From NCBI GenBank assembly GCA_030837225.1, contig JAUPKX010000016.1:1-57537 (forward strand): a stretch of 57,537 bases of DNA, read 5' to 3'. The stretch is from Patescibacteria group bacterium (GTDB taxonomy: Bacteria; Patescibacteriota; Minisyncoccia; Phycocordibacterales; Phycocordibacteraceae). The notes beneath the pieces were generated by a model. That model worked only from the letters and a program-made list of their open reading frames with translations, did not search any database and was not told the DNA's origin. A program made the position numbers and the translations under genes. Shown here in pieces: positions 1-57,537 of this stretch (positions within the stretch are counted from its first letter, which is position 1; each line of letters starts with the position of its first letter).

Positions 1-2
1 AG

Positions 3-1842
<1,840 letters not shown>

Positions 1843-1848
1843 TACTTT

Positions 1849-2097
1849 ATGGCCAAGACCTTCCACCTCACTATTGCAAACGTTGGAGAGAATCTCTTCG
1901 ATGGTGAGGCGCTGTCGGTTACGCTTCCCGGTGCTGAGGGTATGTTCACGGTTATGGCTGGACACGAAGCGTTCGTGACGCCTCTCAAGGCTGGCGTTGC
2001 GCTTGTGAAGACGACTGATGGGGCGGAGACCTCGTACACGCTTCACCCTGGAGGTATTGCGGAAGTCTCAGGAGGGCAGGCGACGGTTCTGCTTTAA
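1849..2097 (+). CDS. atpC: F1 ATP synthase epsilon subunit (N-terminal beta domain only)
   Basis: LPGAEG.FTVMAGH and GGIAEV motifs; follows atpD; 82 aa. Confidence 0.9.
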   Translation: MAKTFHLTIANVGENLFDGEALSVTLPGAEGMFTVMAGHEAFVTPLKAGVALVKTTDGAETSYTLHPGGIAEVSGGQATVLL

Positions 2098-2105
2098 GAA
2101 ACACG

Positions 2106-2146
2106 TAAAGCACCGTCCGGGTTCTCCCCGGGCGGTGCTTTACTTT
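2106..2146 (+). terminator. Intrinsic terminator of the atp operon
   Basis: Hairpin taaagcaccgtccggg/cccgggcggtgcttta followed by T-rich tail. Confidence 0.75.
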
Positions 2147-2175
2147 ATGCAGGCACACACCATACTTACCCGCAT

Positions 2176-2595
2176 ATGAATGAAGACGGCGAATTCGAGC
2201 CAGTGCCCAAGGCACCCTCCCATTATCACGGCGACACGGTGCGTGCATTATTCCTTACTGCAGCAGTGCTCGTCTTTGCAACACGGTTTATTGGAACTGA
2301 ACTTCCGTTCTCAACGGGTGCTCAGATGCTCCTTATACTTACGCTTGTTATAGCGGCAGGACTTACCAACCCGGCACAGAAGATGATTCATTACGCGAAT
2401 ATGCTCGTTTCTATTGCGGGCGTTCTTACGTTTAGCGGTCTCGCGTTTTCTCGTATAGAGACCACTGAAGAACTACTCTCAGGAGAAGGACTCGTTGTTT
2501 TGATTGCTCTGGTCTTCCTTGCGGTCCTCTACTACGCAACGCGTACCGTACGCGGCTTGTCGACTCCACACATAGAGATGCCGTCCGAAGACTAG
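2176..2595 (+). CDS. Hypothetical integral membrane protein (about 4 TM)
   Basis: Four hydrophobic segments; ATG 9 nt after a CATACT -10-like box. Confidence 0.75.
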   Translation: MNEDGEFEPVPKAPSHYHGDTVRALFLTAAVLVFATRFIGTELPFSTGAQMLLILTLVIAAGLTNPAQKMIHYANMLVSIAGVLTFSGLAFSRIETTEELLSGEGLVVLIALVFLAVLYYATRTVRGLSTPHIEMPSED

Positions 2596-2643
2596 ACCTT
2601 GTCCAGGTCCTACTTTTTCTGGTTGTGATAAAATAAGGAACAT

Positions 2644-2877
2644 ATGATTCAGAAATTCCTCGTACGCCAGGCTCTTAAAATGAAGATGAAGGATATGCCC
2701 GAAGCACAGCGGGAGCAAATCCTTGCGCTCGTTGAAAAAGACCCTGAACTCTTTAAGAAGATCGGCGAGGAAGTAGATCGCCGCGTTAAGGGTGGCGAGA
2801 ACCAGATGAAAGCCTCTATGGAGGTTATGAAGAAGTACCGCACAGAGCTGTCGGGACTTGTGGGACCTCAGCAGTAG
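2644..2877 (+). CDS. Small conserved helical hypothetical protein
   Basis: 77-aa ORF with normal codon usage and upstream TAAAAT box. Confidence 0.7.
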   Translation: MIQKFLVRQALKMKMKDMPEAQREQILALVEKDPELFKKIGEEVDRRVKGGENQMKASMEVMKKYRTELSGLVGPQQ

Positions 2878-2882
2878 CCTCT

Positions 2883-3467
2883 ATGAAAGCGAAGCGCATA
2901 TTCATTCTTCTCGGCCATCCGGATTCCGGCATGGAGCCCATGTCTCGTACTCTTGCCGATACCTATGAGCTAGCGGCAAAGGAGGCAGGGCATGAGGTGC
3001 GTCGGATGAACATCTTTGATCTCTCCTTCGATCCAATACTCCATAAGGGATACCGTGCAATTCAAGAACTTGAACCTGATCTAAAGGCAGTACAGGAGAA
3101 CCTTTCCTGGTGTGAGCACTTTGTGCTGATCTATCCAAACTGGTGGGGCGCAATGCCGGCCCTGCTTAAGGGCATGTGGGACCGCATGTTCTTGCCGCGC
3201 TTCGCGTTTCGTATGTGGAAGAACCGCTTCGGCTGGGATGCGCTCCTTAAGGGCAGGACTGCACGCGTCATGATTACGTGTGGGAACCCCGCAATCCTTG
3301 ACCATCTCGCGTTCGGGGATTTCTCAGACACCATTAAGCGCTCCATCCTCCAGTTTGCAGGATTCAGGACTTCTGTCTCGGCGTTCGGACATAGCGAGCA
3401 TGCGCCAGAACGGACACAGGAGCGATGGAAGAGAGAAGTTCGTTCTCTGGGACGAAAGGGACGCTAG
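2883..3467 (+). CDS. Flavodoxin-like NAD(P)H-dependent oxidoreductase (Flavodoxin_2 family)
   Basis: LGHP, YPNWWGAMPALLKG.WDR and LKGRTA motifs. Confidence 0.9.
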   Translation: MKAKRIFILLGHPDSGMEPMSRTLADTYELAAKEAGHEVRRMNIFDLSFDPILHKGYRAIQELEPDLKAVQENLSWCEHFVLIYPNWWGAMPALLKGMWDRMFLPRFAFRMWKNRFGWDALLKGRTARVMITCGNPAILDHLAFGDFSDTIKRSILQFAGFRTSVSAFGHSEHAPERTQERWKREVRSLGRKGR

Positions 3468-3547
3468 GGAGCTGTATAGAAATAAACAGAGCCCCACATC
3501 GATGGGCGCATTGTTGTGCAAATTGATATGAGGCTCTGAAGAAGTTG

Positions 3548-3766
3548 TTACTCCTTAGTGACCTCCTTGATTTCGAACGTTCCCCAGACGTTAACGAGTA
3601 TCAAGAGGCCTATGAGGGCCGGTATGTTCGAGATCATATAGAACACGAGTATTTGCCACCAGGCAAAGGTCGTGAAGATATGCATCCCTGCGAGTGGCCA
3701 AAGAATGAGGCCGCTAGCGAGGCTTACCAGTCCGACGAGAATGTACTTATTCGTAACCTTGAGCAT
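3548..3766 (-). CDS. Small hypothetical membrane protein (2 TM)
   Basis: 72 aa with two hydrophobic segments; AAAGGAG Shine-Dalgarno upstream on the minus strand; minus-strand TTGACA at 3825-3820. Confidence 0.6.
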   Translation of the reverse strand: MLKVTNKYILVGLVSLASGLILWPLAGMHIFTTFAWWQILVFYMISNIPALIGLLILVNVWGTFEIKEVTKE

Positions 3767-3833
3767 TGAAAACTCCTTTCGCTAAGGTATGAGTAAGTGA
3801 TACCACCTTGATGAAACTATGTCAAACTGTGTC

Positions 3834-3861
3834 TTGACATTTAACACTGAAGCGCTATACT
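3834..3861 (+). promoter_or_regulatory. sigma70 promoter TTGACA-N16-TATACT
   Basis: Near-consensus -35 (3834-3839) and -10 (3856-3861); back-to-back with a minus-strand TTGACA at 3820-3825. Confidence 0.8.
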
Positions 3862-3867
3862 TTCTAT

Positions 3868-4004
3868 AGGAAAGCAGGCGGCAAAAAATAAGCCAAGGAA
3901 CTTTTCACCGAAAGAAACCCAGTAATTGGGAACGGAAAGAGACTCCTCTGTAGACCCAAGTCCCGGTGAGGCGCAGCAGCTGCGACCCCGGGACTTTTAT
4001 TTTT
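3868..4004 (+). ncRNA. Candidate structured small RNA (family unknown)
   Basis: Lies between a consensus promoter and a terminator hairpin (aagtcccgg/ccgggactt plus T-tract, 3958-4004); internal stems; no ATG-started ORF. Confidence 0.5.
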
Positions 4005-4029
4005 ATGCATAACCGCGTAAGGTGAACCT

Positions 4030-5124
4030 ATGAAAATCGGCATCGTAGGACTTCCGAACGTTGGGAAGTCCACTCTCTTTAATGCACTTACTAAGGCCGC
4101 AGTCCCTGCGGAGAATTATCCGTTCTGCACCATAGACCCGTCTGTGGGTGTGGTTGGTGTTCCGGACGAGCGACTTACCCGTCTCGCAGAGCTATCGAAG
4201 TCCGAGAAGACGCTGCCTGCCGCTATCGAATTCGTTGATATCGCAGGACTCGTTAAGGGCGCCTCTGAGGGTGAGGGTCTTGGGAACCAGTTCCTTTCTC
4301 ATATCCGCGAAGTTGATGCCATCCTTCAGATGGTGCGCTTCTTTGACGATCCTGACGTTATCCACGTGCATGGAGATGTTGATCCGGTTCGAGATATCGA
4401 GATTATCAACCTCGAGCTCATCCTCGCGGATCAGCAGTCCGTGTCTGGACGTCGCGAGCGCTTGGTGCGCGACGTGAAGTCTGGCAACAAGGATGCGGTT
4501 GCTGAGGACGGAGTGCTTACTTTAATTGAACAAGCGCTACTCTCTGGAAAGCTCGCACGAACGGTGGAGCTTTCTGACGAAGATGCAAAGCGCATTAAGT
4601 CCCTGAACCTCCTTACCCGAAAGCCAATTCTCTACTCCTTCAACGGAAAGGCAGGAGGACACAATCTCTCAGAGCTTAACGACGGACGTGCGCAGGCTGC
4701 ATACGATCTTGTTGAGTCTCTTGGCGGACGCTACGTAGAGGTTGATGCACGTACTGAGCATGAGCTGAACGATGTGGCTTCAGAGGATAAGGATATGTTC
4801 CGTTCTGAGCTTGGGGTTCAGGTAGACGGACTCGAGGCGCTCATTCGCGGTGCATACGAGACACTTGGCCTCATCACCTTCTTCACGACCGGTCCGAAGG
4901 AGACTCGTGCCTGGACCATTACACGTGGGGCGTCAGCGCCTGAAGCAGGTGCGGCTATCCATAACGACTTTAAGGACAAGTTTATTAGAGCTGAGGTTGT
5001 TGGGTGCGATACGCTCGTTCAAGACGGCTCGTGGAGCGCTGCCAGAGACAAGGGAGACATACGGACTGAAGGGAAGACGTATATCGTGAACGATGGGGAT
5101 GTGATGGTGTTTTTGCATAGTTAG
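4030..5124 (+). CDS. ychF: Redox-regulated ATPase YchF
   Basis: [42 protein letters not shown]-terminal TGS domain. Confidence 0.98.
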
Positions 5125-5165
5125 ATCTCTCCCATAGAAGAGGTGGTCGCGTACTGAGTCCCAAA

Positions 5166-5191
5166 GGTTCGATCCCCAGTCTCCCAGCAAT
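5166..5191 (+). repeat. Array 1 leading site, short form (GGTTCGATCCCCAGTCTCCCAGCAAT), tRNA-3'-end-like
   Basis: Shares GGTTC and CCCAG.CT.CCAGCAAT with the long repeats; same form as 25623-25648. Confidence 0.8.
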
Positions 5192-5206
5192 GATAAACTG
5201 GTACTA

Positions 5207-5857
5207 ATGATAAAAGCTGAACTCAGGAAGCAGCTGGTAGATATAGCAAAAGAGCGTCAAACGAAGACCGACGTATCTCATGATTTTCAGCATGTGTTAC
5301 GTGTCTGCAACGTGGCTGAGAAGATAGCAGATACGGTGAATGCTGATCCAGAGATTGTTATACCTGCTGCGCTCTTCCACGATATCGTTGTCTATGCGAA
5401 GAATTCTCCTGAATCTCAGTTTGAGAATGAAGAGAGTGCGGAACTTGCAGGAGAGATACTCTCCTCGGTAGAGGGATATCCTTCTGAGAAGATAGAAGCA
5501 GTAAAGGCCTGTATACGCGAATGCTCGTTCTCTAAAGGAACTCTCCCTAGCTCTCTTGAATCTTCAGTGCTTCAAGATGCGGACCGCATGGATTCAGTAG
5601 GAGCAATTTCCATAATGCGAACATTCTCTTCGGGAGGACAGATGAATCGTCCTCTCTATGATCCTGAAGATCCTTTCTGTAAAGGAGAAAATCCGCCAAG
5701 CACTAGCGTGAGGCTTTTCTATAAAAGACTCTTGGTTGTAGCAGATCGGATGCACACAGACTATGCGAGAGAAGCAGCAAAACGGCGCGCTGATTTTACG
5801 AAGAGGTTCTTAGTGCAGCTTGGAATTGAGCTCGAAGAGAGTGGAATCGTTAAATAG
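5207..5857 (+). CDS. HD-domain phosphohydrolase (YedJ/YpgQ-like); cassette 1.1
   Basis: HDFQHVLRV, ALFHD, LQDADRMDSVGAI motifs. Confidence 0.88.
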   Translation: MIKAELRKQLVDIAKERQTKTDVSHDFQHVLRVCNVAEKIADTVNADPEIVIPAALFHDIVVYAKNSPESQFENEESAELAGEILSSVEGYPSEKIEAVKACIRECSFSKGTLPSSLESSVLQDADRMDSVGAISIMRTFSSGGQMNRPLYDPEDPFCKGENPPSTSVRLFYKRLLVVADRMHTDYAREAAKRRADFTKRFLVQLGIELEESGIVK

Positions 5858-5888
5858 GGTTCCAACATCGTCCCAGACTGCCAGCAAT
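5858..5888 (+). repeat. Cassette-boundary repeat, long form, copy 1
   Basis: GGTTCCAACATCGTCCCAGACTGCCAGCAAT immediately after the TAG of 5207-5857. Confidence 0.95.
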
Positions 5889-5991
5889 ACTTGTATTAAG
5901 CCCTCCGTGGGTATAGGGTGCGTATGGCTAACGCCAGGGTAGAAATACCTGTTCATGAACCCCTAACGGGACCTTGAAAAAGGAAGATGAA

Positions 5992-6468
5992 ATGGACTCG
6001 ATTGCAGACACGCTTATATGCGGATCCGCTGAAATAAATCGCATGAGAAGCGAGATTGATCTCGTTACTCAAATGCTCTTTGGGCTCGCAAAAGTTCCGC
6101 GAAATTCCAGACGATGGGAAGAAATCCGGCCAAAGCACCACCACGGTCTGATAGATTTCTCAATTAGTTTCGGCGACTTCGAGACAGTAGGGGTGGTATG
6201 GGAAGTCTGGTGGTTTAGTGGAGAAGACAAATTCCGTACCCAATGTCTACTCCAGACGTCTTCTCAGGACGATTGCCGTTGCGCATATCGGACCCGAATG
6301 CAGAGTGTGCATCGCGACTTCCACCCAACATATGGCGATCTCGGGGTCGCTGGGATCCAGAAAGCTCGAGAAACCCTGGATGTGTTTGTCGACGGAATGC
6401 TTCAGGAGTTTGGGCTAAATACCGCAACTAAGCCGTTCATAGATGCGGCAAGGATGCGAAAAGAGTAG
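5992..6468 (+). CDS. Hypothetical protein; cassette 1.2
   Basis: Only long plus-strand ORF between two repeats; ATG preceded by AAAGGAAG (alternative TTG start at 5974); own terminator. Confidence 0.65.
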   Translation: MDSIADTLICGSAEINRMRSEIDLVTQMLFGLAKVPRNSRRWEEIRPKHHHGLIDFSISFGDFETVGVVWEVWWFSGEDKFRTQCLLQTSSQDDCRCAYRTRMQSVHRDFHPTYGDLGVAGIQKARETLDVFVDGMLQEFGLNTATKPFIDAARMRKE

Positions 6469-6471
6469 TTG

Positions 6472-6512
6472 TGGCCGCCTAGTACCGAAAGGGAACGGCG
6501 GCCATTTGCTTT
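6472..6512 (+). terminator. Terminator hairpin; first 31 nt identical to 9210-9240
   Basis: tggccgcc-tagtaccgaaagggaac-ggcggcca followed by tttgcttt. Confidence 0.75.
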
Positions 6513-6517
6513 ATAAA

Positions 6518-6548
6518 AGTTCCAACATCGTCCCAGACTGCCAGCAAT
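6518..6548 (+). repeat. Cassette-boundary repeat, long form, copy 2
   Basis: AGTTCCAACATCGTCCCAGACTGCCAGCAAT. Confidence 0.95.
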
Positions 6549-6581
6549 CAGAGACAGGAGACTGCAAGTATAATTAGACCC

Positions 6582-7499
6582 ATGGAACTTCCAACGGAAC
6601 TAAAGGCTTTGTATAGGCATTGGCCAGAACATACTGCACAGCAAGCCAAACAACCTAATCTATGCGACGTATTTGAAGACGAAAAACTTTTTAAAGAGAT
6701 TTCAGCTTTCATCCATACACGGATGTCTATCTGGGAGAAGAAATATGTTGGGATGCCTCCTCCATATAGCGATGATCCAATTCTCTCCACATATCGCTTT
6801 TGTAACATCCTTAGGGAACTTGATCGACAAACAATCGAATACCACACACTCCTGAATCCGCTGCGAAGCGATTTCCAGCTGTGGCTTCTGAATATGTTTT
6901 ATTGTCGTCTGGTCGCTCGGCCAGAGACCGTACGTGCCGTTGGTCTTCTTTCCTTCGATCGCGCAAATAATGAAGCACTATACGAACGATTGAGTAAGTA
7001 TCCTCGTCCCCGATACGGCACACCGTACGTATTTCCTATAAGTACTATCTTGCGAAGCGCAACACCGACGAGAGAAGAATTCGTTGTACGACATTTGCCA
7101 GGTGTAATTGGAGGAATTGCAGAAGAAATATCCAGCTGGCGAAAACTGTCAGTAGTGGAGGGGGTAAGACGGGTGATCCCCTTATTCGGATTCAATCAGA
7201 CGTTCCTCTGGACCGAAGTACTTATTGATGTGGCGTATCAGTTTCCAGAACATATAGATCTATACAAGCCATTTCCAGTGGGTCCAGGCTCCTCTCCGAC
7301 CTTCAAGAGAATCGATCTTCATACGGAACCTTCTGAGCTTGCAGCGCAGTTAGGGCTTCTCGGATTCGAAACAAAACTAACATATGAGCGAGTGCCCCTT
7401 ACACTATCTGCTGAAAACTGGGAGGGAGTTGGTTGCGAGTTTCGCAAGTACACAAATCTAGAGTCCGGAAAGGGAAGGAGGCGTCTTTTTAAAACCTAA
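6582..7499 (+). CDS. aGPT-Pplase1 / 5-hmdU-kinase helical-domain (amino acid:DNA transferase-like) protein; cassette 1.3
   Basis: Signature PPYSDDPILSTYRFCNILRELDR, VGPGS and CEFRKY. Confidence 0.7.
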   Translation: MELPTELKALYRHWPEHTAQQAKQPNLCDVFEDEKLFKEISAFIHTRMSIWEKKYVGMPPPYSDDPILSTYRFCNILRELDRQTIEYHTLLNPLRSDFQLWLLNMFYCRLVARPETVRAVGLLSFDRANNEALYERLSKYPRPRYGTPYVFPISTILRSATPTREEFVVRHLPGVIGGIAEEISSWRKLSVVEGVRRVIPLFGFNQTFLWTEVLIDVAYQFPEHIDLYKPFPVGPGSSPTFKRIDLHTEPSELAAQLGLLGFETKLTYERVPLTLSAENWEGVGCEFRKYTNLESGKGRRRLFKT

Positions 7500-7500
7500 A

Positions 7501-7531
7501 AGTTCCAACATCGTCCCAGACCGCCAGCTCT
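7501..7531 (+). repeat. Cassette-boundary repeat, long form, copy 3
   Basis: AGTTCCAACATCGTCCCAGACCGCCAGCTCT, 1 nt after the TAA of 6582-7499. Confidence 0.95.
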
Positions 7532-7548
7532 AGTATATTTGCTACTGT

Positions 7549-8046
7549 ATGCGTATGTCACTTCCTCCAGAAGTACCCGTAGAAGACTACGTCTATAAGT
7601 ATCTTCTCGGCCCGGTAGAATCTGCCGAGGCGCTTAACCAGCCTGTGACAGAAGGAAATTGTAGGCTGGCACTACAGCTCTATTATTTTCGCGTACACGG
7701 CATATTTTTTCAGCAGAACGATATTTATCTCCCCGGTGGATACAAAGCATGGGGAGAATTTATCTTTAAAGAGGAACCAATAGATTTTGAGAAGCTCCAA
7801 CCAGGAGATGTCTTGTATGCCCAGAACTTCCGAGGAAAGAGAGGTCAGGAACTGCTCAAGGGCATAGAGAACTTTAAGGACAAAGACGAATGGTTATATC
7901 ATCTACATAGTGCCATTTACGTTGGAAAGATTAGCGGCACGCATTACATTTGGAATGCGACAAGTATTGTTGGAGCTACGATCACGTGGCCGCTAGAAAC
8001 CTTTGTATACTATTACAAGCCAATTTCGGCAAAGAGGATACTGTAA
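7549..8046 (+). CDS. NlpC/P60-like papain-fold protein; cassette 1.4
   Basis: GNC (catalytic Cys), LQPGDVLY and HSAIYVG (catalytic His). Confidence 0.65.
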   Translation: MRMSLPPEVPVEDYVYKYLLGPVESAEALNQPVTEGNCRLALQLYYFRVHGIFFQQNDIYLPGGYKAWGEFIFKEEPIDFEKLQPGDVLYAQNFRGKRGQELLKGIENFKDKDEWLYHLHSAIYVGKISGTHYIWNATSIVGATITWPLETFVYYYKPISAKRIL

Positions 8047-8047
8047 A

Positions 8048-8078
8048 GGTTCCAACATCGTCCCAGGCTGCCAGCAAT
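8048..8078 (+). repeat. Cassette-boundary repeat, long form, copy 4
   Basis: GGTTCCAACATCGTCCCAGGCTGCCAGCAAT, 1 nt after the TAA of 7549-8046. Confidence 0.95.
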
Positions 8079-8168
8079 AGTCTGAATTGTAGTCATTTCT
8101 CTTAGGCTGCAAGTTGGTAAGTTTGTGGTATAGTCCTCACGGATTAACCCAATCACAAGGAGGCCGCC

Positions 8169-9188
8169 ATGGCCGAAGCTACCTATAGGATGCAAGCGCT
8201 CGTGGTGCTTCGGGAAGGGATGCGTCTCTTCTACGATTGCCCGAGTATGAGCGGCGAAAGTTTCGAGTCTGACAATTTCTTCAGGAAGTACAAGGGCAAG
8301 ACGGGAATCATCGCAGGGTTCCCAATCACCCTCGTTGGCCCGTTCGATTCCAAAGGTCGCCTTCCGGGTTCGTACCTTACGCCCGGGTACATGCATGTTC
8401 GATTTGAGGGTGAGGAAGAGTTTCATCAAAGCCTTAATCTCCATCATTTCGTTCTGCTGGATCCGACCACCACCGTAACCGATGAAGAGTTCGACGAGGC
8501 TCAACGCAGCGGCGACCTTCCGCACCCAATCCTCTTCTATCCAGGGGATACGGTGTACAAGCAGGATGACCTGTTGCAGGTCCGTCGTGTCGTTCAAGAA
8601 GTAAAATTCGGCACTGCCGGTATTCCGCTCTATGTGTTGAGCGAAACCTCGGAAGCCACTGAGCGGCGTATGGCTGACAAGGCGGCCGATCATGCTGAGC
8701 GAGAGGCGAGAAGGGAGGCAAGCCCTGACAACCTGCCTCTCCTTTCTGGATTTTGTTCGCACGACAGGCCGGAAACGGAAACGTGTGAGGGCACGAATCT
8801 CGTGCTCCTCGAACGTGGCCACAGCTACTACCTCTACCACGACCCTTCGAAGCTATCGTTTGCGTCAGCTGAGGAAGAACTGGACTTCTGGAGTCAGGAT
8901 GGCCTGTCGAAGACCTTCTACGGACCTCGACGACTCTTCCGTACTTGGGAGTGGTCGCTGGCCCAGGCCCGAGCCCTCTTGGAGGAGGGGAAGGGAGACC
9001 TCATCGTTACTTCCAGAATGCCTAGAGGCAGGCGAGATGATTCTGAGCAGAAGTACACGGTCAGGATCCTGCACGCAGGCTTCGCTGAATATCGTGACCG
9101 CGTTCGGCAACTTGCTTTGTCCATTGCACCACCTCTCGAGAAGGAAAAAACCTTCGCAGAGTTGGGACGAGGCCTTCTGGATCTGTGA
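8169..9188 (+). CDS. Hypothetical protein; cassette 1.5
   Basis: 339-aa ORF with AAGGAGG Shine-Dalgarno, TGGTATAGT promoter box upstream and its own terminator. Confidence 0.75.
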   Translation: MAEATYRMQALVVLREGMRLFYDCPSMSGESFESDNFFRKYKGKTGIIAGFPITLVGPFDSKGRLPGSYLTPGYMHVRFEGEEEFHQSLNLHHFVLLDPTTTVTDEEFDEAQRSGDLPHPILFYPGDTVYKQDDLLQVRRVVQEVKFGTAGIPLYVLSETSEATERRMADKAADHAEREARREASPDNLPLLSGFCSHDRPETETCEGTNLVLLERGHSYYLYHDPSKLSFASAEEELDFWSQDGLSKTFYGPRRLFRTWEWSLAQARALLEEGKGDLIVTSRMPRGRRDDSEQKYTVRILHAGFAEYRDRVRQLALSIAPPLEKEKTFAELGRGLLDL

Positions 9189-9209
9189 TATCAAGTTCAA
9201 GTGCTTAAC

Positions 9210-9250
9210 TGGCCGCCTAGTACCGAAAGGGAACGGCGGCTTTTATTTTC
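9210..9250 (+). terminator. Terminator hairpin; first 31 nt identical to 6472-6502
   Basis: tggccgcctagtaccgaaagggaacggcggc followed by ttttattttc. Confidence 0.8.
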
Positions 9251-9254
9251 AAAA

Positions 9255-9285
9255 AGTTCCAACAGCGTCCCAAACTGCCTGCTAT
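9255..9285 (+). repeat. Cassette-boundary repeat, long form, copy 5 (last of array 1; diverged right arm)
   Basis: AGTTCCAACAGCGTCCCAAACTGCCTGCTAT. Confidence 0.9.
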
Positions 9286-9296
9286 ACTTCTCGCAT

Positions 9297-9734
9297 ATGG
9301 AAATAAGCAACCTTCTGGGGCCAGTGGAAATGCAGTTTGTTATTGGTCTTGGGCTCTCCCTTATCCTTGGATACTTTGTTGGAGTCGAGCGTGAGATGCG
9401 CCATAAGGATGCAGGTATCAGCACGCACATCATGGTTATCGCCGGCTCAATGCTTTTCACACTCCTCTCGAGCATTGTTGACCCTCTTTCAACCTCGCGC
9501 ATTGCGTCACAGATTGTGGTTGGTATCGGATTCCTCGGTGCCGGACTCATCCTTAAAGAAGGAGCTAGTGTTAAGAATCTCACAACCGCAGCAAGTGTAT
9601 GGTTCGCAGCTGCTATAGGTATGGCACTTGGATTCGGTTTCTACATTGTTGCGATTCTCGCTGCACTCGTTATTACTCTTGTTCCGCGTATCCCAAGCTT
9701 GCATAACGAGAAGTGCGTAAAGTGCCCTGAATAA
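9297..9734 (+). CDS. MgtC/SapB family membrane protein
   Basis: G.ERE...KDAGISTH, SRIASQIVVGIGFLGAGLI and LTTAASVW motifs; ATG 8 nt after TATACT. Confidence 0.92.
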   Translation: MEISNLLGPVEMQFVIGLGLSLILGYFVGVEREMRHKDAGISTHIMVIAGSMLFTLLSSIVDPLSTSRIASQIVVGIGFLGAGLILKEGASVKNLTTAASVWFAAAIGMALGFGFYIVAILAALVITLVPRIPSLHNEKCVKCPE

Positions 9735-9764
9735 AATTGCAGAGTCGTGGTATAATCCACGTAT

Positions 9765-10745
9765 ATGGAAAACACCCCCGCTGCAGCACCCTCCGCATCG
9801 AAGACAACACCGCGCGACTTCTTTTTCTGGGCTGGGCTCCTTGTAGCACTTATTGGAAGCGTCATCTCGCTTACGACGCTCCTCTTCTCCTATATAAACT
9901 TCGCGTTCCCTGATCCGCTTGCGTACTACGGCGATCCGTACGGCAGTGATGTGCGCATCGCGATGGCGTGCGTGATTGTATTCATCCCAACCGCGCTCGT
10001 ACTCGTGCACCTGATTAGAAAGACAATCATAAACGAGGCCGGAAAGGCGAACATCTGGGTCCGTCGTTGGGCACTCGGTCTCATACTCTTCGTTTCGACC
10101 CTAACTATCCTCATAGACCTCATAACGCTCATCATGACGTTCCTTGGGGGCGAGCTATCAATTCGCTTTGGTCTTAAGGTAGCGGTGGTGCTCCTCATTG
10201 CAGCGTTCATGTTCCTTCACTTCCTCGCAGACCTTAAGGGATACTGGCTTGAGCACGTGAAGAAGGCAGGTCTCGTGTCCTCTTCGATACTCGCCATGGC
10301 ACTCGTCTCGGTTGTTGCCGGCTTCTTTATCATTGGTACACCGGGAGACATCCGCATGATGCGCTTCGACGAGCAGAAAGTATCTGATCTTCAGAACATC
10401 CAGTACCAGGTAGTTAACTACTACCAGCAGAAGGAGGAGCTTCCTGAGTCTCTTGCAGAGCTTAGTGACCCAATCTCAGGGTTTGTTCTCCCTGTTGATC
10501 TACAGCCGGGTAGTGCTGCATATCGCTACACTGTTACCGGTCCGCTCTCGTTTGAGCTTTGTGCCGTGTTCAATAAGCCAACGCCTGATACGCGTGGCCA
10601 AGGAGGGTATCCAGCCCGTGATATGAGCTATCCATCGCCAGGTATGGGCGTTGATGAGAATTGGCAGCACGAAGCGGGCGATATCTGCTTTACACGCACC
10701 ATCGACCCTGAGCGCTACCCGGCTTTCGAGAAGCCTCTACAGTAA
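9765..10745 (+). CDS. Membrane protein (DUF5671-like) with pilin-like C-terminal domain
   Basis: TPRDFF N-terminus, 5 TM segments, D.QKVSDLQNIQ..V.NYY...LP.SL..L and YRYTV...FELCAVF. Confidence 0.65.
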   Translation: MENTPAAAPSASKTTPRDFFFWAGLLVALIGSVISLTTLLFSYINFAFPDPLAYYGDPYGSDVRIAMACVIVFIPTALVLVHLIRKTIINEAGKANIWVRRWALGLILFVSTLTILIDLITLIMTFLGGELSIRFGLKVAVVLLIAAFMFLHFLADLKGYWLEHVKKAGLVSSSILAMALVSVVAGFFIIGTPGDIRMMRFDEQKVSDLQNIQYQVVNYYQQKEELPESLAELSDPISGFVLPVDLQPGSAAYRYTVTGPLSFELCAVFNKPTPDTRGQGGYPARDMSYPSPGMGVDENWQHEAGDICFTRTIDPERYPAFEKPLQ

Positions 10746-10754
10746 GAAGACTGT

Positions 10755-13649
10755 ATGGCGAAAGAACGGTTCGATCATGTAGCGATTGAGAAGTCCGCCC
10801 AGGAGAAATGGGAGGCGCTTGATATCTACACCACTGATCTAACTGATTCTGAAAAGGAACCGTACTATCTTCTGTTCGAGTTCCCGTATCCTTCGGGAGA
10901 CCTTCATATCGGTCACTGGTTTGCGTTTGCCCTTACGGACATATTCGCGCGCTTCAAGCGTATGCAAGGAAAGAACGTATTGTTCCCAATGGGATTCGAT
11001 TCGTTTGGTCTTCCTGCGGAGAATGCCGCTATTAAGAACGGCGCGGATCCGGCGGTATGGACTAACGCGAACATGGAGCGCATGCGTGCGCAGGTGAAGA
11101 CCATGGGAACCTCGGTTGACTGGTCTAAGGAAGTCGTTACCTCGAGTCCTGAGTACTACAAGTGGACTCAGTGGCTCTTCTCGAAGCTTTATGACCATGG
11201 ACTTGCGTACCGCAAGGAAGCGGCGGTGAAGTGGTGTCCGAAGGATCAGACGGTGCTCGCCAACGAGCAGGTAATAGACGGGAAGTGTGAGCGCTGCGAC
11301 TCTGAAGTAGAGGAGAAGTTCCTAACACAGTGGTTCATGGGTATTACGAAGTACGCAGAACGTCTCCTCACGGATCTTGATCCGCTTCCATGGCGCGAAG
11401 AGATGAAAGATGCGCAGCGCGCATGGATAGGAAAGTCAGAGGGCGCAAAGCTTACCTTCCCTATCCTTTTTGCTGACGAAGCGAAGAACGAGTGGCGAGA
11501 CGAGGAAGGAAACCCGGCACAGGTAGCTGTGTTCACAACCAGACCAGATACGGTCTTCGGTGCTACCTATGTAGTGCTCGCACCCGAGCATCCGTGGGTA
11601 ACAGGGGCGCTTGAGCACGGTACTGACGTATTTTCAAACGAGAAAGAGGTTCGTGCGTATATACAGGAGACCGCAAAGAAGACTGAGCGAGAGCGACTTG
11701 AGAACAAGGAGAAGACTGGTGTGAAGCTTGAGGGTATTCGTGCCGTTAATCCAGCCACAAAAGGAGAAGTCCCGGTCTATATCGCTGACTACGTACTCGC
11801 CTCATACGGAACAGGTGCGGTTATGGCGGTTCCCGCTCATGACGAGCGTGATTTTGATTTCGCACAGAAGTTTAAACTTCCAATCCGGCATGTTATTGAG
11901 CCAAAGTTTGTGGCGGATGGAGATCAAGCACCAATATCAGGACAGGATTTTGAACGTCGAGAATCAGCGTGCATCGTAGTCTATAACCCAAAGGATAAGA
12001 CTTATCTATGTAACAACTGGAAAACTGCTCTCATGCGTGGTTTGTTTACTGGCGGAATAGATGAAAACGAGGATGTTGTTGAGGCAGCTAGACGAGAGAT
12101 CTTGGAGGAAACCGGCTATACAAATTTGCGTCATATTGAACGTCCTGAGTTGCACGTAAACACATTCTTCTTCCATCGCATGAAGGGTGTAAATCGTTGG
12201 TCTCACTTTACGTTTGTATTTTTTGAGCTTGAGAATGAGGATTGCCTACCTGTAACGGACGAAGAATCAGCGCTTCACGAAATAGTGTGGAAGTCTGCAG
12301 AGGAGTTAGACGATTTCTTTACTGTTCCTGAAGGATGGTTTATAGCTAAGCACCTCGATGCTGCAGAGTACTGTTATTCGTACGACGGCCTTCTAATGAA
12401 TTCTGGTCAGTTCGATGGCAAAGACAACCGTGAAGCCATGAGCGAGATCATCGACTTCGTGGGTGGCGAGCACGTAACGAACTATCGCCTTCGCGACTGG
12501 CTCGTCTCTCGCCAGCGGTACTGGGGCTGCCCAATCCCTGTTGTGTACGACCCTGAAGGTGCACTGCACCTCATCCCGTCCGAGCATCTCCCGTGGACTC
12601 TCCCAACAGACGTCGACTTCTCGCTGTCCTCTGAGTCTCCACTCGCAACCTCAAAGGAACTTAAGGAGCGCGTTGAGCGTATTTTTGGCGAGGGATGGAC
12701 TCCTGAGTACGATACGCTCGATACCTTCGTTGATTCTTCATGGTATTTCCTTCGGTATCTCGACTCAAAGGACGAGAATGATTTCTCAGACCAGTCACTA
12801 TTAAAGAAGTGGCTACCGGTTAATCGGTATTCGGGAGGCAGCGAGCACACAACCATGCACCTCTTGTATTCGCGCTTCTTCCATAAGGCGCTCTACGATC
12901 TTGCTCTGGTGCCTACACCGGAGCCATTCAACGAGCGTTTTAATCGCGGACTCATACTTGGCACCGACGGACAGAAAATGAGTAAGCGCTGGGGCAATGT
13001 TGTTAATCCGGACGAGGTCGTTGCAAAATTTGGTTCAGACGCGGTGCGTATGTATCTCGCGTTCATCGGTCCATACAACGAGCCAGGAAGTTATCCGTGG
13101 AAGCTTGATGGCGCAGTTGCAATGCGCAAGTTCCTCGATCGCGTGTACCAGCTGTCAGAAAAGGTATCAGAGGGCGAGCTGTCAGAGAACGAGCGAACGT
13201 CGCTCGCGAAGGCCGCGAAGAAGATAACGGGCGATACAGAGCGCTTCAAGTTCAATACTGCTATCTCAGGACACATGGTCTTCGTTCGTGAGCTCGAGAG
13301 TGCTGAGACTGTATCGAAAGAGGTATACCTCGCACTCCTAACGCTTATGGCTCCATTTGCCCCGCACCTTGCCGAGCATCTCTGGGAGCGGATGGGGGGC
13401 GAGGGTAGCGTACATACGGCCTCGTGGCCGGAGGAGATCGCAGTTGAGGAAGACACGGTTGTTATAGGGGTGCAGGTAAACGGGAAAAGGAGGGGAGAGA
13501 TTGTCCTGGCCCCAGATGCCTCAGAAGAGGAGGCAATGGAGGCTGCAAAGGCTAACGAGACCATAGGTCGCCTTCTTCATGAAGGAAAGGTGGAGAAAGT
13601 GGTCTATGTACCAGGCCGTATTCTGAACCTGGTGATAACACGAAGTTGA
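10755..13649 (+). CDS. leuS: Leucine--tRNA ligase with inserted Nudix domain
   Basis: FPYPSGDLHIGH, TTRPDT, GTGAVMAVPAHD and KMSKR; Nudix box GGIDENEDVVEAARREILEETG inserted. Confidence 0.97.
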   Translation: MAKERFDHVAIEKSAQEKWEALDIYTTDLTDSEKEPYYLLFEFPYPSGDLHIGHWFAFALTDIFARFKRMQGKNVLFPMGFDSFGLPAENAAIKNGADPAVWTNANMERMRAQVKTMGTSVDWSKEVVTSSPEYYKWTQWLFSKLYDHGLAYRKEAAVKWCPKDQTVLANEQVIDGKCERCDSEVEEKFLTQWFMGITKYAERLLTDLDPLPWREEMKDAQRAWIGKSEGAKLTFPILFADEAKNEWRDEEGNPAQVAVFTTRPDTVFGATYVVLAPEHPWVTGALEHGTDVFSNEKEVRAYIQETAKKTERERLENKEKTGVKLEGIRAVNPATKGEVPVYIADYVLASYGTGAVMAVPAHDERDFDFAQKFKLPIRHVIEPKFVADGDQAPISGQDFERRESACIVVYNPKDKTYLCNNWKTALMRGLFTGGIDENEDVVEAARREILEETGYTNLRHIERPELHVNTFFFHRMKGVNRWSHFTFVFFELENEDCLPVTDEESALHEIVWKSAEELDDFFTVPEGWFIAKHLDAAEYCYSYDGLLMNSGQFDGKDNREAMSEIIDFVGGEHVTNYRLRDWLVSRQRYWGCPIPVVYDPEGALHLIPSEHLPWTLPTDVDFSLSSESPLATSKELKERVERIFGEGWTPEYDTLDTFVDSSWYFLRYLDSKDENDFSDQSLLKKWLPVNRYSGGSEHTTMHLLYSRFFHKALYDLALVPTPEPFNERFNRGLILGTDGQKMSKRWGNVVNPDEVVAKFGSDAVRMYLAFIGPYNEPGSYPWKLDGAVAMRKFLDRVYQLSEKVSEGELSENERTSLAKAAKKITGDTERFKFNTAISGHMVFVRELESAETVSKEVYLALLTLMAPFAPHLAEHLWERMGGEGSVHTASWPEEIAVEEDTVVIGVQVNGKRRGEIVLAPDASEEEAMEAAKANETIGRLLHEGKVEKVVYVPGRILNLVITRS

Positions 13650-13691
13650 CTTTAAAAGCCCAATCTGGTATAAGAATACCACACTAATCGT

Positions 13692-14783
13692 ATGGCAAAA
13701 TCATTAAAGAAGGCGGCTGCGGCCCCAAAGAAGGCTCCAGGGGCAAAGAAGAAGGCCAGCGCTTCTATTTCGTTTGATACAACTACGCTCGTAAAGCGTC
13801 TTCTTTCTGAAGTGCCTGAGCGTGCTCGCGAGGTACTCATTTTCCGTTTTGGCCTTGGTACTAAGGTAAGTCGCGACACTCTTGAGGCAATCGGCGAGCG
13901 CTGGAGCATTACGCGTGAGCGCGTACGCCAGATCGAGGCTGCAGGCATCGAGTCTATCCGCAACAGCAAGGCCTTTAAGGACTCCCAGGACTCCTTTGAC
14001 GAGCTTTGCCAGTACATCACTGCTCTTGGCGGCATTATCCCCGAGGACGAGCTTCTTGAGGGTCTTGCAACGGACGAGAAGTCCCGCAACCGTTTCCGTT
14101 TCCTTCTCGTTGTCGGGAGCTCCTTCTTCCGCGAGCGCGAGACCGACGATTTCTATGCACGATGGCACGTCGATCAGAAGACCGCTGAAGCAGTGCATGG
14201 TGCACTCTCCCGTCTTTACGAGACACTCGACGACGCCGAGGTGCTCGCTGAAGGCGACATCATCAACCGCTTTCTCGAGGAATTGAAGGATGTGAACAGC
14301 GCCTACCGTAACGAAGAGATCTTGAAGCGTTGGCTCACCATTTCAAAGACTATCGCGAAGAATCCTCTTTCTGAGTGGGGTAAGGCACACGCACCTGCTA
14401 TTCGTACCAAGGGTATTCGCGACTACGCGTACCTCGTTATTAAGCAGAAGGGCGAGCCTATGCACTTCGGCGACGTTGCAAAGTCTATCGTAGAGGTCTT
14501 CAACAAGAAGGCACACGTTGCAACGACCCATAACGAGCTCATCAAGGATTCCCGCTTCGTGCTCGTTGGCCGTGGCCTTTATGCACTCGCTGAATGGGGC
14601 TTCTCTCCAGGTGTTGTGCGCGATGTCATCAAGGATGCCCTTGTTAAGGGTCCCCTTAATCGCGATCAGATCATCACGGAAGTAAAGAAGGTTCGTTACG
14701 TTAAGGACAACACGATTCTCGTGAACCTTGGCGACACCCGCTACTTCAAGCGCGCAAAGGACGGCACCTACACTGCGGTGTAA
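13692..14783 (+). CDS. Sigma-70 region 4 HTH plus C-terminal winged-HTH (HARE-HTH/RpoE-like) protein
   Basis: RFGL...TLEAIG....ITRERVRQIE; C-terminal PMHF.DV...TTHNELIKDSRFVLVGRGLYALAEW. Confidence 0.8.
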   Translation: MAKSLKKAAAAPKKAPGAKKKASASISFDTTTLVKRLLSEVPERAREVLIFRFGLGTKVSRDTLEAIGERWSITRERVRQIEAAGIESIRNSKAFKDSQDSFDELCQYITALGGIIPEDELLEGLATDEKSRNRFRFLLVVGSSFFRERETDDFYARWHVDQKTAEAVHGALSRLYETLDDAEVLAEGDIINRFLEELKDVNSAYRNEEILKRWLTISKTIAKNPLSEWGKAHAPAIRTKGIRDYAYLVIKQKGEPMHFGDVAKSIVEVFNKKAHVATTHNELIKDSRFVLVGRGLYALAEWGFSPGVVRDVIKDALVKGPLNRDQIITEVKKVRYVKDNTILVNLGDTRYFKRAKDGTYTAV

Positions 14784-14800
14784 TCACATTCCGTACACAC

Positions 14801-14836
14801 AGAACGCCTCGCACACTGCGAGGCGTTCTTGTTTTG
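14801..14836 (+). terminator. Intrinsic terminator
   Basis: agaacgcctcgca/tgcgaggcgttct followed by tgttttg. Confidence 0.75.
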
Positions 14837-14852
14837 TTGCTATACTTCGAGC

Positions 14853-16229
14853 ATGTCATCAGGCGGACACGGTGGAGGACTCCCATTCCTCGATATTATT
14901 GAGCATTGGGTACATGGCGTACACGAAGAAGGCGGCACAGCGATTCAGCTTAAGCCGCTCTTGATTGCGTTTGCGGCTGAAATCATTGCGTTCTTCTTCG
15001 TAGCGCCCGCACAGTCCGTTACGAACTTTCAGTTTCTATTGTTTGCCGCGCCGCTCTGGATACCGTTTGTTCTGTATCCATTTACGTTAAAGCGGTATAT
15101 CGACGCTAATAAGATGGCCTACATTGCAAAGCAGGATCATGTGCTGCTTGAGATTAAGATGCCTCGCGATACACGCCGTACGCCACTCGCCATGGAGACC
15201 GTGTTCTCAAGTATGCACATCGGTGGAGGCGAGACGACGTGGTACAAGCGCATTATTGAAGGACGATCGCGTCCTTGGTACTCCTACGAGATAGCGTCGA
15301 TTGGCGGACGGGTCCATTACTTCGTCTGGATGCGTTCAGGCTGGCGTCGCCCGTTCGAGAGCTATATCTATGCGCAGTATCCTGGTGTTGAGGTTATTGA
15401 GGCTCTGGACTATTCGAGACTTATCGATCCGTCCCATGAGCCGTACACCATGACGGCGTTTGAGTTCATGAAAACGAAGCCTGCCCCGTATCCAATAAAG
15501 ACCTATGTGGAGTATGGTCTCGACAAAGTGCAGAAGCCGGAGGAGCAAGTAGATCCTATGGCGCAGGTGATTGAGGTCATGGGGTCTCTTGGACCGAAAG
15601 AGCAGCTCTGGGTGCAATTTGTAGTACGTATTCATAAGGGTGAGAAGTATGGTGCGGATCAGAAACGTACCTGGAAAGACGAAGCCAAAGAAGTACTTGC
15701 ACAGCTTAAAGAGGAGGATGCTGTTACGAATGAGTATGTGGATGCAAATGGTGTGAAGAAGACAAGTGTTAGTTACCCAAACCCAACCCGTGCCATGGCA
15801 AGTCGTATCGAAGCAATCGAGAAGAATACCGGCAAGCAGGCCTATGACGTTGGTGTCCGTGGTATCTACTGTGCGCCCAAGGATTCGGCATACGGCACTA
15901 TGGGAGGCATACTCGTGAACCTCTTCAAGCCGTATAACTCGGAGCAATTCAACTCACTCATGCCGTCCGCCGGACGCTGGTCTAACCATTTCAATGACTA
16001 TCCTTGGGAGGATAAGCATGGCCACCATGCTGCACACGCAAATCACGGGGTCCTTGAGTTCTATCGTATGCGTGCATTCTTCCATCCTCCCTATATTGGC
16101 GAGTACAACGTTATGAGTATTGAGGAGCTTGCGACAATGTATCACGTACCATCAAGCTCAGTTACGACACCATCGTTGCCGCGTATCCAGTCCACAACGA
16201 GCGAGGCGCCGAGCAATCTCCCGACGTAA
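14853..16229 (+). CDS. Conserved CPR-type membrane-anchored hypothetical protein
   Basis: N-terminal TMs; LLEIKMP...AME; S.EIAS..G.VHY; IYAQYP; EELATMYH.P and APSNLP C-terminus. Confidence 0.75.
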   Translation: MSSGGHGGGLPFLDIIEHWVHGVHEEGGTAIQLKPLLIAFAAEIIAFFFVAPAQSVTNFQFLLFAAPLWIPFVLYPFTLKRYIDANKMAYIAKQDHVLLEIKMPRDTRRTPLAMETVFSSMHIGGGETTWYKRIIEGRSRPWYSYEIASIGGRVHYFVWMRSGWRRPFESYIYAQYPGVEVIEALDYSRLIDPSHEPYTMTAFEFMKTKPAPYPIKTYVEYGLDKVQKPEEQVDPMAQVIEVMGSLGPKEQLWVQFVVRIHKGEKYGADQKRTWKDEAKEVLAQLKEEDAVTNEYVDANGVKKTSVSYPNPTRAMASRIEAIEKNTGKQAYDVGVRGIYCAPKDSAYGTMGGILVNLFKPYNSEQFNSLMPSAGRWSNHFNDYPWEDKHGHHAAHANHGVLEFYRMRAFFHPPYIGEYNVMSIEELATMYHVPSSSVTTPSLPRIQSTTSEAPSNLPT

Positions 16230-16238
16230 CAAAGCAAA

Positions 16239-16262
16239 GACCGACTCACAATGGAGTCGGTC
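16239..16262. terminator. Hairpin between convergent genes
   Basis: gaccgactc/gagtcggtc 9-bp perfect stem. Confidence 0.65.
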
Positions 16263-16268
16263 CTACGC

Positions 16269-16658
16269 TTACGCGGGTGCGGTCCCTTGCTGAACCTTCA
16301 CAGCCATCCAGAGAATGTAGATGCTGCTGGCGATAGGTCCGAAGAAACCAGCACAAAACATCAGATACTGGTTGAGGTTAATTTGAACGAACTCATAGGC
16401 AGCTGGGCTTCCTGCTAGCACCAGTACCTCGAACAGTAAGGCACTCTGTGCCGAACTGAAGAAGCGTTTCTGATTGCTCGAGAACAGTCTCAGAAAAATT
16501 GACCAACCGCCGAGGAAGCAGAAGAAACCAAAGACGTTCAGAAACAAAGCCCATGACCCGTTACTGAGATTCAGGGCAGTTTCAGGAAGCAGCAGAAACA
16601 AACTGCTGTACGCGAGAGTTCCAAGGGCTGCAAGGCCCAATTGGTTATGGTTTTTCAT
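16269..16658 (-). CDS. Hypothetical membrane protein (about 4 TM)
   Basis: 129 aa, hydrophobic; fills the gap between conserved genes. Confidence 0.55.
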   Translation of the reverse strand: MKNHNQLGLAALGTLAYSSLFLLLPETALNLSNGSWALFLNVFGFFCFLGGWSIFLRLFSSNQKRFFSSAQSALLFEVLVLAGSPAAYEFVQINLNQYLMFCAGFFGPIASSIYILWMAVKVQQGTAPA

Positions 16659-16807
16659 AGCGCAGTACCCCTTTCAAGGTTGCTGGACCGGGAACAAAGG
16701 CCATATATGTAATACAGCAGTGGAGACCTTTTGTCATTCAGACAATACTCAACTCTGGATATTCAAATATCACCCGAGTAGCGAGCAACGTGGTATACCT
16801 TCAGTAC

Positions 16808-17842
16808 ATGGATGTGAAGGGAAAACGTATATTTGTGGGCCTTTCTGGAGGTGTTGATTCTGCCGTGACGGCAGCACTGCTGAAGGGACAAGGCGCTAAC
16901 GTTGTTGGTGTATTCATCAAGGGGTGGTACCCGCACGGTATGCCCTGTACCTGGAGCGAAGATCGTAAAGACGCGATGCGTGTTGCGGCAAGGCTTTCGA
17001 TACCATTCGTTACGCTCGACGCGTCAGAAGAATACAAGTGTGGCGTTATCGACTATCTCCTTGCGGAATACAAAGCTGGCCGCACACCGAATCCTGATGT
17101 GATGTGCAACCGCGAGGTTAAGTTTGGTGCGTTCTATAGATTTGCAAAAGAGAAAGGCGCAGATTTCATTGCAACTGGACATTATGCACGCACGAATGGT
17201 GGAAAGTTATTTCGTGGAGTAGATGCAGGGAAAGACCAGAGTTACTTCCTCTGGGCAGTGCCGCAGGAGGCACTCAGTAAAACCCTTTTCCCATTAGGAG
17301 GACTGAAGAAGGATATAACGCGTACTCTGGCCCGAAAGTATGGACTTCCGAACGCTGCTAAGAGGGATAGTCAGGGCATCTGCTTTCTCGGGTCTATCTC
17401 TGTAGAAGATTTTCTGCGTTCAGAGTTTGGAAGTGAGCAGGGTGAGGCGATAGATGTAAGTGGAGCTGTTGTAGGCATGCATAGTGGAGCACTGCTTCAT
17501 ACACTCGGCTCGCGCGTCCCGCTTGAGAATGCACAACCCGGCCCGTGGTATGTGGTGCGGAAAGATATTGAGAGAAATCAATTGATTGTGTCTAAGGAAC
17601 GAAATGTTGAATCAAGTACAGGTAGCCTACAGCTTACAGATACTAATTGGTTTACCGAAGACACGAGTGGCATACCCTCTGCGCAGTTTCGCTACCATGG
17701 TCCCCTTATCGAGGGCATGCTCTCAGAAGACCGAGGGGAGTTCAGGCCAAGTCTTCCGTTTCCAGAGCCGCTCGCTTCAGGACAGTCTCTTGTCTTGTAT
17801 CGAGGAGAAGAGCTTCTTGGGGGCGGGATACTCACAATCTGA
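16808..17842 (+). CDS. mnmA: tRNA-specific 2-thiouridylase
   Basis: SGGVDS, GRTPNPDVMCN, ATGHYA, KDQSYFL and DSQGICF motifs. Confidence 0.97.
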   Translation: MDVKGKRIFVGLSGGVDSAVTAALLKGQGANVVGVFIKGWYPHGMPCTWSEDRKDAMRVAARLSIPFVTLDASEEYKCGVIDYLLAEYKAGRTPNPDVMCNREVKFGAFYRFAKEKGADFIATGHYARTNGGKLFRGVDAGKDQSYFLWAVPQEALSKTLFPLGGLKKDITRTLARKYGLPNAAKRDSQGICFLGSISVEDFLRSEFGSEQGEAIDVSGAVVGMHSGALLHTLGSRVPLENAQPGPWYVVRKDIERNQLIVSKERNVESSTGSLQLTDTNWFTEDTSGIPSAQFRYHGPLIEGMLSEDRGEFRPSLPFPEPLASGQSLVLYRGEELLGGGILTI

Positions 17843-17872
17843 GAAGTAAAGCAGGATGGTATGATAGGGCAA

Positions 17873-18706
17873 ATGAAGCCTGAGATCATCAAAGCAGACG
17901 GGACCGTTGAATTGTTCAGTGGCGAGAAACTCGAGAGATCACTTGTCCTTGCAGGAGCAAGCGAACCTACTGCTGGTCGTATACGACAAACTATCGAATC
18001 CTCCATGGGCACTTCTGCCGAAAGTGCTGAGATATATCGCCGCGCATTCCAGATGCTTCGTCAGGAGGCGCGCCCGGTTGCTGCACGATACAGTCTGAGA
18101 CGAGCACTCTTTGATCTCGGACCGTCAGGACATCCATTTGAAGACTTCGTTGCAGAACTTTTTAAGAAAGAAGGGTGGACCGTAGAAGGGAGAAGAATGA
18201 TTCCTGGGAAGTGCGTTCCCCACGAAGTCGATGTATACGCCAAGCGCGGAGACGAGCATCTTGCTGCCGAACTTAAGTACCACAATAGCCCTGGATACAA
18301 GACTGATGTGAAGGTGGCGCTCTACGTGAAGGCGCGCTTTGACGACATCTGGCAGTGCAAGGAGGATGGTTCAAAGACCTGCCCCGTTGATCTTGGTTTT
18401 CTTATTACGAACACCAAATTCACACGACAGGCTATTGATTACGCGACCTGTTCTGGTATGGGCCTCCTTGGCTGGAGCTATCCGCACGAGGGGAATCTCT
18501 ACGATCGTATTCTCGCGAACAGCCTTTTCCCTGTTACTGCCCTTACAACCCTCAAAAAAGCCGAGAAGCGACTCTTAATCGACAAGGGCATCGTTACCTG
18601 TGACCAGGTGCGGCAGAACCGGGATGTGCTCCGAAGCGTTGGTCTCACACCAGAGCGTATAGGCACAGTTGTGGCGGAAGTTAACACGCTTTGCACTAGT
18701 ACATAA
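17873..18706 (+). CDS. ATP-cone plus restriction-endonuclease-like (Mrr-type PD-(D/E)XK) protein
   Basis: IIKADGTVELFSGEKL ATP-cone start; GHPFE..V, HEVDV, ELKYH and LITNTKFT motifs. Confidence 0.8.
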   Translation: MKPEIIKADGTVELFSGEKLERSLVLAGASEPTAGRIRQTIESSMGTSAESAEIYRRAFQMLRQEARPVAARYSLRRALFDLGPSGHPFEDFVAELFKKEGWTVEGRRMIPGKCVPHEVDVYAKRGDEHLAAELKYHNSPGYKTDVKVALYVKARFDDIWQCKEDGSKTCPVDLGFLITNTKFTRQAIDYATCSGMGLLGWSYPHEGNLYDRILANSLFPVTALTTLKKAEKRLLIDKGIVTCDQVRQNRDVLRSVGLTPERIGTVVAEVNTLCTST

Positions 18707-18766
18707 GATTCTTCGTGTAGAACTTGTGTCATTGACCTACCTCCGTGAAGGAGTAGGCTTATGTGA

Positions 18767-19432
18767 ATGGCTGCGCACTATGTATTTGTTGACGAATCCG
18801 GTGATCCTGGGAAGCCGTTTACGGTTGACGAGCAAGGTAATAAGAAACCTACTGGCGCGAGTTTCTACTATATTCTCGCTGCTGTGTGCCTCACTCCGGA
18901 AAAGATGCACGCACTCGAGCATCGCATAATGCAGACGAAAACAGCGTTCGGATACATGAAGGAGATAAAAACGAACACCGTTTCCTTGAGTCTCTACAAG
19001 GCCTTGCTGGAAATCCTTAATGAACTAGAGATAACCACTTATTACCGTCTTGTCGATAAGACCACGTATCAGGGAGTATTTGCAGTCCCGGGAAAGAAGC
19101 ATCTTCACAATGTCTTTGATGAGTTCAATCTACAGAAGGTGGTAAGCGCCGCAATCAAAGAATGCGGGATGACGAATGTCGAAGTAGTTATTGATAGGGC
19201 GGAAAGACGGCTTCTCGATGGAAAGTTCGATAATTTCAATGACTACCTGAAGTCTAAGGTTAATACGAAAACGATAAAGAGAATCGGTCATGTAACACAC
19301 GTCTGTTCTCAGTACGTGCATGTCATGCAGATGTCTGATTTGATCTGCGGAGCCATAAAAGAAGGGTTCACGGGCAGAAACCCCGATCTCGTACAGGTCA
19401 TACACAGCAATCTACTTGTGCGGGTTCTATAA
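18767..19432 (+). CDS. DUF3800 family protein (RNase H-like)
   Basis: YVFVDESGDPG at the N-terminus, VVID, and MQMSDLICGA near the C-terminus. Confidence 0.85.
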   Translation: MAAHYVFVDESGDPGKPFTVDEQGNKKPTGASFYYILAAVCLTPEKMHALEHRIMQTKTAFGYMKEIKTNTVSLSLYKALLEILNELEITTYYRLVDKTTYQGVFAVPGKKHLHNVFDEFNLQKVVSAAIKECGMTNVEVVIDRAERRLLDGKFDNFNDYLKSKVNTKTIKRIGHVTHVCSQYVHVMQMSDLICGAIKEGFTGRNPDLVQVIHSNLLVRVL

Positions 19433-19472
19433 AAAGAAAAGGGGGCGCCCACTCCTGGGACACCCTTTTCAT
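19431..19472 (-). ncRNA. Candidate ~45-nt hairpin RNA convergent on the DUF3800 gene
   Basis: Minus strand reads GAAAAGGGUGUCCCA-GGAG-UGGGCGCCCCCUUUUCUUUUU, just downstream of a minus-strand consensus promoter. Confidence 0.55.
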
Positions 19473-19478
19473 ATGACT

Positions 19479-19507
19479 AGTATACGCATATTGCATGAAG
19501 ATTTCAA
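19479..19507 (-). promoter_or_regulatory. sigma70 promoter TTGAAA-N17-TATACT on the minus strand
   Basis: Plus strand shows agtata (19479-19484) and tttcaa (19502-19507), 17 nt apart. Confidence 0.7.
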
Positions 19508-19583
19508 GAAAGAGCAATCCTGTGTGTATAGCTCCAGAGTAGGTTTCTGGGTACAGAGATGTGCGAATGCTACACTTATCTCA

Positions 19584-20366
19584 ATGGCTGACTTCAAACG
19601 ATACAACCCCAATCGAGGAGCAGACTGGAACTACGGCGGGAAGAAATGGCGTCTTTCACGTTCAAAGATTGAGTTCTTTGTTGAGTGCCCACGCTGTTTT
19701 TACGTAGACAACAAGCTCGGCACGAAGCGTCCTGGCTACCCTGAGTTCACGCTTAACAAGGCAGTTGATGCGCTGTTTAAGAAGGAGTTTGATATACACC
19801 GTAAGGCTGCAACAGCACATCCTTTAATGCAGAAGTACGGCATCGATGCCGTCCCGTTCGTGCACGCAAAGATGGATACGTGGCGAGAGAACTTTGAGGG
19901 CGTTGAGTTTAAGCATGCACCAACGGGATTCGTTATCTCAGGCGCCGTAGACGATATATGGGTTAACAAAGCAGGAGAACTCATCGTTGTCGATTACAAG
20001 GCAACCTCAAAGCCCGGCACTATAGAAACACTTGGCGACTCAAGCTGGAATGAGCAATACAAGCGCCAAATGGGTGTGTATCAGTGGCTCCTACGACATA
20101 ACGGATTCGAAGTGTCTTCAATGGGGTACCTGGTCTACGCAAACGCGCATGACGACAAGGAAGCATTCGATGCGAAGCTTGAGTTTGAAGTAACAGTTGT
20201 TGAATGCGAAGGGCAGTCAGAGTGGATTGATGAGATTCTGCCGCGCATCAAGGAAACACTCGAGAGCGATGCTATACCGGCTATAGGAGAGGCCTGCGAA
20301 TTCTGCCCATACCGCGAGGCAGCAGGAAAGAAACTCCTTGCAATGCATCAAGCGAATAAGAAGTAG
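19584..20366 (+). CDS. PD-(D/E)XK nuclease, Cas4/RecB-like
   Basis: LSRSKIE...CPRCFY, GAVDD, VVDYKAT, QMGVY and CEFCPY motifs. Confidence 0.85.
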   Translation: MADFKRYNPNRGADWNYGGKKWRLSRSKIEFFVECPRCFYVDNKLGTKRPGYPEFTLNKAVDALFKKEFDIHRKAATAHPLMQKYGIDAVPFVHAKMDTWRENFEGVEFKHAPTGFVISGAVDDIWVNKAGELIVVDYKATSKPGTIETLGDSSWNEQYKRQMGVYQWLLRHNGFEVSSMGYLVYANAHDDKEAFDAKLEFEVTVVECEGQSEWIDEILPRIKETLESDAIPAIGEACEFCPYREAAGKKLLAMHQANKK

Positions 20367-20369
20367 CCT

Positions 20370-21035
20370 ATGGAGGTTCGGATTGGAGAGTCCTGGAGGA
20401 AAAGACTCGAAGGGGAGTTTGAAAAGCCATACTTTCAAGAGCTTACGAAGTTTGTAGAGGAGGAGTATGCAAGCGGTGTAGTCTATCCAGACTCGAAAAA
20501 TATATTCCGTGCATTCGAACTCGCGCCTTTTGAAGAGGTGAAGGTTGTTATTCTAGGACAGGACCCGTATCACGGACCTAACCAAGCGATAGGACTGTCA
20601 TTTGCGGTTGAGGAGGGAATTACGCTTCCGCCTTCCCTTCGCAATATCTACAAAGAGATTGAGAGCGATACAGGGAAGAAACCACTGGCTTCAGGCGATC
20701 TCTCCCGTTGGGCAGCGCAAGGAGTACTGCTTTTGAATGCAACACTTACGGTTCGAGCTGCCTCGCCTGGTTCGCATCACGGAAAAGGTTGGGAAGAATT
20801 CACTGATGCGGTTATACGAGTTCTTTCTGAAGAACGTGAGCACCTTGTTTTCATTCTGTGGGGAAACTACGCAAGAACGAAGGGCGCTCATATAGATCGT
20901 ACAAAGCATTTGGTTATTGAGTCTGCACACCCGTCTCCATTCTCAGCCAGGAATGGATTCTTTGGATCAAGACCTTTTAGTGTGGCAAATACTTATCTAT
21001 TCGAAAAAGGGAAGTCAGCAATTGAGTGGCGCTAG
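20370..21035 (+). CDS. ung: Uracil-DNA glycosylase family 1
   Basis: GQDPYH, PPSLRNIYKE, LLLNATLTV and HPSPFS motifs. Confidence 0.97.
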   Translation: MEVRIGESWRKRLEGEFEKPYFQELTKFVEEEYASGVVYPDSKNIFRAFELAPFEEVKVVILGQDPYHGPNQAIGLSFAVEEGITLPPSLRNIYKEIESDTGKKPLASGDLSRWAAQGVLLLNATLTVRAASPGSHHGKGWEEFTDAVIRVLSEEREHLVFILWGNYARTKGAHIDRTKHLVIESAHPSPFSARNGFFGSRPFSVANTYLFEKGKSAIEWR

Positions 21036-21095
21036 ATCAAAAGACCATGGTATAAGGATTGTGGAATTGAAACCTTGGTTTGAAAGGAACATGAA

Positions 21096-21644
21096 ATGGT
21101 TGCGAGACTTGGCTTTACGCGCCACGCGCACCAAAGAGTATATGAAGACCGGACTGTTTTGATCGAGCAGGACATACTCGAAATCATTGAGAATGATGAG
21201 TGTATTGAACTTCGTCGGGAACGTAAGCGCATAGCGCACTTACTTTTCTACAGCGTAGAGGACAGTGATTGGCTTGTGTTGATTGTAGACAGTAGCAACG
21301 GTGCAATCATTACAGTCCTTACGCGCTCAATGTACACAAAAGGAATAACCAATGAACAATTGAATGACGCGAAGAATCGTGCGTTACCAGATGTAATCAT
21401 TCATGCAGAAGTCGGTGCAGGTAGTGGTTCATGCGGGTCTGCAATGCAATTAGTGTATCTTGGAAACATTTCCTCTTCAGTAAGACCTCGCAATCTCTTG
21501 TATTGGTCAGCGTTTGAAGAAGTACGGGAGATAATTCATAGACACGCTGCGAAGCGACTCGGAAGCACTCCCTGCATAAACCTTCACTTAAAGGTGCGGA
21601 AGAAAGGCAAGCCTTGCATGAAGGCTGTAGTACCTTGGAGCTAG
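21096..21644 (+). CDS. Hypothetical protein (N-terminus resembles DUF4258/RelE-like small nucleases)
   Basis: FTRHAHQRV.ED...IITV pattern; own TGGTATAAG promoter box and downstream hairpin. Confidence 0.5.
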   Translation: MVARLGFTRHAHQRVYEDRTVLIEQDILEIIENDECIELRRERKRIAHLLFYSVEDSDWLVLIVDSSNGAIITVLTRSMYTKGITNEQLNDAKNRALPDVIIHAEVGAGSGSCGSAMQLVYLGNISSSVRPRNLLYWSAFEEVREIIHRHAAKRLGSTPCINLHLKVRKKGKPCMKAVVPWS

Positions 21645-21692
21645 CTCTCGGATTCATTCCGAGGGCTTTCCATTTTCCATAAAGAGTCGTTT

Positions 21693-23666
21693 TTACCAAA
21701 CCATCTCGCGGTCCTTAGCTGCGCGGAAATGCCTGTCTCCTTTCTTTACGGCATACGCAGCGTAGAACTTCTCAAAGTTCGAGACCGGACCATTGATACG
21801 GAACACTCCCGGAGAATGCGGGTCCGTAAGAACTTGCATCTTAGTGAACTCAGGACGGCAGTTCTCACGCTCAAAAAGGGAGAAACCGATAAAGAAGCGC
21901 TCCTCTGGCGAAAGGCCGTCGATATCTTTTCTCCCTGTTCGGGCGAGCTGAAGCTGATACGCGTCATACGCTATAGAAAGCCCTCCAAGATCTGCAATAT
22001 TCTCGCCAAGCGTAAGCTTGCCGTTCACCTTGATACCGTCAGCAACCTCATAGGTATCGAATTGCTTCTCAACTTTCTTGGCTTTTGCCATGAAGCGCTT
22101 CCTGTCCTCCGGTGTCCACCAGCTTTTTAGATTTCCCTTTGCATCGAACTTTGAACCCTCATCGTCAAAGCCGTGTGTGATCTCATGCCCAATAACGGTG
22201 CCGATAGCTCCGTAGTTAAGTGCATCGTCAGCGCCGAAATTGAAGAAAGGGGGCTGGAGAATGGCCGCAGGGAAGACAATGTCGTTCATCGTTGGCTGGT
22301 AGTAGGCATTAACGGTCTGTGGGTACATGAGCCACTCAGCGCGATCAACAGGCTTTCCAAGTCTCCGCATATCCCTTTTGTGCTCATACTCGGTTGCGCG
22401 CATGATATTGCCCACATAATCGTCATGGCGAATAACGAGACCTGCATAGGATCGCCACTTCTTTGGGTACCCAATCTTTCTATTGAAAGTAGAGAGCTTT
22501 AGAAGTGCCTTCTTCTTGGTGGCTTGAGACATCCAATCGAGTGAACGTAGACGTGTTTCGTATGCAGTAAATAGGTCATCAACAAGATGGTCCATCTTCT
22601 TCTTAGCTTCAGGAGGGAAATGTCGCTCTACATAGAGCTTCCCAAGAACCTCGCCAAGCGTTCCGTTAACCGTTGAGAGCGCACGTCTCCACAGAGGCTT
22701 CAGAGCCTTAGTACCCATAAGGGTCTTTCCATAGAACGAGAAGCTCTGCTTTATAAATGCATCAGACAGGGCCCCTGAGAACTCGTTCACGACGTGGAAA
22801 GAAAGGTACGTCTTCCAGTCTTCAAGGGAGACAGACTCGAGAAGAGTATTAACCCCCTCAAAGAAGTCTGGCTGCATAACGAGGTAATACTCAGCCTTCG
22901 TTGCGCCGATACGTGTAAGGTATGCGTCCCAATCTATACCTGGTGCGAGCTTGTTCAGCTTCGATAGGGAGAATTTGTGATAAATCTTCTCTGGATCCCG
23001 CATGTCTTCCTTTCGCATGGACAACTTCGCCAGATCTGTCTCGATTCGCAGGAGGATGTCCGCACTCTTCGTTGCGTTCAGCTGTGTGAGGCCCATGAGA
23101 CGGAATACTTTCTGAGCATGAATAGCAAAAGCTTCTCGAACACGCTTCGACTCAGTGTCATCTTTTAGGTAGTACTCGCGATCTGGCAAGCTCAAGCCTC
23201 CTTGTCCAAGATAGAAGGCATACGCCTCGCTGTTCTTCATGTCCTGATCGATATCGAATCCCCATACCGCATTTACGTCCATCCTGTGGAGTACAGCGAG
23301 TACCTTCTGAAGACCCGCTAGGTCCTTAATGCGATTAATGGATTCGAGGGTAGGAGAGAGTGGAGAGAGTCCGAGCTTGTTTCGTCGCTCCATATCCATA
23401 CCTGAGCTATAGAGATCGCGAACCATACGCTCAGCTCCCTTGCTCGGAAGGTTCTTCTTACTTCTGAGCTCCTCTACAAGGACCCGTATCTGCTTCTCTG
23501 TTTCGAACCTGAGTATATTAAAGGAACCCCAGCGAGACTCGGTCTTTGGAATTGGGTTCTTATCCATCCACGTTTTGTGGACATGATGATAGAAATCGTC
23601 CTGAGGTCGTATACCTGAATCAAGCTCTTTAACATCGAAACCCCAGGAGTTCTTTTTCATAGCCAT
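21693..23666 (-). CDS. M13 family (neprilysin/PepO-like) zinc metallopeptidase
   Basis: RPQDDFY, VNAYY, HEITHGFDD and GENIADLGG motifs. Confidence 0.96.
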   Translation of the reverse strand: MAMKKNSWGFDVKELDSGIRPQDDFYHHVHKTWMDKNPIPKTESRWGSFNILRFETEKQIRVLVEELRSKKNLPSKGAERMVRDLYSSGMDMERRNKLGLSPLSPTLESINRIKDLAGLQKVLAVLHRMDVNAVWGFDIDQDMKNSEAYAFYLGQGGLSLPDREYYLKDDTESKRVREAFAIHAQKVFRLMGLTQLNATKSADILLRIETDLAKLSMRKEDMRDPEKIYHKFSLSKLNKLAPGIDWDAYLTRIGATKAEYYLVMQPDFFEGVNTLLESVSLEDWKTYLSFHVVNEFSGALSDAFIKQSFSFYGKTLMGTKALKPLWRRALSTVNGTLGEVLGKLYVERHFPPEAKKKMDHLVDDLFTAYETRLRSLDWMSQATKKKALLKLSTFNRKIGYPKKWRSYAGLVIRHDDYVGNIMRATEYEHKRDMRRLGKPVDRAEWLMYPQTVNAYYQPTMNDIVFPAAILQPPFFNFGADDALNYGAIGTVIGHEITHGFDDEGSKFDAKGNLKSWWTPEDRKRFMAKAKKVEKQFDTYEVADGIKVNGKLTLGENIADLGGLSIAYDAYQLQLARTGRKDIDGLSPEERFFIGFSLFERENCRPEFTKMQVLTDPHSPGVFRINGPVSNFEKFYAAYAVKKGDRHFRAAKDREMVW

Positions 23667-23706
23667 ATAGCGCACAGTATAGCCGCCATGCTATCGTCAT
23701 ACCACT

Positions 23707-25623
23707 ATGACTGTATCTGAAGTCCGTAAGCGATTCCTGGCATTCTACGAGGCCCGTGGCCATGTGATTATCCCATCAGCTCCTATTGTGCCCGGGAACG
23801 ATCCAACAACGCTCTTCACCTCAAGTGGCATGCAGCCCTTGCTCCCATACTTCCTTGGAAAGGATCATCCGGAAGGAAAGCGCGTGGTGAACTCTCAGCT
23901 CGCCTTCCGTGCAGGAGACATTGAGGAAGTAGGAGACAATCGTCACACGACATTCTTCGAGATGCTCGGGAACTGGTCCTTTGGTGACTATTTCAAGCAG
24001 GAACAGCTGCCGTGGATATTTGAGTTCCTTACGAGTACCGAGACGGGCTTTGGTATTGATCCAAGTAAGCTGTATGTAACCGTGCTTGCAGAGGACAAGG
24101 AGGCGGGCATCCCGCTTGATACAGAAGCCGTAGAGCTCTGGAAACGACTGTTTAAGGAAAAGGGAGTTGCTGCGGAGTTCTCTAACATAGGCAGCGAAGC
24201 TGATGGATACGAGAAAGGCATGGGAACAAGCGATCGCATATTTGCGTATGACGCCAAGAAGAACTGGTGGAGCCGCTCAGGGGTGCCAAGTAATATGCCA
24301 GCAGGCGAACCAGGGGGTCCTGACTCAGAGATTTTTTATGACTTCGGGACGACGCACGATACAAAATGGGGCACTCACTGCCATCCGAACTGTGACTGTG
24401 GGCGGTTTGTTGAGATAGGGAACTCGGTGTTTATGCAGTTTGTTAAGAATGAAGATGGTTCCTTTGAGGAGCTTCCGAAGAAGAATATCGATTTTGGCGG
24501 AGGCCTCGAGCGTATAACGATGGCAACCGTTGGACCAGATATCTTTAGTCTTGATATCTTTGACGCTGCTCGCGCGGTTATTGAAGAACGCTCTGGAAAG
24601 AAGTATGGGGAAGATGAGGCTGCTGCTCGCGCATTCCGCATCATTCTCGACCACATGCGCGCGAGCGCGTTCATGCTAGCCGAAGGAATCCTCCCGTCTA
24701 ACACCGAGGCAGGCTATGTACTACGCCGGTTGCTTCGTCGTGCGATACGCGAATCAGATCGTCTTGGTATCAAGGACGCCGTACTCGCTGACGTTGCGAG
24801 GGGGTATGGGCAGGCGTATGCCGACCAGTACCCACACGTACTTGCAAACGCTCCGAAGATAGCAGAGGAGATTGCAAAAGAGGAGGAGAAATTCCGCAAA
24901 ACCCTTACGGGCGGCATGCGCGAGCTAGAGAAGTTAGTAGCAAAGGGCTCTGTTACTCCAGAGGATGTGTTTACCCTGTTTACGTCCTATGGCTTCCCTG
25001 TTGAATTAACTGAAGAGATTGCGAACGAGCGTGAGATAGAGATAGACCTCGCTGGCGTACTCGAGCTTATGAAGAAGCATCAAGAGACCTCAAGGGCAGG
25101 AGGAGCCCAGCGCTTTGCGGGCGGACTTGCAGACCACGCAGAGCAGACGGTACGGTATCACACCGCACACCATATCCTTCTAAAGGCGCTTCAGATGGTG
25201 CTTGGTTCAGAGGTTAAGCAGCGCGGTTCAAACATAACCTCTGAGCGTCTTCGTATAGACTTTGCATCTCCAGGCAAGATGACGGACGAACAGAAAGCTG
25301 AGGTTGAGAAGATTGTGAACGAGGTTATATACCAGGATCTTCCGGTTACGCGTACTGTTATGCCACGCGAAGAGGCAGAGAAACTTGGAGCTGAGATGGA
25401 GTTCGGTGTTAAGTATCCGGATATGGTGTCGGTATATTCTGTTGGCCCAATACACGCAACAGAAGAGACCCCGGATATCCCTAACGCGTTTTCTCTTGAG
25501 TTCTGCGGAGGGCCGCACGTATCTAATACAAGCGAGATACATGCAGACGGAAGGAAGTTCCGTATTCAGAAGGAAGAAGCGGTAGCGAGCGGTGTTCGCA
25601 GGATTAAGGGGGTGTTGGAGTAG
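23707..25623 (+). CDS. alaS: Alanine--tRNA ligase (short form without C-Ala domain)
   Basis: DPTTLFTSSGMQP, RHTTFFEMLGNWS, HTAHH and EFCGGPH; ends at GVRRIK. Confidence 0.97.
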   Translation: MTVSEVRKRFLAFYEARGHVIIPSAPIVPGNDPTTLFTSSGMQPLLPYFLGKDHPEGKRVVNSQLAFRAGDIEEVGDNRHTTFFEMLGNWSFGDYFKQEQLPWIFEFLTSTETGFGIDPSKLYVTVLAEDKEAGIPLDTEAVELWKRLFKEKGVAAEFSNIGSEADGYEKGMGTSDRIFAYDAKKNWWSRSGVPSNMPAGEPGGPDSEIFYDFGTTHDTKWGTHCHPNCDCGRFVEIGNSVFMQFVKNEDGSFEELPKKNIDFGGGLERITMATVGPDIFSLDIFDAARAVIEERSGKKYGEDEAAARAFRIILDHMRASAFMLAEGILPSNTEAGYVLRRLLRRAIRESDRLGIKDAVLADVARGYGQAYADQYPHVLANAPKIAEEIAKEEEKFRKTLTGGMRELEKLVAKGSVTPEDVFTLFTSYGFPVELTEEIANEREIEIDLAGVLELMKKHQETSRAGGAQRFAGGLADHAEQTVRYHTAHHILLKALQMVLGSEVKQRGSNITSERLRIDFASPGKMTDEQKAEVEKIVNEVIYQDLPVTRTVMPREEAEKLGAEMEFGVKYPDMVSVYSVGPIHATEETPDIPNAFSLEFCGGPHVSNTSEIHADGRKFRIQKEEAVASGVRRIKGVLE

Positions 25624-25648
25624 GTTCGATACTCAGACTGCGAGCAAT
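25623..25648 (+). repeat. Array 2 leading site, short form (GGTTCGATACTCAGACTGCGAGCAAT)
   Basis: Overlaps the alaS stop codon; same length and layout as 5166-5191; CAGACTGC.AGCAAT matches the long repeats. Confidence 0.8.
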
Positions 25649-25666
25649 AATTGCTATACTCAAGCT

Positions 25667-26122
25667 ATGGCAGATACAATTTTCGACAAACTCCTCAAAG
25701 GAAACATTCCGTCATGGAAAGTCTGGGAAGATGAGAAGTTTCTAGCTTTTCTAACGCCATTTCCCAACACGCCGGGACTAACGGTTGTAATACCCAAGCA
25801 GAATATTGGAGACTATGTTTTTAACCTGCAAGAGTCAGAGTACGAAGAGTTATTGAAGACGGCGAAGACCGTAGCCAAGATTCTGGAAAAGGCATTCAAT
25901 ACTCCTCGCGTATCATTAATATTTGAAGGTACTGGTGTGGCTCATGTTCACGCAAAGCTCGTCCCACTCCATGGAGAATTAGCCGAGCAGACAGGAGTAT
26001 GGAGTCCTCATACTGAATTCAATGAGCAATATCTTGGTTACCTTACTACTGCAGAAGGTCCAAAAATGGATGATTCGGAACTGGATCGAATTCAAGGACT
26101 CATTCTTGAAGCACAGAAATAA
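25667..26122 (+). CDS. HIT family nucleotide hydrolase; cassette 2.1
   Basis: TIFDKLL.G.IP, FLTPFPNTPG.TVVIPK and VAHVHAK (third His of HxHxH replaced by Lys). Confidence 0.9.
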   Translation: MADTIFDKLLKGNIPSWKVWEDEKFLAFLTPFPNTPGLTVVIPKQNIGDYVFNLQESEYEELLKTAKTVAKILEKAFNTPRVSLIFEGTGVAHVHAKLVPLHGELAEQTGVWSPHTEFNEQYLGYLTTAEGPKMDDSELDRIQGLILEAQK

Positions 26123-26152
26123 GTTCCAACATCGTCCCAGACTGCCAGCCCG
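26122..26152 (+). repeat. Cassette-boundary repeat, long form, copy 6
   Basis: AGTTCCAACATCGTCCCAGACTGCCAGCCCG overlapping the HIT stop codon. Confidence 0.95.
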
Positions 26153-26167
26153 ATATACAATGGACGT

Positions 26168-26494
26168 ATGTTGCAAGGAACTATCGTTGAGAATAGTCTA
26201 ACTGACCCTACTGTCTTAGGAGACTTGTCTATTCTTAAGAGTTGGCCTGAAGGGTCTTGGAAGCTTCATCAAGTGCAACTTGATAGAGAGCAGGCAATTG
26301 AGCTAGCAACCTTTCTAGCTGACGGGCCTTGGTATATGCATTTCTGGGAGCCGGGTACTGAAGATGTACTCGTTGTTTTTAAAGACAAAACTTTTGACAT
26401 AAAGTATTCAGACAAATCTACATGGGAAGAAGCGGTTGCCTATGGGAAGTCGACTGGTGTTCCCGAGGAGCAACTAGATTTTCTGATTTACTAA
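26168..26494 (+). CDS. Hypothetical protein; cassette 2.2
   Basis: 108 aa; G.IVENSL, WYMHF and YGKS.GVPEEQLDF motifs; ATG 6 nt after TACAAT. Confidence 0.8.
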   Translation: MLQGTIVENSLTDPTVLGDLSILKSWPEGSWKLHQVQLDREQAIELATFLADGPWYMHFWEPGTEDVLVVFKDKTFDIKYSDKSTWEEAVAYGKSTGVPEEQLDFLIY

Positions 26495-26525
26495 GGTTCC
26501 AACATCGTCCCACACCCCCAGCAAC
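26495..26525 (+). repeat. Cassette-boundary repeat, long form, copy 7 (last of array 2; diverged right arm)
   Basis: GGTTCCAACATCGTCCCACACCCCCAGCAAC, between the TAA at 26494 and the convergent stop at 26526. Confidence 0.92.
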
Positions 26526-27362
26526 CTAATCTTGAACCGTAACCTCAGTGCCAACCGGCGCCCACCCATACAACTCTCTGGCTATATCAAGGGGTACATT
26601 CACACACCCATGAGACCACTGCTGTCCGAAGTTGGTGTGCCAGTACGCGCCGTGTATAGCGCCCCCTTCAGCCGTGAAGTACATATTCCAGGGAACACCT
26701 GGTAGGTCGTAATAATCCTCAGATATGCCCGGGAGAGGTCCTTGCATATACCGACTTGGAGTCTTCTTAAACACTTTGAAGTTCCCGCGTGGCGTTGGAG
26801 TTAAATCGTGTCCGGTTGAGATTGTAGTCTTTAAAACGAGTTCCTTGCCATCATACGCATAAAGCATCTGCTCAGAACGATCGACAACGATACGCTTATC
26901 TGTTGGCTCGTCTCCAGTCATTGGTAATGTAGCCCCTGGGTCATAGAACGCGCGCACCTGGTCGCTCGCTACATACCAATCCTTCGCTACTCGATCTGGA
27001 TAGCGTATCCACTCGTTGAACTCCACCTTGTACCAAACGCGTCCAGACGCATCCGTCTCGGTGTCTTTTGATATAGGAAGTACCGTTCCGGTACGTAGTT
27101 TTCCAATAGCGGGAGCCGACGTCGTTGCTTCCATGCGTATGTTTACGCAGCTTCCAGAGAAGTCAGCGCCGCACCCGTCGAGCACTTCGATAAAGGATGG
27201 TACTTCCGTTTTTGGTTCCTCGGCAAATATAAGCTCAGAAACCGCACTCGTTGTTTCCTCAAGTGAAACAATCTTTCCGTTATATGCAAAGAATGTTAGG
27301 CACGCTGCCGCAAGCGCACCAATCAGGAGCGATACGAGCAAAATCTTCTTATCCCTATCCAT
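26526..27362 (-). CDS. L,D-transpeptidase (YkuD) with N-terminal TM and SH3-like domain
   Basis: IVVDRSEQ, ISTG...TPRG and AIHGAYWH...SHGCVN motifs. Confidence 0.92.
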   Translation of the reverse strand: MDRDKKILLVSLLIGALAAACLTFFAYNGKIVSLEETTSAVSELIFAEEPKTEVPSFIEVLDGCGADFSGSCVNIRMEATTSAPAIGKLRTGTVLPISKDTETDASGRVWYKVEFNEWIRYPDRVAKDWYVASDQVRAFYDPGATLPMTGDEPTDKRIVVDRSEQMLYAYDGKELVLKTTISTGHDLTPTPRGNFKVFKKTPSRYMQGPLPGISEDYYDLPGVPWNMYFTAEGGAIHGAYWHTNFGQQWSHGCVNVPLDIARELYGWAPVGTEVTVQD

Positions 27363-27415
27363 GTCCCTAGAGTACCGTACCGGGTACTCTCAGTCATCCT
27401 GGTATACTAGCCTGC

Positions 27416-28576
27416 ATGGCTCTTTTTCCCTTCGGAAAGAAGAAAACGCGCTCAGTCGCGCTCATTGATATTGGTTCAGCTTCAGTGGGCGGCGCCTACG
27501 CGCATTATGAGGAAGGGAAGCCGCCAATTATCTACTACACTGCCCGTGTTGACGTTGAGGTCCGCGAAGGCGAGACCATTTTGGAAGGCATGCTTCGTTC
27601 ACTCTCCTTTCTCGAGCGCCTCCTTATAGAGGAAGGGGCTCCGGCGCTCAGGCGTGAGACCGGGAGCGCGGTTATTGAGAAAGTACTCGTATCAGTAGCC
27701 GCTCCCTGGCAAGAAACCCTTGTTACAACAACAAACATTCAGCAGAAGAACGCGTTCATCTTTTCGCACCTCCACCTTGCTGATGCCGTTAGGAAGACGG
27801 CCATAGTACCAAAGGACCGTGTGAGTTCTGGCCACACTGTTATAGCAACCATCCTGAACGGATATGAGACGCCCAATCCTTTTGGAAAGCGCGTATCCCG
27901 TGCAGAACTCGTTATCCTCGCATCAACGCTTGAAAAAGAGGCGGCCCATGCCGTTGAGGCCTCGCTTAGAAGGGCATTTCATACAAATGAGATTGAACTA
28001 ACGGCCTTTGCGCCCGTTGCGTACACCGTGTTCAGAGACCTCTACCCACACCAGAAGGATTTCGTAGTGCTTGATGTGTCCGGGACTGGTACAGACGCCG
28101 CATTCGTGAAGCGAGGACTCCTCGTTGAGGTCCGGAGCGTTGCGTATGGCACCCAAGACCTCCTAATTGCCGCTAAGAAGGCAGGGCAACGGGCACACCT
28201 ATCGACCGTTGATATGATTGATCCGGTTGCGAACGAATCCTTTGCAAAGGAATCGGAGGAAGCAGAGCGTATATGGCTCGATGGGTTGCATGGAGCGTTC
28301 TCGAGCGTCGCGGGGGTCCAGGCACTTCCGCGCACCTTGCTCCTTCTTGCAGATACCGAAGCCCGCGACTATTTGAAGCGTGCCTTGGAGAAGAGCAGGC
28401 TCCGTTCGTTGTGGCTTTCAGACGAGCCATTATCCGTTATACCAATAACACCTTCGCACCTGGCGGCGAGGGTAAAGACAAGGGGACTTGGAGACGGGGA
28501 CTTGTTCCTGGCGTTGCTCGCGCTCTACGTCGCACGGGGTACGAATCTTCCCGAAGCACCTGCTGAATCGCTGTAG
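27416..28576 (+). CDS. FtsA/PilM-like actin-fold protein
   Basis: LIDIGSASV, LNGY and VLDVSGTGTD phosphate-loop-like motifs. Confidence 0.65.
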   Translation: MALFPFGKKKTRSVALIDIGSASVGGAYAHYEEGKPPIIYYTARVDVEVREGETILEGMLRSLSFLERLLIEEGAPALRRETGSAVIEKVLVSVAAPWQETLVTTTNIQQKNAFIFSHLHLADAVRKTAIVPKDRVSSGHTVIATILNGYETPNPFGKRVSRAELVILASTLEKEAAHAVEASLRRAFHTNEIELTAFAPVAYTVFRDLYPHQKDFVVLDVSGTGTDAAFVKRGLLVEVRSVAYGTQDLLIAAKKAGQRAHLSTVDMIDPVANESFAKESEEAERIWLDGLHGAFSSVAGVQALPRTLLLLADTEARDYLKRALEKSRLRSLWLSDEPLSVIPITPSHLAARVKTRGLGDGDLFLALLALYVARGTNLPEAPAESL

Positions 28577-28663
28577 ATTGTTATACCCGTCTCAAGTCCA
28601 GTGCCACCTGTCCGGGTGTATACTTACTCGGTACTACTCATATCGAGGCTTTTCTACGTAGAT

Positions 28664-29938
28664 ATGCAAAAGAATCTGAATGACATCATCCCCCCATCGC
28701 GTCGCCGTGCTATGGAAGGCAGTGAGAATGCTCCGGCGTACACCTCATCTGCGGTTCCGCCACCCCCTGTTTCTTTTGAGCGACCTGCATACGCACGTCC
28801 TATAGCATCGCGCCCGAAGCGCTCGTTTCCAGTTGGAACTGCCGTCGTTGCAGCAATTGTTATCCTAGGCTCAATAGGAGCCCTGTTCGCGTTCTCAGGT
28901 GCTGAGGTTAAGGTAACCGCAACAGAGAATCAGACTGCCGTTGCAGGCGAATTCCTTGCAACTGGTTCCTCTGGCGACCTACCGTTTGAAATTCTTACGG
29001 TTGAGAAGGTAGCGAGTGTCGAGGTTGAGAGCGAAGGCACTGAAACCGTTAATCAGTCTGCCCAGGGCACTCTCACTATCGAGAACAAGCAGACAGTGCC
29101 ACAGCAACTCATCAAGAACACTCGTTTTGAGACACCAGACGGGCTCATATTCCGTATTCGTGACTCGGTAACAGTTCCGGCAGCAAAGGGTGGTGCTCCA
29201 GGCACTCTCGTTACAACCGTCTACGCGGATGCAACCGGAGAAAGCTATAACGTAGCTGCTACAACCTTCACCCTTCCGGGCCTTAAGGGCGGCGCAACCT
29301 TTACCTTAGTTACGGCACGGTCTGCCGAGGCTATGAAGGGCGGCTTTGCGGGACCCCGTCCAAGTATTAAGGCGGCAACGCGAGACGCGAAGGCACAGGA
29401 GATTCGCACAAAGCTCGGCTCTGACATCGAGGCAGCAATCACTGAAGCAGTTCCAGAAGGGTACATTCTCGTTCCGGGAGGAAGTCGTGTGACGTATGAA
29501 CCGCAGCCAGACCAGGCAGCAGCAGGGAACTCAGTACAGATTTCTGAGAAGGCCATCGCAAGCATTGTAGTGTTCCCGAAAGAGGCACTTGCTCGCTCCA
29601 TCGCGTACCAGGTTGTTGGCTCCTATAGTGGCCAGCCAATCACTATCGAGGACGCCTCAGGCCTAACCCTAACGCCTGTAGGAGACCTTCCAGTCCCTGG
29701 AACCGAGGAATTTGCGTTCTCCTTGGCTGGAAATACCAAGGTTTTGTGGAGCGTAGACCCCGCAAAGATTGCGAGTGCCGTAGCAGGAAAGACATCCGCT
29801 CAGGCTGAGACTGTCCTCGCTGGATACCCAGAAGTTGAGCGCGCAGCCCTCGTCCTTCGTCCGTTCTGGAACCGTTCCTTCCCAGCGGACCCGGCCAAGA
29901 TCGATGTTAAGGTCGAGAACGCCCCGAAAGCCAAGTAA
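28664..29938 (+). CDS. Membrane-anchored baseplate-J-like domain protein
   Basis: DIIPP N-terminus, one TM, AQG.LTI.N, TRF.TPDGLIFR, V.AD..GE.YN and M.GG motifs. Confidence 0.65.
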   Translation: MQKNLNDIIPPSRRRAMEGSENAPAYTSSAVPPPPVSFERPAYARPIASRPKRSFPVGTAVVAAIVILGSIGALFAFSGAEVKVTATENQTAVAGEFLATGSSGDLPFEILTVEKVASVEVESEGTETVNQSAQGTLTIENKQTVPQQLIKNTRFETPDGLIFRIRDSVTVPAAKGGAPGTLVTTVYADATGESYNVAATTFTLPGLKGGATFTLVTARSAEAMKGGFAGPRPSIKAATRDAKAQEIRTKLGSDIEAAITEAVPEGYILVPGGSRVTYEPQPDQAAAGNSVQISEKAIASIVVFPKEALARSIAYQVVGSYSGQPITIEDASGLTLTPVGDLPVPGTEEFAFSLAGNTKVLWSVDPAKIASAVAGKTSAQAETVLAGYPEVERAALVLRPFWNRSFPADPAKIDVKVENAPKAK

Positions 29939-29954
29939 ATGAGGGATAACGCGG

Positions 29955-29983
29955 TTGACGCTCTTACCAGTCCTTGGTAGGAT
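29955..29983 (+). promoter_or_regulatory. sigma70 promoter of the infA-rpoA-rpsI operon
   Basis: TTGACG-N17-TAGGAT with TG extension. Confidence 0.7.
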
Positions 29984-29996
29984 GATGAAGCTTCAC

Positions 29997-30212
29997 ATGG
30001 AGGTAAGTAAAGAAGGCGCAGCTACCGGCTCCGTAGAGGAGGTGCTTCCTAATTCCCTTTTTAGGGTTAGGATGCCGACGGGAGAGCTCCAACTCGCTTA
30101 CCTTGCAGGAAAGATGCGCCTGCACCGGATACGCGTTCTGGTAGGTGACCAGGTAGAACTGGTTATCGACCCGTATGGCGGCCGGGCACGCATCGTGAGG
30201 CGGCTTAGCTAA
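29997..30212 (+). CDS. infA: Translation initiation factor IF-1
   Basis: G.VEEVLPN..FRV and [16 protein letters not shown] motifs. Confidence 0.95.
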
Positions 30213-30223
30213 ATATCCTAACG

Positions 30224-30340
30224 ATGAAGGTACGCGCATCCATTAAAGTCCAGCAGCCTGGAGATATCATCGTCCGCCGTCGCGGACGCTTGTACCGTAT
30301 CAACAAGCGCAATCCTCGCCGCAAGGCACGTCAGGGCTAA
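30224..30340 (+). CDS. rpmJ: 50S ribosomal protein L36, zinc-free type (below the ORF-track cutoff)
   Basis: Manual translation [38 protein letters not shown]; between infA and rpsM. Confidence 0.95.
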
Positions 30341-30381
30341 AGCCGTCTTATTTCATTTACCTTACTTAATCCTCGTATCCC

Positions 30382-30762
30382 ATGCGTATCGCCGGTGTAA
30401 CCCTTCCAGACGACAAGCAGCTCGCATACGCGCTGCCTCTTATCTTTGGTATCGGACCGACGCGTGCTCTTGAGATTCTTAAGACAGCGAAAGTTGAGCC
30501 TACTCGCAAGGGAAGCGATCTCTCCGCAGACGAGGAGCAGACTATCCGTACACTCGCTGAGGCCTACACCATCGAGGGAGAGCTTCGCCGCGAGGAGGGA
30601 CAGAACGTGAAGCGCTTGAAGGACATTCGTTCTGCACGTGGCATCCGTCACGAGCGCCGTCTTCCAGTTCGCGCACAGCGCACCAAGACAAACTCCCGCA
30701 CCGTTCGTGGAAACACTCGTAAGACGATGGGTTCTGGTCGCCGTACGCTCGAGAAGACATAA
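30382..30762 (+). CDS. rpsM: 30S ribosomal protein S13
   Basis: MRIAGV, IFGIG and LPVRAQRTKTNSRT motifs. Confidence 0.97.
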   Translation: MRIAGVTLPDDKQLAYALPLIFGIGPTRALEILKTAKVEPTRKGSDLSADEEQTIRTLAEAYTIEGELRREEGQNVKRLKDIRSARGIRHERRLPVRAQRTKTNSRTVRGNTRKTMGSGRRTLEKT

Positions 30763-30789
30763 TCCGCGGACATACACTTTTAATTCACT

Positions 30790-31224
30790 ATGGGAAAGAA
30801 ACGAATCATCAAGAAGTCAGGCAAGGGCATGGACCAGGGCCGCAAGGACCGTGCAATGTCCAAGGCTGTTAAGAAGCGTCTTGAGCGTGGTGTGCTTCAC
30901 GTTGAGGCCACTTTCAACAACACGAAGGTTGTGCTCACGGACGAGGCAGGCAACGCAATCATGTCTTCTTCAGCAGGTGCTCTTGGCTTCTCGGGTGCTC
31001 GTAAGTCCACTCCCTACGCTGCAACCAAGGTCGGCGAGCTTATCGGCGACAAGGCTATCCTCATTGGCCTTAAGGAAGCATCGGTGGTTATCCGCGGCAT
31101 TGGCGCTGGACGTGAGTCCGCACTCCGCGGTTTCTCAACCAAGGGCATCGCGATTCGTTCTATCAAGGACGCAACGCCGGTCCCACATAACGGCCCACGC
31201 CCTAAGAAGGCTCGCCGCGTATAG
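30790..31224 (+). CDS. rpsK: 30S ribosomal protein S11
   Basis: ATFNNT, RKSTPYAA and DATPVPHNG motifs. Confidence 0.97.
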   Translation: MGKKRIIKKSGKGMDQGRKDRAMSKAVKKRLERGVLHVEATFNNTKVVLTDEAGNAIMSSSAGALGFSGARKSTPYAATKVGELIGDKAILIGLKEASVVIRGIGAGRESALRGFSTKGIAIRSIKDATPVPHNGPRPKKARRV

Positions 31225-31245
31225 TCTTTCTCATTCTCTCTACCT

Positions 31246-31860
31246 ATGAAAATCGGACCTAAGTACAAGATCGCGAAGCGCCTCGGCGCATCCGTCTTCG
31301 AGAAGACCCAGACTCAGAAGTTTGCTATCGCTGAAGAGCGTGCAGCACGTAACAAGAAGGGACGTCGCCAGAACCAGACTGAGTTCGGCAAGCAGCTTCT
31401 TGAGAAGCAGAAAGTTCGTATGACCTACGGTCTTTCTGAGAAGCAGTTCTCAAACTACGTTGCAACGGCAACCTCAACACACGGCAAGCCCCCAGCACAG
31501 ACCCTCCACCGCCTCCTCGAGCTACGCCTAGACAACATTGCGTACCGCATCGGGCTAGCACCGACGCGTAGGGCTAGCCGCCAGATGGTCTCGCACGGAC
31601 ACCTCACCGTGAACGGCGTGAAGACAACAATCCCGTCACGTGCAATGAAAATTGGTGACAAGATCGGTGTGCGCGAGGGCTCGAAAAGTGCGGTGCTGTT
31701 CGAGAATTTCGCTGAGAAGTTCCTCGAGCGCCCAACGCTTTCTCCTTGGCTCTCATGGGATGCCAAGAAGATGGAGGGTGGTGTTAATGAGGTACCAACC
31801 GAGGAGGCAGCGTCTCCTGCGGGTGATCTTGTTGCCGTGCTCTCGTTCTACAGCCGCTAG
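31246..31860 (+). CDS. rpsD: 30S ribosomal protein S4
   Basis: QLLEKQK, LELRLDN, RQMVSHGH and FYSR motifs. Confidence 0.97.
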   Translation: MKIGPKYKIAKRLGASVFEKTQTQKFAIAEERAARNKKGRRQNQTEFGKQLLEKQKVRMTYGLSEKQFSNYVATATSTHGKPPAQTLHRLLELRLDNIAYRIGLAPTRRASRQMVSHGHLTVNGVKTTIPSRAMKIGDKIGVREGSKSAVLFENFAEKFLERPTLSPWLSWDAKKMEGGVNEVPTEEAASPAGDLVAVLSFYSR

Positions 31861-31907
31861 TTGTTATACGTTTGTTAGCTTTATTGTTGGTTTAATCTGA
31901 TTGAGTT

Positions 31908-32861
31908 ATGGAATACCACATCACGCTCCCGTCGAAGCCCCGTGTCGTCTCAGAAGAAGGCGTTCAGGGTGTTTATGAGATCGATTCTCTCTACCCAGGC
32001 TACGGCCACACTCTCGGCAACTCACTACGCCGTATTATTCACGCATCACTTCCTGGTGCTGCGGTTACCTCCGTTAAGATCGAAGGCGTTTCCCATGAGT
32101 TCGCTACTATGGAAGGCGTTCGCGAGTCCGTTATGGAGGTTCTTCTTAACCTCAAGCGCATTCACTTCACACTGCATGGCGACGAGGCGCAGACCATCTC
32201 TCTTTCAGTTAAGGGACCAAAGCAGGTTACAGCAGCTGATTTCAAGCTTCCAAGCCAGGTTGAGATCTCAAACCCTGACATGCACATTGCTGACATTTCG
32301 GGCAAGGTTTCGTTTGAACTTGAGGCTACTATCGAGCGCGGTCTTGGGTACGTTGCTCGCGAAGTTCTTACCAAGGAGAAGGTTGATATCGGCACCATCG
32401 CTCTTGATGCTACCTTCACCCCGATTCGCCGCGTTAACTACGAGGTTGAGAATATGCGCGTTGGAGACCGTACGGACTTCAACCGCCTCCGGATGCTTAT
32501 CGAGACGAACGGTACGATTTCTCCTCGCGAGGCACTCGAGCGTTCTATCGAGACCATGATCCAGCAGCTCTCCGCTGTTATTGGCTTCCAGGACTCACGT
32601 GAGGGAGAGTCTCCTGACTCCTCAAAGGGTATCGCTGACGACAAGTCTGTCGGCAAGGACCCTGCAAAGGTGAAGGTTGAGGAACTTGAGCTTGGCGCTC
32701 GCGTAACAACCGCTCTTCAGGATGCAGGTATCAAGTCTGTTGCAGGTCTCGTTAAGAAGACGTCCACTCAGCTCCTCGAGCTCGACGGTGTCGGCGAGAA
32801 GGCAGTGGTTGATATCTCTGAGGCCCTCGACAAGCTCGGACTCGAGCTCAAAGGCGAGTAA
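31908..32861 (+). CDS. rpoA: RNA polymerase alpha subunit
   Basis: GYGHTLGNSLRR, HEF and RVGDRTDF motifs. Confidence 0.98.
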   Translation: MEYHITLPSKPRVVSEEGVQGVYEIDSLYPGYGHTLGNSLRRIIHASLPGAAVTSVKIEGVSHEFATMEGVRESVMEVLLNLKRIHFTLHGDEAQTISLSVKGPKQVTAADFKLPSQVEISNPDMHIADISGKVSFELEATIERGLGYVAREVLTKEKVDIGTIALDATFTPIRRVNYEVENMRVGDRTDFNRLRMLIETNGTISPREALERSIETMIQQLSAVIGFQDSREGESPDSSKGIADDKSVGKDPAKVKVEELELGARVTTALQDAGIKSVAGLVKKTSTQLLELDGVGEKAVVDISEALDKLGLELKGE

Positions 32862-32898
32862 TTTGGACGTAGTTAGGAATTCGTGTTAAAAAAGATAT

Positions 32899-33252
32899 AT
32901 GCGCCATCATCACAAAGGAAGGACGTTCGGACGACCGCATGACCAGCGCGTAGCGTTGATGCGTTCCCTGATGCGTTCCTTGATCATCCACGAGCGCATT
33001 TCGACGACCGAGGCAAAGGCTAAAGAGCTCCGCCCGATCATCGAGAAGCTTGTATCCCACGCTCGCGTGGATTCGGTGGCTAACCGTCGCCTCGTGGCTG
33101 CACGCCTTGGTAACGATGACGAGTCTACTGCGAAGCTCTTCGCAACGATCGCTCCTCGCTACACCGAGCGCCCTGGGGGTTACACCCGTATCGTAAAGCG
33201 TGCTGCAACCGCAACCGACGGACGCAAGCAGGCCTACATCGCATTCGTATAA
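32899..33252 (+). CDS. rplQ: 50S ribosomal protein L17
   Basis: MRH, I.TTEAKAKELR and RPGGYTRI motifs. Confidence 0.97.
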   Translation: MRHHHKGRTFGRPHDQRVALMRSLMRSLIIHERISTTEAKAKELRPIIEKLVSHARVDSVANRRLVAARLGNDDESTAKLFATIAPRYTERPGGYTRIVKRAATATDGRKQAYIAFV

Positions 33253-33256
33253 CATC

Positions 33257-33634
33257 ATGACTACCACTAAGACTCAGAAAGGAGAGCGCACGCTCTACAC
33301 CATCGACGCCGCTGGCGGCGCTCTTGGACGCGTCGCGTCTGAAGCGGCTTCCGTGCTTCTCGGCAAGAAGTCTGCAAACTACATGCAGAACGAAGTTATG
33401 CCGGTTGAGGTTGAGATCATAAATGCGTCGAAGCTCGTCATGACGGAGAAGCGAATTGCTGGCAAGGAGTACACCCGCTACACGGGATACCCAGGCGGTC
33501 TTCGTATTACGTCTCTCGCAAACCTTCTTCAGAAGAAGGGCGTCGGCGAGGCACTCTGGAAGGCGGTTGACGGCATGATTCCTCGCAACAAGCTTCGCAA
33601 GGAGCGCATGAAGCGTCTTACCATAACTGATTAA
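33257..33634 (+). CDS. rplM: 50S ribosomal protein L13
   Basis: IDA.G..LGRVAS..A..LLGK, YTGYPGGL and GMIPRNKL motifs. Confidence 0.96.
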   Translation: MTTTKTQKGERTLYTIDAAGGALGRVASEAASVLLGKKSANYMQNEVMPVEVEIINASKLVMTEKRIAGKEYTRYTGYPGGLRITSLANLLQKKGVGEALWKAVDGMIPRNKLRKERMKRLTITD

Positions 33635-33635
33635 T

Positions 33636-34040
33636 ATGCCCGAGAACACACAGAACTACGTCACCGCCGTTGGACGCCGCAAAACGGCTTCTGCGCGCGT
33701 GAAGCTGACTCCAGCGGACAAGAACTCAGTTACGGTTAACGGCATGGATGCGCGCGCGTATTTCAATACTGCAGAGCGCGAGTCAGTTACCGGAGACGCG
33801 TTCCGCGTTGAGGAGCACAAGAACAACTACGAGGTTATGGCGCGCGTCCAGGGTGGCGGCAAGAGCGCACAGGCTGTAGCGGTTCGCCATGCGATCTCTC
33901 GTGCTCTTACGCTTATCGAGGAGGGAAGCCGCCCAGCTCTTAAGGCTGCAGGTTTCCTTAAGCGCGATCCTCGTGCGGTTGAGCGAAAGAAGCCAGGACT
34001 TCGAAAGGCCCGCAAGAGCCCACAGTGGTCTAAGCGTTAA
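33636..34040 (+). CDS. rpsI: 30S ribosomal protein S9
   Basis: GRRKTA, GGG..AQA and RDPRAVERKKPGLRKARKSPQWSKR motifs. Confidence 0.98.
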   Translation: MPENTQNYVTAVGRRKTASARVKLTPADKNSVTVNGMDARAYFNTAERESVTGDAFRVEEHKNNYEVMARVQGGGKSAQAVAVRHAISRALTLIEEGSRPALKAAGFLKRDPRAVERKKPGLRKARKSPQWSKR

Positions 34041-34047
34041 TCCCCTC

Positions 34048-34082
34048 GAACAACACCGCACTCTGCGGTGTTTGTTCTTTTC
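34048..34082 (+). terminator. Intrinsic terminator of the ribosomal operon
   Basis: aacaccgca/tgcggtgtt hairpin followed by T-tract. Confidence 0.8.
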
Positions 34083-34132
34083 TGCGGATACTCTATAGTT
34101 TTTGAGGAACTTGATGTTTGGGAGGAATCGCT

Positions 34133-34657
34133 ATGGAGACCTGGAATCTCGGCAGGTTCCTGGTTCAGGGCCTGCCACGAGAAGTTGGATCGCTACGACT
34201 TACTGAAGCATGCTGCATCTCAGACGATGCTGTACGAGCGTGGATGATGCAATTCATCCCTCGTGATATTCCTTCGGGCGCTACACCGCCCTGGAAGTTC
34301 AGGGTCTATGTTATGTGGGAGCCTTGCAACGAGGATCTCGTATTGACCCTCTGCGCGTACGCGTGCATCGCACTACCCAAAAGCGCTCGAAGGTGGCTTG
34401 AATACACTGTTCAGCGTCACAACCAAGACGCAGCAGTTCAACACGTTGTTACCGAGAACGGTGACGGCACCCTGTCGCTCCGTGTCTCACGCAGTGCTGA
34501 GTTAAGTGCAGCACGCGTGCAGCTCCTTGCGGCGAGCAATCCGTCCTCGGCGATCGTGCAGCCGTTCTTCGAGTCTTACACGGAGAGCACCGAACTCCTG
34601 CTTCAGGCATGGAAAGACGGTCTTCGTGTGGGGAACGCGTATCGGCAATTACATTAA
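34133..34657 (+). CDS. Hypothetical protein (orphan-like)
   Basis: GGAGGA Shine-Dalgarno before the ATG; followed by a hairpin at about 34661-34693. Confidence 0.55.
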   Translation: METWNLGRFLVQGLPREVGSLRLTEACCISDDAVRAWMMQFIPRDIPSGATPPWKFRVYVMWEPCNEDLVLTLCAYACIALPKSARRWLEYTVQRHNQDAAVQHVVTENGDGTLSLRVSRSAELSAARVQLLAASNPSSAIVQPFFESYTESTELLLQAWKDGLRVGNAYRQLH

Positions 34658-34728
34658 GGCTCGGGCCCTGGAAGAGATTCTGGGGCCCGCTTTACGTATT
34701 CTTCACCTGCTCGTCGTATACTTCCTGT

Positions 34729-35121
34729 ATGAAAGGATACATACAAAACATCGAGTCAGAGACACTTGAGAACACTAACTTCAGGAAGGTGCTGTATACC
34801 GCTTCGTATCTGCAGCTCGTACTCATGAGTATTCCCGCAGGCGAGGATATTGGTGAAGAGGTACACGGGCAAGATCAGTTTATACGTATTGAAGCAGGAA
34901 ATGGCAAAGCGATACTTGATGATGTGTTGCATGATATTGCGGACGGCTCGGTTATCGTTATACCGGCAGGTACTAAGCACAACATCGTGAACGGAGGCGA
35001 AGGGGATTTGAAGCTCTATTCCATCTATGCGATGCCACACCACAAGGATGATGTGGTACATGCAACGAAAGCTGATGCAGAGAGAGACGAGGAGGAGTTT
35101 CTTGGGGATACGACGGAGTAA
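34729..35121 (+). CDS. Cupin domain protein
   Basis: NTNFRKVLYT, IGEEVH..DQFIRIE.G, IPAGTKHN and LKLYSIY motifs. Confidence 0.92.
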   Translation: MKGYIQNIESETLENTNFRKVLYTASYLQLVLMSIPAGEDIGEEVHGQDQFIRIEAGNGKAILDDVLHDIADGSVIVIPAGTKHNIVNGGEGDLKLYSIYAMPHHKDDVVHATKADAERDEEEFLGDTTE

Positions 35122-35167
35122 GGGGTTTTTCAGTCAGTAACCCCACTAGCTCCTATATACTCTTCTT

Positions 35168-35842
35168 ATGACTATTTTGGACGAGGAACAGGAATATTTT
35201 ATTTCCTGGGCCAAGGGAGTTGTTGGAGAGGACTCTGTTTTAGAGAAGGAACCGCATGGAGATGAGGGTGTTGTATACAAGTTGCAGACACCTAGTGGAA
35301 ACTATTATCTTAAGCTCAAAAAAGGTTCAGATTTTTCTAGCGAGAGACAGCGACTTGATTGGCTACAGAACAAGCTGCCTGTTCCAAAAGTTGTTGCATC
35401 TACTCAGAAAAATGGAGTCGGTGCGTTACTGCTCACAGCGATTGAAGGAAGGAACCTGGCAGCACTTTGTAAGGAGTGGTCTGCTGAGAAAGTCATTGAT
35501 CAATTAGTACAAGCACTCAAGCATTTCCATGCTGCAGATCCAGCAAACTGGCCGTTTGAAGAGCACGAGGATGGAATGGTGCTTGTCCATAGCGATGCCT
35601 GCCTGCCAAACTTCATTTTTACGGAAGAGAATTTTAGTGGATATGTTGATTTAGGAGAGTCAGCTCTAGGACCTGTAGAGATAGACCTACGGGCGGCAGT
35701 ATGGAGTCTTCAGTACAATCTCGGGGCTGGTCATGGTCTAGATTTCCTTAGGAAATACGGATATCAAAATGCTACCGAGAAGCAGATCATGGAATTTATT
35801 CACGAGTACGAGGACCTTCAGAGAGCACACAGCTTACTTTAG
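35168..35842 (+). CDS. Aminoglycoside phosphotransferase-like kinase (APH(3')-related)
   Basis: YLK, E..RL.WL...LPVP, HSDACLPNF (Brenner-like) and YVDLG motifs. Confidence 0.8.
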   Translation: MTILDEEQEYFISWAKGVVGEDSVLEKEPHGDEGVVYKLQTPSGNYYLKLKKGSDFSSERQRLDWLQNKLPVPKVVASTQKNGVGALLLTAIEGRNLAALCKEWSAEKVIDQLVQALKHFHAADPANWPFEEHEDGMVLVHSDACLPNFIFTEENFSGYVDLGESALGPVEIDLRAAVWSLQYNLGAGHGLDFLRKYGYQNATEKQIMEFIHEYEDLQRAHSLL

Positions 35843-35879
35843 TAAGTACTACCTCGAAATAACGTCTATACTTATACCT

Positions 35880-36425
35880 ATGAAAAACTCAGCGGTAGTT
35901 CTTGTCGCATTGTTTGTTTTAGTTATTCCTGCCCTAACAAAGGCAGAGAGTCCTACGATGTGTACCATGCAGTACGACCCGGTTTGCGGCACGGAAAATG
36001 GTGTCTATAAGACCTACGGGAACGGCTGTGTACTTGGCGCTGAAGGTGCGGTGTACCAGCACGAGGGCGAGTGTACGGCAACCGAACTAAGTGGAAAGCA
36101 GGAAGGGAACTATACGCCTCCAGCACACTGCACCGCATGGTTTGATGGCTGTAACAGCTGCAGCAGGAACGCGAGCGGCCAGAGCATGTGTACGCTTATG
36201 GCATGCATGGGGGAGCCGAAAGCTGGGTACTGCAGGGTGTACGCAGAAACTGAGCCTGAGACACCTCCACCCCCTCAGGAGACTGTTGGAGGTGGGAGTA
36301 TTGAGCCTGTAGAGGCTGAGGTAGTTATCGAAGCTACAACAACCGCTGAGGCTGATCCAGGATTCCTCTTTGGCATCTGGAGAGCAATTGCTGCGTGGTT
36401 TCGAGCGTTCTTCCAGTCTCTTTGA
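35880..36425 (+). CDS. Secreted Kazal-domain protein with a second Cys-rich (pacifastin-like) module
   Basis: Signal peptide; CTMQYDPVCG...TYGNGC...GEC; CTAWFDGCNSC...CTLMAC; amphipathic C-terminal helix. Confidence 0.75.
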   Translation: MKNSAVVLVALFVLVIPALTKAESPTMCTMQYDPVCGTENGVYKTYGNGCVLGAEGAVYQHEGECTATELSGKQEGNYTPPAHCTAWFDGCNSCSRNASGQSMCTLMACMGEPKAGYCRVYAETEPETPPPPQETVGGGSIEPVEAEVVIEATTTAEADPGFLFGIWRAIAAWFRAFFQSL

Positions 36426-36458
36426 CGGTCTTCTCTGTTTCGGGCATAGTCTTTGTAT

Positions 36459-37013
36459 ATGGATGAGAACGAGGACCTAACAATTGAGCGAGACGGCTCT
36501 GAAGAAGACGGCATGAGCGAGGTTGAGCTTGAGGAGCGCGAATCGCGTGTTGATACGAAACTTTCGAAGCTTACAAAAGAGCTTGATGCGTGCAAGAAGG
36601 AGCGCCAGGAACACCTTGATGGCTGGCAGCGTGCTAAAGCAGATTATGTGAATGCACTGAAGCGCTTTGAGGAGGAGCGTATGGAGGCTGTGAAGCTTGG
36701 GACTGTGAAAGCATCACACGCATTCATTACTGCCATGGACTCACTCGCGCGTGCAGAATCTGCAGGAGAGATCCCCGCATCCTTCCAGGCTATTGCAAAG
36801 CAGCTTCATGACGCGGCGAACTCGCTTGGACTTGAAACGTTTGGATCTGTTGGAGAGGTGTTCGACCCAATGCTGCACGAGGCACTCGGACAGGACTCGG
36901 TTGATTCCAAAGAGAAGGATGATGTAATAACGGCTGTCCTTGAGCCAGGCTGGAAGGCAGGAGACCTTGTAGTTCGTCCAGCCAAAGTGCGCGTGGGAAG
37001 CTTCGAAGACTAG
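36459..37013 (+). CDS. grpE: Nucleotide exchange factor GrpE
   Basis: QRAKADYVN, FDPMLHEA and VVRPAKV motifs. Confidence 0.95.
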   Translation: MDENEDLTIERDGSEEDGMSEVELEERESRVDTKLSKLTKELDACKKERQEHLDGWQRAKADYVNALKRFEEERMEAVKLGTVKASHAFITAMDSLARAESAGEIPASFQAIAKQLHDAANSLGLETFGSVGEVFDPMLHEALGQDSVDSKEKDDVITAVLEPGWKAGDLVVRPAKVRVGSFED

Positions 37014-37017
37014 GGAC

Positions 37018-37045
37018 TTGAACCCCACCGTAGGAAGCGTAAAAT
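37018..37045 (+). promoter_or_regulatory. sigma70-type promoter for dnaK
   Basis: TTGAAC-N16-TAAAAT. Confidence 0.55.
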
Positions 37046-37108
37046 GAAGGGACCTGGGCGCATGGGCGTTTTTGTAAGGGTTTCTCTAACAACCTAACTA
37101 ATTTCACT

Positions 37109-39001
37109 ATGGGAAAGATTCTTGGTATCGATCTCGGCACAACCAACTCCGCCATGGCTATCATGGAGGGTGGCGAGCCGCGTGTTCTTGAGAACGCAGA
37201 GGGTACGCGCACAACCCCTTCGGTTGTTGCCATCGCAAAGAATGGAGAGCGCCTTGTGGGAACACTTGCGAAGCGTCAGGCGGTTACGAATCCAAAGAAC
37301 ACTATCTACGGCATCAAGCGCTTCATGGGCCATGCCTTTAAGGACGATGTGGTTCAGAAGGATAAGGATGTAGTGCCGTACGAGATAAAGGCAGGACCAA
37401 ACGGCGGCGTTGAGGTACGTCTTAGCGACAAGGACTACCGTCCTGAGGAGGTGTCCGCCATGATTCTTTCCAAGATGAAGGCAGATGCTGAGAAGAAGCT
37501 TGGTGAGACTATCACCCAGGCCGTTATCACCGTACCTGCGTACTTTGATGACGCACAGCGTGCAGCAACAAAGGCTGCAGGACAGGTGGCCGGTCTTGAG
37601 GTGCTTCGCATCATCAACGAGCCAACGGCAGCAGCGCTTGCATACGGCTTCAACAAGAAGAAGGAAGAGAAGATCGTAGTCTACGACTTCGGTGGAGGAA
37701 CATTCGATGTTTCGGTACTTGAGGTTGGCGACGATGTTATCGAAGTGAAGTCTACCGATGGCGACAGCCACATGGGAGGCCGCGATATCGACCAGAAGAT
37801 CGTTCGCTACCTTGCTGACGAGTTTAAGAAAGAGTCAGGCATTGATGTAACGAAGGATCCGCTCGCACTCCAGCGCCTCGACGAAGGAGCTGAGAAGGCA
37901 AAGCACGAGCTTTCAACGTCTGCAGAGACTGAAGTAAACATTCCGTTCATCACGGTTGGCTCAGACGGAAACCCGCAGCACCTTCTCGTTAAGCTCACGC
38001 GTGCGAATCTGGAGTCTCTTTCAGACGAGTACATCGCTCGATCCATTGATATAACAAAGCGCGCACTTGAAGCTTCTGGTATTAAGGCTGCTGACGTCAA
38101 CGAGGTTATCCTCGTGGGCGGCCAGACCCGCATGCCAAAGATCCAGGAAGAGGTTGAGAAACTCTTCGGAAAGAAGCCACATCGCGACGTGAACCCAGAC
38201 GAGGTGGTAGCGATTGGTGCTGCTATTCAAGCGGGTATTCTCCAGGGAGATGTGAAGGATATTCTTCTCGTTGATGTTATTCCACTTTCGCTTTCGATTG
38301 AGACTATGGGTGGCGTTGCAACGAAGCTCATTGAGCGCAACACCGCGGTACCAACCTCGCGCAGTCAGACGTTCTCAACGGCGTCAGACAACCAGACAGG
38401 CGTAGAGATTCACATCACGCAGGGCGAGCGCGCTATGGCTGCAGACAACAAGTCTCTCGGGCGCTTTATGCTCGACGGCATCCCACCAGCTCCTCGCGGG
38501 CTTCCGCAGGTTGAGGTTTCGTTCGATCTTGATACCAACGGTATCCTCACCGTAAAGGCTGTTGAGAAGACGACTGGCAAGGAGCAGTCTATTCGTATCG
38601 AAGGCTCCACAGGACTCTCTGAAGCTGACATCGAGAAGATGAAGGCAGACGCTGAAACGCACGCGGGAGAGGACGCAAAGCGTAAGGAACTTGTTGAAAC
38701 AAAGAACCTTGCTGAGCAAATGATCTACACTGCTGAGAAAGCAGTGAAGGATACAGGGGACAAGGCACCTGCTGACGTTGTTACGGAAGTTAACGAGAAG
38801 GTTGCTCTTCTTCGTACCGCGCGTGACGGAGACGATATCGAGACAATTAAGACCGCATCGGAAGCACTCTCTACGTCGCTCTCAAAGATCGGGGAGGCCA
38901 TGATGAAGGACCAGCCGCAGCCAGCAACGGAAGGAGAAGCAGCCGGCCCAGAAAGTGCTGCTACCGATGCTGAGTTCTCGGAAGAGAAGCCGAAGGAGTA
39001 A
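37109..39001 (+). CDS. dnaK: Chaperone DnaK
   Basis: [23 protein letters not shown] and [11 protein letters not shown] motifs. Confidence 0.99.
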
Positions 39002-39016
39002 TAAAAAATTAGTGCT

Positions 39017-39052
39017 CAATGGCCGTAGCTCACGCTGCGGCCATTGACTTTT
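39017..39052 (+). terminator. Intrinsic terminator after dnaK
   Basis: caatggccgtagc/gctgcggccattg followed by T-tract. Confidence 0.75.
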
Positions 39053-39124
39053 GTATAGTTATGGTATATTATTGATACAGCGTCAATGTCAGTCCTTCGG
39101 GACAAAAACAACGGAGATCTTTCC

Positions 39125-39703
39125 ATGCGAATCATTCTGTTTGCTTGCGTCTTCATGGCGCTTGCAGCTTCGGCAGAGACAGTCCGGGCGCAATCGTACC
39201 CGCCTGTTCAACCCGATCCTGCGCGCGGCTCTCGTTACCCCTCCTGCGTCCAAATCGACCGGACCAGACCTGAAGTGTGTAACTTCAATCCAGGCGTCAT
39301 CGGCGACCGGGCGAGTCCTGACTGCCGTACCTACCGCGACAACGGTGGGACGGTAACCATCCTGTGCCCGGAGAATCATCCGCGGTACTGGGAACTGCAG
39401 CGGCTGTCTGCTGCCGCGCGCATGTGCGGCGAGAATGGCTTCGCTTGTCGCGGCGCCTACTTCAAGCGCGAAGGCAATCGCTGCACCTATCGGGTGGTGC
39501 CTGACGGCTGGGCGCCCGGTCCCTTCGACGTCCATGTGTCGGATATGCCAAACGAACGGCGTATCCTCATCTACCGTCCTGGGGAAGGCCGCTCGCACCG
39601 GGACTATGAGAGCCAGCACACACGCCAAGTTCGCTATGCTCTCCGCAACGAGAGCGGCAGAGGTTCCTACCAGGATCCGTGCCGTGCAAGCGCATACGAA
39701 TGA
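39125..39703 (+). CDS. Secreted Cys-rich hypothetical protein
   Basis: GGAG Shine-Dalgarno; signal peptide MRIILFACVFMALAASAETVRA; 8 Cys in the mature part; own terminator at about 39707-39740. Confidence 0.65.
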   Translation: MRIILFACVFMALAASAETVRAQSYPPVQPDPARGSRYPSCVQIDRTRPEVCNFNPGVIGDRASPDCRTYRDNGGTVTILCPENHPRYWELQRLSAAARMCGENGFACRGAYFKREGNRCTYRVVPDGWAPGPFDVHVSDMPNERRILIYRPGEGRSHRDYESQHTRQVRYALRNESGRGSYQDPCRASAYE

Positions 39704-39787
39704 AATGGGGCGTCCAACTTTCTTTTGTTGGGCGCCCTTTTCCTTATATTTTGCCTCTCAATACGAGGAAGAGTATAGTGGGAACAT

Positions 39788-40855
39788 ATGGCGAAGAACT
39801 ATTACGACATCCTCGGTGTCGACAAGAAGGCCACACAAGACGACGTTAAAAAGGCGTTCCGCAAGCTCGCGCAAAAGCACCATCCCGATAAGGGTGGGGA
39901 CGAGTCTAAGTTCAAGGAGATAACGGAAGCGTATAGCACCCTCTCAGACGAGAAGAAGCGTCGCGAGTATGATTCCTATGGCCAGACGTTCCAGGGAGGA
40001 GGAGGCCAGTACGGAGGATTCGATCCGTCACAGTTTGGTGGCTTTGGTCAGGGCGGCGTTGAGTTTGATCTAAATGATCTCTTTGAGGGGTTTGGGGACA
40101 TTTTCGGCGGCCGAGGCGGACGCTCTCGCGTGAAGCGTGGGCGAGACATTTCAATTGATATCGAAGCAACCTTTAAGGAGTCTATCCTTGGAGGCAGCCG
40201 TTCCGTACTCTTAACCAAGATTGGTACCTGCAACACGTGTGAAGGTTCCGGTGCAAAGCCAGGCACTGAGCTTGAAACTTGTAAGACCTGTAACGGGCAG
40301 GGCAAGATGCATGAGACACGGAACTCACCACTCGGTGCGTTTACAAGTGTTAGGACCTGCGCGGTCTGCGAAGGATCCGGAAAGCTTCCGAAGGAGAAGT
40401 GCTCAACCTGCTCGGGACATGGCGTAGAGCGCCGAGAGGAGGAAATCAAGATTCAGATTCCTAAGGGTATTGATGGTGGGGAGATGATTCGCATGCCAGG
40501 ACAGGGCGAGGCTATCAAGGGCGGCGTCTCCGGGGACCTGTACGTGAAAGTGCACGTGAAGCCGCATCCGGTATTTAAGAAGGAAGGTATGAATCTAGTA
40601 ATGAACATGCCAATGAAGCTCACTGACGCGCTTCTTGGAACTATCGCATCCATCACCACGGTCGACGAGAAGAAGCTTGAGGTTAAGATCCCACCAATGG
40701 CCGAAGCGCAGCAGACGCTCCGTCTTAAAGGAAAGGGAGTTGTTATTGATGGACACGAAGGAGACCTCCTTATTCGCCTCACCGCGACCTTGCCGAAGAA
40801 AATCTCGGGTAAAGCAAAGAAGGCGATCGAAGAGTTGAAGAGCGAGGGACTCTAG
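39788..40855 (+). CDS. dnaJ: Chaperone DnaJ
   Basis: J domain with HPD, G/F region and four CxxCxGxG motifs. Confidence 0.98.
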   Translation: MAKNYYDILGVDKKATQDDVKKAFRKLAQKHHPDKGGDESKFKEITEAYSTLSDEKKRREYDSYGQTFQGGGGQYGGFDPSQFGGFGQGGVEFDLNDLFEGFGDIFGGRGGRSRVKRGRDISIDIEATFKESILGGSRSVLLTKIGTCNTCEGSGAKPGTELETCKTCNGQGKMHETRNSPLGAFTSVRTCAVCEGSGKLPKEKCSTCSGHGVERREEEIKIQIPKGIDGGEMIRMPGQGEAIKGGVSGDLYVKVHVKPHPVFKKEGMNLVMNMPMKLTDALLGTIASITTVDEKKLEVKIPPMAEAQQTLRLKGKGVVIDGHEGDLLIRLTATLPKKISGKAKKAIEELKSEGL

Positions 40856-40905
40856 AGTACACAGCAGCTTCGATGGGCACTGCAAGTGTCTGTTATGCTA
40901 GCGGT

Positions 40906-41412
40906 ATGGATATAGTAAATCAGTTTGCAACAGGAGGGTTTGGATCAATCGTTACGTTCTTCGGGAACTTCCTCGTTCTTGTGGTTATTGCAGCGCTCCT
41001 CTTCTTCTTCGCGCTCCGTGCCGGGCGAGCAATGCTCATTTCTCTTATTCTCGCGCTCTATGTTGGGTTCGCACTCTTCACCGTATTCCCGTACAAGGAG
41101 ATGTTTATCGTTGGGGACTCAGCACTCGTTCGTGCCGTTGCTGGTATCGCACTCTTTGCGGTGTTCACGTTCTTTCCGTACATACTTCTCCGCCGTGTAG
41201 CGACGTCCGGTTCGATGCGGATTAATCCCATTGTGCTCTCGCTCCTTGCCCTTGTAACAGGAGGATTCGTACTCGCGCTTGGGTATCATGTGCTTGATAT
41301 TGCTGCGGTTATCCCGCTCACTCCGTCTCTCGATGCTCTGTTCGCTCCAGACAAGTACTTCTTCTGGTGGTTTTTGGCACCCCTTGCTGGCGTCTACCTT
41401 ACGGCCCGTTAA
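40906..41412 (+). CDS. Hypothetical membrane protein (about 5 TM)
   Basis: Hydrophobic profile; ATG 6 nt after TGTTATGCT. Confidence 0.75.
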   Translation: MDIVNQFATGGFGSIVTFFGNFLVLVVIAALLFFFALRAGRAMLISLILALYVGFALFTVFPYKEMFIVGDSALVRAVAGIALFAVFTFFPYILLRRVATSGSMRINPIVLSLLALVTGGFVLALGYHVLDIAAVIPLTPSLDALFAPDKYFFWWFLAPLAGVYLTAR

Positions 41413-41460
41413 TTACACCACGTGCGGGTTTATGAAGTTCGTGGTATAATCACAAACTCT

Positions 41461-43260
41461 ATGGAGTCTATAGAAAAGAAAAAGAAGTCGACTCGTTCGA
41501 TGCCTGTTATATGCGACTACTTTACTGCGGCAAAGAAATATCCGTTGGTCTTTTCGCTTATATTCATCGGGAGTCTTGTTATCGAGCTTTCAGGCGTTGT
41601 AGCCCCGCTTTTTATTAAGCAGTTTATTGATCGGATTGCTACGGGCGACATTTCTGACGCTGCGATAACTAGTTTGCTGCTCGTTCTTTTGAGCTATTCA
41701 GGCATCGTGTTCATTGGGTGGATTGGCCGCAGGATTCAAATGATATCGCTCATGAACCTTGAGGCGAGGGTTATGGTTGATCTCTACAACAAAGCGTTTG
41801 CATACCTCATTGGTCACTCCCATGACTTCTTCACGAAGAATTTTGCTGGCTCTCTGCAGCGCAGGGTAAGCAGGTATGCGCAGTCTTTCGAGTCTGTGCT
41901 CGACATCTTTACGTTCGGCTTCTTTTCAACCGGTGTGTTCGCTATTGGTGTGATTGTGGTCCTTACGCAGCGCAACCTATTCCTTGGTCTCGGTCTTCTT
42001 GTGTGGACCGTAGTGTTTATCTGGATTCAAACCATGATGACACGATGGCGGCAGCCTCTTCGTGTCGCACGATCAGCTGAAGAGAGCAATGTAACCGGGG
42101 TACTTTCTGATTCAGTCAGCAATCAATCAACCATAAGTCTTTTTGCTGCCAATACACACGAACGAGGTATCTTGGGTAGCGCGCTTGATAAGTGGTACCG
42201 CGCAACCATGCGGTCCTGGAATGCTGATGCATGGATTATGGGTGTCCAGGGTCTCCTCGCCATTGCTATCGAGATAGCCATACTCGCAGGCTCAGTCCTT
42301 TTGTGGCGCGAAGGACTCCTCACGGTGGGAGATTTCGTCCTTATCCAGGTCTATATTCTCACTTTGATTGATCGAGTGTGGGGTATTGGTAATAGTATGC
42401 GTCGTCTCTTTAGTGCGTTTGCAGATGCAAACGAGATGATAGAGATCTTCAATACAAAGCACTCTGTTGAAGACGTTAAGGGCGCACGTCCGCTTCTTGT
42501 TGATAAAGGTGAGATACAGATGGAAGGAGTATCGTTCGCGTTTAGCGAAGAGCGGACCATCCTGTCAGATTTCAACCTTCAGGTACAGGCCGGAGAGAAG
42601 GTTGCGCTCGTTGGGCCGTCTGGTGCCGGCAAATCAACGGTTACAAAGCTCTTGCTGCGAATGTATGACGTTACGGGCGGTTCTATTCGTGTCGACGGGC
42701 AGGATATCAGCCAGGTAACCCAGGAGAGCTTGCGCGCGACTATTTCCTTCGTTCCGCAGGAGCCAATTCTCTTCCATCGCTCGCTTAAGGACAATATCCG
42801 CTATGGGCGTCCTGACGCTACTGATGAGGAGGTTATTGAGGCAGCCAAGAAGGCACACTGCCACGAATTCATTGTCTCTCTTGCTGAGGGGTACGAGACA
42901 CACGTCGGCGAACGAGGTGTGAAGCTTTCTGGTGGCGAGCGTCAGCGTGTAGCTATCGCACGAGCCATTCTAAAGAATGCACCGATTCTCATTCTTGATG
43001 AGGCGACGTCTGCGCTTGATTCCGAGTCCGAGGCACTTATCCAGGATGCCCTACGAGTGCTTATGGAAGGAAAGACGGTTATCGTTATTGCACACCGCCT
43101 CTCTACCATCATGACTATGGACCGCATTATCGTTATAGAAGGCGGAAAGATTGCAGCTGAGGGTACTCATGACGAGCTCGTTACGCACACAGGTGGTCTG
43201 TATCAGAAGCTCTGGAGCATTCAGGCGGGAGGATTCGTGAATGATACGAAGGAGCAGTAA
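41461..43260 (+). CDS. ABC transporter, fused permease/ATPase (MsbA/ATM1-like exporter)
   Basis: TM domain; GPSGAGKST, LSGGERQR and ILDEATSALD motifs. Confidence 0.95.
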   Translation: MESIEKKKKSTRSMPVICDYFTAAKKYPLVFSLIFIGSLVIELSGVVAPLFIKQFIDRIATGDISDAAITSLLLVLLSYSGIVFIGWIGRRIQMISLMNLEARVMVDLYNKAFAYLIGHSHDFFTKNFAGSLQRRVSRYAQSFESVLDIFTFGFFSTGVFAIGVIVVLTQRNLFLGLGLLVWTVVFIWIQTMMTRWRQPLRVARSAEESNVTGVLSDSVSNQSTISLFAANTHERGILGSALDKWYRATMRSWNADAWIMGVQGLLAIAIEIAILAGSVLLWREGLLTVGDFVLIQVYILTLIDRVWGIGNSMRRLFSAFADANEMIEIFNTKHSVEDVKGARPLLVDKGEIQMEGVSFAFSEERTILSDFNLQVQAGEKVALVGPSGAGKSTVTKLLLRMYDVTGGSIRVDGQDISQVTQESLRATISFVPQEPILFHRSLKDNIRYGRPDATDEEVIEAAKKAHCHEFIVSLAEGYETHVGERGVKLSGGERQRVAIARAILKNAPILILDEATSALDSESEALIQDALRVLMEGKTVIVIAHRLSTIMTMDRIIVIEGGKIAAEGTHDELVTHTGGLYQKLWSIQAGGFVNDTKEQ

Positions 43261-43270
43261 TCATATTCAT

Positions 43271-43783
43271 ATGAAAAACCTCGTCACCATTAATCTCGAG
43301 AACGTTCCTAGCGACGTCGCTGCGACATTCAAGACCCGGACAGCAGCTCGTGCGGTAATCCTCGATAGCGAAGGAAATATCGCCATGCTCGCCGTCACAA
43401 AGGACGGGTATCATAAGCTTCCAGGGGGAGGTGTCGATGAAGGAGAAGACCTATCTACCGCACTTGCTCGGGAATGCATGGAAGAGGTCGGCTGCGAGAT
43501 ACGGGTGCTCGAAGAGATAGGGACAGTACTGGAGATACGAAAGAATTTCTGTCTCGTACAGGATTCACATGCATGGTTAGCAAAACTCGAAGGCGAGAAG
43601 GGCACACCTGATTTCACCGAGTCGGAACTGAGCCGCGGCTTCGAAATCCGCTGGATGCCGATCACAGAAGCGAAGAGGCTCCTGAACGAAGAGCGCTCTG
43701 ACGATTACGAAAGCCAGTACATCGTCATACGAGACCTCGCTATCCTTGAGGAGGCGGAGCGGCTTATTACAGGAAGGAATTAA
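43271..43783 (+). CDS. Nudix hydrolase
   Basis: LPGGGVDEGEDLSTALARECMEEVG Nudix box. Confidence 0.92.
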   Translation: MKNLVTINLENVPSDVAATFKTRTAARAVILDSEGNIAMLAVTKDGYHKLPGGGVDEGEDLSTALARECMEEVGCEIRVLEEIGTVLEIRKNFCLVQDSHAWLAKLEGEKGTPDFTESELSRGFEIRWMPITEAKRLLNEERSDDYESQYIVIRDLAILEEAERLITGRN

Positions 43784-43911
43784 GTACTCCGGTCATGCCT
43801 ACAAATCTTCAGACTTTCAAAATAAGGAAAGGATTAAACGATTCGAAGCGCCGCACAGAGCTCGTAGACGCGCTTATAGGCTGAGGCTCCACGTGATACG
43901 ATATTTACAAC

Positions 43912-45375
43912 ATGTCAGCACTCGATGAGATACGCGCTGAGAAGCTTCGGAAACTGAAGCTCCTTGAAGCTGCAGGAAAGAACCCCTACCCAAACAATGC
44001 CAGGCGTACGCATGAGATCGGACAGATCTTAGGCGGATTCAATGTGCTTGAGACTGAAGGCGGGAGCATTGTTGCAGACGGAAGGATTCGTTCCATTCGC
44101 ACCCATGGCGGCTCCTCGTTCATCGATATTGATGACGGGACCGGAAAGATGCAGCTTTTCTTGAAGAAAGATGAGGTTGGCGAGGAGGCGTTTTCCCTCT
44201 TTATCGACACTATCGATATTGGAGACTTTGTTGAGGCAACAGGCGTACCTATGCGCACCAAGAGTGGGCAGGAGAGCCTTCTCGTTTCTGATTGGCGAAT
44301 TCTTTCAAAAACCCTTCGTCCTATTCCAGACGAATGGTATGGATTCTCAGACGAGGACGAGCGATTCCGTCGCCGGTACCTCGACATGCTCCTTAACAAG
44401 GAAGTACTCGAGAACGCGAAAAAGCGTTCAGTGTTCTGGAATGCATTCAGAACCTATCTCCTATCCCGCGAGTTCGTTGAGGTTGAGACACCCGTGCTTG
44501 AGAACACTACCGGAGGCGCAGAGGCGCGTCCTTTTGTAACGCATCACAACGCCCTCAACATTGACGTATATCTTCGTATCTCTGCAGGGGAGCTCTGGCA
44601 GAAGATGCTCCTTGTTGGAGGACTTCCAAAGACGTTTGAGATAGGCCGTATCTTCAGGAACGAGGGTATGTCCCGCGAGCATCTCCAGGACTACACACAG
44701 CTTGAGTTCTATCAGGCCTATTCAGACTACGAAGAGGGTATGCGCATGGTTACGGATATGTACCGGTTCGTTGCGCAGGAGACCTTCGGTACCCTTGAGT
44801 TCACTATTGGCGAACACCAGGTTGATCTTGCGAAAGACTGGGAGGTGTATGACTTCTGTGAGGTTATACAGAAGGAATACGGCATTGATCCACTTACGGT
44901 TACGCTCGAGGAAGTTAAGGCTGCACTTAAGAAGGCTGGTATTGAGAAGGATGCAGAGTCTATGAGCATAGGGCGAGGCGTTGATCTCCTGTGGAAGCGT
45001 ATTCGAAAGGGAATTAGCGGCCCTGGATTCCTTATCGGTGTTCCTGTGTACCTTGAGCCGCTCGCGAAGAGGAGCGAGAAGAACGGGGAAGTTGTAGAGC
45101 GCTTCCAGATTATCCTTGCCGGAAGCGAGATGGGTAAAGGATTCTCTGAGCTCAACAATCCGATAGACCAGAAAGATCGCTTCCTTGCGCAGCAAGCACT
45201 CCGGGATGCTGGAGACGACGAGGCACAGATGGCGGATATGGATTTCGTTGAGGCTCTTGAGTACGGCATGCCTCCTTCATTTGGGTTTGGACTCTCTGAG
45301 AGGCTCTTTAGTTTCCTCATGAACAAAGATGTCCGGGAGACTCAGTTGTTCCCGTTAATGCGACCTAGAGATTAA
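43912..45375 (+). CDS. lysS: Lysine--tRNA ligase (class II)
   Basis: RFRRRYLD, GGAEARPF.TH, FRNEG and LEYGMPP motifs. Confidence 0.98.
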   Translation: MSALDEIRAEKLRKLKLLEAAGKNPYPNNARRTHEIGQILGGFNVLETEGGSIVADGRIRSIRTHGGSSFIDIDDGTGKMQLFLKKDEVGEEAFSLFIDTIDIGDFVEATGVPMRTKSGQESLLVSDWRILSKTLRPIPDEWYGFSDEDERFRRRYLDMLLNKEVLENAKKRSVFWNAFRTYLLSREFVEVETPVLENTTGGAEARPFVTHHNALNIDVYLRISAGELWQKMLLVGGLPKTFEIGRIFRNEGMSREHLQDYTQLEFYQAYSDYEEGMRMVTDMYRFVAQETFGTLEFTIGEHQVDLAKDWEVYDFCEVIQKEYGIDPLTVTLEEVKAALKKAGIEKDAESMSIGRGVDLLWKRIRKGISGPGFLIGVPVYLEPLAKRSEKNGEVVERFQIILAGSEMGKGFSELNNPIDQKDRFLAQQALRDAGDDEAQMADMDFVEALEYGMPPSFGFGLSERLFSFLMNKDVRETQLFPLMRPRD

Positions 45376-45525
45376 ATCGATTAGTCTTCCTTTCCGAAAA
45401 TAAAAGCTTCTTCTCCTGACCCCTCACGTTTGCGTACAAATATGACTACGCCATCAGTTAGCGCAGCAACCTCAGTACCTCCGTCAGTACCTATAACCTG
45501 ACCCTTCACAACAGATTCGAAGTCC

Positions 45526-48444
45526 TTGAAAGTTCTTACAGGTACGAAATTCCTTGCATTCGTACACCTGGAGGGACTCTCTCGATTTATTGCTCGAGCT
45601 TATGCTGACGAGGAGAAAGTTGCACAGGAGGAGTCGTTCGGCTACGACGATCGGAACAACCTTGAGGCGTTTGCCGTAGGGGTTACTGGTATTGCACCTG
45701 CATTCACGGCTCCAGAGCCTGCGCCTGTTGCAGTGCCAAGCACACCCGTTATTCAAGAAGCGGTGCCTCTAGCCCCTCAGGCCAGCTCTACGGTTGAGGT
45801 GCCTGTTGTTGAGCCTGTTCCAGTGCCTGTTGTTGAAGTGGTTCCTGCTCCCGTAACACCTGAAGCGAGTGTTGAGGTACCGGTTAACGTTATTCAGGAA
45901 GTCGTATCCTTCCTCTCTGCTCCGTTTCGAACGGTATTCGCGTGGGCAGCGCCGTTCATGGCGCGTGCAGTGGCCCAGGAAGTAGTTGAAGTGCTTCCAG
46001 AGGCAGCTCCAGCTACAACAGGCGAAAGCATTGTGGTGTGGAATACCCGTGACGCCCTCGACAACCTAACTGAGACTGAGAACCAGAGGGGTGAGGTTAC
46101 GAAGTATCGCTACGACTCTAAGGCTGATGCCTTGATCGGAAAGACGGTTACGAGCGCCCAGGGATCGGTACTCTCTGATATTAACTACGGATTTGATAGC
46201 ACCAATTCACGCTGGACCAGCAGGACTGAGAACGGGAAGTCAGAGTCCTATGAGTACGACTCTCGTGGCCAGCTTATAAGCGGCACAGGCAGCTATGCCT
46301 ATGACGAGCATGGCAACCGTGTAAGTAGCAAGGATTCAAGAGGTGAGGGCTCCTACACCTACGAAGGCAACCGCCTCCTTGCCCTTGTGCGTGGCGACGC
46401 GACCAAGTCTTACGAGTATGACGACAATGGAAATGTTGTAGCTATCCGCGACTCTAAAAAGGGTGCAACTACCCTGAGCTACACCTCGCGCGGTGCTATT
46501 GCTGGTATCAAACTCTCAGACGGTACGCAGATCCGCTATACCTATGACGCACTTAACCGCCGCGTTGAGAAGTCTGTAGGGAACCGTATTGAGCGCTATC
46601 AGTACGAGGGCAAGAACCTCACCCGTGTATTGAACGAGAGCGGAACAGTGCTCAGGCAGTATGTCTATGATCCGAAGGGAGCACTCATTGCCATTATTCG
46701 GGATCAGGCCGTCTATTCGGTTATTCTCGACGCAAAGGGAAGCGTTGTTGCGCTCACAGACAGCCGTTCAGAAGTTGTTGCGCGCTTCAGCTATGACGCA
46801 TGGGGCACCCCTGAGTCTACGGACACCGGTCTTACCGACTTCTACTTCGCTTCTGGATACTATGAGGCAGAAGCAGGACTCTATATCCTTGGACCCCGTA
46901 CATACGATCCTTCTCTCGGCCGATTCCTTCAGAAGGACCCGCTTGCAGGAAGCTTGCTTGATCTGGTTAGCCAGAATGAGTATGTCTATGCAAACAACGA
47001 TCCGGTAAACAAGATAGATCCAACAGGACATCGCGCTGAAATAGCTAGTGTTGGGCAGTCTGCGAAAGCTATAGCCGCAAGCGCTCGCGCTGCAGCGCGC
47101 CAGATGGGTGTTGTTGTAGCCGAGAAGAAGAAAGAGATTGCAGATCTTGAGGCAGACCCTCTCTCGTCTCCTGATGATCTCCTTGCAGCTCGCGGTGCGC
47201 TAGCTGCTGCTCTTGAATCAAAAGAGGCGATGCTTGAGCTTGCAAAGAATAACGAGGAGGATGTGGCTCGCCGCGAGGCACGCGAGATTGAAGAAGCCTT
47301 GGCAGACGCCGCATGGCAGGCTTCGCTTCAGAGTGTTGCTGCTCCTGTATTAGAAGCAACTACAACCCCTGAGATTGTGCCGACTGTGGAGACAGCGCCT
47401 GCAGAGGTGCCTATTGAGAGTGTTGAACCTCCTGTTATTGAGAGTACGGGACCGGTTGGTTTCTTCAAGAATGGCTCAGGCTTCGTATCTGAGAGCTTGT
47501 ATAAGCTGGTGCCGAAGGTTGAGGCAAAAAAGAAGAAGTCAAAGAGTAAGAAGAGTCCTCCACCGCCTAAAAAGAAAGCTAAGGAGAAAGCACCCAAGAA
47601 ACTTAGTAAGGCTGAGCAAAGAGAGCAAGAAAAGGTGGAGAAGGTGGCAAAAGCACTTAAAAACCTTATTACCACGAAGAAGGCCCACGCCGCAGAGGCT
47701 TCGTTAGCGACAACGCAAAAGAAGGGGTCTGCGCCGCTACCTTCAACTGCGATTACCTCGCAAGCGACGAAGAAAGAAGTACTAGCTACGGCAACAACTC
47801 CTTCGAAGCCGGCGTCTAAGCCAGGTATTGTTGATAAGTCGACAGCACCTACCCAAGGCTCAAAGATTGCCTTCCTTGGTGTTAGCTTAAATCCCTCCTC
47901 AATTGAGAAATGGGTTCAGGAAGGTGCAAGCGCTCTATATGACCAAAGCCCAGCATGGAGATATGCAATGAACAATCCCGTTGTTACAGGGGCAGCGGTT
48001 GGTGTGGGCGCTGGATTGGTAGCTTATGGAGCGTCGGCAGCACTTACATCGCTTAGCGTAAACAGTCTTTCGGGAATTGGAGCAAGATCAACAAGTAACC
48101 TGTCTAGATTAGATGCTCTTCCACAGAAGAGCCTGGTACCGGCTAAATTAGGCCAGCTATCTGAGCAGCTAGGTAAGCCTGCAAGTCAAATCTTGCAAGA
48201 CGCAGTGAAAAATGGGAAACCGTATATAGACTTCCGAAATGGAGGAAATATCAACATACTTAGCAAAATGGGTTCCGACAGCATGATTCGAATAACAACT
48301 GATCCAACGATCTCTCGAATTATCTCTGCAGGAAGAATGGAAACATCGCAAGTAACGAAACTTATAAACTCTGGAAATATGCAGAGCCTTAAATCGAGTA
48401 TTTCTGAACTGCCAAATGTACTATCGAAATTAATTTCAAAGTAA
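45526..48444 (+). CDS. Rhs/YD-repeat polymorphic toxin (start uncertain, possibly 5'-truncated)
   Basis: YD repeats (YEYDSRGQL, YAYDEHGNR, YTYDALNRR); Rhs core RTYDPSLGRFLQKDP...YVYANNDPVNKIDPTG; 471-aa C-terminal extension. Confidence 0.85.
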   Translation: MKVLTGTKFLAFVHLEGLSRFIARAYADEEKVAQEESFGYDDRNNLEAFAVGVTGIAPAFTAPEPAPVAVPSTPVIQEAVPLAPQASSTVEVPVVEPVPVPVVEVVPAPVTPEASVEVPVNVIQEVVSFLSAPFRTVFAWAAPFMARAVAQEVVEVLPEAAPATTGESIVVWNTRDALDNLTETENQRGEVTKYRYDSKADALIGKTVTSAQGSVLSDINYGFDSTNSRWTSRTENGKSESYEYDSRGQLISGTGSYAYDEHGNRVSSKDSRGEGSYTYEGNRLLALVRGDATKSYEYDDNGNVVAIRDSKKGATTLSYTSRGAIAGIKLSDGTQIRYTYDALNRRVEKSVGNRIERYQYEGKNLTRVLNESGTVLRQYVYDPKGALIAIIRDQAVYSVILDAKGSVVALTDSRSEVVARFSYDAWGTPESTDTGLTDFYFASGYYEAEAGLYILGPRTYDPSLGRFLQKDPLAGSLLDLVSQNEYVYANNDPVNKIDPTGHRAEIASVGQSAKAIAASARAAARQMGVVVAEKKKEIADLEADPLSSPDDLLAARGALAAALESKEAMLELAKNNEEDVARREAREIEEALADAAWQASLQSVAAPVLEATTTPEIVPTVETAPAEVPIESVEPPVIESTGPVGFFKNGSGFVSESLYKLVPKVEAKKKKSKSKKSPPPPKKKAKEKAPKKLSKAEQREQEKVEKVAKALKNLITTKKAHAAEASLATTQKKGSAPLPSTAITSQATKKEVLATATTPSKPASKPGIVDKSTAPTQGSKIAFLGVSLNPSSIEKWVQEGASALYDQSPAWRYAMNNPVVTGAAVGVGAGLVAYGASAALTSLSVNSLSGIGARSTSNLSRLDALPQKSLVPAKLGQLSEQLGKPASQILQDAVKNGKPYIDFRNGGNINILSKMGSDSMIRITTDPTISRIISAGRMETSQVTKLINSGNMQSLKSSISELPNVLSKLISK

Positions 48445-48445
48445 T

Positions 48446-48730
48446 ATGAAAAAAGTATTGAATTTAGTTGATTCTTACATTGAAAACAGCGTTAGTTTTG
48501 ATCATTTCTGTGAACAAATTAACCTTCTTTACGGTAGTGACAATCCTGAATGGAAAGGCATGAGTGGAGATGAACAAAATTTTGTTTACGAAGTTTATGA
48601 AAAATCCACGTATTCAGGTGAAGGCTTGCCTAAAAATGATCCAGATAGAAAATTTGGAATAATAGACGAAGAAGACCTTAGGGAATGGTTGAAGGAATTA
48701 AAAGAAAAGAATATTCAACTTTGGAAATAG
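48446..48730 (+). CDS. Probable cognate immunity protein (colicin D immunity-like helical pattern)
   Basis: Starts 1 nt after the toxin stop; small and acidic; LV..YI...VS...F...Y and IDEEDLR pattern. Confidence 0.65.
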   Translation: MKKVLNLVDSYIENSVSFDHFCEQINLLYGSDNPEWKGMSGDEQNFVYEVYEKSTYSGEGLPKNDPDRKFGIIDEEDLREWLKELKEKNIQLWK

Positions 48731-48792
48731 TTTCTATTAATTCGCAGACCTTGGCCAGTCTCGGAGCAGCCCTCAATAACTCCTAAATCATT

Positions 48793-49203
48793 ATGTATAA
48801 AGATTTCTTTCGCAAAGATGGATTATTTGATTCGAGCGGTCGGTCAGGGAGGTTTAGCTTTCTACTAGTTACTCTCATTGCACAAATAGCATGTGTAGTT
48901 GTTTACTTTGTACTGAGCAGCATCTTTTCTCTCTTAGAGCTACTCATATCTAGCCCAACCAACCAAGCCGGGAAGATACCGGAAGTCTTTCTCGTTGCAG
49001 GAGTTCTGCCTGTTACGCTTTTTATTTTAGTGACAGCAAGTATCCGCCGCTGTCATGATATCGGACTAAACGGAAGATGGACGTTATTGTTATTTCTGCC
49101 ATTTATTAACGTTTTTTTTGCAATATTTCTATTTGCCAAAAAAGGCAGTCAGGCGGGAAACAAGTTTGGTCCTCCCTTACCAAAGTTCATCCGTGTGCAG
49201 TAA
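48793..49203 (+). CDS. DUF805 family membrane protein
   Basis: GRSGR..F, IRRCHDIG.NG.W and G....NKFGP motifs. Confidence 0.85.
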   Translation: MYKDFFRKDGLFDSSGRSGRFSFLLVTLIAQIACVVVYFVLSSIFSLLELLISSPTNQAGKIPEVFLVAGVLPVTLFILVTASIRRCHDIGLNGRWTLLLFLPFINVFFAIFLFAKKGSQAGNKFGPPLPKFIRVQ

Positions 49204-49264
49204 ATGGCGGCCGCCACCATTTACTCAAGGCGTAGCGCCAGCTTGAAATTGACTAAGAGATGTT

Positions 49265-49456
49265 TTGTTAGATACCATAGAACCGGGTAATACAGAATTA
49301 TCAGGTGGTGATTACGATTATATCCAAATGGATAATTTAAAATATCCCTTAACATACGTAGTCTGTGTATCTAAAGGGAAGATATATCACATTGAATTAG
49401 TAACAAATGGAAACGAAGCCTGGGATGGAACAATCGACGGTTTTCATTTTATGTAA
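49265..49456 (+). pseudogene. Probable 5'-truncated immunity-like gene fragment
   Basis: 63-codon ORF with TTG start inside the AT-rich tract. Confidence 0.35.
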
Positions 49457-49477
49457 CGACGTCGACATAAGATAATC

Positions 49478-49939
49478 ATGGCACTTTGGCAATACACATT
49501 CAGAGTTATTCCTAGCATTGATTCACTTGCATTGGATGCAGTGATTCACAATACTGAAGGTAATAAAATTAATACTGACGACGAGCTCTGGGACGCAAAG
49601 AAAGTGGCATTAAGTGAGCTTGCAGGACTTGAAAAAATACTGCCGTTAGGTAAATCGTGGAATACAGATTTAATGGTCTACGGAGAACTTGAGAAGAACT
49701 GTATTGAGATTTACTTGAATGGAGACAACGTAAGTTCAATGTCATTCAGAATTGATTTCCGAAGTGAGTACGAAAATATCCTATCGAAGCTTATTGATCT
49801 GCTTAAAGAAATGAGTCTAACTGCTTTAAGTGAGAATCTTACTGTAGTCCCACTTACATTCGAGGCTATGCAAGAAACAATTGAATCTTCACCTCAAGTT
49901 TCAACTTGGAGAAAACTGTCTGGAGATAAGCGATTATAA
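49478..49939 (+). CDS. Hypothetical protein, candidate orphan immunity protein
   Basis: 153 aa, acidic, in the tandem AT-rich tract behind the Rhs toxin. Confidence 0.65.
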   Translation: MALWQYTFRVIPSIDSLALDAVIHNTEGNKINTDDELWDAKKVALSELAGLEKILPLGKSWNTDLMVYGELEKNCIEIYLNGDNVSSMSFRIDFRSEYENILSKLIDLLKEMSLTALSENLTVVPLTFEAMQETIESSPQVSTWRKLSGDKRL

Positions 49940-49948
49940 AAATAAAAT

Positions 49949-50365
49949 ATGAAAATTCAAAATGCGATATTAATTCTTCTTACCAAGTTACTAACCGGTG
50001 AAAAAAGCTGGCACGATTTTGATAATGAATGGCATTTGATTTATAACCTCAATTCTTTTGATGTAGAGACTGTAGAGACTGCTGAGTTGGGTCAAATACC
50101 CAGTATAATTGGCAGGACTGCAGATCCTACACCAACCGATGTTCCTATTAATACGTACTTTTCTTTAACACAGTGTAAAAATGAAATTGAGAAGTTTCTC
50201 GCCAAAACACAAGAAAAAAGTAATGTTTGGAACAAGTATATAGATACCGATGAGAATAGTTCGCGCGAGTATGAAAACTTTATTAAATCTTTGCTTCCTT
50301 CCGACGAGACAGACGAAGTGTTACAAGTATTAAAAAAGCTATGGCACAAAACAGAACAATACTAA
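49949..50365 (+). CDS. Hypothetical protein, candidate orphan immunity protein
   Basis: N-terminus LL.KLL.GE.SW.DF..EW..IY resembles that of 48446-48730. Confidence 0.6.
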   Translation: MKIQNAILILLTKLLTGEKSWHDFDNEWHLIYNLNSFDVETVETAELGQIPSIIGRTADPTPTDVPINTYFSLTQCKNEIEKFLAKTQEKSNVWNKYIDTDENSSREYENFIKSLLPSDETDEVLQVLKKLWHKTEQY

Positions 50366-50367
50366 CT

Positions 50368-50817
50368 ATGAACTGGGAAGAAAAGAAAAGTAATCTGTAC
50401 TACATAGATGGGTCGTATAGAGATATCGTAGTACTTGATACGACTACTAAGGATTGGGAGGAAGTCATTAGCTTTTTAGAACAAAGTGAAAGTTATAAAG
50501 TTATATTTGATAGTACCGGTACTGAAGATGAGAAAATTGACTTTAACCTTGTAAAGAGTCGCTGGGATAGTTGCTACAATAACGGCAAAGATAATAGACT
50601 TGGAATAAGTGTCTATGTAGATACGATCCGACTAAATGCACATTTCTTTTCTGACAAAGAAATTGAGTTTGACCTAGATCCAAAGGAAATAAAATCGCCT
50701 AGTGACGATGCAAAAGTTATGAGTTTTATTGAAAGTGCAGCAAGAGTATTGCACAAAGAGGTTTTAATTACGCCAGAGAATGATCACTCCACTACATTAC
50801 TATCGACTAAGGGGTAA
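50368..50817 (+). CDS. Hypothetical protein, candidate orphan immunity protein
   Basis: DGS.RDI.V..T...DW, N.HFF...EIEFDLDP.EI and TPEN motifs; context. Confidence 0.65.
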   Translation: MNWEEKKSNLYYIDGSYRDIVVLDTTTKDWEEVISFLEQSESYKVIFDSTGTEDEKIDFNLVKSRWDSCYNNGKDNRLGISVYVDTIRLNAHFFSDKEIEFDLDPKEIKSPSDDAKVMSFIESAARVLHKEVLITPENDHSTTLLSTKG

Positions 50818-50891
50818 CGTTAGGTCTTAAAGGTAAACAAAAGTTTTATTGGTTCAGATTCCAAACGGGTGCTTTCTGTTAAACTATATCA

Positions 50892-51206
50892 ATGGCGCAA
50901 AATATTAGTGTAGAAAGGATTTCTGAAAGCAATGAAGTTCTTTGTGCTGCACCATGCAATGCAGCAGAGATCGTAAACGTACTTTGGAATCTTCAGGATT
51001 TTAAAGTAACTTACCCCTGGCTATCCACTATTGACCCCTGTGGGCTAACTTATATTAATAGTCCTCAAAAGCAGTTATATCTGGAAGAGCTTTCACGGCT
51101 TGCTTTTGCTATGGAAGCTGTCCAAGCCCAGGATGCAATTGGTTTATTTAAGAACTTCATTGCGGATACTGAAACACATCAGTATGTAAGGTTAACGGGT
51201 GACTAG
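50892..51206 (+). CDS. Hypothetical protein, candidate orphan immunity protein
   Basis: YPWL..IDP.G.T..N..Q and H.YV...GD motifs; context. Confidence 0.65.
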   Translation: MAQNISVERISESNEVLCAAPCNAAEIVNVLWNLQDFKVTYPWLSTIDPCGLTYINSPQKQLYLEELSRLAFAMEAVQAQDAIGLFKNFIADTETHQYVRLTGD

Positions 51207-51216
51207 CTAGGTACAT

Positions 51217-51600
51217 ATGGGACACACCACAGCTAGTTCAGTAACCATTAAGAGAGTTGCGTGGTTATCGAAAGACGCTCGTGAGGCTCGTGTGCTAATA
51301 ACGGACGGTAAGCACGAGTTGGAGTGTTTTGCTCAGCCCTTTACAGGAGCACTAGGTGATGTGGTTCAAGGCCCTATACTTGTTCTTGATTGCGACAGGG
51401 TAGAGAAGGTAGATGCAGTTGAAATGAAGACACAAAAACTTGATGATCATTTTGCCTACAGTCTCACCCTTAAAGTAAAGGACTCTTCGACCTCGACACT
51501 ACTCCTTGGAGACATTGAGATTCTGGCTCGTAACTGTTTGCCTGCAGACATAGCTGATGGAGACTTTGTTAATCTAACTTGTAGTAGGCTTGATCTTTAG
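51217..51600 (+). CDS. Hypothetical protein, candidate orphan immunity protein
   Basis: 127 aa; EA.V.ITDG...L.CF and C.RLDL C-terminus; context. Confidence 0.65.
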   Translation: MGHTTASSVTIKRVAWLSKDAREARVLITDGKHELECFAQPFTGALGDVVQGPILVLDCDRVEKVDAVEMKTQKLDDHFAYSLTLKVKDSSTSTLLLGDIEILARNCLPADIADGDFVNLTCSRLDL

Positions 51601-51616
51601 CTCAGTAAGCAGTCTT

Positions 51617-51993
51617 ATGAAAAAATTTATTCTAGACGGTAATAAAATTAAAAGCCTAGAAGACTTCGGTATTCAACTTTCTGGACTGGCTTCTGATTCG
51701 GAAACTGAAGAAAGGACGAGTATCTCGTTACAAAGCAAGATTACGAAGATTACCTTAACTTGAGTCAAACTGATGACTATGCATATTATGGGCATCTTGA
51801 CCGTATAAACGACTGGCTCGGACAATTAGCGGAACATGATGATGCATTCTTACTGATAACTAACTCTAATAATCTTATAGAGACATTCGGGTACGAAGCA
51901 TTAGTTTCGATAATTAACGAACGACTTTACAGACAAAAGCAGGCGTATCCAAATGATGCTGCCACTCACAATCAGCTGGAGAGTGAACTTTGA
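51617..51993 (+). pseudogene. Barstar-like inhibitor gene split by a 1-nt frameshift
   Basis: One frame reads MKKFILDGNKIKSLEDF; a shifted frame continues KDEYLVT...YYGHLDRINDWL; frames switch near gaagaaaggac at about 51707-51717. Confidence 0.55.
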
Positions 51994-52008
51994 CTAGCAA
52001 GTAACTGT

Positions 52009-52146
52009 GAAGGTCCAACCCTTCTTGATGTGTTGAACCTCATAACCCAAAGAAGCGCCTCTGGTTTCTTACTTAAAATTGAGTTCGCTTAGAGCACAGA
52101 TAATGGAGGCTTTGTGAAGCTAAACTGTGCAAGACTTGATCTTTAG
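52009..52146 (+). pseudogene. Degenerate remnant paralogous to 51217-51600
   Basis: 52099-52146 translates DNGGFVKLNCARLDL*, against IADGDFVNLTCSRLDL*. Confidence 0.55.
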
Positions 52147-52433
52147 CAGAGCAGAGGATTAACTACCACACTAACTCCTTCTGTCTATATTGGTCTATTA
52201 CTTTATGTAGTCTTCTTCTGTATGTAGCTTATGTTTTGCTATAAGGCAGCTAGAAACATAGCGGGTACAACTAAGATTAAATCCATACTCTTTCTCGTTA
52301 TTATTCCTTCTATTTGTACGCTGTTGTTGTTGGCGTTTGGGGCGAGTTTGGTGGCTCAGTAGTTTGTTACGCTGTTCATTTTACTTACTGAGCTCGGCAG
52401 GCTACGTACTTTCACTTTATTCAAGGTGCTATT

Positions 52434-53285
52434 ATGAGTACTCAAAGGAAGTCTATGGCATCCCCTAAAGAGCTCTCAGACGAGCCATTTATTGATGTAG
52501 GTGTTAGTGAACTACTAACCCCTTTTCCTGACGTTATAGAGGAGCTTCAGCGGCGCCAGGAGGATACTGTCCTCCGAGCGGCTGTACTGTCTTATCTGGG
52601 AGACGATTTGCCCTCCTACTTCTCACAAGCGCCCCTACTTTACATGGCGCGACACGTAGCGACTCCTAATTTTGAGACCCTACGATTCCTTCACCTCACC
52701 GAGTCTCTCGACATGCAGACCGTTATCGGCCAAGACACCAGCGATAAGTTCGTTCCGCACAACACTCTAAAAAAAGCTCTTGGAAAACTGTCCGTATGTA
52801 CGGGTATGAGCCATAAAGAGGGTAGATTCCATGAACAGTTTCAGAATGAGTCAATCATCGATTTCAATGAGACGAGCGGTAAGCCTTTTAATACCATTAC
52901 CACGCGATGGGGGGAGTCGCTTGTCGACTTTCATAATGAATTATTTAACTCCTTTACTACGCAGCCTCCACAGATAGTTGATGATGCGCCATGGATTGAT
53001 AGACATGGTCGGGGAAACTTGCTTGAGCACTACAAGATGTTTCTCGCCTTATTCGTAGTGCATGGAGTCCTGTTTGAAGACTATCTTATTGAAGACAAGC
53101 TTGAGGGGGTATTCGTTGAAGAGGTACTGCGGCCTGCGTTCAGGTTTGTTGAGGCACATTTTGGTGTTCGCCCTCTCATTACGCAACTCACGCCTACATC
53201 GGTTGAAAGCGAGGCGTTTTGGTTAAGTTATCCAAGACAGGTGCTCGATATTATACGAGAGCGGAGTGCTACAAATTCCTCTTAG
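52434..53285 (+). CDS. Hypothetical soluble enzyme-like protein
   Basis: 283 aa; ARHVATPNFE, DKFV..N..K..LGKL and HGVLFEDY motifs; first gene of a tight operon (alternative start 52455). Confidence 0.75.
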   Translation: MSTQRKSMASPKELSDEPFIDVGVSELLTPFPDVIEELQRRQEDTVLRAAVLSYLGDDLPSYFSQAPLLYMARHVATPNFETLRFLHLTESLDMQTVIGQDTSDKFVPHNTLKKALGKLSVCTGMSHKEGRFHEQFQNESIIDFNETSGKPFNTITTRWGESLVDFHNELFNSFTTQPPQIVDDAPWIDRHGRGNLLEHYKMFLALFVVHGVLFEDYLIEDKLEGVFVEEVLRPAFRFVEAHFGVRPLITQLTPTSVESEAFWLSYPRQVLDIIRERSATNSS

Positions 53286-53288
53286 TCT

Positions 53289-54206
53289 ATGCACTGGTTC
53301 TTTATCGCCCTTGTGTCCCCAATCCTGACCAGCTTCGGGAACTTTATTGATAAGGCACTGACCGAGAAATTCATCTCGAAAGAGGCGTCAATATGGGTCC
53401 TTTCGCTCTATTCTTCGCTCTTTAGTTTGCTTGTAATTCCGCTGCTCTGGATATTTAATCCACATATTTTCAGCATAGAGTGGGAAAATGCGCTCGTGCT
53501 GATGCTGGCCGGTATGATCGAAATACTAAGCGTATTCCTATACCTTAATGCACTTCGGGACGAGGACACCTCCACCGTGGTGCCCGTGTTCCAGTCGATT
53601 CCGTTCTTTGCCTTTATTCTAGGATTTCTCGTGCTCGGCGAGACCTTAACCAATGCACAGATGACGGCGGGACTCGTTATCATATTTGGTGGCGTGTTGC
53701 TTACTGTTGAGTTCTCAAGAGAGCGTATCTTCACAATACGACTCGCGCCACTCCTGTTTATGCTTGCTGCGTCCTTCTCCTTTGCGCTTTACGATACGCT
53801 CTTTAAATTCGCTGCCATCCAGGAGAGTTTCTGGACATCGGTCTTCTGGCAGCATACAGGTATGGGGCTGCTTGGCTTAACCATATTTTTCCTCAACCGA
53901 AAACGACGGCATGGCTTTATCGAAAACATGCGTGCCAATGGAAAGAAAGTCTTTAGTCTCAACGTTTTAAACGAGTTTCTATACAGCATTGGCGTCGGAT
54001 TCTACAGCTTCGCGCTCCTCCTTGCTCCTATAGCTATAGTTGCCACCGTAAACGTATACCAGCCGGTTATCGTATTCGTGATCGGGCTTTTGTTTACCTT
54101 GTTCCTGCCACACATCATATCTGAACGGATATCACCGGGCCACGTGGCGCAGAAGCTTTTCGCGATGGCCATTATCCTCATAGGTAGCATTTACCTTGTC
54201 GGTTAG
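53289..54206 (+). CDS. EamA/DMT family transporter
   Basis: About 10 TMs in two repeats; LY..AL..ED.S.V.P and LGETL motifs. Confidence 0.88.
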   Translation: MHWFFIALVSPILTSFGNFIDKALTEKFISKEASIWVLSLYSSLFSLLVIPLLWIFNPHIFSIEWENALVLMLAGMIEILSVFLYLNALRDEDTSTVVPVFQSIPFFAFILGFLVLGETLTNAQMTAGLVIIFGGVLLTVEFSRERIFTIRLAPLLFMLAASFSFALYDTLFKFAAIQESFWTSVFWQHTGMGLLGLTIFFLNRKRRHGFIENMRANGKKVFSLNVLNEFLYSIGVGFYSFALLLAPIAIVATVNVYQPVIVFVIGLLFTLFLPHIISERISPGHVAQKLFAMAIILIGSIYLVG

Positions 54207-54235
54207 GACTTGCTACTCGTGCTATCGTAAAGAGC

Positions 54236-54610
54236 ATGGACATCAGGTCGCGAACACTCGTCATAATCTGTGTCCCGCTAATTATTCTAGTTGTCGTTGC
54301 ATCTTATTACCGGTTTTTCATTTCGAAGGATTATATTGTCGACTACAAAGCTACTTGTGATCCAGCTAACGAAAACTGTTTCGTGCTATGCGAGGAAGAA
54401 GGATGCGAGGAACCTGAGCCTTACGCGCGGATTTCAAAGTATGCTGCAGACCTGTATGCACAGTGTGGTGAAGATATTACGGATTGTGAATCCGCAAACG
54501 CGTGCGTACCAAGTGATCGTCATTGCGTTATAGAGTACTGCAGTGAAGACAAACTTGATGAAGGGGAGTCCTGTGTGGACAAAATTACTGAAGACATTGA
54601 GCAAGAATAG
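54236..54610 (+). CDS. Membrane-anchored Cys-rich extracellular protein
   Basis: N-terminal TM; CDP.NE.CF..C; many Cys in an acidic C-terminal domain. Confidence 0.75.
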   Translation: MDIRSRTLVIICVPLIILVVVASYYRFFISKDYIVDYKATCDPANENCFVLCEEEGCEEPEPYARISKYAADLYAQCGEDITDCESANACVPSDRHCVIEYCSEDKLDEGESCVDKITEDIEQE

Positions 54611-54614
54611 CGCT

Positions 54615-55130
54615 ATGTATTCCTGGATGCACCCATCACTCGAGGTTAGAGAGAACGGCACGTTCGGGAAGGGTATTTATGCTGTGAGTAACGTACCCAA
54701 GGGTGAATGCCTGACCATATTTGGAGGTTACGTCATGAGCCTTAAAGACGAGGAGCGACTTCCAGGCCAGATTGTGGATTATGCACATCAGATCTCGGAT
54801 ACACACGCGATTGGCATCAATCGGGAAGAGGACGTTCAACCTGTCGACCACTACAACCACAGCTGCGAACCAAACGCCGGTTTCCGGGGTCAGATTGTTC
54901 TTGAGGCCATGCGCGATATCGCCGCAAATGAGCAGGTGACATTTGATTACGCCATGACACTCGCAGAAGCACCGGGGATTAAGCTGTACGAGCTCGCCTG
55001 CGAGTGCTTGACGCCGAGCTGCAGGAAAGTTGTGACTGATTCCGACTGGCGCCTTCCCGAGATACAGGCGAGGTATCTGGGCTATTTCCAGCTGTATATC
55101 GCCGACAAGATAGAGAAGCTCAATTCTTAA
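54615..55130 (+). CDS. SET-domain methyltransferase with post-SET Cys motif
   Basis: GKGIYA, NHSCEPN, AMRDI...EQVTFDY and CEC....CR motifs. Confidence 0.92.
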   Translation: MYSWMHPSLEVRENGTFGKGIYAVSNVPKGECLTIFGGYVMSLKDEERLPGQIVDYAHQISDTHAIGINREEDVQPVDHYNHSCEPNAGFRGQIVLEAMRDIAANEQVTFDYAMTLAEAPGIKLYELACECLTPSCRKVVTDSDWRLPEIQARYLGYFQLYIADKIEKLNS

Positions 55131-55133
55131 CCT

Positions 55134-56774
55134 ATGCTTTGCCACCTATTTGAAAAACCAGCGTACTTCTTTTTTTCAGCAGACTTACCTGGTTTGCTGT
55201 ACTACTCACACATACCGGTCACGATCATATCGATGCTCATTGCTCTGTTCGTCTTCCTGAACGGTCCGAAGCTTCTTCTAAATCGTCTATTGTTGGTCAT
55301 CGCCGCGTCTTTCTCACTGTGGACTCTTTTCAGTCTTATTACCTGGACCAACACTCATAGCGAGGTAATTCTTTTTGTCTGGTCCTTATTCGGCATCCTT
55401 CAAAGTCTTATTGCTGTGTTCTCGATTTATTTTGTCTACGTTTTCCTGACAAAAAAGGATGTGGGACATGGCCTAAAGCTTATCTTCGTGGGTCTGTTAC
55501 TTCCTTCACTGATCGTAGCGCCGTCTTGGTTGAACCTGAGCGGTTTTAATCTTTCACTTTGCGATAGTTCCGGCCACGAAGGCATCCTATACATCGGGTA
55601 CTACACCTTGCTTGGTCTTGCAGCGATGGGATGGATTTTTGTGCTCTTGATTCGTCACTATCGTGCTGCAAATCAAAACTTTAAAAAGCAGATTCTTACA
55701 ATTGGAGTCGGGATCGAACTTTTCTTGCTCACATTCTTCATTGCAGGTTTCCTTACCAGCTATCTGAATGATATTGGTCTCTTGACTGGCTACGAGCTTG
55801 AGCAGTATGGACTCTTCGGCATGGTGGTGTTTATGAGCGTCCTCGCATTTATGATCGTTAGGTTTAAAACGTTCAATGTGGGCCTCATTGCTGCCCAAGC
55901 ACTCGTCGTTGCGCTTGTGATACTGATTGGTTCTCAGCTAACATTCGTGCGCTCGGTTACGAACATAGTTTTAACATCTATAACTCTTGTGCTTACCGGT
56001 GTTGTTGGCATCATTCTGATTAGAAGCGTTAAACGCGAAGTTGAGCTTCGTAAACATGTAGAGATATTGGCGAAAGATCTTGAGAAATCAAATAAGCAAC
56101 AAATTATCCTTATTCACTTCATTACCCATCAGATTAAGGGATTTGTGTCGAAGTCTCGCAATATCTTCTCAATGATGCACGATGGGGACTTCGGCCCTAT
56201 ACCGGAGGCCATGAAGCCAATGGTTGAGGAAGGTCTCCGATCAGACACGAAGGGTGTAAATACCATTCAGGAGATTCTTAACGCAGCAAATATAAAGAGT
56301 GGGAAAGTTGCATACAGTAAAGAGCCGTTCGATCTCAAGGCGCTTGTTGACGAAGTGGGTCTTGATCTTAAAGCAGGTGCAGAGGCAAAAGGTCTTGCAC
56401 TCAAGCTTGAGACCGGCACAGAATCCCTTATGTACCCTGGAGACAAGGGGCAGCTCGTTAATGCACTCAAGAACCTGATAGACAACTCAATTAAGTACAC
56501 ACTGAAGGGAGAAGTACGGGTGAAGCTTGCGCAGGAAGGCAAGGCAATCCGCTTTATCGTAGAAGACACAGGAGTTGGCATTACACCTGATGATATGAAG
56601 AACCTTTTCACAGAAGGTGGGCATGGCGCAAACTCTGCCAAGATCAATGTTGAGTCTACTGGTTTCGGACTCTACATCGTTAAGAACATTATTGAGGCAC
56701 ACAACGGGAAGGTATGGGCTGAATCTGACGGAGAGGGTAAAGGATCCCGGTTTATCGTGGAGCTTCCCGTGTAG
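55134..56774 (+). CDS. Sensor histidine kinase with N-terminal multi-TM (HisKA-7TM-like) sensor
   Basis: Multiple TMs; H-box FITHQIKG; NLIDNSIKYT, DTGVG and GFGLY boxes. Confidence 0.93.
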   Translation: MLCHLFEKPAYFFFSADLPGLLYYSHIPVTIISMLIALFVFLNGPKLLLNRLLLVIAASFSLWTLFSLITWTNTHSEVILFVWSLFGILQSLIAVFSIYFVYVFLTKKDVGHGLKLIFVGLLLPSLIVAPSWLNLSGFNLSLCDSSGHEGILYIGYYTLLGLAAMGWIFVLLIRHYRAANQNFKKQILTIGVGIELFLLTFFIAGFLTSYLNDIGLLTGYELEQYGLFGMVVFMSVLAFMIVRFKTFNVGLIAAQALVVALVILIGSQLTFVRSVTNIVLTSITLVLTGVVGIILIRSVKREVELRKHVEILAKDLEKSNKQQIILIHFITHQIKGFVSKSRNIFSMMHDGDFGPIPEAMKPMVEEGLRSDTKGVNTIQEILNAANIKSGKVAYSKEPFDLKALVDEVGLDLKAGAEAKGLALKLETGTESLMYPGDKGQLVNALKNLIDNSIKYTLKGEVRVKLAQEGKAIRFIVEDTGVGITPDDMKNLFTEGGHGANSAKINVESTGFGLYIVKNIIEAHNGKVWAESDGEGKGSRFIVELPV

Positions 56775-56778
56775 CCTC

Positions 56779-57411
56779 ATGAAAGAGATATACCTGGTAC
56801 GCCATGGAGAGAGCGAGGGTAATGCAGGTACGCACTATCAGAACGAGAATACTCGGCTAACTGAACTGGGTAGGGAGCAAGCAGCGTTCGTTGCACAGCG
56901 CGCTACTAAGCTGCCCCTGGAGGCACTAATTGCCAGCACCGTGGTGCGAGCTCAGGAGACTGCATCGATAATATCTGAAAGGATTGGACTACCAATAAGC
57001 TCCTCGGAGCTCTTCGTTGAGCGGCGCAGGCCGACGGAACAGATCGACCAACGCAAGGACGATCCGAGTATTATGGCAGCCGAGGAAGCAATTATGCAGA
57101 GCTCGAGCGTACCTGGCATGCGCTTTTCAGACGAGGAGAACTTTGACGATCTAAATGCGCGATCGCGAGCGGCTTTAGCGTTTCTGGAGACTCACCCGAA
57201 GGATAAGATTTTAGTTGTGACGCACGGGGTATTTCTTCGCAACATCGTCGCGCAGGTTATTTTCGGACAAGATCTAAAAGGCGAGGACTGCGGGCATGTT
57301 CTAAACGCGTTCATTGCCAGCAACACAGGGATCACTGTTCTTCGATTCGATCCAACACTAACAAAGCCATGGAAACTTTTGACATGGAATGATCATGCGC
57401 ATCTCGGATAG
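56779..57411 (+). CDS. Histidine phosphatase (phosphoglycerate mutase family)
   Basis: LVRHGES, RAQETA, VVTHG and NDHAHL motifs. Confidence 0.93.
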   Translation: MKEIYLVRHGESEGNAGTHYQNENTRLTELGREQAAFVAQRATKLPLEALIASTVVRAQETASIISERIGLPISSSELFVERRRPTEQIDQRKDDPSIMAAEEAIMQSSSVPGMRFSDEENFDDLNARSRAALAFLETHPKDKILVVTHGVFLRNIVAQVIFGQDLKGEDCGHVLNAFIASNTGITVLRFDPTLTKPWKLLTWNDHAHLG

Positions 57412-57419
57412 ATAGAATA

Positions 57420-57448
57420 AACCGCTCCCTAGGGAGCGGCTTTCAGTT
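57420..57448 (+). terminator. Hairpin after the phosphatase gene
   Basis: ccgctccc/gggagcgg inverted repeat followed by ctttcagttt. Confidence 0.6.
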
Positions 57449-57537
57449 TAGTGTCATCAGGTTGATTGATTAGTTTCTTTTGTTACGCGTGTACGCTGCT
57501 GTGCCGTGAGCTTGGGAAGTGTTCCAGAGGCGCGATA

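What the first reader, a model, noticed from the sequence alone, without database searches (positions are those of the whole stretch)
5166..9285. Integron-like array of five single-gene cassettes bounded by a novel ~31-nt direct repeat
Seen: six co-oriented sites at 5166, 5858, 6518, 7501, 8048 and 9255 delimit units of 692, 660, 983, 547 and 1207 nt. Each unit holds one plus-strand gene: HD hydrolase, hypothetical, aGPT-Pplase1-like, NlpC/P60-like, hypothetical. The core GTTCCAACA(T/G)CGTCCCA is present in all long copies. Three of the five stop codons lie 0-1 nt before the repeat; in the other two a terminator intervenes. The genes are unrelated, so this is not tandem duplication. Spacers are whole genes, so it is not CRISPR. 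The repeat is too short and non-palindromic to be attC, and each unit carries its own -10-like box. No integrase is encoded in the 57 kb. Inference: a gene-capture system in which promoter-bearing mini-cassettes are excised and integrated by a recombinase acting in trans.
Basis: partly seen in the sequence, partly recalled or inferred. Interest (0 to 1): 0.92.

Follow-up and report, generated by a model that had tools for sequence, protein, structure and literature searches.

The report
Gene-cassette arrays anchored at tRNA-Gln ends
A tiny Parcubacteria-type genome keeps swappable single-gene units in arrays that start at a copy of the tRNA-Gln 3' end and are separated by one conserved 31-base site, much like an integron but with no integrase gene beside them.

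Summary
The repeat GGTTCCAACATCGTCCCAGACTGCCAGCAAT (C site) bounds the five units at 5858-9285. It also bounds a second array in the window (26122-26525), about 20 copies in this 667-kb genome, and arrays of up to 10 units in 11 of 61 genomes of the genus. The "sixth copy" at 5166 is a different site type (P site). It is the 26-nt 3' end of tRNA-Gln(UUG), or a copy of that 26-mer fused to the stop codon of a core gene. P sites stand only at the start of arrays: 76 of 83 have C sites downstream and 0 of 83 have one upstream. All 328 adjacent C-C pairs are co-oriented. Unit content is hyperdiverse: 260 distinct units gave 9 homologous pairs. The closest relative has one different unit where this genome has five, and the breaks fall at the sites. 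Two units recur at other loci in other genomes. Their homology is confined site-to-site and exceeds that of the core flanks (84% against 68%; 91% against 77%). Best reading (0.65): conservative site-specific cassette exchange, with the crossover near site positions 19-24 and an enzyme acting in trans. That enzyme is not identified. The only recognisable recombinase is one XerA-like core gene.

The parts
4030..5124 (+). ychF, the conserved core gene on the left flank of array 1
   Evidence: Pfam YchF-GTPase_C and MMR_HSR1; found in 61 of 61 genus genomes.
5166..5191 (+). P site (primary site) GGTTCGATCCCCAGTCTCCCAGCAAT. It is a copy of the tRNA-Gln(UUG) 3' end and marks the start of array 1.
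   Evidence: 1 mismatch to the P consensus. The orthologous copy is present in G021 and G051. There is no tRNA here and no tRNA-like sequence upstream.
5207..5857 (+). Unit 1 gene: HD-domain phosphohydrolase
   Evidence: Pfam HD 1.7e-11; NCBIfam phosphohydrolase 2e-40, below its cut-off. G021 has a HAD-type gene at this place instead.
5858..5888 (+). C site 1, GGTTCCAACATCGTCCCAGACTGCCAGCAAT
   Evidence: 0 mismatches.
5974..6468 (+). Unit 2 gene (164 aa, no family). A terminator hairpin follows at 6472-6504.
   Evidence: The hairpin is repeat D2.
6518..6548 (+). C site 2
   Evidence: 0 mismatches.
6582..7499 (+). Unit 3 gene (305 aa) with an HMUDK_hel domain. TATAAT lies 7 nt before the ATG.
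   Evidence: Pfam PF18723 2.3e-14. Homologues at 56-66% identity occur in 5 of 200 other genus genomes, none flanked by the site.
7501..7531 (+). C site 3
   Evidence: 2 mismatches.
7549..8046 (+). Unit 4 gene (165 aa, no family found)
   Evidence: with no match in any of them.
8048..8078 (+). C site 4
   Evidence: 1 mismatch.
8169..9188 (+). Unit 5 gene (339 aa, no family). A terminator hairpin follows at 9210-9240.
   Evidence: The hairpin is repeat D2.
9255..9285 (+). C site 5, the last site of array 1. Its right end CCTGCTATACT is the extended -10 promoter of mgtC and stays with the downstream context.
   Evidence: 4 mismatches. It is orthologous to the single C site of G021, with the same CCTGCT. 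TGCTATACT is present before mgtC in the site-free G065.
9297..9734 (+). mgtC, the conserved right flank of array 1
   Evidence: Pfam MgtC 3.5e-34; synteny in relatives.
25623..25648 (+). P site of array 2, GGTTCGATACTCAGACTGCGAGCAAT
   Evidence: The orthologous P site is in G021 (L041:18933), followed there by a different, reverse-oriented unit.
25667..26122 (+). Array 2, unit 1: HIT-family gene with TGCTATACT 6 nt before the ATG
   Evidence: Pfam HIT 3e-10; sequence.
26122..26152 (+). C site, array 2
   Evidence: 1 mismatch.
26168..26494 (+). Array 2, unit 2 (108 aa, no family)
26495..26525 (+). Last C site of array 2. It faces a convergent gene (26526-27362, minus strand).
   Evidence: 3 mismatches.

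Best explanation
The repeat is the recombination site of a multi-locus gene-cassette system. It resembles an integron and occurs in one lineage of Parcubacteria/Paceibacterota (record titles).

SHOWN:
- Every array begins with a 26-nt primary site (P, GGTTCGATCCCTAGTCTCCCAGCAAT). P is either the true 3' end of the tRNA-Gln(UUG) gene or a copy of that 26-mer fused to the stop codon of a core gene (ychF, an M23 peptidase and others).
- P is followed by 1-10 co-oriented units, each closed by a 31-nt C site.
- A unit is a complete small transcription unit, median 532 nt, with its gene in either orientation. Forward genes mostly have a TGnTAnnnT box 6-7 nt before the ATG, which implies leaderless mRNA.
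- Units differ almost completely between genomes at the same locus.
- The same unit can sit at different loci in different genomes, more similar than the surrounding core DNA.

INFERRED:
- Units move as segments [AGCAAT ... gene ... GGTTCCAACATCGTCCCAGACTGCC] by conservative site-specific recombination.
- Strand exchange lies between about positions 19 and 24 of the site. The first site then keeps its P left half, and the last site keeps the right end of the original target.
- The enzyme acts in trans and is not identified. The only recognisable candidate is the single XerA-like tyrosine recombinase. Its stop codon lies inside a site in this genome and in G021; in one metagenome contig (L190) a C site lies 15 nt past it.
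For: Architecture:
- 328 of 328 adjacent C-C pairs under 2.6 kb apart are co-oriented.
- Of 83 distinct P sites, 76 have a C site within 1.5 kb downstream and none upstream, 7 have none on either side, and 0 have one upstream. Thirteen lie inside tRNA-Gln(UUG) genes and 70 do not.

Diversity: 260 distinct units gave only 9 homologous pairs. In 150 unit proteins, 54 Pfam families were matched, led by NUDIX (7), HAD (5) and GNAT (4).

Gain and loss at the sites:
- Window 4028-5217 and 9252-11902 align to G021, with 4034 nt against 593 nt between them. G021 has P, one HAD unit, C, then mgtC.
- G065 has ychF, 6 nt, then the mgtC promoter, with no site.

Empty-site logic at the xer locus:
- G021 has one site, ...CCCTAGTCTGCC|AACTAT.
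- G000 has ...TCTGCC|AGCTAC, a unit, C, a unit, then ...CCCAGACTGCC|AACTAT.

Translocation:
- G000 C12:179783-180196 against L114 (tRNA-Gln locus of another MAG): 83.8% identity over 419 nt, against 68-69% in the core flanks.
- G000 C8:28890-29195 against L111 (HIT locus of another MAG): 91.2%, against 75-79% in the core flanks.
- In both, the alignments stop at the sites.

Junction mapping:
- Rare variants of site positions 24-31 travel with the downstream unit (CAGCTAGC 8/8; CAGCAATT 8/8), while positions 19-23 differ.
- Positions 17-21 are the most variable of the site.

Homology between P and C is too short and too interrupted for RecA. A tRNA 3' end is a classical integrase target (established knowledge, recalled).

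Distribution:
- At least 4 copies in 11 of 61 genus genomes.
- The exact 24-mer occurs in 55 loci of 25 assemblies, all whose titles name a group being Patescibacteria-type MAGs, and in 67 metagenome loci.
- The 12 site-rich genomes in the YchF tree (11 by the canonical site plus G018, counted by its variant) all fall in one 21-row subclade of the 30 rows, with at least 4 well-supported changes of state inside it.
Against: - No enzyme co-occurs with the sites. Five site-rich genomes have 0 matches to Cas1, Y1_Tnp, rve, IS110 DEDD or the TnpB Zn-ribbon. Serine recombinase is missing from G000 and G020, and reverse transcriptase from 3 of 5.
- The XerA-like gene is a core gene, found in 57 of 61 genomes including site-free ones. 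Its similarity to the G000 copy does not track site presence (p = 0.087, and the genomes are not independent).
- The site has no dyad symmetry or hairpin, unlike the core sites of known tyrosine or serine recombinases and unlike attC.
- Simple P x C exchange does not explain how the P left half reached 70 places outside tRNA genes.
- No circular or excised form was seen, though the data (contigs only) could not show one.
- The junction mapping rests on few pairs.
Confidence: 0.65

Rival explanations
1. There is no dedicated recombinase. The site is only a shared homology handle. Units are exchanged by DNA uptake and RecA-type homologous recombination between site copies, as cassettes between conserved flanks are in naturally competent bacteria.
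For: No recombinase family co-occurs with the sites. The sites are identical over 28-31 nt in many copies, close to the minimum length for RecA pairing (recalled). Arrays sit at a few conserved hot spots.
Against: The first site of every array is P, which shares only GGTTC plus a mismatched 17 nt with C, yet units abut it. At the ychF locus the right junction lies at ...GCC|TGCTATACT, where the site-free relative has only GACC|TGCTATACT. Junction variants point to one narrow zone, positions 19-24, rather than the whole site. Strict co-orientation (328 of 328) and species-specific site variants (G018) fit a protein that reads the site.
Confidence: 0.17
2. The site is a cis-regulatory or insulating element (a protein roadblock, promoter-upstream element or RNA processing signal) placed between independently transcribed accessory genes. 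Unit turnover happens by other means.
For: Read on the opposite strand, the site ends in TTGGAAC about 17 nt upstream of TGCTAGGTT in a conserved 30-nt extension. That extension precedes reverse-oriented genes in 12 long copies. The site always lies between transcription units.
Against: Sites also stand where there is nothing to regulate. Examples are the last site facing a convergent gene at 26496 and the one overlapping the xer stop codon. The distance from the site to the -10 box of forward units varies. The site has no RNA or DNA structure. This reading does not explain why homology of shared units ends inside the site or why a tRNA-Gln end starts each array.
Confidence: 0.1
3. It is a selfish short interspersed repeat (REP- or MITE-like) that inserts between genes in variable regions. 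The units are simply whatever lies between insertions.
For: There are about 20 copies per genome at several loci. Decayed copies exist in G051.
Against: The site is not palindromic. No RAYT/Y1 transposase was found. It never occurs in inverted pairs. It is absent between conserved core genes. Relatives differ by whole units plus one site, not by the site alone.
Confidence: 0.03

Closest known systems
Integrons, especially sedentary chromosomal integrons (IntI, attI, attC). Source: IntegronFinder paper PMC4889954, of which I saw only the search listing and start of the abstract; the rest is recalled.
   Same: Arrays of co-oriented single-gene units. A special first site differs from the sites between units. 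The sites between units are nearly identical within a genome and vary between lineages. Unit content is hyperdiverse and rich in small enzymes such as acetyltransferases and NUDIX. The site is split so that its last bases start the next unit.
   Different: No integron integrase beside any array. The site is 31 nt without a hairpin, whereas attC is a 55-140-nt imperfect palindrome. There are at least 7 arrays per 0.67-Mb genome instead of one platform. Units have their own promoters and either gene orientation. The first site is a tRNA-Gln 3' end or its copy.
Integrative elements that target the 3' end of tRNA genes and pile up in tandem (genomic islands, cis-mobilisable elements); recalled knowledge.
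   Same: The array begins at the 3' end of a tRNA gene that stays intact. Direct repeats related to the tRNA end bound each inserted segment. Partial tRNA-Gln 3' halves are duplicated in relatives.
   Different: Units are 0.2-2.4 kb and none encodes an integrase. The repeat between units (C) differs from the tRNA end (P) in its left half. Most arrays start at a 26-nt tRNA-end copy behind a protein gene, not at a tRNA.
Xer-dependent modules: pdif modules of Acinetobacter plasmids and elements that integrate at dif. Sources: PMC6449649, PMC7399989, PMC13141974, of which I saw only the search listing and start of the abstracts.
   Same: Small accessory-gene modules without their own recombinase, bounded by about 28-nt sites and thought to be moved by the host's housekeeping Xer recombinase. 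Here the only recombinase is a single XerA-like gene, and one array abuts it.
   Different: pdif sites have two inverted 11-nt arms around a 6-nt spacer and alternate in orientation. The C and P sites have no such symmetry and are all direct. No dif-like site is conserved next to xer across the genus.
CRISPR arrays
   Same: Direct repeats of about 28-31 nt at regular intervals, with a distinct array start.
   Different: The 'spacers' are whole genes of 0.2-2.4 kb. No Cas1 was found in 5 of 5 site-rich genomes.

Membership tests
Integron | Integron integrase gene (intI) adjacent to the array | tested here: not met
   There is one PF00589 match per genome and it is not next to the arrays of the window. 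It is XerA/XerD-like: NF040815 scores 243 bits against a cut-off of 220, while the integron integrase models score far below their cut-offs. phmmer with it against 1729 ORFs of the array loci gave 2 hits, both the orthologous xer.
Integron | attC sites: imperfect palindromes that fold as single strands | tested here: not met
   DNA folds of the C and P sites on both strands give 0 to -0.9 kcal/mol, no better than shuffles. IntegronFinder itself was not available.
Integron | A distinct primary site at the array start, followed by units each ending in a cassette site, all co-oriented | tested here: met
   P comes first in 76 of 83 P sites and never follows a C site. 328 of 328 C-C pairs are co-oriented.
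Integron | Mostly promoterless cassettes read from one promoter (Pc) | tested here: not met
   83 of 135 forward units have their own -10 box 4-9 nt before the start codon. 102 of 260 units carry the gene on the opposite strand.
tRNA-targeting integrative element | Insertion at the 3' end of a tRNA gene, with direct repeats of that end | tested here: met
   13 P sites lie inside tRNA-Gln(UUG) genes with arrays downstream. C shares GGTTC and CCCAG.CT.CCAGCAAT with the tRNA end.
tRNA-targeting integrative element | The element encodes its own integrase | tested here: not met
   No unit or array flank encodes one. For one search, only the 25 commonest of 54 families were shown.
Xer/dif modules and IMEX | dif-like site: two inverted recombinase-binding arms around a 6-8-nt spacer | tested here: not met
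   The left 11 nt and the reverse complement of the right 11 nt of C agree at 2 of 11 positions (my own reading of the sequence). No hairpin or dyad is present.
Xer/dif modules and IMEX | Dependence on the host Xer recombinase | not testable with these tools
   The evidence is circumstantial only. Xer is the single recombinase present. A site overlaps its stop codon in G000 and G021 and lies 15 nt past it in L190.
CRISPR | cas genes (Cas1) and spacers of 25-50 nt | tested here: not met
   Cas1 is found in 0 of 5 genomes. Unit length has a median of 532 nt.
REP/BIME with RAYT | Palindromic repeat and a Y1 transposase | tested here: not met

The most novel reading that the evidence does not exclude
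This is a new kind of gene-capture platform. There is no integrase beside the arrays. Dozens of promoter-bearing mini-cassettes are exchanged among at least 7 entry points per genome, each entry point marked by a 26-nt copy of the tRNA-Gln 3' end. The exchange is run either by the cell's single housekeeping XerA-like recombinase or by an enzyme family not yet recognised as a recombinase. It would be the main route by which these ultra-small, host-dependent bacteria vary their accessory genes.
Probability: 0.35. Interest if true: 0.95.

Novelty: new variant of a known kind. Interest (0 to 1): 0.85.

Why it matters
Candidate-phyla-radiation bacteria have genomes of 0.5-1 Mb and few recognisable mobile elements. 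How they acquire and shuffle accessory genes is largely unknown.

Here about 5% of a 667-kb genome is organised as exchangeable one-gene units, and 260 different units turned up in the few dozen loci sampled. If the mechanism holds:
- Integron-like cassette capture would extend to a phylum and a site type where it was not known.
- There would be a compact, structure-free 26/31-nt site pair that might serve as a recombination tool.
- The question of which enzyme moves genes in these organisms becomes directly testable.

The unit pool is rich in NUDIX, HAD, HIT, HD and GNAT enzymes and in unknown small proteins. It is also a catalogue of what these symbionts vary.

Three literature searches found no description of this system. 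They cover open-access full text only.

Tried and rejected
Read evidence. The look-up of sequencing runs listed 14 runs, all kept as Logan contigs, and I laid X1, X5, X6 and X7.
- Contigs break at the exact repeats.
- The listed 'joints' (5191>8045, 5883>8047, 5889>6510, 7527/7529>8045) have sides of only 20-30 nt, which is the repeat aligning to itself, so I do not count them.
- A 15-letter bridge 5126>7511 in X6 at depth 2.1 was not followed.
- Parts of the array have no cover in X5, X6 and X7 at depths of 2-5. That is no finding.
- Circular junctions cannot be seen in contigs.

Circular contigs. 0 of 67 metagenome loci have a terminal direct repeat of 15 nt or more. The collection holds almost nothing under 1 kb, so single-unit circles could not be there.

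Viruses. The 17-mer scan of viral contigs gave 43 loci, of which 39 match the 28-mer at up to 8 mismatches. In 38 of these the match is one conserved stretch; in L125 it lies inside a cytosine-5 DNA methyltransferase ORF of a GC-rich viral contig (the name comes from my recognising its motifs, no family scan was run). I treat this as a chance 20-mer identity in a multi-copy gene.

tRNA-like RNA element. The T-arm pairing of the true tRNA is not kept in the P copies behind ychF or the M23 peptidase (read). Upstream of the roughly 65 non-tRNA P sites there is no tRNA-like sequence (z below 3). My idea that the ychF P site is a decayed whole tRNA is therefore rejected.

Crossover in the T-loop (the dyad CTAGG-TTCGATC-CCTAG). 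Rejected, because it would put C-type sites first and P-type sites last, the opposite of what is seen.

Promoter reading of the site itself. No fixed -35/-10 geometry exists.

Xer association. Identity of the XerA-like protein to that of G000 is not significantly higher in site-rich genomes (8 against 10 genomes, Mann-Whitney p = 0.087, kin not independent). No site is conserved downstream of xer in G020 or G075.

Alternative repeats in site-free relatives. The M23 locus of G044, G057 and G065 shows no comparable repeat family. G057 has one diverged C-like site after tRNA-Gln and no second copy at up to 3 mismatches.

Not attempted:
- Phylogenetic profiling for a co-occurring gene. It would have needed several whole genomes beyond the fetch caps.
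- IntegronFinder, which was not available.
- Supplements of papers, which were closed and not consulted.

Full report
THE OBSERVATION

The 28-mer GTTCCAACATCGTCCCAGACTGCCAGCA matches six times in the window at up to 3 mismatches, against none in 100 shuffles. The copy at 9256 has 4 mismatches. With its conserved flanks the site is about 31 nt, (A/G)GTTCCAACATCGTCCCAGACTGCCAGCAAT. I call it the C site.

Stop codons lie 0-2 nt before the site in units 1, 3 and 4. In units 2 and 5 a hairpin intervenes, and that hairpin is itself a repeat.

Pfam supports HD for unit 1 and HMUDK_hel for unit 3. Nothing supports 'NlpC/P60-like' for unit 4.

The window has no tRNA and no Rfam match. The site does not fold on either strand.

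BEYOND THE GIVEN COORDINATES

- The window holds two more C sites, at 26123 and 26496, around a 108-aa ORF.
- The whole genome is 667 kb in 16 contigs, and the window is contig C6. It has 20 matches at up to 7 mismatches.
- Nearly all matches lie just after the stop codon of a co-oriented gene or after a hairpin. Several end facing a convergent gene, so the site is not simply a promoter.
- In 61 genomes of the genus, a 15-mer of the site (up to 1 mismatch) is found in 17. It is found at 4 or more copies in 11: G000, G020, G021, G022, G051, G055, G058, G064, G068, G074 and G075. The reversed control pattern gives 0-1.
- G018 has its own variant of the site in an array of six.
- The exact 24-mer occurs in 55 loci from 25 assemblies of the species collection. 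Every record title that names a group names a Patescibacteria-type one (Parcubacteria, Paceibacterota, Kaiserbacteria, Nomurabacteria, some labelled Saccharibacteria); a few say only 'uncultured bacterium'. It also occurs in 67 metagenome loci.
- The 43 viral loci hit by a 17-mer are, with few exceptions, one conserved stretch. In the locus I opened it lies inside a DNA methyltransferase-like ORF, so I set them aside as chance.

ANATOMY OF THE ARRAYS

I collected 313 units (site to next site) from the genome and the fetched loci. Of these, 260 are distinct.

- Gene orientation: 135 forward, 102 on the opposite strand, 23 unclear. Median unit length is 532 nt.
- Forward units are very compact. 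In 84 of 135 the start codon is within 30 nt of the site. In 58 of 135 the stop is within 4 nt of the next site.
- In 83 of 135 forward units a TAnnnT box ends 4-9 nt before the start codon, and 50 of these have a TGn extension. Control positions inside the ORFs gave 3 of 135. Only 18 have a Shine-Dalgarno-like word. I read this as own promoters and leaderless mRNAs.
- Reverse units start with a hairpin after the upstream site. Their promoter and ribosome-binding site abut the downstream site. In 12 long copies that promoter is a conserved 30-nt block.
- All 328 adjacent C-C pairs closer than 2.6 kb have the same orientation.

A SECOND SITE TYPE

The 'degenerate copy' at 5166 belongs to a conserved 26-nt family, GGTTCGATCCCTAGTCTCCCAGCAAT, which I call the P site.

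- In G000 contig C4 it is the real 3' end (T-loop to discriminator, plus CAAT) of the tRNA-Gln(UUG) gene. An array follows it and runs into the contig end.
- Among 83 distinct P sites, 13 lie in tRNA-Gln(UUG) genes and 70 do not. Seventy-six have a C site within 1.5 kb downstream and none upstream. Seven have none on either side. None has a C site upstream (first seen).
- Outside tRNA genes the 26-mer stands alone, often overlapping the stop codon of a core gene. No tRNA-like sequence lies before it, apart from three tandem partial tRNA copies.
- G000 has six P sites, each heading an array: after ychF, before the HIT gene, after an M23 peptidase, in tRNA-Gln(UUG), at C12:30773, and beside xer. 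The tRNA-Gln(CUG) gene is also followed by sites of a sub-variant.
- Five site-free relatives have P-like matches only at the one to three places a tRNA-Gln 3' end would give; in the four I fetched these are tRNA-Gln genes or their partial tandem copies. Three of them show partial duplications of the tRNA-Gln 3' half just downstream.

TURNOVER AT THE SITES

ychF locus:
- The closest relative, G021, has YchF 99% identical and flanks about 85% identical in DNA.
- It aligns with window 4028-5217 and 9252-11902. Between these stretches G000 has 4034 nt and G021 has 593 nt.
- G021 has the same P site, then one unit (a HAD-type hydrolase with its own TGtTATACT box), then one C site, then mgtC.
- The last C site is orthologous in the two genomes. 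Both read ...ACTGCCTGCTATACT.
- In site-free G065 the mgtC promoter TGCTATACT follows ychF directly.
- G051 has decayed sites at this locus.

HIT locus: G000 has P, HIT, C, the 108-aa ORF, then C. G021 has the orthologous P, one reverse unit, then C.

Across loci, content is almost never shared. The first 48 units gave 1 homologous pair. The 260 distinct units gave 9 pairs.

The same hot spots recur across genomes. The tRNA-Gln/dnaX neighbourhood appears in 10 loci and the gltX-M23 neighbourhood in 6-7.

UNITS MOVE

- The unit at G000 C12:179783-180196, beside xer, recurs in the tRNA-Gln array of another MAG (L114). Identity is 83.8% over 419 nt, while the core flanks of that locus are 68-69% identical to G000.
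- The unit at G000 C8:28890-29195, after tRNA-Ala, recurs in the HIT-locus array of a third MAG (L111). Identity is 91.2%, against 75-79% for core flanks.
- In both alignments similarity begins in the upstream site and ends in the downstream site. The flanks are unrelated.

WHERE THE EXCHANGE HAPPENS (INFERENCE)

- At the xer locus G021 has a single, empty site, ...CCCTAGTCTGCC|AACTAT.
- G000 has ...CCCTACTCTGCC|AGCTAC, then a unit, then C, then a unit, then ...CCCAGACTGCC|AACTAT.
- So the left half of the first site and the right end of the last site are those of the empty site. This is what one expects if circles carrying one C site recombined with it to the right of ...CTGCC.
- In pairs of shared units, rare variants of positions 24-31 of the upstream site travel with the unit (8/8 twice), while positions 19-23 differ.
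- Positions 17-21 are the least conserved of the site.
- Two sites carry a 4-nt deletion (ACTG) exactly there.
- A unit would then be [AGCAAT ... gene ... GGTTCCAACATCGTCCCAGACTGCC], split like an integron cassette.
- This rests on a handful of junctions.

THE ENZYME

Five site-rich genomes were searched by family.

| Family | Result |
|---|---|
| Tyrosine recombinase (PF00589) | exactly one per genome in each of the five searched (G000, G020, G021, G075 and site-free G065; G074 not searched) |
| Serine recombinase | none in G000 or G020 |
| Cas1, Y1 transposase, rve | none |
| IS110, TnpB | none |
| Reverse transcriptase | present in 2 of 5, not in G000 |

- The tyrosine recombinase is XerA/XerD-like.
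- It is a single-copy core gene, found in 57 of 61 genomes. Its similarity to the G000 copy does not separate site-rich from site-free genomes.
- Its only link to the system is that a site overlaps its stop codon in G000 and G021 and lies 15 nt beyond it in one metagenome contig. There is no such site in G020 or G075.
- No array flank or unit showed a recombinase.
- The catalyst is therefore unknown.

DISTRIBUTION

I built a YchF tree of the 30 genomes with the best YchF matches, out of 61. It is a single-gene tree.
- All 12 site-rich genomes (the 11 above plus G018, counted by its variant site) fall in one 21-row subclade. None falls in the other 9 rows.
- Inside the subclade the state changes at least 4 times on well-supported branches.
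- This fits one origin with repeated loss, but gains are not excluded.

WHAT THE UNITS ENCODE

I scanned 150 of the 209 distinct unit proteins of 80 aa or more. Fifty-four Pfam families were matched, and most proteins matched none. The leaders are NUDIX (7), HAD (5), GNAT acetyltransferases (4), methyltransferases (3) and DUF218 (3). Only the 25 commonest families were displayed.

VERDICT

- Well shown: the architecture, the distribution, the hyperdiversity, the gain and loss at the sites, and the relocation of units.
- Inferred: the recombination mechanism and the crossover zone.
- Open: the enzyme.

The closest known systems are integrons and tandem tRNA-targeting integrative elements. The system fails defining features of both. 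No integrase is encoded in or beside the arrays (one array does end at the 3' end of the core xer gene), the sites lack attC-type structure, and no element carries its own integrase. It also fails those of Xer/dif modules, because the site is not dif-like. I therefore file it as a new variant of the cassette-array kind rather than a member of any of them.

Three literature searches found no description of it. For the papers cited I saw only search listings and the starts of abstracts.

Noticed in passing
window 25623-26525: A second, smaller array in the same window: P site, HIT-family gene, C site, 108-aa ORF, C site. It ends against a convergent gene. G021 has a different, reverse-oriented unit at this place.
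   Followed up: yes
window 6472-6504 and 9210-9240; also L117 near 6890-6925: The same terminator hairpin (TGGCCGCC...GGCGGCC, 31 nt identical) closes two unrelated units of the array. It recurs (34 nt, 97%) at the end of an unrelated unit in another MAG. The conserved block at a unit's end can therefore extend beyond the C site.
   Followed up: partly
G000 C1:18977-19004; L001, L002, L003, L004, L006, L010: A conserved 30-nt block, CTAGACAGAACCTAGCATAnGTTGCAnAAAG, lies directly upstream of the C site in 12 copies. On the other strand it reads like an extended -10 promoter (TGCTAGGTT) driving unrelated reverse-oriented genes. How unrelated genes come to share it is unexplained.
   Followed up: partly
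forward units in all arrays, e.g. window 9280-9299, 6567-6584, 25652-25669: The promoter pattern TGnTAnnnT followed by 6-7 nt and ATG, with no Shine-Dalgarno word, suggests that leaderless mRNAs are common in this lineage. The core gene mgtC has it too.
   Followed up: partly
L235 (G065), L238 (G063), L239 (G071): In site-free relatives the tRNA-Gln genes are followed within about 30-100 nt by a partial copy of their own 3' half (anticodon arm to 3' end). These look like scars of past integration and excision at tRNA-Gln.
   Followed up: partly
G000 C12:180195-180197 within site 180169-180199; L163:2148-2172; L190:5392-5415 (site 15 nt past the stop): The stop codon of the only tyrosine recombinase gene (XerA-like, convergent) lies inside the right end (AACTAT) of a site in this genome and its closest relative. 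In L190 a C site lies 15 nt past the stop.
   Followed up: yes
G000 C8:29168-29195; L088 near 262: Two C sites lack exactly ACTG between the two CCAG words (CCCAG|CCAG). The deletion sits at the inferred crossover zone.
   Followed up: no
L058, L060, L061 (G072, G198, G103): Homologues of the HMUDK_hel unit-3 protein in site-free genomes sit directly beside tRNA genes in 3 of 5 cases. The gene is mobile there by some other route.
   Followed up: partly
G000 C4:59883-60922: Contig C4 ends inside the array that follows tRNA-Gln(UUG). Arrays probably cause assembly breaks, so copy numbers per genome are lower bounds.
   Followed up: no
L119-L161 (viral contigs), e.g. L125:6148-6175: A 20-nt identity to the left part of the C site lies in a conserved stretch shared by many viral contigs. 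In L125 this stretch is inside a cytosine-5 DNA methyltransferase-like ORF. I judged it a coincidence.
   Followed up: yes
L236:180-209 (G057): After tRNA-Gln there is a single site, GTTTCGATACCGTCTCAGACATCCAGCAAT, intermediate between P and C and followed by a leaderless-type promoter. No second copy exists in that genome at up to 3 mismatches.
   Followed up: yes

Follow-up and report, generated by a model that had tools for sequence, protein, structure and literature searches.

The window analysed here, a stretch of 57,537 nt, is contig C6 of a 667-kb Patescibacteria genome (G000; 16 contigs, 97.9% complete), and it carries two arrays in which single genes alternate with short repeats. As summarized in Table 1, array 1 lies between ychF and mgtC and consists of a short site followed by five single-gene units with a long site after each, and array 2 starts from the alaS stop codon and consists of a short site, a HIT gene, a long site, a 108-aa ORF, a second long site and a YkuD gene in reverse orientation. 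The initial annotation had stated that both arrays open with a short form and that all later sites are long, and this was confirmed at the coordinates of Table 1.

The long left arm, GTTCCAACATCGT, was found at 5859, 6519, 7502, 8049, 9256 (with one mismatch), 26123 and 26496, always on the plus strand; a search allowing up to two mismatches returned these 7 matches versus 1.21 expected, and 7 were reached in none of 100 shuffles. Co-oriented cassette ORFs end 0 to 4 nt upstream of a long site (1 nt for the stop codon of cassette 1, before the site at 5859), and the alaS stop codon TAG (25621-25623) overlaps the first base of short site 2. The last site of each array had been described as having the most diverged right arm, and the sites at 9256 and 26496 carry three mismatches each to the 27-mer consensus, of which two at 9256 fall in the right arm and one in the left.

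Table 1. Features of the two cassette arrays in the window
Feature	Position	Strand	Remarks
ychF, core gene, left anchor of array 1	4030..5124	+	Pfam YchF-GTPase_C, MMR_HSR1
Short (attB-type) site 1, GGTTCGATCCCCAGTCTCCCAGCAAT	5166..5191	+	Ectopic copy of tRNA-Gln(UUG) 3' end
Cassette 1 gene, HD-domain protein	5207..5857	+	Pfam HD, E 1.7e-11
Long (attP-type) site	5859..5888	+	0 mismatches to 27-mer consensus
Cassette 2 gene, 164 aa	5974..6468	+	Without Pfam family
Long site	6519..6548	+	0 mismatches to 27-mer consensus
Cassette 3 gene, 5-hmdU DNA kinase-like helical domain	6582..7499	+	Pfam HMUDK_hel, E 2.3e-14
Long site	7502..7531	+	1 mismatch to 27-mer consensus
Cassette 4 gene, 165 aa	7549..8046	+	Without Pfam family
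Long site	8049..8078	+	1 mismatch to 27-mer consensus
Cassette 5 gene, 339 aa	8169..9188	+	Without Pfam family
Last long site, array 1	9256..9285	+	Long-type left part joined to native mgtC promoter sequence
mgtC, right anchor of array 1	9297..9734	+	Pfam MgtC, E 6e-34
alaS, core gene, left anchor of array 2	23707..25623	+	Pfam tRNA-synt_2c
Short (attB-type) site 2	25623..25648	+	20/26 match to tRNA-Gln(UUG) 3' end
Cassette gene, HIT-family	25667..26122	+	Pfam HIT, E 3e-10, on longer frame 25592-26122; ATG at 25667
Long site	26123..26149	+	0 mismatches to 27-mer consensus; directly after TAA stop codon
Cassette gene, 108 aa	26168..26494	+	Without Pfam family
Last recognisable long site, array 2, diverged right arm ACCCCCAGC	26496..26522	+	3 mismatches, all in right arm
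YkuD-type L,D-transpeptidase gene, inserted material	26526..27362	-	Pfam YkuD

At the far end of array 2, the last recognisable long site shares CCCCCA with the orthologous last site of the congener G021, the YkuD gene is missing between alaS and a 386-aa gene in 14 of 16 relatives, and inspection of 27363-27415 revealed no site beyond the far end of the YkuD gene. The HMUDK_hel gene (6582-7499) belongs to a family tied to phage DNA hypermodification, which would make it an unexpected cargo in a bacterial chromosome. Two hairpins were also seen. The same GC-rich hairpin (TGGCCGCC..GGCGGCC) ends two unrelated cassettes just before a long site (6472-6517 and 9210-9255; 85% identical over 46 nt), perhaps as a common terminator or as a longer version of the site. 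A long hairpin of -23.6 kcal/mol (z -3.4, with 1 of 200 shuffles as good) is formed by the final alaS codons and short site 2 (25590-25660). Its pairing bases differ in the orthologous G021 sequence, and the other six sites examined lack such a fold.

Cassette turnover and array polarity among relatives

The order ychF, variable region, (mgtC), DUF5671 and leuS was kept in the 18 relatives fetched, and the content of the variable region differed: ychF is followed by five cassettes in G000, by one different cassette in G021 and by two in G064. The G021 ychF protein is 99% identical to that of G000, and its cassette lies between the same short and last long sites. In G065 and G057, mgtC directly follows ychF without any site, and short site 1 is missing from the orthologous locus. 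The right end of the long site at 9256, CCTGCTATACT, is also present upstream of mgtC in the empty G065 locus, and GCCTGCTACACT is the G051 form of this sequence. Protein identity between G000 and G021 around array 1 (window 4030-13649 versus locus L009) is mosaic, being 99% for ychF, 90% for DUF5671, 87% for MgtC and 81% for LeuRS, which points to recombination between relatives in this region.

The initial annotation had predicted that an empty hybrid site, made of the left arm of a first site and the right arm of a last site, should exist in relatives, and such a site was present at the xer-xth locus. There, G000 has a short site, a cassette, a long site, a second cassette and a second long site, and G021, whose recombinase gene is 99% identical, has the single site GCTTCGATCCCTAGTCTGCCAAC|TAT, which joins the short left arm to the right arm of the last long site of G000. 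In other relatives xer and xth are adjacent with no site between them. Across 62 cassettes only one pair showed nucleotide homology, and 35 cassettes have their longest ORF in the direction of the array, 25 have it in the opposite direction and 2 have no ORF.

Short site 2 has orthologues in G021 and G051 and none in 14 of 16 relatives, in which alaS is followed by the 386-aa gene without a short site (within about 100 nt in 12 of them). Since more distant relatives have the ychF, alaS and xer loci without a short site, the short sites after these genes are not ancestral and have themselves been acquired; the earlier view of the ychF and alaS short sites as pre-existing tRNA-like targets did not hold. 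In three of four loci the ectopic short site starts exactly at the TAG stop codon of the upstream gene.

Assembled read data contributed little on turnover. Logan contigs break at the repeats, and six joints considered as evidence of deletion or circles were rejected, as their shorter side, 20 to 30 nt, is the repeat itself and shows neither event. Logan contigs from runs of other studies (X5-X7) contained near-identical pieces of cassettes 3 to 5, and had no cover of cassettes 1 and 2, which is no evidence of their absence.

Site order was then surveyed in G000 and 78 further loci, 15 from five congeners and 63 public Patescibacteria loci (16 of 80 public loci were left out by record title, plus one duplicate), with same-strand sites less than 3.5 kb apart taken as one group. 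A long site was contained in 90 groups. Recognised short sites opened 46 of them, every one of these groups having its short site first, across many Patescibacteria, and 19 of the 46 opening short sites are the 3' end of a tRNA-Gln gene called by ARAGORN. The remaining 44 groups open with a long site at the survey thresholds; a tRNA-Gln gene lies up to 3.5 kb upstream in 8 of them, the first site lies within 1.5 kb of the locus start in 12, and array 2 of the window is itself counted here because short site 2 exceeds the mismatch limit. A short site after a long site was observed in two groups only, both times at the start of a new run, and no locus had sites on both strands. These results indicated that the order seen in the window, short first and long later, holds generally in such arrays, as had been anticipated. 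The repeat-bearing public records are those of Paceibacterota, Parcubacteria, Kaiserbacteria, Nomurabacteria and similar groups.

The divergence of last sites was likewise a trend across arrays. In 38 arrays from G000 and its relatives, last long sites had on average more right-arm mismatches than internal ones (2.87 versus 1.65; 25 arrays higher, 7 lower and 6 equal; Wilcoxon p 0.0007, a value that overstates independence, as do all p values here, since the arrays come from related genomes), and the left arm showed no difference (0.68 versus 0.61, p 0.32).

Other regularities concern strand and neighbourhood. In G000 every site is on the strand richer in G, presumed to be the leading one (window 5166-9285 and 25623-26522; contig C12 at 30-70 and 179-222 kb), and on C12 their orientation flips with the sign of GC skew near 175-180 kb. 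Of 79 loci from other genomes, 64 have their sites oriented in accordance with the local skew, as do 48 of the 55 with an absolute skew of at least 0.02; the cassette genes point either way despite this matched orientation of the sites. Recurrent neighbours of the arrays, read from sequence without a family search, are a DnaX-like gene (16 loci) and a Dus-like gene (13 loci); both were considered as recombinases and rejected, being core genes instead.

tRNA-Gln likeness and the proposed crossover position

The short sites had been described as having the layout of a tRNA-Gln 3' end, and comparison with the 38 tRNA genes that ARAGORN found in G000 bears this out. Short site 1 matches the 3' end of tRNA-Gln(UUG) (C4:59883-59954) plus three flanking bases at 25 of 26 positions (next best tRNA, 18); the corresponding counts are 20 of 26 for short site 2 (next best, 16) and 14 of 17 for the long-site right arm (next best, 10). 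ARAGORN found no tRNA in the window, and Rfam returned no tRNA match over 4900-9400 at E values up to 10 and no family for the sites. Neither short site is thus a tRNA gene or pseudogene, as the tRNA models find no cloverleaf, in agreement with the earlier remark that short site 1 is not an intact tRNA; the 41 nt that separate ychF from short site 1 were also considered as a pseudo-tRNA, an idea dropped for want of model support. The expectation that cassettes might follow the real tRNA-Gln genes was borne out, as both such genes of G000 have long sites downstream, the one after tRNA-Gln(CUG) being the variant GTTCGAATATCGTCCCAGACGGTCAGC. ARAGORN found no tmRNA gene in this 97.9% complete genome. 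A second, partial T-arm copy (AGGTTCGAGTCCTAG) was seen about 100 nt downstream of tRNA-Gln(CUG) at another locus of the genus (L201, G055:C1), where a distal serine recombinase is present and long sites are absent; it may represent another site type of the same kind of system.

Base differences between the two site forms served as markers for the point of exchange. Short sites have T63 in 49 of 60 and T66 in 56 of 60 cases, and internal long sites have C63 in 92 of 92 and A66 in 81 of 92. At position 69, 35 of all 60 short sites share the G of the long sites, where tRNA-Gln(UUG) of G000 has C; at the xer-xth locus the discriminator base, A or G, moves together with the right side; and the excess divergence of last long sites is concentrated at positions 70-74. 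The initial annotation had placed the crossover within the segment shared by both forms, and these markers bracket it more narrowly and place it, as judged from the aligned sites, at tRNA positions 67-68. CT is the only dinucleotide at these positions that is common to the tRNA, short and long forms, and position 68 varies in long sites (T in 50, A in 18, C in 13 and G in 11 of 92).

Profiling of 239 long and 39 ectopic short sites showed a single 9-bp outer motif, AAGGTTCSA, the end of which is 13 nt away from CT in the long form and 8 nt away in the short form. The short form has it exactly 5 bp nearer to the crossover. Conservation of the long site reaches about 25 bp to the left of CT. For large serine integrases, Rutherford et al. 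2013 (PMC3783163) give an attP half-site of 25 bp with a 9-bp zinc-ribbon-domain motif at positions 16-24, and the same motif shifted 5 bp toward the centre in attB. The short and long forms therefore look like the attB and attP forms of such integrases, to within one base of the published positions. The two forms differ from them on the right side. Studied large serine recombinases (LSRs) use two half-sites, and here only the left one is conserved, which counts against assigning the sites to an LSR: no conserved motif beyond GCCAGCAAT was found in the right flanks, the site is not a pseudo-palindrome of two half-sites, and the flanks downstream of tRNA-Gln(UUG) are diverse in 20 genomes of the genus. 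Neither the consensus nor the folds revealed an internal dyad of similar arms around a short spacer. RNA folding gave z scores between -1.0 and +2.0 for five long sites and of +1.6 for short site 1, short site 2 being the only one with a good fold.

Recombinases in the genus and at the arrays

No Resolvase-domain gene was detected in G000 (97.9% complete), and the LSR profile had no match among its 702 ORFs. The initial annotation expected a recombinase to be associated with the repeat, and none was found in G000 or beside the arrays in 79 loci: the 1416 ORFs examined there contained no LSR and gave two weak profile matches, and the one checked, upstream of a short site in G021, proved to be a Peptidase_M23 gene. 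The array-bearing genomes G016, G018, G020, G064 and G074 had, like G000, no LSR match, many LSR-bearing genomes had no long site at up to 3 mismatches, and there was no positive link between the two at the level of genomes. Conversely, no long site was found in 80 LSR loci at up to 6 mismatches. In genome_contigs and metagenome_contigs, no LSR-like gene was recovered that reads through an exact long-site core, and patterns joining the core to an LSR motif or to an LSR-type right arm, with a spacing verified on real loci, gave no match. A search for distal junctions of LSR elements at tRNA-Gln yielded nothing convincing. Other candidates were also discarded. All 37 matches to the long-site core in IMG/VR lie in unrelated sequence with no LSR nearby (33 on contigs of 60-70% GC with one conserved flank and 4 on contigs of about 45% GC, the right arm differing in all), and alphaproteobacterial matches to the repeat look like the same chance identity. 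Y1 transposase, Cas12f1-like_TNB (PF07282, TnpB type) and rve had no match in G000, and IS110 had a single sub-threshold one (15.5 bits).

LSRs are nevertheless common in the genus, being present in 38 of 61 genomes, and many of them are joined to tRNA genes. In a public set of 80 loci of one LSR family, 52 LSR ORFs end antisense inside a tRNA gene, 11 of them inside tRNA-Gln, and the same holds for 13 of 21 further LSR ORFs of the genus. The LSR gene directly overlaps tRNA-Gln in G052 and G015, and in four other loci of the genus an LSR lies 2.5 to 7 kb downstream of tRNA-Gln and points back at it. The conserved LSR body gives way to a tail derived from the tRNA at the 3' end of that tRNA. 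Among the 120 best homologues, 7 LSRs lack a tRNA junction and have the tails ..ATLYDQVRTFF, ..RLYDETRTYF or ..LVYDFARTYF, which the antisense reading of the long site, LLAVWDDVGTF, resembles. In two such native attP arms (L252 and L269) the arm opens with AGGTTCG, 4 nt further from the conserved LSR motif than in tRNA-joined copies. The likeness to LSR tails suggested in the initial annotation was thus partly upheld: the tails are alike and tRNA-antisense LSRs are common in the genus, but no gene with the exact tail was recovered. A further LSR gene lies directly upstream of ychF on the same strand in G051 (L191, G051:C3:20711-24145), where the last 50 nt or so of the LSR gene extend into the start of ychF, and in G070 (C13:13277-13711); this suggests an LSR family that targets the 5' end of ychF.

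A candidate attachment-site system and its alternatives

We consider it probable, at roughly 0.58, that the short and long repeats are the two attachment-site types used by a site-specific recombination system with LSR geometry and that cassettes join the arrays at the short site; the earlier attB/attP reading of the sites is supported. The recombinase would most likely be an LSR, as judged by site geometry. The short site would be of the attB type, comprising the last 20 or so bases of a tRNA-Gln gene (T-loop, 3' strand of the T-stem and 3' strand of the acceptor) or an ectopic copy of them, and the long site would be of the attP type, with a 25-bp left half-site in which AAGGTTCSA is 5 bp more distant from the point of exchange. 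In the proposed event, a circular cassette with a single long site would recombine with the short site at CT, regenerating at the anchor a site with short left arm and cassette right arm and leaving a site with long left arm behind the cassette; the array would therefore grow at its short end, and its last long site would keep the right arm of the original target. The sites, their polarity, the empty hybrid site, cassette turnover, the crossover interval, the 5-bp shift and the tRNA-Gln-targeting LSRs of relatives were observed here; the action of an LSR on just these sites, a circular stage of the cassettes and a first place for the newest one are inferred. The enzyme is not encoded in G000 and might be supplied in trans by an absent or unbinned element, or the cassettes may now be static. 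A simple event between attP and a pseudo-attB leaves the appearance of short sites at new loci without explanation. We put forward only tentatively a wider scheme for Patescibacteria, a distributed LSR-based gene capture in which tRNA-Gln attB half-sites are seeded after core genes, cassettes carry half an attP and no recombinase, and a helper element that is rarely assembled acts in trans to insert and remove them.

The cassettes could instead be remains of autonomous LSR elements that had inserted at the tRNA-Gln-type site and later lost their recombinase module, leaving immobile fossil stacks. Array-rich genomes without a recombinase and the missing right half-site would fit such decay, as would the four tRNA-Gln loci of the genus with LSRs 2.5 to 7 kb away, which look as if pushed outward by later insertions, and the Dehalococcoides ssrA islands, an integration module being reported for only 16 of the 31 identified (McMurdie et al. 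2011, PMC3146451). However, every cassette would need a precise deletion that left GCCAGCAAT directly followed by cargo, and the four loci with distal LSRs have no long sites. Long sites are moreover identical (0 of 27 mismatches) in genomes whose ychF proteins are only 74-87% identical, which suggests recent exchange or selection rather than decay, and we regard the fossil explanation as unlikely.

An integron-like system is a second alternative, in which a Xer-like tyrosine recombinase (C12:180198-181142) would join short and long sites, as Xer does for dif-exploiting elements. This is the sole tyrosine recombinase found in G000, one array ends flush with the stop codon of its gene, and the empty site of G021 abuts the gene as well. 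The gene is nonetheless convergent with that one array only, is a conserved single copy in 57 of 61 genomes of the genus whether or not they have long sites, and is adjacent to xth, site-free, in other relatives, and no tyrosine recombinase homologue lies beside the arrays in 79 loci. Unlike Xer/dif modules, the sites lack two similar arms around a short spacer, and we know of no counterpart among tyrosine-recombinase sites to the 5-bp shift of a single motif. A role for this enzyme therefore seems improbable to us.

Equally small is the chance we give to a scheme without any dedicated enzyme today, in which the repeats are homology patches and DNA uptake with homologous recombination swaps cassettes between neighbouring long sites. 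It would agree with the lack of a recombinase in the genome, with long sites of 27 to 35 nt that are nearly identical between genomes, and with the mosaic identity of core genes between G000 and G021 (ychF 99%, LeuRS 81%), but it leaves the 5-bp motif shift, the short-first order and the divergence of last sites in the right arm only without explanation, and an event between a short and a long site would have just about 11 bp of shared sequence to work on. That the repeats are expression signals (a terminator, part of a promoter or an RNA-processing site) rather than recombination sites is highly improbable, for although they begin 0 to 4 nt after the stops of co-oriented genes and many are followed by TATACT-like boxes, they have no consistent RNA fold and no Rfam family, the longest ORF runs against the array in 25 of 62 cassettes, and DNA rearrangement is indicated both by the empty hybrid site and by entire units of gene plus site that some relatives have and others lack.

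A full-text literature search found no description of such arrays in Patescibacteria. By analogy the nearest described system would be the ssrA islands of Dehalococcoides, which according to McMurdie et al. 2011 (PMC3146451) are tandem, lie downstream of a small RNA gene, are bounded by the end of the tmRNA gene or a 20-bp repeat, and have a serine recombinase of about 540 aa on the reverse strand next to attL where the integration module is present (16 of 31). They share with our arrays the tandem stacking at the 3' end of an RNA gene and insertion in the region from T-loop to 3' end. They differ in that the islands measure about 12 kb, whereas the units here are single genes of 0.3 to 1.2 kb, in that the repeat here is an attP-type form 5 bp longer rather than a plain copy of the RNA gene end, and in that target copies here are seeded at non-tRNA loci (ychF, alaS and xer) in a genome without the recombinase. 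The att sites of LI/A118, Bxb1 and phiC31, as given in PMC3783163, likewise have a 25-bp attP half-site, a shorter attB and a 9-bp motif shifted by 5 bp; unlike these phage-type sites, ours conserve the left half-site only, and their recombination products would remain usable as targets, which gives arrays. Nor do the arrays resemble tandem islands built by LSRs in gene content, as no LSR gene lies in or beside the elements in G000 and the 79 loci.

Two further systems may serve as functional analogues, namely composite islands of the staphylococcal cassette chromosome (SCC) and integrons. SCCmec composite islands (CcrAB/CcrC) arise by LSR-type integration at the 3' end of a conserved gene and form tandem composites, some members of which lack a recombinase; their target is a protein gene, their elements are tens of kb long, the recombinase is normally in the array, and site conservation is mainly one-sided. 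The present arrays are alike in the LSR-type geometry, the single conserved gene 3' end, the tandem arrangement, the members without recombinase and the one-sided conservation, and unlike in using a tRNA end instead of a protein gene, in their small cassettes and in having no recombinase in the arrays. Integrons combine IntI, an attI platform and arrays of attC cassettes, and integrase-less attC clusters exist. The layout here is similar, with one platform site and then cassettes of one gene each, closed by a conserved site of which nearly all lies left of the crossover, and with high cassette diversity and turnover. Unlike integrons, the arrays have no IntI beside the platform, their long sites fold no better than shuffles and show no attC dyad, their cassette genes occur in both orientations (35:25), a tRNA 3' end serves as the platform, and a genome has many platforms.

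The ultra-small Patescibacteria have very few recognised mobile elements, and the route by which they exchange genes is in question. The arrays provide a compact and widely shared means of gaining and losing single genes, and two stretches of a tiny genome are divided by them into rows of swappable single-gene cassettes. The site geometry predicts an LSR whose two substrates are an attP-type arm of 25 bp and an attB-type arm of tRNA-Gln, with exchange at CT. Should recombinase-less cassettes with half an attP indeed move, the known range of LSRs would be wider, and very small natural att sites would become available for genome engineering. If the arrays are fossils, they would represent a long record of insertion at one tRNA end and would explain much strain-level variation in gene content. 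If capture by a helper element is real, it would provide genomes of about 0.7 Mb with a flexible pool of genes comparable to that of integrons.

Follow-up and report, generated by a model that had tools for sequence, protein, structure and literature searches.

Patescibacteria are ultra-small bacteria of the CPR with minimal genomes that live on other cells, and the way in which they gain accessory genes is poorly understood. In one such genome (G000; GenBank assembly GCA_030837225.1), the locus behind alaS raises the question of what kind of element sets a short site, a HIT-family gene, a gene for a hypothetical protein and two copies of a long repeat between two conserved genes. The locus lies in the window, the whole 57,537-nt stretch of contig JAUPKX010000016.1 that was analyzed. 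Our reading, to which we assign a probability of roughly 70%, is that a few mobile cassettes of one gene each form a small array here, as part of a Patescibacteria system that captures genes in the manner of an integron.

Organization of the alaS array and of its sites

The anchor gene alaS (23707..25623, + strand; Pfam tRNA-synt_2c, E 2.1e-119) encodes 638 aa, ends in TAG and was detected in 60 of 61 genus genomes. Its stop codon forms the first 3 nt of an extended short site, attI-like, with the structure TAG-GTTCGATACTCAGACTGCGAGC-AATAA (25620..25650, +), in which GTTCGATACTCAGACTGCGAGC begins at 25624 and the TAGG shares bases with the stop codon of alaS; scored against a profile of 37 short sites, this site reached 13.2 bits (nhmmer E 0.0036). 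Cassette 1 (25667..26122, +) carries an accessory HIT-family hydrolase gene of 151 aa (PF01230, 41.6 bits versus a cut-off of 21.5, E 2e-10), whose TAA stop abuts a perfect copy of the 27-mer GTTCCAACATCGTCCCAGACTGCCAGC at 26123-26149, contained in a long site that is attC-like in role (26117..26152, +; nhmmer E 5.5e-12). Cassette 2 (26168..26494, +) is an open reading frame for a 108-aa protein, followed by a long site with a variant right arm, GTTCCAACATCGTCCCACACCCCCAGC plus AAC (26493..26525, +; nhmmer E 4.5e-9), which is the final site of the array recognizable by profile search. Abutting it is the stop (26526-26528) of a convergent gene for an L,D-transpeptidase of the YkuD type, which also has an SH3 domain (278 aa; 26526..27362, - strand; Pfam YkuD, E 7.1e-23), and a spacer (27363..27415) with a hairpin, AGAGTACC..GGTACTCT, and a TATACT promoter box leads to a conserved 386-aa gene (27416..28576, +), which is directly 3' of alaS in relatives without an insertion. 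The site profile gave no match in this spacer, and the array does not close with a site on its right; at 27383-27402 the eye might see a decayed site, but the profile did not match there, and we do not claim one. The layout recorded in an earlier note on this DNA was recovered element by element, including start-to-start site spacings of 499 and 373 nt. Both cassettes have a GC content of 0.43-0.45, against 0.50-0.55 in the flanks.

The long-site 27-mer, at up to three mismatches, occurred seven times in the window, always on the + strand, versus 0.00 expected from 100 shuffles, and 14 times in the G000 genome, versus 0 for the reversed control, with five of the 14 copies perfect. The earlier note had matched the copy behind the HIT gene to one in the first array over 28 nt; the match holds and in fact spans 29 nt (26121-26149 and 6517-6545). 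Similarly, the right arm of the last site, which had been called diverged, does contain three mismatches, all within or beside the arm, in its 27-mer at 26496-26522, but its sequence ..CACCCCCAGC is near ..GACCCCCAGC, a variant arm that other lineages use as their standard. The closest relative, G021, has a degenerate version of this last site, likewise with a CCCCCA right arm. Allowing two mismatches, long sites were found in 17 of 401 sampled genomes, representing 15 of the 223 genera of the order; across 166 distinct instances and 15 genera, positions 1-20 were at least 92% conserved, with varying flanks and one internal position that varies freely. The 22-nt short site corresponds to the 3'-terminal 22 nt of the tRNA-Gln gene, its best copies being identical at 21-22 of the 22 positions, and the alaS copy is a diverged one (16/22 identical, manual count). 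Short and long sites have a common 3' core, CCYAGWCTGCCAGC(AAT), and the 14-nt core is all that the long site shares with the tRNA-Gln end. The idea that the long site is itself a tRNA 3' half was rejected, as the T-arm register is unpaired and no G000 tRNA ends that way.

The same grammar extends to other loci, as the earlier note had supposed: G000 contains about 20 sites on five contigs, with arrays behind YchF, alaS and tRNA-Gln and between xth and xer. The first array of the window (5164..9286, +) starts with a short site (5164-5193) behind YchF and runs through five cassettes (an HD phosphohydrolase, a 164-aa protein, an HMUDK-like protein of 305 aa, and proteins of 165 and 339 aa) up to MgtC, with long sites at 5859, 6519, 7502, 8049 and 9256 (all +; motif and profile searches). 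In 13 of 13 parsed arrays from five species, the short site came first and long sites followed. These arrays contain 53 cassette intervals of 156-2955 nt, and among 52 compared cassette proteins only three related pairs were detected, so diverse a cargo that it looks like a flexible gene pool. The regular short spacers of a CRISPR were not found, since the site spacings range from 373 to 1207 nt with a gene in each interval.

A repeat placed between a stop codon and the following promoter, and co-oriented with most of its neighbor genes in the window, could in principle be an expression signal, that is, a terminator, processing site or regulon operator accompanying accessory genes. Among the 40 cassettes with a longest ORF of at least 100 aa, however, 14 are reversed relative to the site (manual count), and this independence of site and gene orientation indicates a function at the DNA level. 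The distance from the site to the -10 box also varies from 0 to 23 nt (by eye), the single-stranded DNA of three long sites, on both strands, forms no stable fold (-1.3 to -3.8 kcal/mol; z -0.03 to +1.58), and six site-bearing G000 loci outside the window matched no Rfam family at gathering score. Since the repeat is, moreover, the exact border of presence/absence polymorphisms, we consider a role in expression very improbable. A consensus promoter and terminator scan gave nothing above shuffles (one promoter-like site versus 3.0 expected); the HIT cassette has TATACT 6 nt upstream of its ATG, a position from which its transcript is likely leaderless.

Empty and occupied loci in relatives

In six relatives (G020, G028, G063, G082, G018 and G080), alaS is directly joined to the conserved gene at 27416, with 20-95 nt and no site between them. 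In three genomes this interval holds unrelated DNA (1.8 kb in G000, 0.87 kb in G021 and 2.5 kb in G035), and each of these inserts opens with a short site that takes in the TAG of alaS. Nucleotide homology between G000 and G021 ends exactly at 25650 and is back at 27399. The block 25651-27398, transpeptidase gene included, is therefore an insertion, being missing from six relatives and replaced by different DNA in the two closest array-bearing ones, and the end of the inserted block, originally placed at 26525, has to be moved to about 27398. The earlier prediction for this interval in relatives was borne out by the different cassettes of two genomes and failed for a single hybrid site, the six empty relatives being siteless. 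That the insertion sits behind an intact essential gene was confirmed: alaS is full length at 638 aa, and the corresponding reading frames at the loci of 29 relatives span 515-1117 aa, most of them 630-720. The transpeptidase gene does not adjoin alaS in eight relatives and was not found in five close relatives save for one weak partial match (E 2.3e-4); it is possibly an old reversed cassette with a decayed far site.

The genes of the two cassettes were also traced beyond this locus. A housekeeping HIT paralogue (G000:C12:154047) is 34% identical to the cassette HIT protein, closer homologues of which occur only sporadically. Homologues of the 108-aa protein were detected in 10 of 134 genus genomes. 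This protein had no match in Pfam, NCBIfam or PADLOC; it is confidently predicted to adopt an alpha/beta fold (pLDDT 92.2), its best Foldseek hit against PDB reached E 0.09, with no solved relative, and the Atlas offers only clusters without a name and proteins in which it is fused to an HTH domain. The earlier note had expected homologues of both genes to be flanked by the repeat at other loci and had counted their never being so as one of two observations against its reading; none was so flanked (0/10 and 0/15 loci, 0/25 in total), the 25 loci encoding distant proteins of 27-77% identity. At least 20 of these loci are in genomes that yielded no cassette site; the host genomes G066, G018, G107 and G134 have one to five site-pattern matches elsewhere, and G090 has a single short-type match, taken as its tRNA-Gln end.

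The comparison with G021, the closest relative (alaS 96%, YchF 98.6% and Xer 99-100% amino acid identity), revealed different content at all three shared loci, namely alaS, YchF and xer. At YchF, G000 has five cassettes and G021 a single different one, between flanks of 85-87% DNA identity. At xer, G021 shows the order xer-TAG, one short site, xth. In G000, inserted DNA separates a short site toward xth from a long site toward xer, and this long site retains the ..GCCAAC-TA end of the empty site. Such a hybrid is the pattern expected of reciprocal site-specific recombination, and the differences at the three loci agree with the recent activity that had been proposed, as far as a comparison of sequences can suggest it.

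These observations bear on whether the arrays are inert remains of integrative elements that targeted tRNA-Gln and lost their integrase, leaving a CIME-like stack at the att site. The identity of the short site with the tRNA-Gln 3' end, the lack of an integrase in cis, the degenerate distal sites with an unrecognizable array end, and the unchanged state of the array in assembled contigs from two other studies (contigs X5 and X6 carry the same array) would all suit such fossils. Against this, perfect sites are many (5/14 in G000), three loci differ in cargo between flanking proteins that are 96-100% identical, and each unit is one gene of 0.3-1.2 kb rather than what deletions would leave of a large element, which makes a fossil origin quite unlikely. 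In public assembled contigs, no circular-cassette or empty-site junctions were seen. Three X7 contigs have different DNA ahead of 26493, no more than a hint that some relative carries a different cassette in front of this last site; a joint of 25630 to 26493 in X7 is supported by 25 letters only. A joint of 9240 to 26121 (X1) was discarded as a repeat artefact.

Proposed mechanism and candidate recombinase

In the favored cassette reading, an array starts at a 22-nt short site copying the tRNA-Gln end, and a 27-nt long site comes after each cassette. We propose that a trans-acting site-specific recombinase would cross two sites inside the common core, at about long-site positions 19-21, and since the crossing would fall within this shared core, a putative circular cassette with one long site could enter at a short or a long site alike. 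Entry would leave a short-left/long-right junction on one side and a long-left/target-right junction on the other, and recombination between two direct sites would excise the cassette. Cassettes have promoters of their own, in either orientation, and alaS stays intact because the TAGG of the site overlaps its stop. The 3' end of a tRNA gene is a classic target of integrative elements; a point against the reading is that the genuine tRNA-Gln gene keeps a C where cassette sites have a G, so that crossover left of this base cannot be frequent at the tRNA.

The search for the enzyme in G000 (97.9% complete) yielded one tyrosine recombinase, on another contig than the window arrays; no serine recombinase, Y1 transposase or rve transposase was found, and IS110 appeared only below threshold (15.5 bits). 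The tyrosine recombinase (G000:C12:180195-181142) scores above the cut-off of the XerA-type model (243.6 versus 220 bits) and fails the integron-integrase model (126.8 bits versus a cut-off of 265), so that no IntI was recognized. The recombinase was detected in 81 of the 86 genomes of the genus, the majority of them without arrays, and the gene abuts a site in G000 and G021 only, not in 28 other loci inspected by eye over 150 nt each. Across 69 site-bearing loci of Patescibacteria, up to 8 kb, no Xer homologue was detected (BLASTP E<1e-5), and clustering of their 558 ORFs gave housekeeping families only (e.g., DnaX-like in 12 loci) and no recurrent candidate. Viral contigs were also searched for a phage attP or integrase, and this candidate was rejected: 37 contigs match a long-site 20-mer, 33 of them in one conserved coding sequence and four in another, while a short-site scan returned one phage tRNA-Gln gene and a right-half scan one coding region of 67% GC. 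An integrase-bearing parent element with the same att site was found neither in G000 nor in the 69 loci nor in these three viral-contig scans.

If the sites are indeed recombined site-specifically, the housekeeping XerA-type protein is the only candidate enzyme found in the genome, and we put it forward tentatively, at odds well below even. It is somewhat more doubtful that this recombinase doubles as a cassette integrase that uses a mimic of the tRNA-Gln end as platform and a double-stranded, non-folding 27-nt cassette site. The XerA-type recombinase of archaea works without FtsK. The usual cores of tyrosine recombinases have dyad symmetry, and none was seen in the logo of the 166 long sites over the 27-nt conserved unit. 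This lack of a dyad, the negative enzyme searches, the site-free right end of the array, the unflanked homologues and the junctions missing from assembled contigs count against the cassette reading. As a dif candidate, the perfect palindrome at G000:C12:73723 was dropped, as it is found in 22 of 111 genomes with no clear excess over genomes matching the control.

A recombinase might not be needed at all if the sites served as short homology anchors, with RecA driving the gain, loss and exchange of cassettes once DNA has been taken up, on the model of replacement-type flexible genomic islands. RecA pairing requires a minimum of roughly 27-29 nt, and the sites are identical across 27-29 nt and non-palindromic, with no dedicated enzyme recovered from genome and loci. 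Passive anchors, however, need no particular sequence, yet positions 1-20 are conserved as described above; plain homology also leaves unexplained both the short-then-long grammar of 13/13 arrays and the hybrid end at the xer locus, for which reasons we regard exchange by RecA alone as unlikely.

Significance and comparison with known systems

Under the cassette reading, a 22-nt platform and a 27-nt cassette site seem sufficient for many miniature arrays beside core genes, and their cargo turns over between genomes with 96-100% identity in core proteins. If this reading is true, a major uncultured lineage would join the bacteria that capture genes as integrons do, in a variant without folded attC and without a dedicated integrase; the sites would offer a simple sequence mark by which to catalogue the flexible genes of these organisms in metagenomes, and the system a compact means of recombination that may become a tool. 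Were the Xer proposal also true, a 0.67-Mb genome could seed arrays behind any gene ending in TAG-G. A literature search returned no description of such a cassette system, and three known systems come closest.

IMEX and the pdif modules of Acinetobacter plasmids are small gene modules that are bounded by sites about 28 nt long and rely on a housekeeping recombinase for their movement. The likeness lies in the small modules, the short sites and the Xer-type protein as sole tyrosine recombinase of G000; the Patescibacteria sites, in contrast, have no dif-like 11-6-11 dyad, and, unlike the alternating sites of pdif modules, those of an array are all direct, Xer acting on them only as a candidate. 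In tRNA-targeting elements and CIMEs, the att site is a tRNA 3' end, and integrase-less units lie between direct att repeats in tandem stacks; short sites that match a tRNA 3' end to varying degrees, integrase-less units between direct repeats, and tandem stacking beside the target recur here. The units are, however, single genes, the second, 27-nt site type does not copy the tRNA end, some arrays follow protein genes where there is no tRNA, and the scans for an integrase-bearing parent described above were negative.

The parallels with integrons are arrays of highly diverse cassettes that mostly contain one gene, a platform site of a separate type at the head with a recombination site after every cassette, neighboring genes undamaged by insertion and, as with the attC sites of chromosomal integrons, sites homogenized within a lineage. 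Integrase-less CALIN clusters are integron cassette arrays without an integrase. Whereas IntI lies next to an integron array, no IntI was recognized in G000, and in place of attC sites that fold, its arrays have 27-nt, sequence-defined, non-palindromic and non-folding sites. Integrons also have one platform, whereas here each genome has many small arrays, whose cassettes have their own promoters in either orientation and whose platform site copies the end of a tRNA gene.

Architecture of the array behind alaS and its two site types

The alaS gene (23707–25623; 638 aa, TAG stop codon, Pfam E 2.1e-119) lies on C6, the contig that forms the window and one of the 16 of the genome under study (G000; 666,753 bp, 97.9% complete). 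Its TAG and the next G open a 22-nt short site, GTTCGATACTCAGACTGCGAGC (profile E 0.0036), which is followed by a HIT-family gene (25667–26122), a perfect copy of the 27-nt long site GTTCCAACATCGTCCCAGACTGCCAGC (26123–26149), a 108-aa ORF (26168–26494), and a second long-site copy with 3 mismatches (26496–26522). A convergent YkuD/SH3 L,D-transpeptidase gene (26526–27362) has its stop three bases past this last copy. The coordinates and the unit lengths of 499 and 373 nt reported in the earlier note were confirmed, and the identity of about 28 nt that it described between the first long site and the copy at 6518 in fact spans 29 nt. Its description of the last site as having a diverged right arm needs qualification: the arm reads ..CACCCCCAGC, close to ..GACCCCCAGC, the standard form in other lineages. 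The HIT and 108-aa cassettes have a GC content of 0.43–0.45 vs 0.50–0.55 in their surroundings.

At up to 3 mismatches, the 27-mer occurs seven times in the window, always on the + strand, against 0.00 expected; the remaining five copies form the array at 5859–9282, and a second short site lies behind YchF (5164–5193, profile E 4e-9). The whole genome holds 14 long-site copies at this threshold, where the control gives 0; relaxing it to 7 mismatches brings the total to about 20. In 13 of 13 parsed arrays (G000 and its congeners G020, G021, G022, and G035) the short site comes first and the long sites follow. Logos built from 166 distinct long and 37 distinct short instances revealed a common 3′ core, CCYAGWCTGCCAGC. 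Long-site positions 1–20 are each at least 92% conserved (n = 166), position 21 takes any base (T 46%, A 23%, C 15%, G 14%), and positions 22–27 are GCCAGC, followed by AAT; neither a dyad nor a fold was found in the sites. The short-site consensus equals the last 22 nt of the tRNA-Gln(TTG) gene of G000 (C4:59883–59954), and the CAATA that follows agrees as well.

A further array of the same genome (C1:18676–21140) has its short site at 18676 and a long-type site at 19005, with what looks like the start of a long site near 21131; it harbors a distant third HIT-family gene (20257–20562). On contig C12, the cassette sites are on the minus strand below 70 kb and on the plus strand above 179 kb. 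Two 46-nt copies in the window (6472–6517 and 9210–9255; 85% identical), each a GC-rich terminator hairpin with a T-run, directly precede two long sites and end unrelated cassettes; some cassettes seem to carry along a common terminator module. Elsewhere in the window, we observed a 964-aa leucyl-tRNA synthetase (10755–13649) with an unusual insertion, a NUDIX domain directly after the editing domain (residues 401–518, Pfam E 2.7e-12), a 363-aa protein with an uncommon pairing of sigma-70 region 4 and HARE-HTH domains (13692–14780), and a 53-nt direct repeat, 77% identical, whose copies (51549–51601 and 52095–52147) are 546 nt apart.

Insertion behind alaS and probable exchange at three loci

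The C-terminal part of alaS was searched in 60 other species of the genus, and reading the neighborhoods revealed a conserved order of alaS, a 386-aa gene (at 27416 here), a 445-aa gene, a 91-aa gene on the opposite strand, a 203-aa gene, and rpsD. The gap between alaS and the 386-aa gene is 20–95 nt in G020, G028, G063, G082, G018, and G080, with no trace of either site type, and this interval reaches 1.8 kb in G000, 0.87 kb in G021, and 2.5 kb in G035, filled with mutually unrelated DNA. In all three occupied genomes the insert begins with a short site on the alaS TAG. The G021 insert has two reversed genes (102 aa, then 84 aa) on either side of a degenerate long site; that of G035 opens, after the short site, with a Nudix-type gene and a perfect long site and continues with a 197-aa gene and a degenerate long site, followed by another Nudix-type gene and a pair of reversed ORFs. 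"Nudix-type" here denotes a Nudix-box motif seen by eye in the translations. Within 1.5 kb of alaS, the HIT, 108-aa, and transpeptidase genes were absent from 29 of 29 relatives' loci. Judged from these sequence comparisons, the DNA between alaS and the 386-aa gene is an insertion. The earlier note had predicted either one hybrid site or different cassettes in relatives; the latter were found in G021 and G035, and the six empty relatives gave no hybrid site.

BLASTN homology between G000 and G021 (86.9% identity) extends to 25650, where the short site and its trailing AATAA end, and restarts at 27399 (80% identity). Searching five close relatives for the transpeptidase gave a single weak partial match (E 2.3e-4) and nothing else. 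Since this gene was not found beside alaS in relatives and falls within the interruption of homology, the array reaches past the right border that the note had placed ahead of it, and the transpeptidase gene is, by the same alignments, accessory DNA too. A profile search detected no site at the right end of the array.

G021 is the closest sampled relative of G000 (alaS 96% aa, YchF 98.6%, and Xer 99–100%), and three loci could be compared between them. Behind YchF, both genomes have the short site and an identical last long site, with its unusual ..GCCTGC end before MgtC, enclosing five cassettes in G000 vs one unrelated cassette in G021. At the xth-xer locus, the only site in G021 is a short one directly behind the xer TAG; in G000, a short site lies toward xth, inserted DNA with a 109-aa membrane-protein cassette follows, and a long site on the xer side retains the ..GCCAAC-TA end of the empty site. 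The last sites at alaS differ in their left parts and have the CCCCCA right part in common. From these few cases, we infer an exchange point lying between positions 19 and 21 of the long site. The three loci show what would be expected if a short and a long site had recombined reciprocally. The genuine tRNA-Gln is not easily fitted to this exchange model, as it retains a C, needed for the acceptor stem, where the cassette sites have G; insertion at the tRNA itself must accordingly be rare, selected against, or resolved toward the tRNA base. At the xth-xer locus of G000, about 250 nt without a good ORF (C12:179530–179780) lie between the short site, which has a terminator, and the first long site; no Rfam family matched at gathering score, and this stretch may be a cassette lacking an ORF, or an RNA of unknown kind.

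Cassette content and distribution of the sites

Site-to-site intervals range from 156 to 2955 nt (n = 53), and 14 of the 40 cassettes whose longest ORF has at least 100 aa are reversed relative to the site by manual count. Only three pairs of related cassette proteins were found, the best with 78% identity (G020 vs G022). By eye, promoter-like -10 boxes lie 6–8 nt ahead of start codons at variable distance from the site, and reversed cassettes have TTGACA-type promoters adjoining their downstream site; a simple consensus promoter scan gave nothing above shuffles.

On sequence grounds, the HIT protein is an accessory paralogue, with 34% identity to the housekeeping copy at C12:154047. The 108-aa protein has a confident predicted fold (pLDDT 92.2), with no solved structural relative (best E 0.09) and no matching family; in the Atlas, similar small proteins form clusters without a name, and some models show the fold joined to XRE-type HTH domains. 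Of 134 other genus genomes, 10 encode a homologue of the 108-aa protein (27–60% identity), and HIT proteins nearer than the housekeeping paralogue were found at about 15 loci (33–77%). The idea that homologues of these two genes might be repeat-flanked elsewhere was not borne out: none of the 25 loci has a recognizable site within 1.5 kb (110 nt on each side were read in 13), a real negative for these two genes, and at least 20 of the 25 sit in genomes where no cassette site was found. The host genomes G066, G018, G107, and G134 match the site pattern one to five times elsewhere, and the one short-type match of G090 is taken as its tRNA-Gln end. Among contigs from public sequencing runs, the alaS-HIT-108-aa arrangement recurs in those of two further studies, X5 and X6, which differ by 5 and 3 letters, and those of a fourth study (X7) have other DNA ahead of 26493; these are assembled contigs, in which rare variants are not visible.

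Allowing up to 3 mismatches, long sites were detected in 7 of 61 genomes including G000 (genus, 6 of 36); the 25 single genomes from other families had none. When the order was sampled evenly and up to 2 mismatches were allowed, 17 of 401 genomes, belonging to 15 of 223 genera, had long sites; certain lineages show site variants of their own and arrays of up to 7 copies. Scanning genome collections for the repeat gave at least 115 stretches, and 80 loci were examined; a flank filter kept 69, discarding only a conserved alphaproteobacterial coding match. Public records with the same repeat are titled Paceibacterota, Parcubacteria, or Patescibacteria; most of the 69 loci are Patescibacteria records, and at least five are titled otherwise (Kaistia, Azospirillum, two Desulfobacterota-type, and one Acidobacteria).

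Search for the enzyme and likeness to known systems

G000 has one Phage_integrase match (C12:180195–181142) and no resolvase-type recombinase, Y1 transposase, or rve integrase; IS110 was sub-threshold only (15.5 bits). This enzyme scores above the cut-off of the NCBIfam XerA-type model (243.6 bits vs 220) and below those of the models for XerC, XerD, and integron integrases. Of 86 genus genomes, 81 have it, mostly at 70–100% identity, and most of its bearers are without arrays (30 of 36 genus genomes scanned have no long site). Among 30 loci inspected by eye over 150 nt each, xer adjoins a site only in G000 and G021, an adjacency that is probably a further case of insertion after a TAG rather than a platform. 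A search for the dif of the genus did not identify it; a perfect dif-like palindrome (C12:73723–73744; 10-nt arms, 6-nt spacer), present once in the genome, was rejected, as it is not conserved in relatives. The 69 site-bearing loci revealed no recombinase and no recurrent non-housekeeping gene, and no attP candidate emerged from three scans of viral contigs. The Xer C-terminus recurs as short copies (51–58% identity, one TAA each) at G001:C26:5578–5685 and G099:C24:96206–96304, 1–2 kb downstream of the intact xer gene, and at G006:C24:235–351, with the xer match on C18. In G001 and G099 at least, these sequences seem to reflect other elements that insert at the xer 3′ end, bringing a replacement end.

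Within the portions of the literature reached by a full-text search, no description of such a system was found. It resembles both the integrase-less elements accreted at tRNA genes and Xer-dependent modules, although it departs from each in a defining feature. Two defining marks of an integron, IntI and a folded attC, were likewise not found here, yet it is the integron that this system resembles in layout and behavior.
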